DNA of 34,334 bases from an uncultured Lachnospiraceae bacterium (GTDB lineage: Bacteria > Bacillota > Clostridia > Lachnospirales > Lachnospiraceae): NCBI GenBank assembly GCA_964385485.1, contig CAYLPF010000001.1, positions 1 through 34,334 on the forward strand, written 5' to 3'. The notes beneath the pieces were generated by a model. It was given only the letters and a program-made list of their open reading frames with translations. It ran no database searches and was not told the origin of the DNA. This document shows, one piece after another, positions 1-34,334 of the stretch; the stretch's first letter is position 1, and each line of letters begins with the position of its first letter. Both the position numbers and the translations under genes were made by a program.

Positions 1-9
1 TTTTTTTAT

Positions 10-97
10 GTTGCCATGCATGCGAAAGGAAGCTCCGGTGGAGGTTCCTTTTCGTTGCCATGCATGCGAAAGGAAGCTCCGGTGGAGGTTCCTTTTC
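10..97. repeat. Exact 44-bp tandem duplication inside a palindromic, REP-like intergenic element (about 3-140, probably cut by the window edge)
   Basis: GTTGCCATGCATGCGAAAGGAAGCTCCGGTGGAGGTTCCTTTTC occurs at 10-53 and 54-97. Each unit has an internal stem GAAAGGAA.CTCC/GGAG.TTCCTTTTC. A further hairpin lies at 98-124, and TTTTTATGT (3-11) is complementary to ACATAAAAA (123-131). Confidence 0.9.
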
Positions 98-170
98 GTC
101 ATAGGAAACTTCGTTTCCCATGACATAAAAACGCTCCGTGAGGATGTGTAAAGCACATTTTTGCTCTGTC

Positions 171-236
171 AATGGAAAAAATCAAGGCTTATGGAAATTT
201 TGATATCTTTATGAAGGGCAAAATCCGGGATAAACT
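171..236 (+). promoter_or_regulatory. Putative activator-dependent promoter, site 1: TGGAAA direct-repeat operator plus -10 TAAACT
   Basis: TGGAAA at 173 and 192 (19-nt period). 171-204 matches 1383-1416 at 29/34 positions. TAAACT starts at 231, 39 nt after the second half-site. The -35 region is poor. Confidence 0.65.
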
Positions 237-303
237 CGATAAATCAAAAGTGCTTCAAGTGTAATCCTAAATGTATGGGAAAAGGAAGAAAATGAGGTGG
301 GGG

Positions 304-708
304 ATGAAAAAGATATATTTTCTGAGATCAGTTGCTTTATGGATCATTATTGTTTTTATTTTGGCAATGGTGTTGAAACCATACCGTATTGTCAATACAG
401 AAGCTTTTGATGGAAGCCTGCAGATCCGGGGATATTCCGGTTATACGATTGATGTTGCGTATACAGAGATAGAGTCTGCAGAGTTACTGAAGGATCTCGA
501 TTATGGCGTTCTGATAGAAGGTACAGATAAGAAAAAAGAGAAAAGCGGAATATGGGAAAATGAGATGTTTGGGGAGTATCAATTATGTGTGAACACAGCA
601 ATTAATGATTGTATTATCCTGCGTACGGCATCGGATACCCTGGTAATTAATTATGAATCCGCAAAATCTACGGAAAACCTATATGAAGCTATTTTAAAAC
701 AGCTGTAA
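304..708 (+). CDS. Hypothetical protein with an N-terminal membrane anchor (possibly bacterial PH-like domain)
   Basis: ORF 271..708; ATG 304 follows GAGGTGG. One hydrophobic stretch (VALWIIIVFILAMVL), then a beta-rich region ending in a helix. The fold is only a guess. Confidence 0.7.
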   Translation: MKKIYFLRSVALWIIIVFILAMVLKPYRIVNTEAFDGSLQIRGYSGYTIDVAYTEIESAELLKDLDYGVLIEGTDKKKEKSGIWENEMFGEYQLCVNTAINDCIILRTASDTLVINYESAKSTENLYEAILKQL

Positions 709-730
709 AGAAAAACTTAAGGAGGCAAAA

Positions 731-1366
731 ATGAAAGCTTTTATTTTTGATCTGGATGGCGTGATCGTACATACAGATAAGTACCATTATCAGGCATGGA
801 AAAGGCTGGCGGACAGGTTAGGTATCTATTTTGACGAGGAGATCAATAACAGGCTTAGAGGAGTCAGCCGGATGGACAGCCTCGATATCGTGCTGGAAAG
901 GAGTGACGTGGCCTGCTCCATCGAGGAAAAGGAGAGGTACGCGGAGGAAAAAAACGGCATTTACAGGTCTCTTCTGAATTCAATGAGGCCATCCGATGTC
1001 CCGGATGCGGTCAGAAAGACATTGGAAGAATTAAAAGAGCGGGGGCATAAGCTGGCGATCGGATCGTCCAGTAAGAACACAAAGTTCATTCTCAGACAGG
1101 TTGGGCTGATAAACTCGTTTGACGCAATATCAGACGGGACAAATATCAGCAGGTCAAAACCGGATCCGGAGGTATTCCTGAAAGCGGCCCAGATGCTGGG
1201 AGAAGAGCCGGAGAACTGTATTGTTGTGGAAGATGCCTGTGCCGGGATCGCTGCGGCGAAGGCTGCGAATATGTACGCGGTCGGCATCGGGGACGCAGCG
1301 TCTTATGAAAAAACGGATTATACGATAAAAGAGTTTGCGGATCTGCTGGATTTGCCGGAAATATAA
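731..1366 (+). CDS. pgmB: Beta-phosphoglucomutase (HAD superfamily)
   Basis: HAD motif I FDLDGVI, cap motif LRGVSRMDSL typical of beta-PGM, SSSKN, KPDPEVF and VEDA. RBS AAGGAGG. Confidence 0.9.
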   Translation: MKAFIFDLDGVIVHTDKYHYQAWKRLADRLGIYFDEEINNRLRGVSRMDSLDIVLERSDVACSIEEKERYAEEKNGIYRSLLNSMRPSDVPDAVRKTLEELKERGHKLAIGSSSKNTKFILRQVGLINSFDAISDGTNISRSKPDPEVFLKAAQMLGEEPENCIVVEDACAGIAAAKAANMYAVGIGDAASYEKTDYTIKEFADLLDLPEI

Positions 1367-1382
1367 GGGTTTTTAAGAACAA

Positions 1383-1448
1383 AATGGAAAAATTGACGGC
1401 TTCTGGAAATTTTTATGGCTAGGAAATCAGAATACCAGCGTATATAGT
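1383..1448 (+). promoter_or_regulatory. Putative activator-dependent promoter, site 2
   Basis: TGGAAA at 1385 and 1404; -10 TATAGT at 1443 (39 nt after the second half-site). Also a 10-bp inverted repeat, TTGACGGCTT (1393-1402) / AAGCCGTCAA (1450-1459). Confidence 0.65.
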
Positions 1449-1490
1449 AAAGCCGTCAAAAGACAATCTCAATTTTGAAAGGAGAAAGGT

Positions 1491-3227
1491 ATGAAGAACA
1501 AAGTAATTACATGTATGCTTGCGGCAGCAGTGGCTATGAATATGCCGGTTACAATGGGTATTGCTTATGCGGCATCGGAGGAACCGGAGACGGCAGCTGA
1601 AAGCGAAGCTGAGGTGGATGTAGACGCATTGTTTCAGGAAGCAATGTCGATCAATTTGAGTGGAGACCATGAAGCGGCTATGGAAATTTTCATGCAGCTT
1701 TATGAAATGGGAGAAGGAAAGGGTGCGGAGATGATCGCTTCCATGTATGAGAGAGGGGAAGGCGTAGAACAGGATTATGCGAAGGCGCTGGAATGGAATG
1801 AGAAAGCAGGAGAGATGGGCAGCGGACGGGGCTATACCAACATCGGCCAGATGTATGAGAATGGCAATGGCGTAGAGCAGGACTATGCAAAAGCGCTCGA
1901 GTATTACGAGAAATCAACGCAGACAGAGACTCCGGATTTCAAGGGGGCGCGCTATGCGGGGCTGCTGTATGAGAATGGCAATGGTGTGGACGCGGACGCT
2001 GCGAAAGCTGCAGAATATTATCAGATGGCTGCCGAGAGCGGAGACATCACAGGCGCTTACCTGTTGGGCGCAATGTACGAAGAGGGACGTGGCGTGGATC
2101 AAAGCGATGAGGAAGCGGCAAAATATTATGAGATGGCGGCTTCACAGTCTGATAACCAGCAATCCGCGGATGCGGCGTATGCGCTCGGAAAAATGTATAT
2201 AGAAGGAAGAGGCGTGGAAGCAGACGAAGAAAAGGGCGTGGAGTATTTGCAGCAGGCAGCATCTTACGCGAAGCGTGAGGCGATAGCGGATTTGGAAGAT
2301 ATGGGAATTGAGCCGGTAGAGGCGCAGATGCCTGACGGCGCAGACGGCGGTTCCGCAGGCGGGATGATGTCCATGGGTTCCGGAAAAGAAGATGATGAAG
2401 TCCTTCAGAGCCTGATCGATACGTATGTGGATCAGTTTGGACAGGATGAATTTGTGGATGAGGAGCTGGATGTTACGATCCCATACAACGTATTCCTGCC
2501 TCCGGAATATGACGAAACAGCAGAGTATCCGCTCCTGATGTTTATTGCGGATTCCAGCACAGTGGGTACAGATTTATCAAAGCCTCTGACACAGGGATAT
2601 GGAGCGCTTGTGTGGGTGACAGATGAATGGCAGGCCGAGAATCCCTGTATCGTGGTTGTCCCGCAGTATGATGGCGTGGTCGTAGATGATAATGACGGTT
2701 ATACAACGACAGAGTATCTGGACGCTACGAAGGATCTGTTCGATTATCTGATGGAAAAGTATGCTGTTGATGAGAAACGTATCTATGGAACGGGGCAGTC
2801 AATGGGATGCATGATCCATCTGAACCTGGCGGCAAAGTATCCTGACCTGTATACAGCCTGCATGTTTGTTGACGGACAGTGGGCCGCTGATGAACTGGCG
2901 CCGTTGGCAGAGCAGACCTTTGTAATGTTTGCGGCAGGCGGCGATGACAAGGCATATACAGGTATGCAGGAGCTGATCCCGGTTCTGGAGGAGGCCGGCG
3001 CAGAAATGAGTGAAGCAGAATGGAATGCCAAATGGACAGAGGATGAGATCGCAGCAGCGGCCGATGAACTGTTTGGAGAAGGAAATCCGATTAATTTCAT
3101 TGTATGGGAGAAGGGCTCGGTTATTCCGGATCCGGCGCCTGAAATGGCATTTGAGCATATGCTTTCTTTTGATCCTGCATATAAAACAGTGGCTGCAAGA
3201 CAGTGGCTGTTTGAGCAGAGCAAGTAA
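1491..3227 (+). CDS. Secreted Sel1-repeat protein fused to an alpha/beta-hydrolase (esterase/predicted peptidase) domain
   Basis: Signal peptide ending AYA-A. Five Sel1 repeats (..MYE.G.GV..D..KA.EY...AA). Gly/Met-rich linker. Then YNVFLP..YPLLMF, nucleophile elbow GTGQSMG and a C-terminal His (FEHM). Confidence 0.85.
   Translation: MKNKVITCMLAAAVAMNMPVTMGIAYAASEEPETAAESEAEVDVDALFQEAMSINLSGDHEAAMEIFMQLYEMGEGKGAEMIASMYERGEGVEQDYAKALEWNEKAGEMGSGRGYTNIGQMYENGNGVEQDYAKALEYYEKSTQTETPDFKGARYAGLLYENGNGVDADAAKAAEYYQMAAESGDITGAYLLGAMYEEGRGVDQSDEEAAKYYEMAASQSDNQQSADAAYALGKMYIEGRGVEADEEKGVEYLQQAASYAKREAIADLEDMGIEPVEAQMPDGADGGSAGGMMSMGSGKEDDEVLQSLIDTYVDQFGQDEFVDEELDVTIPYNVFLPPEYDETAEYPLLMFIADSSTVGTDLSKPLTQGYGALVWVTDEWQAENPCIVVVPQYDGVVVDDNDGYTTTEYLDATKDLFDYLMEKYAVDEKRIYGTGQSMGCMIHLNLAAKYPDLYTACMFVDGQWAADELAPLAEQTFVMFAAGGDDKAYTGMQELIPVLEEAGAEMSEAEWNAKWTEDEIAAAADELFGEGNPINFIVWEKGSVIPDPAPEMAFEHMLSFDPAYKTVAARQWLFEQSK
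1722..2270 (+). repeat. Five coding Sel1-like repeats (about 36-40 aa each)
   Basis: Recurring MYERGEGVEQDYAKALEW / MYENGNGVEQDYAKALEY / LYENGNGVDADAAKAAEY / MYEEGRGVDQSDEEAAKY / MYIEGRGVEADEEKGVEY. Confidence 0.85.
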
Positions 3228-3269
3228 AGACGCAGAAATACAATATGCAGAGAAAGGGGAGAGAATGAA

Positions 3270-4217
3270 TTGTGGAAATATGTACTTAAGAGGCTGGCAT
3301 GGATGGTGGTAATTGTAATCGGCGTCGCGTTTGTGATTTTTACCATTACTTATCTGACGCCGGGGGATCCGGCCAGGGTACAGCTTGGCGAGTCAGCCTC
3401 AATTGAGGAAGTGGAAGCGCTGAGGCACCAGCTCGGTCTGGATTTACCTTTTCTGGCTCAGTTTGGGAACTTTATTTATTCCACATTTATTAAATGGGAT
3501 TGGGGAACATCGTGGACGTATGGTGTGCCGGTGATGCAGGAGTTTGTTTCCCGCTTACCAAGGACAATGGGTATGGGAATTGCCAACATGATATTATCCG
3601 CGCTGCTTGGTTTGCCGCTTGGCATCATGGCGGCCCGCCGGCAGGGGACATGGCGCGATTACGGCGTTATGGGGCTCAGTATGGTTTTTATCTCACTGCC
3701 TGGATTCTGGGTTGCCCTTGAGTGTGTTTTGATTTTTTCTCTGAAGCTTGGCTGGCTGCCGGGATATGGGATTGGCGGTTTAAAGTATTATATCCTGCCG
3801 GTTGCTTCCGGAGTAATGGTAGGGATTGCCCAGTCTGCCAGACAGATGCGGTCTTCTATGCTTGAGGTTATCCGTGCCGATTATATTACTACGGCAAGGG
3901 CAAAGGGGCAAAAAGAAAATGTCATTGTTGCAAGGCATATGGTGCCGAATGCGATGATGCCTATTATTACGATGCTTGGCGGCCAGTTCGCAGGAGTTGT
4001 GGCGGGACAGACGATCACAGAAAAGGTATTCAGTATCCCGGGAGTTGGATTATACCTGCTCAATGGTATCAGCTACAGGGATTATCCGGTTATCCGTTCC
4101 TGCGCGTTGTTCTTTGCTATTTTTTCTTCCCTGGTGATGCTGCTGGTGGATCTGGTATATGCATGGCTGGATCCGCGGATCAAGGCGCAGTATGCAAGCA
4201 ATGGAAGGGGGAAATGA
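3270..4217 (+). CDS. Opp/Dpp-family ABC transporter permease (DppB/OppB-like), cassette 1
   Basis: TTG start. PGDPA N-terminal motif, LGLD.P, EAA-loop DYITTARAKG, and RDYP...DPRI C-terminus. Confidence 0.92.
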   Translation: MWKYVLKRLAWMVVIVIGVAFVIFTITYLTPGDPARVQLGESASIEEVEALRHQLGLDLPFLAQFGNFIYSTFIKWDWGTSWTYGVPVMQEFVSRLPRTMGMGIANMILSALLGLPLGIMAARRQGTWRDYGVMGLSMVFISLPGFWVALECVLIFSLKLGWLPGYGIGGLKYYILPVASGVMVGIAQSARQMRSSMLEVIRADYITTARAKGQKENVIVARHMVPNAMMPIITMLGGQFAGVVAGQTITEKVFSIPGVGLYLLNGISYRDYPVIRSCALFFAIFSSLVMLLVDLVYAWLDPRIKAQYASNGRGK

Positions 4218-4218
4218 G

Positions 4219-5118
4219 ATGAGGACAAGTAGCAGCTTTGCTGCCGGAAATGTGAGTGAATATGAAACCAGGAAAACATGGAGCCATATTTCAGAAACTT
4301 TTCAAAATATATTCCGTACTCCCAGTGCGAAATTGGGCGGTGTGATTTTCACAATTGTTGTGATCGCCTGTGTCTTAGCGCCGCTCATTGCTCCATATGA
4401 TCCGTATGAAATGGATTTACGAAGCGCTTATACGTCTCCGTGCATGGCGCATTTATGCGGCACAGATTCTATGGGCAGGGATATTTTTTCCCGTTTGCTG
4501 TATGGCGGACGGTATTCGCTGGCGTTAGCGTTGGTTGCAGATATTTTCGGACATGCCTGCGGGGTGATCGTGGGCAGTATTGCCGGGTATTATGGAGGTA
4601 AGGTAGAGAACCTGATCATGCGCCTGTGTGATATCTGGTCCGCGATCCCCGGACTGCTGTTAACCATACTGATTTCCCAGGCATTTGGGGCAGGCTTTTT
4701 TAATACAGTATTGGCCCTGTCCGTTGGCGGCATTGCCCCGGGAGCCCGTCTGACGCGGGGGCAGATCTTAGCGGAACGGGATAAAGAATATCTGGAAGCG
4801 GCAGAGTCCATTAATTGTTCAAAAATCAGCATCATGTTCAGCCATCTGCTTCCGAACATTATCCAACCGACCATTGTTGGGATGACGACGGGCTTTGGAG
4901 GGACGATTATCAATGCCTCCGGGCTGAGTTATCTGGGATTGGGCGTTCAGCCGCCAACTCCTGAATGGGGCGCTTTGCTGTCAGAAGGGACTTCTGTTGT
5001 AAGAACCTATCCATATATTATACTGTTTCCGGGTCTGATTATTGGTATTACCGTACTCGCAGTGAATCTGATGGGCGATGGTATCCGGGATGCCCTGGAT
5101 CCAAAATTGAGACAATAG
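4219..5118 (+). CDS. Opp/Dpp-family ABC transporter permease (DppC/OppC-like), cassette 1
   Basis: GTDSMGRDIFSR, EYLEAA, LSYLGLGVQPPTPEWG, GDGIRDALDP. ATG 4219 lies directly after the upstream stop. Confidence 0.92.
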   Translation: MRTSSSFAAGNVSEYETRKTWSHISETFQNIFRTPSAKLGGVIFTIVVIACVLAPLIAPYDPYEMDLRSAYTSPCMAHLCGTDSMGRDIFSRLLYGGRYSLALALVADIFGHACGVIVGSIAGYYGGKVENLIMRLCDIWSAIPGLLLTILISQAFGAGFFNTVLALSVGGIAPGARLTRGQILAERDKEYLEAAESINCSKISIMFSHLLPNIIQPTIVGMTTGFGGTIINASGLSYLGLGVQPPTPEWGALLSEGTSVVRTYPYIILFPGLIIGITVLAVNLMGDGIRDALDPKLRQ

Positions 5119-5129
5119 GGCGGTGCGAA

Positions 5130-6134
5130 ATGGAAAATAAGAATTTTTTGGAAGTAAAAAATCTTGTGGTTGAATATACCCAGGGAAAGAATATTATTCA
5201 TGCAGTGAACGGCGTTTCGCTTGAACTGCAGAAAGGCAGAAGCTTAGGACTGGTTGGCGAGACCGGAGCAGGGAAAACAACCATAGCAAAGGCAATCCTT
5301 CGGATTCTGCCGGATCGTGCGGCCCATATAAAAAGCGGGACCGTCATGCTCGACGGAACTGAGATATCATCGGTCTCCGAGGAAGAAATGCTGAAAATCC
5401 GAGGCAGAAGGATTGCGATGATTTTTCAGGATCCAATGACGGCGCTGAATCCTTTGATGACTGTAGGAGAACAGATCATGGAGGTAATAGCGCTGCATAA
5501 TCCGGAAATGAAGCGTGATGAATTAATAAACCAGTCAAAGAAAATGCTGGAATTGGTCGGGATCTCCGGGCAGCGCTTCATAGAATATCCCCATCAGTTT
5601 TCCGGCGGCATGAAACAGCGTGTCGTGATTGCAATGGCGTTAGCCTGTGATCCGGTATTACTGCTTGCGGATGAGCCGACCACCGCGCTGGATGTAACGA
5701 TTCAGGCGCAGGTATTGGAATTAATTAAAGAGCTGCAGAAAAAATATGAAACGGCAATGATCCTGATCACGCATGATCTTGGAGTCGTAGCGGAGACCTG
5801 TGATGATGTGGCTGTCGTATATGCGGGACGGATCGTAGAATCAGGGAGCAAAGATGCAATATTCCGTAATCCGAAGCATCCTTATACGATAGGGCTGTTC
5901 CGGTCGCTTCCCATTATGAATGAGAATGCAAAGCGGCTTCATCCGATCCCCGGTATGATGCCGGATCCGGCTGATCTGCCGGAAGGCTGCGCGTTCGCTG
6001 CCCGGTGTCCCTATGCGGATGAGGCCTGCACAGGAGGAGAAATTGCGTCTGTAGAGACTGATAAAGGGCATTATTGCGCTTGTTGCCACATTGGAAAGGA
6101 GGAGGTGCCAGATGGCGGAAGCTCCATTGCTTGA
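5130..6134 (+). CDS. Opp/Dpp-family ABC transporter ATP-binding protein (DppD-like), cassette 1
   Basis: Walker A GETGAGKT, signature FSGGMKQR, Walker [13 protein letters not shown] and a Cys-rich C-terminus ([14 protein letters not shown]). Confidence 0.93.
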   Translation: MENKNFLEVKNLVVEYTQGKNIIHAVNGVSLELQKGRSLGLVGETGAGKTTIAKAILRILPDRAAHIKSGTVMLDGTEISSVSEEEMLKIRGRRIAMIFQDPMTALNPLMTVGEQIMEVIALHNPEMKRDELINQSKKMLELVGISGQRFIEYPHQFSGGMKQRVVIAMALACDPVLLLADEPTTALDVTIQAQVLELIKELQKKYETAMILITHDLGVVAETCDDVAVVYAGRIVESGSKDAIFRNPKHPYTIGLFRSLPIMNENAKRLHPIPGMMPDPADLPEGCAFAARCPYADEACTGGEIASVETDKGHYCACCHIGKEEVPDGGSSIA

Positions 6135-7071
6135 AGTGAAGCATCTGAAAAAATATTTTAAAGGGGCTTATGGACTGAATCACGCTGTTGATGATATATC
6201 TCTGACGATCAATAAAGGCGAAACCATAGGAGTTGTTGGTGAATCCGGATGTGGAAAATCAACCCTGGGACGGACGATTATTCATTTACAGGACGCTACG
6301 GATGGACAGGTTTTTCTGCATGGCAAGGATATTACCCATGCGAAGGGGGCTGAATTGAGAAGGGTCAGGGAGAAGATGCAGATTGTTTTCCAGGATCCAT
6401 ACAGTTCCCTGAACCCGAGGAAGTCCATCGACGCCACGATCCGTGAGCCGCTCCGTCACATTGGCATTCATGGGAAGGGACGCCTTGAAGAGGAAACCGT
6501 GAAGCTGATGAAGCTGGTAGGTATTGATAACCGGCTCCGATACTCCTATCCGCATGAACTGGATGGAGGACGACGGCAGAGAGTAGGCATTGCGCGTGCG
6601 CTGGCCCTGAACCCGGAGTTTATTGTCTGCGATGAACCAGTATCCGCATTGGATGTGTCTATCCAGGCACAGGTTTTAAACCTTCTGATGGATCTTCAGG
6701 AAGAAATGGGGATCGCCTATCTGTTTGTGACGCACGATCTGAGTGTAGTGAGACATATATCGAATCATATTTGTGTTATGTATCTGGGGCAGCTGGTGGA
6801 GAAAAGCCCTACCAGCGAATTGTTTGAAAACAGCCTGCATCCATACACAAAAGCGCTGTTGTCTGCTATTCCATCCGTGGATCTGGACCATCCAATGCAG
6901 CGGATTCAGCTGAAGGGTGAGATTACAAGTGCGATCAATCCCAGGCCCGGCTGCCGGTTCGCGGCACGGTGTCCATACGCAGATGAAAAATGTATGCAGC
7001 CCCAGGTGCTGGAAGAGGTGAGCCGGGACCATTTTGTTTCCTGCTGTCATGTGAAGGATATAAACAAATGA
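6112..7071 (+). CDS. Opp/Dpp-family ABC transporter ATP-binding protein (DppF-like), cassette 1
   Basis: GESGCGKST, variant signature [23 protein letters not shown] and Cys-rich tail. RBS GGAGG precedes ATG 6112. Confidence 0.93.
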
Positions 7072-7157
7072 TCCCTATGGGGTTATTTAACGCCTCAGAT
7101 GGCGTAAATAAATAAAAGTAACCTGAAAACATATCAAAACAAAAAAGGAGAAGAACT

Positions 7158-8819
7158 ATGAAAAGAAAAAAACTGGTCACACTATTCGTTGCTGCGGCGA
7201 TAGCTTCCTCAGCCCTTGGAAGCAGTGTATCGGCGGGGACGCTATCAGCAGCAGAGGAATATGCAAATAATTGCGGCGCTGTACCGCCTGAGGAAGTAAC
7301 CCCTGACGATAGCCGTAAGAGCACAGCAAACAGTGATGAAAAACTTGATACCCTGAATTTAAGCCTGTTTATTTCCGCTACTGACTTATCCCCTTATTAT
7401 GGCGGAGATCCGTCTTTCCAGCCAATGTCTGTCTATGAGACGCTGTTATGGCAGACCGGCGCGAATGAGTATGTCGGATATCTCGCAAAGGATTTTTATG
7501 AAGAAGATGACACCCATTTTATTGTAGAGCTGTATGATTATATTACAGACTCAGAAGGAAACAATATCACGGCATCGGATGTAGTATTCAGCTACAACCT
7601 GTTTATTGAGAGTGGCGAGGCGCAGGGCTTTGATGACTTTGAGAGTGTAGAGGCAGTTGATGATTACACCGTGCGTTTTACCTGGAAGGAGCCGCTGACA
7701 TCCCTTTCCTATAAATCCTCTATGCTGGCTAATTGCTACATAGTATCGGAAAAGGCGTACAACGAGCATGACATGGTTACGGATCCGGTGGGTACGGGCT
7801 CATACATCATTACTGATTTTGTGACAGATTCTTATGTTGACCTGAAAGCGCGTGAGGATTATTGGCAGACAGATGAGCTCCGGCTGGAGCGTTCCAAAGC
7901 AAATGTGGAGAATATTCATGTTGACTTTATTACAGATTCCGCTCAGCGCCTGATCGCCCTGGAGAATGGTTCTGTTACATGCGATACAAGTATTTTGTCC
8001 ACAGATGTTACAGATCTGCTGGAAGGTGAATTCGCAGGACAGTTTACCATGACCGTTGATTACAGTACAGATATTTATGGTATCCTTCCGAATATGTCAG
8101 AGGGGAAGATTACCGCAGATGAGAATTTCCGTCTTGCCCTCTGGTATGCATTAGACTCTGAAGCAATCTGTGCCGGCCTTGGTGAGAATATGTACATTCC
8201 ATGTACTACGATCGCAACACGTGCGGCAGCCGACTATCAGTCAAAATGGGATGACCTTGAAAACTATCTGACAGAATACGATATTGAGAAAGCGAAGGAA
8301 TATCTGGCAGCTTCCGGCTATAACGGGGAAACCCTGACGATCCTTGTAGAGCAGTTCCCGGCTGAGAAAATGTCTATTGCGCAGATCATGCAGAACTTCC
8401 TTCAGATGATCGGTGTAAATGTTGAGATCAAACAGGAAGAGCATGCGATCTGTATGGAAGACGCACAGAACCCGGATAACTGGGACTTCTGGATTTGTTC
8501 AAGTACTTACAACGATTATATTTCCCGCAAGCTTGAGAGCTGGTTTGATACCTCCCGCGGATTTGCGGCTGGATGCAATCAGGCATTTCTGGTCGATTCC
8601 GAATTGGATGAAATGCTGGAGACTGCAGGTTCGGTTGATGGATACAGCGATGAAGCGAATGACGCGCTTCTGACCTATGTTCTTGAGAAAGCATACGTTT
8701 ATCCGGTATGCTTCAGTATGTCATACAGCGCGTGGAGCCCGGTATATGCGAGCGTATATTCTGATCCGTATGACGGAACCTTCGATGCGTATGGAGCTTG
8801 TGATTTCTATCTTGACTGA
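7158..8819 (+). CDS. Family-5 (Opp/Dpp-type) ABC substrate-binding protein, cassette 1
   Basis: Signal peptide; VYETL, ITASDVVFS, VEAVDDYTVRF, PVGTGSY, NFRLAL, YDIEKAKEYLAASGY. Adjacent to dppBCDF-like genes. Confidence 0.9.
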   Translation: MKRKKLVTLFVAAAIASSALGSSVSAGTLSAAEEYANNCGAVPPEEVTPDDSRKSTANSDEKLDTLNLSLFISATDLSPYYGGDPSFQPMSVYETLLWQTGANEYVGYLAKDFYEEDDTHFIVELYDYITDSEGNNITASDVVFSYNLFIESGEAQGFDDFESVEAVDDYTVRFTWKEPLTSLSYKSSMLANCYIVSEKAYNEHDMVTDPVGTGSYIITDFVTDSYVDLKAREDYWQTDELRLERSKANVENIHVDFITDSAQRLIALENGSVTCDTSILSTDVTDLLEGEFAGQFTMTVDYSTDIYGILPNMSEGKITADENFRLALWYALDSEAICAGLGENMYIPCTTIATRAAADYQSKWDDLENYLTEYDIEKAKEYLAASGYNGETLTILVEQFPAEKMSIAQIMQNFLQMIGVNVEIKQEEHAICMEDAQNPDNWDFWICSSTYNDYISRKLESWFDTSRGFAAGCNQAFLVDSELDEMLETAGSVDGYSDEANDALLTYVLEKAYVYPVCFSMSYSAWSPVYASVYSDPYDGTFDAYGACDFYLD

Positions 8820-8855
8820 TCGATGTATCGATCCGGCAGGATAAAGAAAATAAAG

Positions 8856-9031
8856 GATCGGACAGGGGAGATTCATCACACCTGTCCGATCGCGCCGGCC
8901 GCGTGCCGCGACAGCGGTAATATTCCGCTCGCGGCCGTGCGCATAGCAGCAGGTGGATAATCATTATCCGCCTGTTATCAGATTATGGCTCCGCGGGAAT
9001 CCGGTTCTAACGGACAGTACCCCGGATAGCC
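8856..9031 (+). other. Run of four consecutive stem-loops after the substrate-binding protein gene
   Basis: GATCGGACAGG/CCTGTCCGATC (8856-8891); GCCGCG..AGCGG/CCGCT.CGCGGC (8905-8935); AGCAGGTGGATAAT-C-ATTATCCGCCTGTT (8948-8976); a looser GGCT...AGCC stem (8987-9031). No poly-T tail. Confidence 0.7.
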
Positions 9032-9047
9032 GGAGGAGATATGAAAT

Positions 9048-9644
9048 ATGTCCAGAGACTCTTACCATGAATATTTTGACGGTTATATGGAACTTTCAGA
9101 AGTGGATAAAAAGGGAAGGGAACGGTTAAAGCGTGTCTATATCGCCGACTATTATCAGAGCGTTCTTTCAGAAGACGGCTGGAAGAGGATGAAAATGCTT
9201 TGCACAGGGCTCTGGATGGGTGATATAATGATCTATATTTTTGCGTCTGTCCAGAATCAGCCCTGCAATACCGCTGATTTTGTAGATATTGCGCAAATGT
9301 TATGCTTTCTTCCGCTGTTACTGTGGAGCTTTACAGCCTGTGAATATCTGGTTTCTCCCAGAAAGCTGACGATTGGAAAATTCCGTTCCATTCATGAGCC
9401 TTTTATCCGAAGAGCCTATGCAAGCGCCGTCTTTGAGGGAATATTGGCGGCGACTGTGCTGGCCAACGTTGCGGCGCGGGCGGATCTGCGGACGACCGGG
9501 AGTCTCGGGATCCTTTTCTTATATGCGGCAGGTGCGCTTATGGCGGCCTGGATTGGCAGACAGGAACAGGGGCAGAAATACAATCTTGTAGAAAATGACA
9601 TTCAACCGCCGGAAAATGGGATCTTGATCCGGGACAGTAAATAG
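9048..9644 (+). CDS. Uncharacterised membrane protein (about 4 TM), paralogue of 18214..18876
   Basis: RBS GGAGGAG; four hydrophobic segments. Shares SYH..F.GY, R.Y.ADY, IAQML and PR..TIG with the second copy. Confidence 0.8.
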   Translation: MSRDSYHEYFDGYMELSEVDKKGRERLKRVYIADYYQSVLSEDGWKRMKMLCTGLWMGDIMIYIFASVQNQPCNTADFVDIAQMLCFLPLLLWSFTACEYLVSPRKLTIGKFRSIHEPFIRRAYASAVFEGILAATVLANVAARADLRTTGSLGILFLYAAGALMAAWIGRQEQGQKYNLVENDIQPPENGILIRDSK

Positions 9645-9681
9645 AGAAACAAAAATGTAACAGGCAGAAAGGAAATACAAT

Positions 9682-11322
9682 ATGAATCTGAGAGAAAATC
9701 CGTTTTATTTAACCGGGCAGGAGGTACATTGGGTCGAAGCGACACTTGAGTCTATGGATCTCAGGCAAAAGGCCGGGCAGGTTTTTTGTGTGCTGGGCGG
9801 CAGCTATGAGCCGGAGGAACTGGATCGGATCGTGGAAGAGTACCATGTCGGCGGAATCCTGTTTCGTCCGGCGCCTGCACAGGAGATCCTGAAGGCATTT
9901 CAGAGAGCAGACAGGCTGGCAGGGATCCCTCTTCTTAAGGCGGCCAATCTGGAAGAAGGCGGGAGCGGGGCAATCAGCGAAGGGACATTGTTTGGCTGGC
10001 CCATGTCAGCTGCGGCGGCCGGAGCTTCGGAGTACGCGGGAGCGCTGGGGGAGGTTTGTGCGAATGAGGGAAGAAGCGTAGGCATAAACTGGAGCTTTTC
10101 GCCTGTGACGGACATCAATTATAATTATGAAAATCCAATCACGCATATCCGGACATTCGGAAGCGACCCGGAGCAGGTACGGGATTATAGCCTGGCGTAT
10201 ATGAAAGCGCTTCAAAAAGGCGGGATAGCAGCCTGTGCCAAGCACTTCCCGGGAGACGGCGTTGATTTCAGAGACCAGCATCTTCATCCAACCTATAACA
10301 CTCTGTCAGTGCAGGAATGGATGGCGGGCTATGGGCGGAATTATAAGGCGCTGATTGAGGAGGGCCTGCTCAGTATCATGGCAGGGCATATCGTGCAGCC
10401 GGCGCTTCAGATGCAGGAGAACCCGGAGCTCTCTGTCGAAGACTGCCTTCCGGCAACGCTGAGCAAGGAATTGCTGACAGGTGTGCTGCGGGGAAAGCTT
10501 GGATTCAATGGCCTGATCACATCGGATGCTACGATTATGCGCGGGTTTAATATGGCGATGGAGCGCCGGAAAGCGATCCCCGCGGCCATTGCGGCGGGGT
10601 GTGATATGCTGGTCTTCCAGGTTGATTTTTATGAAGATTATGAGTATCTGCTTCAGGGCGTGAAAAACGGGATTGTGTCGGAAGGGCGGCTTAATGATGC
10701 GGTGAAGCGTATTTTAGCTTTGAAGGCAGTGACCATGCGCGAAACGGCGCTCACCGTATGCGATCCTGAAAATGCGGGAAGAAGCAGGGCGTGTGTTGGC
10801 CGGGGGATCACCCTGGTGAAGGATAAGCAAAGGTTGTTTCCGCTTACGCCGGAGAAATTTCCGGAGATCGAGCTGATCATTCATGGAGAAAACAGGACCG
10901 GAGAAGGAGAAGACCTGACGGATCTGCTGAGGGAAAATCTTGAGAAAGAAGGGTTTCGGATCAGTGTTTTCCGGAAAGATCTCACTCCGGCGAAAAAAAT
11001 GGCTGACATCTGTGAAAAGCGTCTGCTCCTGCATATCGCCAATATGGGGGCTGTCAGCAACAACACTGCAAACAGGCTTTACTGGGTTCAGAGAGGAGCG
11101 CAGGACGCACCCAGATTTATCCAGGAAGAGACGGAGCTCTTTATTTCCTTTGCATATCCATATCACCTGCAGGATGTACCCAGGATAAAAACCTATATCA
11201 ATTGTTATACGTGCAGCCGCGCTGCTGTGGAGGGCGTCATTGCCAGAATGACCGGGAAGGAGGCTTTCACAGGGATTTCCCCGGTGGATGCTTTCTGCGG
11301 CCTGCCGGACACACGTATATAA
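9682..11322 (+). CDS. Glycoside hydrolase family 3, Nag3/BglP-like (beta-hexosaminidase/beta-glucosidase, candidate beta-glycoside phosphorylase)
   Basis: AANLEEGG, SPVTDI, IRTFG, KHFPGDGVDFRDQH (10240-10281), LRGKLGFNGLITSDA with the nucleophile Asp at 10525. No signal peptide. Confidence 0.9.
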   Translation: MNLRENPFYLTGQEVHWVEATLESMDLRQKAGQVFCVLGGSYEPEELDRIVEEYHVGGILFRPAPAQEILKAFQRADRLAGIPLLKAANLEEGGSGAISEGTLFGWPMSAAAAGASEYAGALGEVCANEGRSVGINWSFSPVTDINYNYENPITHIRTFGSDPEQVRDYSLAYMKALQKGGIAACAKHFPGDGVDFRDQHLHPTYNTLSVQEWMAGYGRNYKALIEEGLLSIMAGHIVQPALQMQENPELSVEDCLPATLSKELLTGVLRGKLGFNGLITSDATIMRGFNMAMERRKAIPAAIAAGCDMLVFQVDFYEDYEYLLQGVKNGIVSEGRLNDAVKRILALKAVTMRETALTVCDPENAGRSRACVGRGITLVKDKQRLFPLTPEKFPEIELIIHGENRTGEGEDLTDLLRENLEKEGFRISVFRKDLTPAKKMADICEKRLLLHIANMGAVSNNTANRLYWVQRGAQDAPRFIQEETELFISFAYPYHLQDVPRIKTYINCYTCSRAAVEGVIARMTGKEAFTGISPVDAFCGLPDTRI

Positions 11323-11344
11323 AAAGCCGGAAAGGAAAAACACG

Positions 11345-12178
11345 ATGAAAATAGCTGAAATAATTGAACGGATCGAAAAATGGCATGCGCCGCTGGAGCA
11401 TCCGGATCATACCCTGGATAGTGTAAAGACCGGGGATGCGGCGCAGGAATGTACCGGCATCGCGGTTACGGTGTGCGTGACCGTGGAGGTAATTCAAAAG
11501 GCGGCGGAAGAGGGCTGTAACCTGATCATCGGACATGAGCCTGTATTTTATGGGGACAGCGAGTATGCGCCGTCGCTGGAGGACGATCCGGTTTATCTGA
11601 AAAAGAAAGAGCTTCTGGAAGCCTGTCATATGGTGGTTTACCGGGATCACGACCATATGCATGGGCCGGGCGGCATCATGGCAAAGGTCCATACGGAGAC
11701 TGACCATATTTATTATGGTATCATGAAAGAGCTTGGGTGGGAGGAGTACCGCAGGGGTGAGGAGACAAAACCGCTCTGGTATGAGATACCGGAAACTACG
11801 GTCCGGGATCTCGCAGGTGAACTGATGGAGGCATTTGGCCTGGACGGAGTGAGGATTGTGGGAGATCAGGCGGCTGCTGTGAAAACTGTCTTCTTCTGTG
11901 AGCATGTGTTTGGACGGCCAAATGACTATGAAACGATTGCAAAGGCGGCAAAGGCTGACGTCATGATCCCCCTGGAAATTGTGGACTGGACATTGACGGA
12001 ATATGTAAGGGATGCCGTGCAGCTTGGTCTGGGGAAAGCGGTGATCGAGATGGGACATTTTAATACAGAAGAGCTGGGGATGAAATATCTGGCAAAGCAG
12101 TTAAGTGAACTGCCGGGTCTGGAGGCTCCTGTCCGATTTATCAAGTCAGGCGACAGCTACAGTTATATCCTGCGATAA
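11345..12178 (+). CDS. Nif3/YbgI-like dinuclear metal-centre protein
   Basis: GIAVT, LIIGHEPVFY, YRDHDHMH and MGHFNTEE.GM match the NIF3-family His/Asp/Glu ligand pattern. Confidence 0.8.
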   Translation: MKIAEIIERIEKWHAPLEHPDHTLDSVKTGDAAQECTGIAVTVCVTVEVIQKAAEEGCNLIIGHEPVFYGDSEYAPSLEDDPVYLKKKELLEACHMVVYRDHDHMHGPGGIMAKVHTETDHIYYGIMKELGWEEYRRGEETKPLWYEIPETTVRDLAGELMEAFGLDGVRIVGDQAAAVKTVFFCEHVFGRPNDYETIAKAAKADVMIPLEIVDWTLTEYVRDAVQLGLGKAVIEMGHFNTEELGMKYLAKQLSELPGLEAPVRFIKSGDSYSYILR

Positions 12179-12196
12179 GAAACGGAAGGCGAAGCT

Positions 12197-13081
12197 ATGA
12201 TAAAAAAGATGGTAATACGCATCGATGATGTGGGTTATACTCCGATAAATGATATCGGCGCTTTTGAGGTATTTGATCATGGAGTGGGGACTGCGGCGGA
12301 CGTTATGCTTGATACGCCGGGGACAGAGGAAGCCCTGCGGCGCCTGCGGGACTATCCGTGGATATCGGTTGGCTGGCATACGCACTTTTGGGGGAAGCCG
12401 GTATCAGCGCCGGAGCAGGTAAAAACATTGCTGGATGTTGATACAGGTCACTTTATCCGGGACATCCAGACTTCCGACCAGTTTGATGAAGAAGAACTGA
12501 GGAATGAGATGCGGGCGCAGATCGAAAGATGTATCCGTATCCTCGGGAAGGCGCCGGAGACCTGCCAGAGCATGGGAGAGAAAACGAAATTTGACCGGAT
12601 CAAAAAAGAAATCTGCCGCGAGTACGGGATTGTGACAGATTTTGCGAGAAATGTACGAAACAAAGAGTCCGGACTGGAGTTCTCAGATGTGGATGCGAAG
12701 TGGGAGGCACGGAATATTTACTGGATGGGGCCGGGACCAGCCTACCATGACCTGTTTGGAGATTCGATAAAAGCGCAGGCTGCTTATGACCCGGTAAAAT
12801 ACTATACGGAGGATCGGGGGCAAATGAACCTGCTCCCGGAAGGCGCGATCGCCGGACAGGCATGGCACCCGGGATACGTAGATTATTATATGTGCCGCGA
12901 GGGAGACCAGGGGCCGAATGCCAGAAATTTCCTGGAGTGCCGGCCGATCGATGTGCATGCCCTCTGCTCTGAAAAGTTAAAGGATTGGATCAGGGAAAAT
13001 AATATTGAGCTCCTGAATTTCCGGGATGCGATCTACGGGACACAGGACTATCAGAATCATCTGAAGAGCCGCGGCTTTTAA
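12197..13081 (+). CDS. YdjC/ChbG-family carbohydrate deacetylase-like protein
   Basis: N-terminal IRIDDVG, SVGWHTHF, E.RAQIER and WHPGY motifs. Confidence 0.82.
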   Translation: MIKKMVIRIDDVGYTPINDIGAFEVFDHGVGTAADVMLDTPGTEEALRRLRDYPWISVGWHTHFWGKPVSAPEQVKTLLDVDTGHFIRDIQTSDQFDEEELRNEMRAQIERCIRILGKAPETCQSMGEKTKFDRIKKEICREYGIVTDFARNVRNKESGLEFSDVDAKWEARNIYWMGPGPAYHDLFGDSIKAQAAYDPVKYYTEDRGQMNLLPEGAIAGQAWHPGYVDYYMCREGDQGPNARNFLECRPIDVHALCSEKLKDWIRENNIELLNFRDAIYGTQDYQNHLKSRGF

Positions 13082-15321
13082 GAAACAATTTTCCGGTATT
13101 CGGTCGGAGTCATATTTTCCAGCTTGCGGAAATTGCGGGTCAGTGTATCGGTGGTGCTGTAGCCGATTTCCACTGCGATCTGTTTGACCGTGAGCCTGGT
13201 GTCTGCCAGCAGCTTTTTCGCCTCCTCAATCCGCCGGTAATTGACATATTCGGCGATCCCCATGCTCAGCTGTTCCTGGAACATAGGCGTCAGCCTCTGC
13301 ACAATGATACCGACAGACTCGCAGATCATGGATACATTCAGATTCTGGTCGTTTAAATGCTCCTGAATAAACACGCAGGCATTGTCTACTTCCTTGAAAG
13401 AAACCTGCTTCTGGGACATATCCAGCGCAAGCTGCGCGAAGATTTCGTCAGCAGCCGCATTCAGCTCGGAAATAGAATTTGCATGGATGAGCCGTTTGCC
13501 GCACGCCGGGGCATCAAACCCGGGGTAGTCCACAGTGAGCAGGAATTCAGCCAGTATGTGGGCGACGGTATTCAGCCTTTGCGTGGAAAGCTGGTAATCA
13601 GAGGTAAATGGCGCAACATGCTCCTGCAGGATGGATGCGGCCATGGAGGGAACGATATTATATTTCCCGATGAGCAGGGTATTGACCAGCGTCTGCACCT
13701 GCCGGAAAAAGTCACCCTTCAGGAGCAGCCCGCCGTTATCGTGGAGGATGTCTTCACTGATGATCTTTGACGTATTATCAATGGCAACTGCAAACCGCTC
13801 CAGGCTCTGCGCCTGTGAAAAGGCAGCGGCGATCTCCTCCGGCGCAGTGACAGCATTGCTGATGGCCGCGTGAAGCTGGATTCCATATCCGTCGTTCATA
13901 AATTTGCTGATGCTTTCGCAGGCAGCCATCACATGTTTTCCTGCGCTCTCATCTGATAACGTGTAAAAAATCGTGATGAAACGATCCGGCTCGGTACAGC
14001 TGAGGGAACCAAAAGCGTCGTCAGTAAATTGTCTGACTGCCGTCTGGAAAATAATCCAGGACATATGGGAAACATCTTCGGTATCACTGGTAACAAGCGC
14101 CATATTGTTATAGGCCTTTATGTAGAACACCGCGACGTAATAGCTTGCGTTTTTTACGGGAACCTGCAGCTGCTGCAGCTGACGCTCCAGAAGCCGGTCT
14201 TTATATTGGGAATATAAGACACCGTGAAGCAGATGCTCCCTCACGATATTCTGATCCTGTTTGTTTTGATCCCGGTAGCTGAGGAGCGCATTTTGGACGG
14301 CCGGGATCAGCTCCTTGTAGGTGACGGCGGAATCTTCCTGCGGCAGTGCTTCGACCAGGCGGGCAATCTGTATATAGCGCTTTTTTGAAACCCTGTACAG
14401 ATACAGAAAACTGAGTACAAAAACGAGAACCGCATAAACGAAAAAGCAGAGGCTGATGACCCGGAAAGGATAGTAGTAGCTGCTTTTGCTGATGGCGATC
14501 ATATAAGTAAAATCATCTACAACGATCTGAAAGCATTTCACCGGTTTTCCGAGAAAATGGCTGACTGTTGCTTCGGAAGCCAGCTCATCCATCGTATATG
14601 CCCTGTCCAGTGGCTGCGACGGGATAAACGTAGCATCATTATACAGACATGCAAAGTCCGCATTGAGGCTGTTGATTGCCTCGATAAAGGCCTCCAGGTC
14701 AAGCGAAATCAGGAGATATCCTGTGATCTCACCGCTGTTACTGCGAAACGGCGCAATACAATACGGACTGCCCAGGTGGCTGTCAGCCATCATATTCCAT
14801 TCTGTTTCTTCAATGGCGAAAAAGCTGTCATAATCGATCCCCATTTTTTTCAGAATGCTCTCCAGAGAGGCAAGATTAAAATAACCTCCATCTGAGAAAA
14901 TATATTGCTGTTTTTCTGAAATAAAATAAATACGGTCAATATAAGCGCAGTGCTCTTTTTGGATAGAAATCTGGCGGCAGATGCTGGAAGGATTTGAATA
15001 GTTATATAAAAGCCGGTCGGTATTCCCGGTATTATTATCCAGCGCAATAAAATCGCTGACTAAGGAGTCGCTGATAAGATTTACTTCATGCATCATGGAA
15101 GAAATCTGTAACTGGAATTGTTCTACTGTATGCTCTGCGCTGAGCTTATATTGCTTATAGCTGATATTCTGTACACTGAAGTAGAGGATAACGCAGAAAA
15201 AAAGCGGAATTACCAGCAGTATGATATAGCGCCTGATTTCCTGTCTGAAATTGATCTTCTGATTTTTTAAAGCAGAAAAAGAGTATCTTTTCTGTGTTCT
15301 CATCTCGTCTATGCCTTTCAT
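13078..15321 (-). CDS. Membrane-anchored AraC-family transcriptional regulator
   Basis: Two TM segments flank an extracytoplasmic sensor region. C-terminal double HTH (RIEEAKKLL..TVKQIAVEIGY...RNFRKLENMTPTEYR). The start may be 15303. Confidence 0.9.
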   Translation of the reverse strand: MKGIDEMRTQKRYSFSALKNQKINFRQEIRRYIILLVIPLFFCVILYFSVQNISYKQYKLSAEHTVEQFQLQISSMMHEVNLISDSLVSDFIALDNNTGNTDRLLYNYSNPSSICRQISIQKEHCAYIDRIYFISEKQQYIFSDGGYFNLASLESILKKMGIDYDSFFAIEETEWNMMADSHLGSPYCIAPFRSNSGEITGYLLISLDLEAFIEAINSLNADFACLYNDATFIPSQPLDRAYTMDELASEATVSHFLGKPVKCFQIVVDDFTYMIAISKSSYYYPFRVISLCFFVYAVLVFVLSFLYLYRVSKKRYIQIARLVEALPQEDSAVTYKELIPAVQNALLSYRDQNKQDQNIVREHLLHGVLYSQYKDRLLERQLQQLQVPVKNASYYVAVFYIKAYNNMALVTSDTEDVSHMSWIIFQTAVRQFTDDAFGSLSCTEPDRFITIFYTLSDESAGKHVMAACESISKFMNDGYGIQLHAAISNAVTAPEEIAAAFSQAQSLERFAVAIDNTSKIISEDILHDNGGLLLKGDFFRQVQTLVNTLLIGKYNIVPSMAASILQEHVAPFTSDYQLSTQRLNTVAHILAEFLLTVDYPGFDAPACGKRLIHANSISELNAAADEIFAQLALDMSQKQVSFKEVDNACVFIQEHLNDQNLNVSMICESVGIIVQRLTPMFQEQLSMGIAEYVNYRRIEEAKKLLADTRLTVKQIAVEIGYSTTDTLTRNFRKLENMTPTEYRKIVS

Positions 15322-15343
15322 TCGTGGTTCCCATATATATGGT

Positions 15344-15373
15344 ATGGTATAAGCTGTTTTTTACCGGTATCAA
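15344..15373 (-). promoter_or_regulatory. Possible sigmaA promoter of the AraC gene
   Basis: Minus strand TTGATA-N18-TACCAT just upstream of the start codon. Confidence 0.35.
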
Positions 15374-15392
15374 GGTTCAACCGCTTTTCATC

Positions 15393-15431
15393 AGGAACTG
15401 TCACGAAACAACTTGTTTTGCGGCAGTTCCT
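15393..15431. repeat. 39-bp imperfect palindrome in the divergent araC/GH31 intergenic region
   Basis: AGGAACTGTCACGAAACAA-C-TTGTTTTGCGGCAGTTCCT: 16 of 19 pairs Watson-Crick, two G-T, one mismatch. Confidence 0.75.
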
Positions 15432-15491
15432 TAGCATTATAAATCATAATTCCGGGCTTTTCAACGGAAGAAATCCGATAAAAGGGGATTT

Positions 15492-15597
15492 TGGAAGAAA
15501 AGCGGCGTTTTGGAAAAAAACAGGGCGCGGGAATAGAGAATTTCAAGGCATTTGGAAAAAGAAGTATCTATGCTTTTGGCGATGTGAGGCTTATCCT
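15492..15597 (+). promoter_or_regulatory. Putative activator-dependent promoter, site 3, with a second upstream operator pair
   Basis: TAGAGAATTTCAAGGCATTTGGAAA (15534-15558) resembles site 1, including TCAAGGC. -10 TATCCT at 15592 is 39 nt after TGGAAA at 15553. An additional TGGAAG/TGGAAA pair lies at 15492/15511 (19-nt period). Confidence 0.6.
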
Positions 15598-15646
15598 GTT
15601 TCCAGACGGAGCGAGGCAAGGCGAGAAAGAGGAGGGATAATACAGG

Positions 15647-18109
15647 ATGAAGATCAGTTATGGCAATAATCCAAATGCAGCCGCAGATCCGAATGCGGTT
15701 GTGCAGGGGGAACGGTACCGTATCACTGTCCTTACAGATCGTATGGTACGGATTGAGTTCAGTCCCAAAGGAGAATTTGTTGACCAGGAGACACAGACAG
15801 TGCTGAACCGGAAATTTCCTGTTCCGCGTTACCGCGTAGAGGATAAGGGGACGTCCATTGATGTAATCACAGGCAACCTGATTGTTTCTTATGAAAAGGA
15901 TAAGCCGTTTGCGAATAATACGCTGAGCATCCAGATGATCGGGAACCCGTACCTGAGAAAGAGCGGGACATGGTTTTATGGCGACAAAGGCCTGGAAAAT
16001 CAGGGAAATCTGAAGGGGACGGCCTCAACTCTGGATAATGCGGTCGGTGATCATTATTATAAAGATTCAAAGGATGAGACAAAAGTCTGGGGAGAGCCGG
16101 GGGAACCTGTAGAGTTGTGTGATGGTCTGATGTCCAGAAATGGTTTCGCGGTCATTGATGACAGTGAATCTCTTGTGTTTGATACGGAAGGTTGGGTTCA
16201 TCCGGCGCCGGAAGGGCATAAGGATATTTACTTTTTGAATTATGGGAGAGATTACCTGGGAACACTGGACGTATTTTATACGATGACCGGGAAAACGCCA
16301 ATGCTTCCCAGATATGCACTGGGTAACTGGTGGAGCCGCTTCTATAAATACTCACAGGAAAGCTACCTGGCGCTTCTGGATAAATTCAGGGAGGAAAATA
16401 TTCCGATTTCCGTTGGAGTTCTGGATATGGACTGGCACTATGTGAATATTGATCCGAAATATGGAAAAGGCTGGACAGGTTATACCTGGAATAAAGAGTT
16501 ATTTCCTGATCCGGAAGGTATGATGAAGGAAATTCATGATAAGGGAATGCATTTTTCTTTGAATGTACATCCTGCGGATGGTGTGAAAGCACACGAAGAA
16601 ATGTATGTGGAAATGGCAAAAGAACTGGGCTGGGATTATGAACATGAGGTTCCGATCCCATTTGATGTAACGGATCCGAAGTTCGTAAAGGCGTATTTCA
16701 AATATCTGCATCATCCAAACGAGGAAAAAGGTGTGGACTTCTGGTGGATTGACTGGCAGCAGGGCTCCAATTCAAAGATACCGGGATACGATCCGCTCTG
16801 GATGCTGAATCACTATCATTACATCGATAATGCAAGGGGCGGAAACCGGCCAATGAATTTCTCCAGATATGCGGGGCTTGGTTCCCACCGATACCCGATT
16901 GGTTTTTCGGGAAGCACATTTATCACCTGGGAGTCATTGGACTTTCAGCCGTACTTTACGGCAAACGCGTCAAATGTCGGATATGGCTGGTGGAGCCATG
17001 ATATCGGGGGACACCGGAATGGATACAGGGATGATGAGCTGACGGCCAGATGGGTGCAGTTCGGCGTATTTTCTCCGATCATGAGGCTCCACAGCTCGGA
17101 TGAAGTGTTTACCGGAAAAGAGCCCTGGAAATTCTGTACAGATTCGGAACGTGTCATGAGAAGCTTTTTGAAACTCCGGCATGAGCTGCTTCCGTATACG
17201 TATACGATGAATGAACGCTTCCATTCAAAGAATCGTCCGCTGATCGAGCCGATGTATTATCAGCATCCGGACAGCGAAGAGGCGTACCGGATGAGAAATG
17301 AATATTATTTTGGGTCTGAGCTGATCGTTAATCCGATTACGGTAAAAGCTGACCAGGAGACAAAGACAGGAGCGGTAAAAACGTGGCTTCCACAGGGCTT
17401 GTGGTTTGATCTGTTTACGGGAATCCATTATGGAGGCAATCGTGTGATTACGATGCACCGTGATATTGAGACAATTCCGGTGCTGGCAAAAGCCGGAGGG
17501 ATTGTTCCCATGCAAAGCGAAGAGGAGCTTTCTTCCAGAACAGATAATCCGAAGCAAATGGTAATAAAAGTGTTCTGCGGTGCGGACGGAATGTTTGAAT
17601 TATATGAAGATGACGGGATTTCTCTCCGTTTTGAACAGGGGGAATATGTCACTACGGCATACGAGCTTGTGTGGGGAACCCGGAAGCAGTTTACGATTGG
17701 TCCGGCGAAGGGAATGACAGAGCTGATACCATCTCACAGATCCTATTCGGTTGAACTGTATGGAATTGCCCCGGATGCGGTGGAAAAGGTGGAAACAGAT
17801 GGCATCCGTGTTGGATATGACACCAGTTATGATACGAGAAGACATATCCTGACGGTAGAAATCGCGGGATGCGATGTTTCCGGAAAGCTTGTGATCACGC
17901 TGAAGTCCGGGACCACAGTACTTGATAATGATGTGGAACAGGGCGCATATACAGCTCTGAACCGGGCTCAGATCCCGTTTGCGGAAAAGGAAAAAGCATA
18001 TCGGATCATCAGGAGTGATTCGATGGTGACGGCAAAGCTTTCGACGATTGAATCCATGTATATGCCGGAAAAAATGAAATCTGTGCTGCGGGAACTCCTT
18101 CTGGCATAG
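15647..18109 (+). CDS. Glycoside hydrolase family 31 (GH31_u1-type alpha-glycosidase)
   Basis: LGNWWSR, VLDMDWH, nucleophile FWWIDWQQG, acid/base WSHDIGGH, RWVQFGVFSPIMRLH and a C-terminal helical domain. RBS GGAGG. Confidence 0.92.
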   Translation: MKISYGNNPNAAADPNAVVQGERYRITVLTDRMVRIEFSPKGEFVDQETQTVLNRKFPVPRYRVEDKGTSIDVITGNLIVSYEKDKPFANNTLSIQMIGNPYLRKSGTWFYGDKGLENQGNLKGTASTLDNAVGDHYYKDSKDETKVWGEPGEPVELCDGLMSRNGFAVIDDSESLVFDTEGWVHPAPEGHKDIYFLNYGRDYLGTLDVFYTMTGKTPMLPRYALGNWWSRFYKYSQESYLALLDKFREENIPISVGVLDMDWHYVNIDPKYGKGWTGYTWNKELFPDPEGMMKEIHDKGMHFSLNVHPADGVKAHEEMYVEMAKELGWDYEHEVPIPFDVTDPKFVKAYFKYLHHPNEEKGVDFWWIDWQQGSNSKIPGYDPLWMLNHYHYIDNARGGNRPMNFSRYAGLGSHRYPIGFSGSTFITWESLDFQPYFTANASNVGYGWWSHDIGGHRNGYRDDELTARWVQFGVFSPIMRLHSSDEVFTGKEPWKFCTDSERVMRSFLKLRHELLPYTYTMNERFHSKNRPLIEPMYYQHPDSEEAYRMRNEYYFGSELIVNPITVKADQETKTGAVKTWLPQGLWFDLFTGIHYGGNRVITMHRDIETIPVLAKAGGIVPMQSEEELSSRTDNPKQMVIKVFCGADGMFELYEDDGISLRFEQGEYVTTAYELVWGTRKQFTIGPAKGMTELIPSHRSYSVELYGIAPDAVEKVETDGIRVGYDTSYDTRRHILTVEIAGCDVSGKLVITLKSGTTVLDNDVEQGAYTALNRAQIPFAEKEKAYRIIRSDSMVTAKLSTIESMYMPEKMKSVLRELLLA

Positions 18110-18213
18110 GTAATGCCGCCGAAGGGCAGGAAATGGGAATTACTGCAGGATTGCGGGCTGTATCAGAACAGAATGTGGTGTGGAATTATGGATTATGCGG
18201 GATGGGAGGAAAC

Positions 18214-18876
18214 ATGGGAAGGTATTCAGAGCGTTTCTGGATGAGAATACAGGAATATGAGAAGGATGAAATGAGAGACCGGATATCCCACAGCACATCC
18301 TATCACAGCTTTTTCCAGGGGTATTCGGAGCATCGTGTCCGGAGGAGAAATGGAAGGGGATACTGTATCGAACGGATCTACACGGCGGATTATTGCAAAT
18401 ACAGGGAATCCGATGCTTTGTGGAGATTCAGGAAAGCATATTATCTGATGGTCCTGGCGGCGGCGGTGACTGCTCTGATTGCAGGAGGAGTGAGCTGCTC
18501 AGAGCTGAACCGGACGAAAATCATTGGGATTGCGCAGATGCTGGAATGGATTCCGCTGGCATATCTGGCTTACTCTATGTTTTTTCAGCTGGAGGCTCCC
18601 CGCAGGATGACCATCGGGGATTACAAGGCATCTTCTGTTAAGCTGAAGTGGGGAGCCCTTATTGCCTCTGTTTATCTGGCCGGCGTTTTTCTGGTCATGG
18701 CTGCTGTAAAGCTTTCCGGCGGAAGCGTTTTTGAGGGCGGCGACAGGACAGCGCTGCTTGGGGAGGCGGTCGGCGCGGGGCTCTGCTTTCTGATTTTCCG
18801 GATGGAGCACAGGCGGGAGATTGAATGGGTCAAAAACGGCATACAGGTTCCGGCGGACGCGAATGAAATCTGGTAA
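18214..18876 (+). CDS. Uncharacterised membrane protein (about 4 TM), paralogue of 9048..9644
   Basis: ORF 18133..18876; ATG 18214 follows GGGAGGA. Motifs SYHSFFQGY, RIYTADY, IAQML, PRRMTIG. Confidence 0.8.
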   Translation: MGRYSERFWMRIQEYEKDEMRDRISHSTSYHSFFQGYSEHRVRRRNGRGYCIERIYTADYCKYRESDALWRFRKAYYLMVLAAAVTALIAGGVSCSELNRTKIIGIAQMLEWIPLAYLAYSMFFQLEAPRRMTIGDYKASSVKLKWGALIASVYLAGVFLVMAAVKLSGGSVFEGGDRTALLGEAVGAGLCFLIFRMEHRREIEWVKNGIQVPADANEIW

Positions 18877-18972
18877 TGAAGGGAATCAATACGGCTCTGC
18901 CGTAGTGATCATAAAGTAAATGAAAATCCGCGAAAGCGGCCAGTGAGAAATCTCACGAGAAAGGAGAAAAAC

Positions 18973-20616
18973 ATGAAAAGAAAAGTTGTATCAGTATTAT
19001 TAGCGGCAGCTATGGCTGGCTCTATGAGCTGTACTGCCCTTGCGGCAGACGACGCGGTTGCAATCGGCGGCGCAATCGGCGGCGCACAGGAAGAGACGGT
19101 TGATGTGTCTGCTTCTGCACAGCGGTCAAAAATTACGATGGATGCAGACCGCCTGAGCCTGAATCCGATGGGGCTTTGGGGCTCAGCGACAGAGGTTTAT
19201 TCCATATATGAAATGCTGTTCCAGGTATCCAATGGCCTTGGCAGCGAGATGGTGCCTGTTCTGGCAGATGGCAGCCGCGGAGAGTTTGGCGGGTATGATC
19301 ATGAGGCTGGTTCTGATGAGTATACCTTCTATATCCATGAAGGAATCCATGACCATGCCGGAAATCCCCTGACGGCAGATGATGTGGTTTTTTCTTTCCA
19401 GAAAACGCAGGAATATGGACAGACCTCCGGATGGAGCGTTGTGAAGAGCTGGGAAGCAATTGACGACACAACTGTTAAGATGACCTGCGAAAGGGAGTTG
19501 ATCAACAAGGGTGAGCTTGAAAATATTGTGATGCGCTGTTTTATGTTTACAGAGGCAGCGTATAATGCATCTGCATCTGAATTCAATTCGGATGCATGTG
19601 GCACAGGCCCGTACAAGCTGGCTGATTATGTAGAAGGCGCTTCGGTTTCTTTAATAAAGGATGACAATTACTGGGCGGCGGACAATGAGGATAAGCAGCG
19701 CTGCCAGTATGCGAATGTTGATGAGATTGATATTATCAACATTACAGAAGCTACACAGAAGGTTACCGCCCTGACAACAGGCACAACAGATATTTGCCAG
19801 GCGCTTCCGGCTGATTATATTGATCAGTTTTCAGCTGACGGACAGTATGGGGCGCAGTTCAATCTGGCGACAGCTCCGGCAAACGGTGTGTTCTATCTGG
19901 AAGCAAATGCAAATGAAGCAAGTCTTTGCAATGATGTAAATCTTCGTAAAGCAATTTTCTATGCAGTAGGTTCTGCGGAAATGTGTCAGGGACTTGGGGA
20001 AAATTCAAACAGCCCGGTTGCAACTTTGGGTACCAGTTGCTTCCCGGATTATAATCCGGAATGGGAAACCTGGGAGAATTATCAGACATCAGCAGCGGAT
20101 CCGGAAAAAGCAGCGGAATATCTTGCACAGAGCAGCTACAACGGGGAAGAGCTGGTGATCCTCTGTGAGTCCGGCGGTTCTGACAGTGCGGTACTTGTGC
20201 AGGCTCTTCTGCAGGCATCCGGTATCAGCGCTTCCATTTCCGCGCTTGAGAGAAACTCTCTGAATGCAGTATCTTCTGACCCGAATGAATGGGACCTGTA
20301 TATAAACAGTACACGTTCTTCTGATTATGTGGCAAACATCTGGTCCCATGTCATGAATGCCGATTCCTTTGCGACGGGAACCACGGAAGGCTTTTATGAC
20401 AGCGAAGAGTATCAGGATCTTCTGAAAGCAGCTGTAAGTGTAGACGCCACTACAGAAGATATGGACGCATTCTGGCAGTATACTGTGGATAACGCACTGA
20501 TTGAAGGCACCAACTGCAGTGTTACATATATTGCTTATCCGGCGGATGAGATCACAAGCCTGTGGCTGAATGATAAGTCTGTCGTTCTTCCGGGTACATT
20601 TGTGTACGCGGAATAG
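18973..20616 (+). CDS. Family-5 (Opp/Dpp-type) ABC substrate-binding protein, cassette 2
   Basis: RBS AAGGAG before ATG 18973; signal peptide; IYEML, LTADDVVFS, GTGPYK, NLRKAI, DPEKAAEYLAQSSY. Confidence 0.9.
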   Translation: MKRKVVSVLLAAAMAGSMSCTALAADDAVAIGGAIGGAQEETVDVSASAQRSKITMDADRLSLNPMGLWGSATEVYSIYEMLFQVSNGLGSEMVPVLADGSRGEFGGYDHEAGSDEYTFYIHEGIHDHAGNPLTADDVVFSFQKTQEYGQTSGWSVVKSWEAIDDTTVKMTCERELINKGELENIVMRCFMFTEAAYNASASEFNSDACGTGPYKLADYVEGASVSLIKDDNYWAADNEDKQRCQYANVDEIDIINITEATQKVTALTTGTTDICQALPADYIDQFSADGQYGAQFNLATAPANGVFYLEANANEASLCNDVNLRKAIFYAVGSAEMCQGLGENSNSPVATLGTSCFPDYNPEWETWENYQTSAADPEKAAEYLAQSSYNGEELVILCESGGSDSAVLVQALLQASGISASISALERNSLNAVSSDPNEWDLYINSTRSSDYVANIWSHVMNADSFATGTTEGFYDSEEYQDLLKAAVSVDATTEDMDAFWQYTVDNALIEGTNCSVTYIAYPADEITSLWLNDKSVVLPGTFVYAE

Positions 20617-20636
20617 AGAACGGTTAACTGTAGACC

Positions 20637-20672
20637 ACGGTTCCGGTCCGGAATATGGCCGGAGCCGTTTTT
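20637..20672 (+). terminator. Stem-loop with short T tract after substrate-binding protein gene 2 (partial terminator or 3' stabiliser)
   Basis: ACGGTTCCGGTC-N8-GGCCGGAGCCGT followed by TTTT. The next gene starts 15 nt later. Confidence 0.6.
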
Positions 20673-20686
20673 AGAAGGATAAAAAG

Positions 20687-21655
20687 ATGAGAAGATATAT
20701 CATTAAGAGACTTTTAGCGTTGATTGCTATTATGTTTTGTGTATCCGTGATTATTTTTACGATCATGTACTTCGTCCCTGGCGACCCGGCCCTTATTGTC
20801 CTTGGCTCCAGTTCTTCTGTGGCAGAGAGGGAGGCATACCGGAACGCACTGGGATTAGACGATCCATATCTGATACAACTGGGACGTTATCTGTATCAGA
20901 CGTTTATAAAACTGGATCTTGGCAATTCCTATATTACGAAAGCTCCAATTATCACAGAATTTGCACTGCGTGTGCCGCGGACCTTTATCCTTGGAATGAT
21001 CTGTCTGGTTATCAATGTGATCATTGGAATTCCTCTTGGCATTACCTGCGCACTGCATCAAAACAGCTGGATCGACCATCTGATCTCTGTATTGGCAATG
21101 ATCGGCGTTGCGATTCCCGGATTCTGGCTGGCTATGCTGATGGTACAGCTTTTCTCCCAGGAGCTTGGCTGGCTGCCGCCGATGGGAATTGATTCATGGA
21201 AATGCTGGATCATGCCGGTGATCGCAGGAGCCCTGGGTGGTATCGCAAATAATCTGCGGATGACACGAAGCGCTGTTCTGGAAACTGTCAGGGCAGATTT
21301 TGTTACAACAGCAAGGGCGAAAGGATTGGCTGAAAAAAAGGTGACGTATAAGCATATGCTTCCCAATGCGCTGATTCCGATCCTGAATCAGCTGGGCGGA
21401 CAGTTTGGAATGATTATTTCCGGTACAGTTGTGATCGAGACAGTATTTTCATTTCCCGGAGTAGGCACCTACATGCTCAGCGGTATCAGTAACCGGGACT
21501 ATCCGGTGGTTCGGGGATGTGTGCTGATCCTGGCGATTTTCTCCGCAGCAGCGGTGCTGCTGGTAGACCTTGCATATGGCCTGATCGATCCGCGGATCAA
21601 GGCACAGTATGTTTCTTACGCGGCAAAGAAGGGAGGCAGGAAAAGTGGAAAATAA
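20687..21655 (+). CDS. Opp/Dpp-family ABC permease (DppB-like), cassette 2
   Basis: PGDPA, LGLDDP, DFVTTARAKG, RDYP, DPRI. Confidence 0.92.
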   Translation: MRRYIIKRLLALIAIMFCVSVIIFTIMYFVPGDPALIVLGSSSSVAEREAYRNALGLDDPYLIQLGRYLYQTFIKLDLGNSYITKAPIITEFALRVPRTFILGMICLVINVIIGIPLGITCALHQNSWIDHLISVLAMIGVAIPGFWLAMLMVQLFSQELGWLPPMGIDSWKCWIMPVIAGALGGIANNLRMTRSAVLETVRADFVTTARAKGLAEKKVTYKHMLPNALIPILNQLGGQFGMIISGTVVIETVFSFPGVGTYMLSGISNRDYPVVRGCVLILAIFSAAAVLLVDLAYGLIDPRIKAQYVSYAAKKGGRKSGK

Positions 21656-22526
21656 TCAGGCTTCTCAAAAAAACAGGAGAAAAAAGCAGTCCAATCTTTC
21701 TATGATCTGGCACAGGCTGATGCAGGACAAAGTCGCAGTTGCGGGATTGGTTGTAATGATCGTATTGATCCTGGTCAGCGTTTTTGCACCTTTGCTTGCG
21801 CCTTATGATCCGTTTGCAATGGATCTGGCAGCTATGAAACAGGGACCTTCGCAGGCACATTGGTTTGGCACAGACAGTATGGGACGGGATGTTTTTTCCA
21901 GAATTCTGTATGGCGGAAGATATTCTCTGGCTCTTGGGTTTATTGGCTCAGTATTTACAGCCCTGATTGGTACAGTCTTTGGCACGGTTATCGGGTACAT
22001 CGGCGGCGCTTTTGATAATATCTGTATGCGTGTCTGCGACGTGTGGCAGGCAATTCCCGGACAGCTTCTGGCAATTGTGATTTCTACAGCGCTGGGACCG
22101 GGGTTTGTTAATACAATCCTGGCAATGTCTGTAGGCGGTATTCCAATGAGCATCCGAAGTACAAGGGCCATGTGCCTGAAGGAACGCGAAATGGAATACC
22201 TGGAAGCCGCGCAGTCCTATAACTGCAGCAAGACGAAAATCATGTTTAAGCATATGCTCCCTAACATCATTTCGCCGACCATCGTCGGTACGACAATGTC
22301 CGTCGGAGGGACTATTATGGGGGCGGCGGGGCTTTCTTTTATCGGGCTTGGTATCCAGCCGCCGACACCGGAGTGGGGAGCGATGCTTTCTGACGCAAGA
22401 AGCCTGGCGCTCCTGTATCCGCATATGATGATTTTCCCCGGTTTGCTGATTGCGGTTACAGTACTTGCAATTAATCTGTTTGGTGACGGGCTTCGTGACG
22501 CGATGGATCCCAAACTTAAGAAATAG
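21645..22526 (+). CDS. Opp/Dpp-family ABC permease (DppC-like), cassette 2
   Basis: GTG 21645 after GGAGG. GTDSMGRDVFSR, EYLEAA, LSFIGLGIQPPTPEWG, GDGLRDAMDP. Confidence 0.92.
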   Translation: MENNQASQKNRRKKQSNLSMIWHRLMQDKVAVAGLVVMIVLILVSVFAPLLAPYDPFAMDLAAMKQGPSQAHWFGTDSMGRDVFSRILYGGRYSLALGFIGSVFTALIGTVFGTVIGYIGGAFDNICMRVCDVWQAIPGQLLAIVISTALGPGFVNTILAMSVGGIPMSIRSTRAMCLKEREMEYLEAAQSYNCSKTKIMFKHMLPNIISPTIVGTTMSVGGTIMGAAGLSFIGLGIQPPTPEWGAMLSDARSLALLYPHMMIFPGLLIAVTVLAINLFGDGLRDAMDPKLKK

Positions 22527-22540
22527 GAAGGTTAGAGAAC

Positions 22541-23515
22541 ATGGAAAACAATAAGTATATTGAAGTGAAAGACCTTGTTGTTGAATATACCTCTGATGGA
22601 GATATCGTACAGGCAGTAAACGGAGTCAGCTTTTCTTTAAAGAAAGGGGAAACGCTTGGCCTGGTGGGAGAGACCGGTGCAGGAAAAACAACAATCGCCA
22701 AATCTATCCTCCGGATTCTTCCGGATCCGCCGGCAAAGGTGAAGGCGGGGCAGATCATGCTGGATGGAAAGGATTTGATGCAGATATCGGAAAAGGAGAT
22801 GCTTTCTATCCGGGGGAATAAAATTTCAATGATTTTTCAGGATCCAATGACTGCATTAAATCCGGTAATGTCTGTGGGAAGCCAGATCACAGAGGTAGTT
22901 TCTTTACATAATGATTTCACTGAAGCCGAGGCCAGGCAGCGGACTGTGGAAATGCTGGAAATGGTAGGGATCCCGGCAGAGCGTTACGTGGAATTCCCGC
23001 ATCAGTTTTCCGGTGGTATGAAACAGAGAGTGGTGATCGCGATGGCGTTGGCTTGTAATCCGGAGCTGCTGCTGGCAGATGAACCGACTACCGCCCTGGA
23101 CGTAACGATCCAGGCACAGGTTTTGGATATGATCAGAGAATTGCGTGAAAAGTTTCAGACGGCAATGATCTTGATCACACACGATCTTGGTATTGTCGCT
23201 GAAACCTGTGATAAGGTGGCAGTTGTCTATGCGGGCCACATTGTGGAAAGCGGCTCAAAGGAAGACATTTTCCGGCATGTGACGCATCCATATACCCAGG
23301 GATTATTTGATTCTATTCCCCAGATAAATGATGATTCGAGAAGACTGAAGCCAATTGAGGGTATGCCGCCGGATCCGACAAACCTGCCAAAGGGATGCGT
23401 ATTTGCACCGAGATGTAAGTTCGCATCAGAGGAATGCCGCAAGGGTGAGATACCGGCAGTTGAGATTACTCCAGGACATTTTTGCCAGTGCCTGAGAGCA
23501 AAAAAGGGGGTCTGA
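22541..23515 (+). CDS. Opp/Dpp-family ABC ATP-binding protein (DppD-like), cassette 2
   Basis: [28 protein letters not shown], Cys-rich tail. Confidence 0.93.
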
Positions 23516-23518
23516 AAA

Positions 23519-24472
23519 ATGCCAGCCTTACTTGAAATTAAAAATCTGAAAAAGTATTTTTATGTTCCGGCAGGGACGAACCATGCAGTGGATGATATTA
23601 CGATGAAAATCGAAAAAGGAAAAACCATGGGGGTTGTCGGAGAATCGGGCTGCGGAAAATCCACACTGGGGCGAACGATCATCAAGCTTCATGAGGCAAC
23701 AGATGGACAGATACTGCTGAACGGGCAGGATATCACCAATGTAAAAGGCAGGGAACTTCGCAAGGTCCGTGAGAAAATGCAGATTATTTTTCAGGATCCA
23801 TATGCATCCCTGAATCCCCGGTATTCCATGGATGAGGTGATCCGTGAGCCGTTGAAGGAATCCCGGCGTTTTGACAGAAAGCAGATTGAAGAACGGGTCA
23901 ATGAGCTGATGGACCGTGTGGGGATTGAAGACAGACTCCGTTATGCGTATCCTCATGAACTGGATGGCGGCAGACGGCAGCGTGTCGGCATTGCCCGGGC
24001 GCTTGCGCTGAACCCGGATTTTATTATGTGCGATGAGCCGGTATCTGCATTGGATGTATCCATTCAGGCGCAGGTACTGAATCTGCTTATGGATCTGCAG
24101 GAGGAAAACAATCTGACTTATATGTTTGTGACGCATGATCTTTCTGTTGTACGTCATATTTCGGATAATATCAGCGTGATGTATCTGGGGCAGCTGGTAG
24201 AAACCAGCCCTGCAAAAAAGCTGTTTGAACGCCCGCTGCATCCATATACCAAGGCATTGCTTTCTGCGATTCCATCCACAGATATTGACCATCCGATGAA
24301 GCGGATCCTTTTAAAAGGGGAAATTACTTCCCCTATTAATCCACAGCCGGGATGCCGTTTCGCAAAGAGATGCCCATATGCAGCAAAAGCGTGTCTGGAG
24401 CCGCAAAAACTGGAAGAAATCGAGACAGGGCATTTTGTATCATGCTGCAGAGTAAAAGAAGTGAATGGTTGA
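23519..24472 (+). CDS. Opp/Dpp-family ABC ATP-binding protein (DppF-like), cassette 2
   Basis: [32 protein letters not shown], Cys-rich tail. Confidence 0.93.
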   Translation: MPALLEIKNLKKYFYVPAGTNHAVDDITMKIEKGKTMGVVGESGCGKSTLGRTIIKLHEATDGQILLNGQDITNVKGRELRKVREKMQIIFQDPYASLNPRYSMDEVIREPLKESRRFDRKQIEERVNELMDRVGIEDRLRYAYPHELDGGRRQRVGIARALALNPDFIMCDEPVSALDVSIQAQVLNLLMDLQEENNLTYMFVTHDLSVVRHISDNISVMYLGQLVETSPAKKLFERPLHPYTKALLSAIPSTDIDHPMKRILLKGEITSPINPQPGCRFAKRCPYAAKACLEPQKLEEIETGHFVSCCRVKEVNG

Positions 24473-24510
24473 GTGTAAAGCAATATTTTAAAAATGGAAA
24501 AACGGGGAGC

Positions 24511-24635
24511 GACATCCTGTTATACCAGGTATACTTCATATTTGCCGCAGGCAAATGTTTCGTATAACTGTATATACCGCGGCGAACAATTGGAAATGGC
24601 AGTTAATTTCACCCGGATGTCAATTCCCGGATGTC
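24511..24635 (+). promoter_or_regulatory. Repeat-rich putative control region of the redox operon
   Basis: Direct repeat CCCGGATGTC at 24612 and 24626; its reverse-complement core GACATCC at 24511. Palindrome ATTTGCC-GCA-GGCAAAT at 24540-24556. -10-like TATACT at 24530. Confidence 0.45.
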
Positions 24636-24654
24636 CATATGCAGGAGGAGAAAA

Positions 24655-26661
24655 ATGACAAATCAGGTCAACTTTAGCAATCGTGAATTTATATGGCCAT
24701 ATGAAATTAAATATGGAAAGGTTACACATGTGAATGTGGATGTCCTGGTGGTTGGCGGTGGCCTGGCGGGAAGCTGCGCCGCAATTGCTGCCGCCCGGAG
24801 AGGGGTAAAGGTGGCCGTAGCGGATAAAGCGCCGATTAAGCGAAGCGGATGCGGCGGCGCTGGTATGGATCACTGGAATAATCTTCTTTCTCATCCGAAT
24901 AGTCCCATGACCCCGGAAGAGAATTTGCAAAAGGGCAATACAAAGGGCCGTATGGGGCACCGTGATTATATTGCGGTAAAGGGCACATGGGAAGCCCTGA
25001 TGTATCTGAAAGAGATGGGATTGCCGATAGAAGCGGATCTGGATGATTTAAAGGGAGCGGCGACTATTGATGAGAGGACAGGGCTTTATAAAGCGTATGA
25101 TTATAGGGAACTGATTGCTGCGAAGCTGCGCGGCGGTCAGTATTTGAAGCCTGTACTGTACCAGGAAATGAAGAAACAAAAGGTACAGTTTTTTGAAAGG
25201 GTAATGATTAATAAAGTATTTACAGAGGAAAACAGGCAGGGCGCCCCGGTAACAGGCGCATCGGGGATCTCCCTGGAGACCGGAGAAATGTACGTGTTTC
25301 ATGCTCCGGCTGTGATTTTAACCTGTGGTTATTCCTGCACAATCTGGACAAACAATCTGGAAATGACAGGCAATAGCTGGCGCTGGGATCCGAATGAAAT
25401 CGGAGAAGGGCTTGCGATGGCATGGGATGTGGGAGCAGAGATAGATGGTATGTACAAAAATGGGAAAGAAGGAAATCCTTCTCCATTTGCATGGCCCAGA
25501 TTTGGTGTGGGAAATCCGCATAATACATGGTTTCCCTGCACAATTGTTGATAATAATGGGAAAGAAATTCCCTGGGAAGATATAGATGGAAATATTCTAA
25601 ACTCTGTTGAACAGAGAAATCTGCCGACAGCTACGCAGGAATACTGTGGCTCTACTATCAGTGATGTTTATAAACATGCGAAAAGCCCGGGACTGATCCA
25701 TGATCTCCCACAGCGTATTCGGGACGGTGAGTTTGAGCTTCCGTTCTGGGCGGATCTGGCAGGTATGCCGGAGGCGGAACGCCGCAGTATCTGGGGAATG
25801 ATGATCGGCAATGAAGGGAAGACAAGGTATACGGTCTTTGATCTGTATACAAGAGCTGGCTTTAATCCAGATCAGGATATGTTAATGGCGCCGGTCATGA
25901 CACCGGAAGGCTATAACAATGGCGGATGGTTTCACGGAGCCCCGGATGCATGTAAAAGCTGGCGAAGCGAGTCTTTTGGAATGCAGGCGCAGCCGGCAGT
26001 GGATTGGAACCTGATGACGACGGTGCCGGGTCTGTTTGCCGCAGGAGCAAACAGCGGTCTGGAGGGGAGCTCTTATGCGTGTTCTTCCGGGTTTTATGTG
26101 GGAAACCGGGCAGCAGAATTTTCGTCAGATAAGGTTCCAAAGGCGATTACAGAAGAAGAAATAAAAAAGACTGCATCCCACAATTATGCGCCCATAAAAC
26201 GCTTTACAGAAAACCCGGAGGAAAATTTCATTTCATGGAAGGAATTGTGGGCCGGATCGGCACGTGTGATGCAGCAGTGCTGCGCAGAGTATAAAACCTC
26301 TCCGATTCTTGAACAGGGATTAAAGTGGATTGCATCCATACGAAAAAATGAGGCTACGCATACTTTTGCCAGAAATCCACATGAGTTGGCAAGAGTGTTG
26401 GAGTGTGATACAAGGCTCACTATTTCAGAGATGTATCTTCATGGGTGTAAAGTGAAAGCAGAGGCGGATGAGCAGAGTCTGCCAGATGACACTTATATAT
26501 TCTGCAGTCAAAGGGATGGCCGGATGAGGATCCGATATGAGCAGACGCAGTATTGGCTGAAAGCGCCCTGGAGCAATTCTTATCTCGAAAATTATGAAGC
26601 ATGCCGTACTGGTGAAAGAGAAAAATATGATCTGAAAAAGGAGGAAGCACAAAATGAGTAA
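24655..26661 (+). CDS. FAD-dependent oxidoreductase, APS-reductase-alpha (AprA)/fumarate reductase flavoprotein superfamily, substrate unknown
   Basis: DVLVVGGGLAG Rossmann motif, DKAPIKRSG, AVILTCG, G.GLAMAW..GAE, MTTVPGLFAAG and a helical C-terminal domain. RBS AGGAGG before ATG 24655. Confidence 0.85.
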   Translation: MTNQVNFSNREFIWPYEIKYGKVTHVNVDVLVVGGGLAGSCAAIAAARRGVKVAVADKAPIKRSGCGGAGMDHWNNLLSHPNSPMTPEENLQKGNTKGRMGHRDYIAVKGTWEALMYLKEMGLPIEADLDDLKGAATIDERTGLYKAYDYRELIAAKLRGGQYLKPVLYQEMKKQKVQFFERVMINKVFTEENRQGAPVTGASGISLETGEMYVFHAPAVILTCGYSCTIWTNNLEMTGNSWRWDPNEIGEGLAMAWDVGAEIDGMYKNGKEGNPSPFAWPRFGVGNPHNTWFPCTIVDNNGKEIPWEDIDGNILNSVEQRNLPTATQEYCGSTISDVYKHAKSPGLIHDLPQRIRDGEFELPFWADLAGMPEAERRSIWGMMIGNEGKTRYTVFDLYTRAGFNPDQDMLMAPVMTPEGYNNGGWFHGAPDACKSWRSESFGMQAQPAVDWNLMTTVPGLFAAGANSGLEGSSYACSSGFYVGNRAAEFSSDKVPKAITEEEIKKTASHNYAPIKRFTENPEENFISWKELWAGSARVMQQCCAEYKTSPILEQGLKWIASIRKNEATHTFARNPHELARVLECDTRLTISEMYLHGCKVKAEADEQSLPDDTYIFCSQRDGRMRIRYEQTQYWLKAPWSNSYLENYEACRTGEREKYDLKKEEAQNE

Positions 26662-27010
26662 TGCGTTTGTTTATACAAATCCAACGGGTCCTACGAGAGC
26701 AGTCACAATTGACGCTTCCAGATGTGTAGGATGTAACGCATGTGCAAATATTTGCCGGATTCAAACTATTTTGCCGAATCATATAGCAGGAGAGCCTCCG
26801 GTGGTGGCCTATCCTGACGAATGCTGGTATTGTGGCTGCTGCGTGGAAGTCTGCAGAACCGGAGCGCTGAAGATGAATCTGCCGATTAACCAACGTATTT
26901 TTTTCAAAAGGAAAGAGACAGGCGAGGTATTTCGCATCGGAGCGGTGGAGAGCCCGCAGAAGAGCTATTTTGTTCCGCCTTATGGATGGAGAAAGGAGAA
27001 GAACCGATGA
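26654..27010 (+). CDS. 2x[4Fe-4S] ferredoxin, AprB-like beta subunit
   Basis: CVGCNACANIC and PDECWYCGCCVEVC motifs plus a C-terminal tail. Overlaps the flavoprotein stop. Confidence 0.88.
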   Translation: MSNAFVYTNPTGPTRAVTIDASRCVGCNACANICRIQTILPNHIAGEPPVVAYPDECWYCGCCVEVCRTGALKMNLPINQRIFFKRKETGEVFRIGAVESPQKSYFVPPYGWRKEKNR

Positions 27011-28485
27011 ACAGCAGGCAGACGGAACTGAGTTGTTATATTCAGGAGAAAAAAGGCGGAACTGTTTCTTTGCTTCCTGTGCTCCACAGGGCAAAAGCGC
27101 TTTATGGGGAAATAAATATTGAATTAGAGAGAATGATTGCAAGGGAAATGGAGATTCCGTTTTCAAGGGTCGCAGCAGCAGTTACGTTTTACTCTGCGTT
27201 TAATGGGATGGATGATGGAAACGCAGATGAGCGTTTTTTAAAGCTCCCGGAAAATCCATATCAGGTTGAGTGGATTCTGAATCACCCGGAGGGATATCAG
27301 GCTGTTCAGAAGGTATTGAGGGAGCATACCGATGTGATCGCGCTTTTAAGAGAAGCCAGGGTCTGTGGAAAAAGCGGTTCGGGATTTCCTGTCGCAAGCA
27401 AATGGAGCCTTACAAAAGATACTCCGGGTGATGTAAAGTACATCATCTGTAATGGCAGCGAAGGGGAGGGAAACACTTATAAGGATTACCTGCTCCTCTG
27501 CAGAAAGCCGGAGACGGTGATTGAGGGAATGATCCTGTGCAGTTTGATGACAGGAATCGAACAGGGTTTTTTATATATCCGCGCAGAGTATCAGGAAGCT
27601 ATGGAACAGGTCGGGAAAGCCATTGCAAAGGCATATGCAGAGGGATTTCTCGGCGAGCATATCTGCGGCAGCGATCACAGGTTCCATCTGGAGGCTGTGC
27701 TTGGCGGAGGCGCCTATGTCAGCGGGGAAGAAACCGGGCTTTTGCAGGCGCTGGAAGGGAAACGTTCAGAGCCGAGACTGAAGCCGCCGTATCCCGGTGT
27801 CAGCGGATTATATGGTAAGCCGACCATTATCAACAATGCGGAGAGTTTTGCGGCGGCAGCGTCTCTGACAATTCATGGCGCAGAAAATTTCCGGAAGATG
27901 GGAACAGAAAGCGCTGGCGGGAGTAAGCTGTATACAGTCTGCGGCTGTGTAAAATGTCCGGGGATTTATGAGGCGCCGCATCATTTGACAGCGGCAGAGC
28001 TATTGGAAACAGCAGGAGGGGCTTTGCCGGGCAGAAGCGTGAAAGGTTTCCAGATCGGAGGCGGCGCGACAGGAAGTTTTGGCGGAATTGACAGCATGGA
28101 TACGATTCTCGATTACCAGAGTTTGCGGTCGGCCGGCCTGGCACTTGGAACGGCAAGCATTTACTTCATTGATGCAGATGAGGAAGTGCCGCGGTTGGCC
28201 TTAAAAAGCATTTCATTTTTGCAGACTCAGAGCTGCGGCATGTGTACGGCTTGCCGGTTTGGATTAAGCGAATTGACTGTAAATCTGGAGTCGCTCTGCA
28301 ATGGGCTTGGCACGCAGAAGACGTTGAATGAACTGAAAGAATTATGTACTTATATCAAAGAGACTTCCAGATGTGCATTAGGGCAGGCAGCTCCGACGGC
28401 GCTGGATACAGCTTTGCGTGAATTTGGCAAGGAGTTTGAAGAACTTTGCAGAGAGGAGGATTCTTATGAGTACTATCAGCTGTAA
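27007..28485 (+). CDS. NuoF/HydB-like FMN- and NAD(H)-binding subunit with a fused N-terminal NuoE helical fragment
   Basis: LLPVLH...AVTFYSAF (NuoE N-domain), GKSGSGFPVASKW, YIICNGSEGE, GAYVSGEETGL..LEG...PR.KPPYP, SLBB domain and N3 cluster CGMCTAC...C. ATGA overlap with the ferredoxin. Confidence 0.88.
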   Translation: MNSRQTELSCYIQEKKGGTVSLLPVLHRAKALYGEINIELERMIAREMEIPFSRVAAAVTFYSAFNGMDDGNADERFLKLPENPYQVEWILNHPEGYQAVQKVLREHTDVIALLREARVCGKSGSGFPVASKWSLTKDTPGDVKYIICNGSEGEGNTYKDYLLLCRKPETVIEGMILCSLMTGIEQGFLYIRAEYQEAMEQVGKAIAKAYAEGFLGEHICGSDHRFHLEAVLGGGAYVSGEETGLLQALEGKRSEPRLKPPYPGVSGLYGKPTIINNAESFAAAASLTIHGAENFRKMGTESAGGSKLYTVCGCVKCPGIYEAPHHLTAAELLETAGGALPGRSVKGFQIGGGATGSFGGIDSMDTILDYQSLRSAGLALGTASIYFIDADEEVPRLALKSISFLQTQSCGMCTACRFGLSELTVNLESLCNGLGTQKTLNELKELCTYIKETSRCALGQAAPTALDTALREFGKEFEELCREEDSYEYYQL

Positions 28486-29860
28486 AATTAACAATCAGGA
28501 AATCACATGTGAAGCCGGCGTTACGATTTTAGAGGCCGCAAGGGAGGCTGGGATCCATATTCCGACACTGTGCTATATGAAGAATTTAAATAAACCGGCA
28601 GCCTGTCGTATCTGCATTGTGGAAATTGAAGGAATGCCAAGACTGATGCCGTCCTGTGTGACACAGGTGAAAGAGAACATGGTGATCTATACAGAAAGTG
28701 AGAAGGTAATCGCTTCCAGAAAGCGTACGCTGGATCTGATATGCAAGAGACACCGCATGGATTGCGAATATTGCCCGGATTATACTTTTTGTGAGCTTCA
28801 CGCGAGAATACGGGAATTGGGACTGGATGAAAGAAAATATAGTGAGGTTTATCAGGAACGATGTGCCGATGAGTCCTCGCCCTGTATTGTAAGAGATTCC
28901 TCCAAATGTATTCGCTGCCGCAGATGTGTGGCTGCCTGTAAGGCACAGGGCGTAGAGGCAATCAGCGCATTGTTCCGCGCAGACAAGACAATCACAGGCG
29001 CACAGGTACCTATGGCGGAGACCAACTGCATCGGCTGCGGGCAGTGTGTGAAGAACTGTCCAACGGGTGCATTGTTTATAAAGGATGAAACAGATCTGCT
29101 GTGGAGGGCAGCCAATAATAAAAAAAGAATTGTATTTGGTATTACACAGCAAAGCGCAGAAAATATCGGAATGTTTTTTGGCGAAAAGGAAGCAAAGAAT
29201 CAAATGGGTAAGCTGGCTGGGATATGCGGGCAGATTGGTGCAGATGCTGTCTATGATTTAACAGGGATTGAGCAGCAGTCTTTGCCGGCGGCCGCAGCGA
29301 AAGCGGTACATCGCCTGGAACAGGGAGAGGAGAATCTGATGATCTCTTTTTGCCCGGCAGCGAAACGTCATTACAGTGGAAACACAAAATTAGTGGAAGC
29401 GGCTGCTGCGGAAGAGCTGTTTGCTGCAAAGGTGATTGACGCTTATTCACAAAGAGGGGTATCCAGAGAAGAACTGTTCCTTGTATACGTTTCCCCGTGT
29501 GCATCCATAAAACAGAAACATCGTTGTGATGCGGTTCTGACAACAACAGAATTGTTTCAGTGGATACAGAGAGCCTGCGTAAGCAGATATACAACTCTTG
29601 AGGTGTGGAAAAATACAGAACCGGTGAATGCCAAAAAGCTGGAGGATACAGAAGCGTTATATAAATCCTATAACGATGGACTGCAAATACTGTTGCGTGA
29701 ACATTTGGGAAGAGAGGTAACGGTGGTTCATGCAGACGGCATTACAGCTTGTGAAAAATTAAATGCAGAAGCGCATACAGATGTGATCTGGCTGACAGCG
29801 TGCCCGGGAGGATGTGAAAATGGCGGCGGTCAGTTCCGGACACAGGGGTATCGGAAGTGA
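28466..29860 (+). CDS. [FeFe]-hydrogenase-like iron-sulfur protein with a degenerate H-cluster domain
   Basis: [2Fe-2S] (IPTLC..CRICIVE..SC), His-ligated cluster HRMDCEYC.....C, and 2x[4Fe-4S] (CIRCRRCVAAC; CIGCGQCVKNCP). Eroded H-motifs ISFCP, SPCASIK and TACPGGCENGGGQ. Confidence 0.85.
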   Translation: MSTISCKINNQEITCEAGVTILEAAREAGIHIPTLCYMKNLNKPAACRICIVEIEGMPRLMPSCVTQVKENMVIYTESEKVIASRKRTLDLICKRHRMDCEYCPDYTFCELHARIRELGLDERKYSEVYQERCADESSPCIVRDSSKCIRCRRCVAACKAQGVEAISALFRADKTITGAQVPMAETNCIGCGQCVKNCPTGALFIKDETDLLWRAANNKKRIVFGITQQSAENIGMFFGEKEAKNQMGKLAGICGQIGADAVYDLTGIEQQSLPAAAAKAVHRLEQGEENLMISFCPAAKRHYSGNTKLVEAAAAEELFAAKVIDAYSQRGVSREELFLVYVSPCASIKQKHRCDAVLTTTELFQWIQRACVSRYTTLEVWKNTEPVNAKKLEDTEALYKSYNDGLQILLREHLGREVTVVHADGITACEKLNAEAHTDVIWLTACPGGCENGGGQFRTQGYRK

Positions 29861-29915
29861 AGCAAAAAAGTAAGGGCAGTTTTCAGATATGCCGGTGGCA
29901 AAAAGGAAGGAAGAA

Positions 29916-31193
29916 ATGGCTACAATAGTAAAAGCAGGATTCGGAAAAGGTGTGATATGTTTTCCTGAAAGTATGTTTCCCATAGAAGGATTTCAGGGGA
30001 TCCATGATCATCCGAATGTACGTTTGATGGTTTTAGAGTTTGAGAAAGAAAGTATCGCTGTTCTGGCTGTGGAATTAGTCATTATACCGGGCAGTTCCAT
30101 TGATAACTGGAAGAAAATGATCAGCGATGCATTTTATATTCCAATAAGTAAAGTGGTTGTACACATGACGCATGCAATCACAACACCGCATGAGCCAGGA
30201 CCGTCAGGGCCGCCGGACAGACGGCCGGAGCTTACTCAGGAGGATTTGAGGAAGCGGAAACTATATCATGAAGCAACGGATGAAGCTGTTAAGACTGCAA
30301 TTGCAGAAGCCAGAATGAGCAGAAAAACGGCTACCTTTGGTTGGGGGAACGCTTTATGCGATGTGAATATAAACTGTGACATTGCGACTCCATTTGGCTG
30401 GTGGCTTGGAGAAAATGAGAGCGCCGCGGTTAACCACAGGATGACGGTATTGCGGGTAAATGATCTGCAGGGACAGATATCAGGGCTTCTGGTGAGCTAT
30501 GGCATGAAACCGGCTGCGATTGATAATTCAGGGAGAAAAGAAGGTATTCGTCAGATATCTTCTGAGGTGGCAGGAGTATTTTGCAGAAAGCTGGAGGAAA
30601 GGTATCATGTACCGGTATTGTATTGCGTCAGTGCCGGAGGGAATCAGGTTCCTAAAAAAACATCATTAAAAAACAGACTTGATCAGGCCGGGAAGGTTAT
30701 TGAAGCCGATGAGGGAGTGGAACAGGGATTTCTTTATGCAGAGGAGCTTGGGGAGCAGATGGCGCAGACAGGTATAAGTATTGTAGATTCTATTACCTGC
30801 ACAGAAGATACACCCGCAGTCGGATGGGAACGGACAGGCATGACCTGGAAGCGGAAAAAAGGAGGCCCGCGTAAACCGATGCGTGAGATGGTCTGCATTC
30901 CGGAAAAAGAGATAGAATTGACCGCGGACCTGTTCTGCATGGGCAGTACGGCATTTGTATTTGTAAGACCGGAGATGACTGTGGAGGCAGAAGAAATTCT
31001 TTTAGAAAAGAGTCCGTTTGCCCGGACGATCCTGATGACGCTGACGAACGGTGAGATGAAATGCCTGCCGGAGCAAAGCGCTTATGAAAGAGCGACGTAT
31101 GAAGCACAGGGATCAAACCTGATGCCTGGCGCGGCAGAGTCATTGATCGACCGGATCGTTTCAAAACTTTTGCAGATGAAGATGGAATCATGA
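29916..31193 (+). CDS. Neutral/alkaline ceramidase-family protein, degenerate metal site
   Basis: KAGFGK..I start, THAITTP, MTVLRV, ISSEVAG, SAGGNQ.P, FV.PE, YEA; collinear with the next gene. Confidence 0.72.
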   Translation: MATIVKAGFGKGVICFPESMFPIEGFQGIHDHPNVRLMVLEFEKESIAVLAVELVIIPGSSIDNWKKMISDAFYIPISKVVVHMTHAITTPHEPGPSGPPDRRPELTQEDLRKRKLYHEATDEAVKTAIAEARMSRKTATFGWGNALCDVNINCDIATPFGWWLGENESAAVNHRMTVLRVNDLQGQISGLLVSYGMKPAAIDNSGRKEGIRQISSEVAGVFCRKLEERYHVPVLYCVSAGGNQVPKKTSLKNRLDQAGKVIEADEGVEQGFLYAEELGEQMAQTGISIVDSITCTEDTPAVGWERTGMTWKRKKGGPRKPMREMVCIPEKEIELTADLFCMGSTAFVFVRPEMTVEAEEILLEKSPFARTILMTLTNGEMKCLPEQSAYERATYEAQGSNLMPGAAESLIDRIVSKLLQMKMES

Positions 31194-31232
31194 TAGTAAC
31201 TGTGAAGGAACTGAACAGTTACTTATCATGAT
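31187..31232 (+). other. 17-bp stem-loop overlapping the stop codon between the two ceramidase-family genes
   Basis: ATCATGATAGTAACTGT-N11-ACAGTTAC(T)TATCATGAT, with no poly-T. Confidence 0.7.
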
Positions 31233-31253
31233 GGATATATGGGAGGATACTAT

Positions 31254-32609
31254 ATGGAAAACAAATTGTATTGTGGTGCGGCGAAAGGGAAGATTACTCC
31301 ATCGGAAGTATTGCTTCCGGATCTCAGGGGACTGATGGATCGCCATTTCGGGCCGGTAATTGATGATTTATTTCTCAGAGTGATCGCGCTGAAAAATGGG
31401 AATGACAGGGTATTGCTTGTTACATTTGATTTGGATAAGGTGCCGTGCCCGGAGAGCTATCTGAAGGTATTGGCGGAAACTACCGGGGTTCCGGAAGAAA
31501 ACATTTTACTTGCGGCAATCCATACACACACTGCGCCGGTTGCGGGAACGCGCCCGAATGAAGGACCGAATAATATAGCAGCGAAATCTGCGGAAGTACA
31601 AGGTGCGACTCATCAGTATGAAGAATTTGTAAAAGCAGTATTGGCTGCGACCGCGAAAGATGCCGTTTCTAAAATGGTTCCGGCCAGAATGGGATTTGGA
31701 AAAGGGAAAAGCTACATTGGCATAGACAGGAAGCAATTTTATGAGACAGAAGCAGACGGGGCAGTTCACAGGAAATATGGGATTGGCGGTAATCCAGAGT
31801 CTCCCATTGACCGTACAGTATTCATCCTGCGGTTTGAGGACCTGTCAGGCAGGCCGATTGCGTTTTTTATCAACTTCCCGGTTCACTGCTGTGTGCTGAA
31901 CGGACATACGGTGTTTGAAGGTAAGTTGGGGATCAGTGGAGACATTGCCGGTAATGTATGCCGATGGAACGAAGAAAAATATCCGGGCGCGGTGACTTTA
32001 TGGACAAGCGGGGCAGCAGGTGACATTAATCCTGTAATGATGTATGAAATGGGATATCCGGATCCGGTGACCGGAAGAATGAAAGGCGGGAAAGTGGAAG
32101 GGGATCACACAGAGATTCTGACCTGTATTTCAGCGATTCATTATGATGATATTAAGAAGGTAAACCGTACAATCATCTGTGACCGGACGGATGTGAAGCT
32201 TGGGGGCATGGCGGAAATCTCTGAGACACCGGGGAAAAGAGAACCATTTAAGATCCGCCTTCATATGATGCGGCTTGGAGAAATCTTCATTCTTGGAGCC
32301 AGCGGTGAACTGTATGATGTATTTGCTAAGAGTATCAGGAAACGTATCGCAGCCCGGGAACTGATCGTAATTAACCATGACGCAAGCCTGATGGGAGATG
32401 GCGGTTATATTATAGATGATGAAACATTGCTTCAGCCAAAACCGATGCTTCCGGGAGCAGGCCATACAAATCAGCAGCCGGGATTTTTTATGCAGTCTTT
32501 GTTTGAACATACCACATCCATGTATGAAAAGCTTGATCCCAGAGCTGTTAACAATGAACCGGATCCGAAAGGTCCTGGTTTTGGGAAAATGGAGCCGATG
32601 CAGCTGTAA
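31254..32609 (+). CDS. Neutral/alkaline ceramidase-family zinc amidohydrolase
   Basis: GAAKGKITP, DDLFLRVIAL, AIHTHTAP, INFPVHC, ISGDIAG, GAAGDINP, SGELY. RBS GGGAGG. Confidence 0.82.
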   Translation: MENKLYCGAAKGKITPSEVLLPDLRGLMDRHFGPVIDDLFLRVIALKNGNDRVLLVTFDLDKVPCPESYLKVLAETTGVPEENILLAAIHTHTAPVAGTRPNEGPNNIAAKSAEVQGATHQYEEFVKAVLAATAKDAVSKMVPARMGFGKGKSYIGIDRKQFYETEADGAVHRKYGIGGNPESPIDRTVFILRFEDLSGRPIAFFINFPVHCCVLNGHTVFEGKLGISGDIAGNVCRWNEEKYPGAVTLWTSGAAGDINPVMMYEMGYPDPVTGRMKGGKVEGDHTEILTCISAIHYDDIKKVNRTIICDRTDVKLGGMAEISETPGKREPFKIRLHMMRLGEIFILGASGELYDVFAKSIRKRIAARELIVINHDASLMGDGGYIIDDETLLQPKPMLPGAGHTNQQPGFFMQSLFEHTTSMYEKLDPRAVNNEPDPKGPGFGKMEPMQL

Positions 32610-32656
32610 TAACTGCAAACATTTCAGGACAGGAAAAAGACAAGGAGCTGCTGAAT

Positions 32657-33694
32657 ATGATTATAGATTCAAATATGTACTATGTACCGGAACAGATTTT
32701 TGTGGATGATAAGTTAATGAAACGTTTTTTGGAGGAAGTACCGGCGGAGTATGGCTGGTACGGACACTGTGAGGAAATTGAGGGGACAGGGAAAAGACAG
32801 GTGATTTTGGAGAAGCCGATGGGAAGCCAGAATCTGAATTATCTTCAGGGAGATTATGAGGTTCAGGTGCAATTGGCGGATCTTGATAAAGCTGGTGTGG
32901 ATAAAGCTCTTTTGAAAGTGCCGGGATGTCATGAATGGATGAGTTTAGACATGTGCCGGTTGTTTAATAATGGGATGTATGAACATTATCGGAAAAGCTG
33001 CGGAAGATTGATACCGCTTGCGGTGGTGCCTCCCTATGGAACCCCAGAAAGCCTGGAAGAATTGGAGCGCTGCCATAAGAAGCTTGGCATGACAGCGGTA
33101 CAGGTCAGCGCCCATTATGGAGACGCATATCTGGATGAACCGGAATTTACAGCTTTTTTTGAAAAAGTAAATGAATTGAAAATGAATGTATATGTGCATC
33201 ACACACCGATTCCGGCAGAATACCAGTCTTTTATTACATATAACAATGTACGGCGTTCTTATGGGCGTATTGTAGATCAGGGACTTGCTGTAGGCCGTGA
33301 GGTTTTCAGCGACCTCTTTGAACGTTGTCCGGACATCAGATTTGTTCATTCAATGATGGGGGGCGGTTTTTTCGCGATTGTGAATATGATGTTTCCGAAT
33401 CAAGCCAAGGCAAAAGAAGAAGTCAGCCGTTTTAAATCTGACAGCGGGCAGATAAAAGACCGTTTTCAGAAACATATCTATTTTGAAATGTCCCATGCCC
33501 AGCCATGGGGAAAAGATGTACTGGAGCTGGCAGTAAAAGTATTGGGTGCGGATCATATTATCTGGGGATCATCCTGTCCGGTTCGAAAAGAATGGCTCCT
33601 GGAGGGCCCGGATTTTGTAAGAGAGCTGAACATTACAGAGCAGGATAAAGAACTGATCCTGGGAAGGAATGCTGAAAGAATTTACTGTATTTGA
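32657..33694 (+). CDS. Amidohydrolase-superfamily protein (Amidohydro_2/ACMSD-LigW-like) with non-canonical metal ligands
   Basis: MIID start, DLDKAGVDKALL, YLDEPEF..FF, VYVHH, FERCPDIRFVHSMMGG, GADHIIWGSSCP, ILGRNAERIY. Confidence 0.82.
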   Translation: MIIDSNMYYVPEQIFVDDKLMKRFLEEVPAEYGWYGHCEEIEGTGKRQVILEKPMGSQNLNYLQGDYEVQVQLADLDKAGVDKALLKVPGCHEWMSLDMCRLFNNGMYEHYRKSCGRLIPLAVVPPYGTPESLEELERCHKKLGMTAVQVSAHYGDAYLDEPEFTAFFEKVNELKMNVYVHHTPIPAEYQSFITYNNVRRSYGRIVDQGLAVGREVFSDLFERCPDIRFVHSMMGGGFFAIVNMMFPNQAKAKEEVSRFKSDSGQIKDRFQKHIYFEMSHAQPWGKDVLELAVKVLGADHIIWGSSCPVRKEWLLEGPDFVRELNITEQDKELILGRNAERIYCI

Positions 33695-33788
33695 GATAAG
33701 CGCAGGGCACACTTTAAAACAGAGGAAGCCAGGTTCAGGGTAAAAAGTATGGGCAAAAGGAGAGAGAAAAAAGATAATCTGGCATACA

Positions 33789-33817
33789 TTGTTTTCCACA
33801 GATAAATCAGGTATACT
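33789..33817 (+). promoter_or_regulatory. Putative sigmaA promoter for the final gene
   Basis: TTGTTT-N17-TATACT. Confidence 0.5.
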
Positions 33818-33926
33818 ATTATTCAGGGGGGCAGATCTATGGGAAAAGGTATTTCAATTGTTGGAATCAGATGAATTGGGAGAGATAGCCTCTGAAACAA
33901 CGGAAAAACAATATGGAGGTGCTGGT

Positions 33927-34334
33927 ATGGGACAGGAAGAAGGATTTAAGCTGGCAGTTCCCGGTGATGCGACGGTATTGCCGGGCATGAAGACAATCAT
34001 GGCGGACCGGTCGGAATTGCAGAAGGTTACCTATATCCGCGATGTGGAGTATGTAAAGCGCCATGAGGAGACTCTGCATTTGCAGCTTCTGCTTCCGGCG
34101 GGGCTTTTCCCCGGTATGTACTCGGCAAGAAAGTATCCTCTGGTGGTGTATGTCCAGGGGGCAGCGTGGGGAGAGCAGGAAATGTATTTCAATCTGCCAC
34201 AGCTTTGCCAGATCGCACGGAAGGGGTATGTGGTGGCCAGTGTGAAGCACCGCGCATCTGCAGCAGCCGGATTCCCCGCATTTTTGCAGGATGTGAAATC
34301 TGCAATCCGTTATCTGCGGAAAAATGCGGAGCTT
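33927..34334 (+). CDS. Alpha/beta-hydrolase (HSL/BD-FAE-like esterase), 3'-truncated by the window
   Basis: Not in the ORF track because it has no stop. GGAGGT precedes ATG 33927. Manual translation: MGQEEGF...DVEY...YPLVVYVQGAAW...GYVVASVKHR...FPAFLQDVKSAIRYLRKNAEL. Confidence 0.85.
   Translation, partial: MGQEEGFKLAVPGDATVLPGMKTIMADRSELQKVTYIRDVEYVKRHEETLHLQLLLPAGLFPGMYSARKYPLVVYVQGAAWGEQEMYFNLPQLCQIARKGYVVASVKHRASAAAGFPAFLQDVKSAIRYLRKNAEL

Follow-up and report, generated by a model that had tools for sequence, protein, structure and literature searches.

A putative soluble, NADH-linked complex combining an AprAB-like head with a hydrogenase-derived module in gut Clostridia

AprAB of Archaeoglobus fulgidus (1jnr/2fja) and the AprAB-type PAPS reductase 8a8o (PMC10322725) have an FAD subunit of the AprA fold, with a loop of the non-covalent-FAD type, encoded as an alpha-beta gene pair with a 2x[4Fe-4S] beta subunit that carries a bridging Trp, and all these features were found again in the window (the whole stretch of 34,334 nucleotides analysed here, from an uncultured Lachnospiraceae bacterium). 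In contrast to AprAB, the FAD subunit of the window showed ~20% identity, replacement of the equivalents of W234, R265 and H398, deletion of the C-terminal segment and invariant motifs of its own, and its operon had no sat/qmo context and a NuoF/HydA-derived module as the predicted electron input. The non-bifurcating NADH-dependent [FeFe]-hydrogenases, among them Hyd1ABC of Syntrophomonas wolfei and HydAB of Syntrophus aciditrophicus (PMC7311640), share with the window the hydC-hydB-hydA order, the full set of HydA F-clusters and a short beta subunit that bears the signature of non-bifurcating enzymes, in some cases as a NuoE-NuoF fusion; compared with Hyd1ABC and HydAB, the window has lost the H-cluster catalytic residues and the NuoE [2Fe-2S] domain and gained an FAD/ferredoxin head. 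In the Bfu survey (PMC9304861), types 2 and 3 of BfuABC (Wor-, Bam-, Fdh/HylABC- and NiFe-Bfu) also wire a HydABC-like module to a separate head via a non-catalytic A subunit; no AprA- or Frd-type head appears in the sections consulted, and the words adenylyl, fumarate and succinate do not occur in the full text. Unlike BfuABC as presented there, the window has no B2-B5 clusters, so it would not be bifurcating by the definition of PMC9304861, and the A subunit of its operon keeps an eroded H-domain.

The soluble Frd/Sdh reductases (fumarate, urocanate, TfrA) have the superfamily fold in common with the FAD subunit, which is closer to AprA. In contrast, what we take to be the dicarboxylate-binding His/Arg motifs of the Frd/Sdh family were not seen in its aligned C-terminal region, nor was a covalent-FAD His in its alignments, and the Frd/Sdh flavoprotein HMM gave 70.6 bits (cut-off 567.3). 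An H-domain fold that keeps the cubane without the 2Fe subcluster is known from Nar1/NARF/IOP1 of eukaryotic Fe-S assembly; as opposed to these, the H-domain of the window, with its clade-specific motif, belongs to a bacterial redox operon and is independent in origin and role. The initial annotation had named no described complex of this composition, and no description of the operon was found in the main texts of open-access PMC and bioRxiv, a corpus that leaves subscription journals mostly outside, while the tables of the Bfu survey could list related clusters.

The four ORFs were found where the initial annotation had placed them, and its gene overlaps and domain calls were also confirmed on the sequence (Table 1).

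Table 1. Position of the genes and sequence elements of the operon and its surroundings
Feature	Positions	Strand	Remarks
Co-oriented upstream genes: GH31 glycosidase, unknown 247-aa protein, Dpp/Opp-type ABC importer	15647..24472	+	
Shine-Dalgarno-like AGGAGG, 5' of FAD gene	24643..24648	+	sequence
FAD protein gene	ATG 24655 to TAA 26661	+	668 aa
Ferredoxin gene	26654..27010	+	118 aa; overlaps FAD gene by 8 bp
NuoE-stub/NuoF gene	27007..28485	+	4-letter ATGA overlap with ferredoxin gene
HydA-like gene	28466..29860	+	20-bp overlap with NuoE-stub/NuoF gene
HydA F-domain	28466..29080	+	motifs in sequence
Eroded H-domain	29081..29860	+	motifs in sequence
Clade-specific motif R369-x-C371-V-S373-x-x-T376-x4-W381, added helix	29570..29608	+	candidate docking element
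Co-oriented downstream genes: two ceramidase-fold hydrolases, LigW/resorcylate-decarboxylase-like amidohydrolase	29889..33694	+	

The upstream set of GH31, the 247-aa protein and the importer was seen again at several related loci. None of the 28 window ORFs scanned corresponded to sat, qmo, dsr, hydEFG or a membrane anchor, as had been claimed; the missing hydEFG says little, because maturases usually sit elsewhere and the source genome is only 60% complete. The four-gene arrangement is beyond chance, since the gene order is kept across a clade. Scanning the window for promoters and terminators gave numbers at chance level (33 vs 28.0; 17 vs 16.5), no Rfam match was obtained, and searches of the atlas returned generic Frd/AprA and Fe-hydrogenase clusters only.

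The best structural match of the FAD subunit was PAPS/APS reductase (Z 39.2, rmsd 4.3, 497 aligned), and D72, H73 and an M383-K389 motif were invariant in its family. We considered N74, W234, R265 and H398 (A. fulgidus numbering), presumably the active-site residues of AprA: N74 was kept (N75), while W234 corresponded to R243, R265 to N287 and H398 to G442, equivalences that come from a local HHalign alignment bridged through ten above-cut-off AprA proteins, in which the capping domain is aligned with low confidence. The same states were found in most of the 116 aligned rows (N kept in 106, W to R in 106, R to N in 107 and H to G in 109). No open paper giving AprA residue numbers was found; the W234 equivalent has been described as FAD-binding (PMC10322725). 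The curated AprA models TIGR02061 and NF005331 scored 92.5 bits (cut-off 641.75) and 100.8 bits (cut-off 557), respectively, and sat was present in 0/5 and cysD in 1/5 carrier genomes, most of them incomplete or of unstated completeness. The FAD subunit is thus predicted not to be an APS reductase, because its scores lie below the cut-offs and the Trp, Arg and His of the active site are replaced. Its partner is an AprB-like 2x[4Fe-4S] ferredoxin with an invariant W58, the counterpart of the Trp between the cluster and the FAD in APS/PAPS reductases, so that the pair joins an AprA fold to an AprB-type protein with the bridging Trp.

The third product joins the N-terminal helices of NuoE, from which the [2Fe-2S] domain is missing, to a short NuoF that has the FMN/NADH site and the N3 cysteines (C410, C413, C416 and C456) and no C-terminal ferredoxin domain. 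A non-bifurcating NuoF was defined by a Gly-rich NADH loop, FMN motifs, N3 cysteines, T/S232, K/S/A234 and Y367, and a bifurcating BfuABC by the BfuB clusters B2-B5 plus A/E232, M234, F367 and GGPSG. The NuoF of the window had T/K and Y at the signature sites and no GGPSG, which is the non-bifurcating pattern; its nucleotide-binding motifs had diverged, with substitutions in the one of NADEG type. Motifs of the C-terminal ferredoxin were absent from every NuoF of the clade, and the full-length controls L041 and L136-L139 showed the bifurcating pattern. Judged by these signatures, the module is non-bifurcating and not a Bfu enzyme, and the complex is very probably NAD(H)-linked wherever NuoF is present.

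The HydA-like protein, whose structural match was HydA (TM 0.86), keeps an intact Fe-S wire in its F-domain, with ligands for a [2Fe-2S] cluster (C36, C47, C50 and C64), a His-ligated [4Fe-4S] cluster (H96, C100, C103 and C109) and two further [4Fe-4S] clusters (C148-C158 and C188-C198). In its H-domain, all four cubane Cys are present (C296, C345, C446 and C450). They were complete in 33/38 remnant rows and three or four of them were missing in the other 5/38, so that a relay through the H-site cluster cannot operate in every member. The L1/L2/L3 catalytic residues, which we take to be C299, M353, K358 and M497 in CpI numbering, were variable and non-canonical across the 38 rows; in the window the proton-transfer Cys and the Met/Lys/Met of the 2Fe site have become F295, S343, I348 and T444, bearing out the loss of H2-catalytic residues proposed beforehand. 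At the C299-equivalent position, six residue types, none of them Cys, filled at least 30/38 rows, and Cys was missing there in every remnant of the printed alignment. The protein terminates just past L3, with loss of the C-terminal small-subunit segment, and the hydrogenase models NF040763 and TIGR02512 gave 257.9 bits (cut-off 765) and 110.3 bits (cut-off 405.95). No HydG match was found in one 100%-complete carrier genome. By its residues, this subunit would not be a hydrogenase.

The remnants were monophyletic within HydA in a tree of the F-domain only (SH-aLRT 99), which, together with the structural match, agrees with the proposal that the NAD(H) module derives from a hydrogenase. Their dN/dS of 0.12-0.27, obtained from 5 measurable pairs, shows purifying selection. 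The motif R369 to W381 was near-invariant in the clade; it was present in 35/150 profile hits, and none of these 35 had intact L1/L2 motifs. The initial annotation had supposed that the catalytic end of the hydrogenase was swapped out; instead, the H-domain persists as a pseudo-enzyme that carries a new motif, and it is the most constant partner (24/24 loci). The new helix probably docks the wire onto the head. An ordinary APS reductase next to an [FeFe]-hydrogenase operon, itself ordinary or in decay, would explain why PAPS/APS reductase and HydA are the top structural matches; it is already largely refuted and extremely improbable, given the AprA scores far below cut-off, the replaced active-site residues, the sat and cysD counts in those mostly incomplete genomes, the lack of Cys among the residues at the C299-equivalent, the complete carrier without HydG and, for a decaying hydrogenase, a dN/dS well below 1.

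The clade of the FAD subunit, formed by gut Clostridia, had an SH-aLRT support of 100. Conserved synteny had been set beforehand as a check, and among the 24 clade loci whose downstream flank reaches 3.3 kb or more, the dead H-domain was kept in all and NuoF in 19, being missing in 5/24. Since the H-domain is kept at every one of these loci and NuoF only at those 19, the operon has a core of three genes, to which an NADH module may or may not be added. NuoF presence changed at least 4 times on the clade tree, and the NuoF of L006 was broken by a stop. A displaced short NuoF was looked for in genomes that have none at the locus; only full-length HydB-type matches turned up, in G401, G402 and G403. 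In L013 the ferredoxin was fused to a remnant of ~120 aa that had lost the Fe-S ligands and kept the motif; a follow-up search of 22 candidates for further ferredoxin::remnant fusions returned L013 only. Three short profile hits, P0207, P0223 and P0295, appear to be pieces of the usual subunit. The clade holds intermediates with a full NuoE, a NuoE stub, a lost NuoF, lost cubane Cys and a remnant fused to ferredoxin.

Outside the clade, a remnant or NuoF lay downstream in 0/106 rows (47 with at least 3.3 kb of flank), and the ferredoxin of the same head was fused to NAD(P)H domains of GltD type (L083 and L108) or FNR type (L048). The wider family had mostly FAD and ferredoxin genes alone, the sister group L065 and L071-L080 included. 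This, and the repeated loss of NuoF, would fit a NuoF/HydA-like pair that forms a diaphorase of its own, co-regulated with the head and reducing a soluble carrier, with an independent FAD/ferredoxin head; we hold this to be improbable, as it leaves unexplained both the gain of a near-invariant motif by a dead domain and why L013 retains only the motif-bearing piece, fused to ferredoxin. That the four products form one complex is quite likely. The remnant motif was also considered as a substitute in trans for the deleted C-terminal segment of the FAD subunit, and this was rejected: the sisters L065, L071 and L076-L080 share the deletion and have no adjoining remnant.

PF18089 (phloretin-hydrolase family) was found in 17/23 carrier genomes, against 10/201 and 8/201 in the background, and BKACE (phloroglucinol-pathway lyase family) was modestly enriched (10/23 vs 34/201), both counts being inflated by kin and shared habitat. 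Six of the 23 carriers had no PF18089 match, BKACE was not found in G000, and the operon was present in only 2/10 PF18089-positive genomes of the family sample. The carriers include Catenibacillus decagia and one genome encoding a protein labelled Eubacterium oxidoreducens. Across loci, the neighbours comprised LigW-like and VdcC-like hydroxy-aryl acid decarboxylases, esterases, a PhlG-like hydrolase, glycosidases and TRAP/ABC importers; many neighbour genes were sugar-related, not aromatic. A link to sulfoquinovose via GH31 was weak (89.9/553 bits on the closest alpha-glucosidase model) and was not retained.

On balance, the substrate seems to be phenolic-derived. The same NADH-linked complex could instead act on a non-phenolic substrate, either a glycosidase-derived sugar acid or lactone or an oxidised sulfur compound attacked by the flavin N5 in the manner of APS reductase, as might be proposed from the window neighbours (GH31, GH3, beta-phosphoglucomutase and YdjC deacetylase), the lactonase and Gfo/Idh/MocA genes at some loci, the retained AprA N74, and the arylsulfotransferase-family cluster adjoining 4 distant members and the sulfatases adjoining one. 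We consider it unlikely: the enrichment of PF18089 is confined to the operon clade (2/22 genomes with distant family members), the operons of G526 and G655 contain, besides the four genes, only LysR and a TRAP transporter and hold no glycosidase, and the sulfite-binding Arg and His are replaced.

That the operon encodes one soluble, non-bifurcating, NADH-linked enzyme, with an AprAB-like head that probably reduces a plant-phenolic compound, has in our judgement an even chance of being correct. Electrons of NADH would enter at the FMN of NuoF and pass to the N3 [4Fe-4S] cluster, then through the [2Fe-2S] cluster of HydA to the [4Fe-4S] pair of the dead hydrogenase and, where its four Cys survive, to a lone cubane at the old H-site, from which they may reach the ferredoxin clusters, W58, the FAD and the substrate. 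Where NuoF has been lost, the wire might be fed by ferredoxin or by the HydBC of the cell itself. The sequence itself fixes no direction. The FAD of AprA-type enzymes usually lies well above NADH in potential, which favours reduction, and electron sinks would benefit fermenting gut bacteria; a reductive reaction is rather likely. The reversed complex, a dehydrogenase whose FAD oxidises a substrate derived from a phenolic or a glycoside and whose wire delivers the electrons to NAD+, has a smaller but appreciable chance against these two points, as its anatomy would be identical, the Sdh/AprA superfamily has oxidising members, and non-bifurcating NAD modules (formate dehydrogenase and complex I) work either way. 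As a tentative proposal, the H-domain would be an exapted pseudo-enzyme serving as adaptor, with a lone-cubane relay and a docking helix, between the NADH module and a widespread branch of the APS-reductase fold acting on polyphenol-derived rings.

With these results, an AprAB-type head would join the catalysts that are wired to HydABC/NuoEFG-like modules, and one can trace how an enzyme domain has died and become what is probably an adaptor. Members of the family are labelled by pipelines as AprA, Sdh/Frd or hydrogenase, and the counts of sulfate reduction and H2 metabolism in gut metagenomes can be inflated as a result. The operon also provides a directly testable candidate enzyme for gut polyphenol metabolism, with a cultured host in C. 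decagia and probably also in E. oxidoreducens. If the adaptor proposal is true, the complex would supply a missing step of anaerobic polyphenol metabolism in both organisms, and would offer a natural scheme by which any AprAB-type head could be connected to NADH.

The four ORFs of the operon at 24655..29860 of the window were real and located where the initial annotation had placed them, with the reported overlaps between stops and starts measuring 8, 4 and 20 bases. None of the 28 scanned ORFs matched sat, qmo, dsr or a hyd maturase, which had likewise been described as missing from the window. The other window genes encoded two Dpp/Opp-type importers, GH3, GH31, beta-phosphoglucomutase, an esterase, YdjC, NIF3, an AraC regulator, two ceramidase-fold proteins and one amidohydrolase. 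No close paralogues of the four operon genes were found in the 1.8 Mb, 60% complete assembly of this genome (G000).

Coordinates and content of the operon genes and of other features (L, locus; G, genome; C, contig)
Feature	Coordinates	Content	Source
FAD gene	start ATG 24655	AGGAGG upstream; 668 aa, agrees with compared protein P0001	
FAD protein		FAD_binding_2	Pfam + NCBIfam
Ferredoxin		2x[4Fe-4S] protein	Pfam + NCBIfam
Third protein		NuoE N-terminus + Nuo51 + SLBB + NADH_4Fe-4S	Pfam + NCBIfam
Fourth protein		Fer2_4 + NADH-G_4Fe-4S_3 + Fer4 + weak Fe_hyd_lg_C	Pfam + NCBIfam
Paralogous protein pair	window 9048-9644 and 18133-18876	26-28% identity, no Pfam family; each adjoins a family-5 solute-binding protein; relatives at many clade loci	
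Ceramidase-fold tandem pair	window 29889-32609	22% identical to each other; frequent at related loci; further copy on G000:C109	
NuoF with in-frame stop	L006:12288-13682	close relative L005 has NuoF intact	
hydCBA operon	L041:189-7616	intact, bifurcating type; directly upstream of a distant FAD/ferredoxin pair	
Ferredoxins with inserted domain	L083:8120-9943; L108:1764-3569	cluster motifs separated by a complete GltD/NfnB-like FAD/NAD(P)H domain	
Ferredoxin with tail domain	L048:458-1486 (minus strand; G087)	FNR-type FAD/NAD domain	
Second family member in G404	L172:10996-11913	ferredoxin ORF continues into a GNAT domain	
Flavoprotein fusion	L197:392-2938 (G000:C192)	FAD_binding_2 flavoprotein, 849 aa, fused to fumarate hydratase alpha domain	
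Molybdopterin enzyme	L122:4251-5372	pyrogallol-transhydroxylase-like domain; scanned member of a neighbour cluster	
Cas12a (Cpf1) gene	L039:13928-17590	near a distant family member; unrelated	

The model of the HydA-like protein (pLDDT 88.7) matched HydA (8a6t_A) with a TM of 0.86, and its F-cluster ligands were all invariant or almost invariant in 38 rows. The loss of H2-catalytic residues noted from the sequence was borne out, as the equivalents of C299, M353, K358 and M497 (CpI numbering), which we take to be the HydA positions to compare with the eroded H-domain (the remnant), were replaced and variable in these rows. The four cubane cysteines were present in 33 of the 38 and mostly or fully gone in five, and the C-terminus fell right after L3. 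The best-conserved part of the protein was a stretch missing from hydrogenases, R369-x-C-V-S-x-x-T-x4-W381, whose S, T and W were invariant in all 38 rows; mean column conservation was 0.77 for residues 356-381, 0.68 for the F-domain (the Fe-S wire), and 0.49 and 0.34 for other H-domain parts. In a profile search of 1.84 billion representatives, 35 of the 150 listed proteins had the motif pattern, none of them with intact L1 or L2; 92 had L1 or L2 without the motif and 23 had neither, some being motif variants outside the pattern. In an F-domain-only tree of 77 rows, which included 51 remnants and 21 intact HydA, all the remnants and one remnant-identical row formed a single clade (SH-aLRT 99) nested among intact HydA. 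Constraint on the remnant is relaxed without decay: its dN/dS in the five measurable pairs was 0.25, 0.27, 0.12, 0.21 and 0.21, one further pair being saturated, as against 0.04-0.10 for the FAD subunit.

NuoF retained the NADH loop, the FMN motifs and the N3 cysteines, and its C-terminal ferredoxin domain was missing; one FMN-site motif had diverged in the window's subgroup. At the residue positions that mark non-bifurcating enzymes in PMC7311640, T/K and Y were present and GGPSG was absent, whereas full-length HydB controls (L041, L136-L139) had the opposite pattern, and the operon NuoF is predicted to be of the non-bifurcating type. The NuoE N-terminal helices alone were fused to NuoF in the window and most other loci, and a separate NuoE-sized gene was found in five (L004, L007, L055, L061 and L063).

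In its fold, cluster motifs and W58, the FAD/ferredoxin head showed the AprAB-like build initially proposed. PAPS/APS reductases were the top Foldseek match of the AlphaFold model of the FAD subunit (pLDDT 88.2; VIA Z 39.2, rmsd 4.3 and 497 aligned residues with 8a8o), at about 20% identity and with scores far below AprA cut-offs. The two cluster motifs were present in the ferredoxin, where W58 was invariant, and the matches of this protein included PAPS reductase beta. A profile of 10 full-length proteins, kept from 14 above-cut-off AprA, was aligned to a 116-row FAD alignment with numbering anchored on 2fja. Among the presumed AprA active-site residues N74, W234, R265 and H398, the first was retained and the others corresponded to R243 (106/116 rows), N287 (107/116; the least certain equivalence, the capping-domain region being weakly aligned) and G442 (109/116). 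D72, H73 and an M383-K389 motif were invariant in the family itself. PMC10322725 bears out the mechanism by attack of N5 and two of the Trp residues, one that binds FAD and one in the beta subunit. Among five genomes with the operon (carriers) that were checked for APS supply, most of them incomplete or of unstated completeness, sat was found in none and cysD in one. The head shares the AprAB architecture yet is very probably not an APS reductase and, for all the likeness in fold, an ordinary AprAB beside an ordinary hydrogenase is very improbable given the residues replaced in both. The wider FAD/ferredoxin family is large and unannotated, with tandem paralogous pairs on metagenome contigs (L073, L074, L081, L094, L109, L111, L112, L114 and L130).

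Loci were taken from a genome search (45), the best 80 of 392 from a metagenome search, and whole-genome searches. In a tree of 139 family rows plus 3 AprA, from which duplicates and FAD fragments <480 aa had been removed, the window fell in a clade of 33 rows (FastTree support 99; SH-aLRT 100 on a 39-row subset). Synteny, named at the outset as a check, was conserved, the remnant being present in all 24 clade rows, some of them close kin, with at least 3.3 kb downstream. NuoF accompanied it in 19 (interrupted in L006), four had FAD-ferredoxin-HydA-like without NuoF (L001, L008, L054 and L067), and L013 had a 235 aa ferredoxin::remnant fusion, the single case known, follow-up search included, which kept the motif and had neither F-domain nor cubane ligands. 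NuoF presence required at least four changes on the tree. Outside the clade, no Nuo or Hyd gene was found within 4.3 kb downstream in any of 106 rows (47 with at least 3.3 kb of flank). That the NuoF/HydA-like pair and the head are two separate enzymes seems improbable. The hydCBA operon beside a head pair at L041 may be either chance or a snapshot of a pre-recruitment state. Since three ferredoxins outside the clade (L083, L108 and L048) carry NAD(P)H domains themselves, they are independent evidence that pyridine nucleotides can serve this head. Members of the operon clade were rare, being carried by 2 of 401 genomes sampled from the window's order and by 5 of 401 in a family sample.

The most likely reading, held with about even confidence, is a soluble, non-bifurcating NADH:substrate reductase wired by a dead hydrogenase. 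Electrons would pass from NADH to FMN, N3 and the HydA F-clusters, and then, by way of an optional lone cubane, to the ferredoxin clusters, W58, FAD and the substrate, the new helix of the remnant holding the complex together; all steps from subunit contact on are ones that we infer. The same complex, with the same cofactors, could operate as a dehydrogenase, which we judge possible though unlikely.

Clues to the substrate of such a reductase came from its genomic company. The window amidohydrolase was closest to LigW 5-carboxyvanillate decarboxylase (E 1.9e-14), and a UbiD cluster adjoined four loci, its scanned member being VdcC-like (452.6 bits vs a cut-off of 650). Recurrent neighbours were esterases, a lactonase, a PhlG-like hydrolase, GH3 and LysR regulators; a metallo-beta-lactamase-fold hydrolase cluster, absent from the window, was at 15 loci. 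PF18089 (DAPG hydrolase PhlG), of which phloretin hydrolase is presumably a member, was found in 17 of 23 carriers, including G000, as compared with 10/201 (two of them carriers) and 8/201 (one being G000) background genomes and 2/22 genomes with distant family members, and BKACE in 10/23 carriers vs 34/201, all counts including kin and shared habitat and being uncorrected for both. Several PF18089 matches, that of G000 among them, were divergent (E about 1e-11 to 1e-23), and BKACE was not found in the 60%-complete G000 assembly. Because PF18089 was enriched, yet the operon was present in just 2 of 10 PF18089-positive genomes of the family sample, the operon appears to be an accessory in a subset of polyphenol users. 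Genome G526 encodes exactly P0098, a protein labelled Eubacterium oxidoreducens at its source, and in its operon the four genes are accompanied by a LysR gene in divergent orientation and by a TRAP transporter; this species is a phloroglucinol degrader requiring H2 or formate, according to PMC10470551. The isolate behind L004 belongs to Catenibacillus decagia, a flavonoid-degrading species available in culture (PMC11170127, whose text mentions neither adenylyl nor fumarate). A non-phenolic substrate for the same complex is distinctly unlikely.

Related gene arrangements were also observed. An operon on G000:C28 (L194) combined a Dpp-type importer, MATE, a PhlG-like hydrolase and an SDR, with similar cassettes at L198, L200 and L202, and PhlG-like domains in open frames of about 820 aa (G1009:C1, G1012:C13, G655:C3 and G089:C3) suggest a fusion. 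Beside distant family members lay the molybdopterin enzyme cluster (L036, L086, L106, L107 and L122) and URO-D/MtaA-like methyltransferase-fold genes (L024-L028, L044, L071, L079 and L179).

As proposed for the operon, HydABC/NuoEFG-like modules feed separate heads in Bfu type 2/3 enzymes and in NAD-linked formate dehydrogenases. However, Bfu is defined by clusters B2-B5, which it requires and the operon NuoF lacks, and no AprA/Frd-type head is listed for it in the available part of PMC9304861. No account of the four-gene operon was found in the open-access literature. The modular principle is already known, and what would be new is a head of AprAB type, an H-domain kept as a pseudo-enzyme with a motif of its own, and the apparent link to polyphenols.
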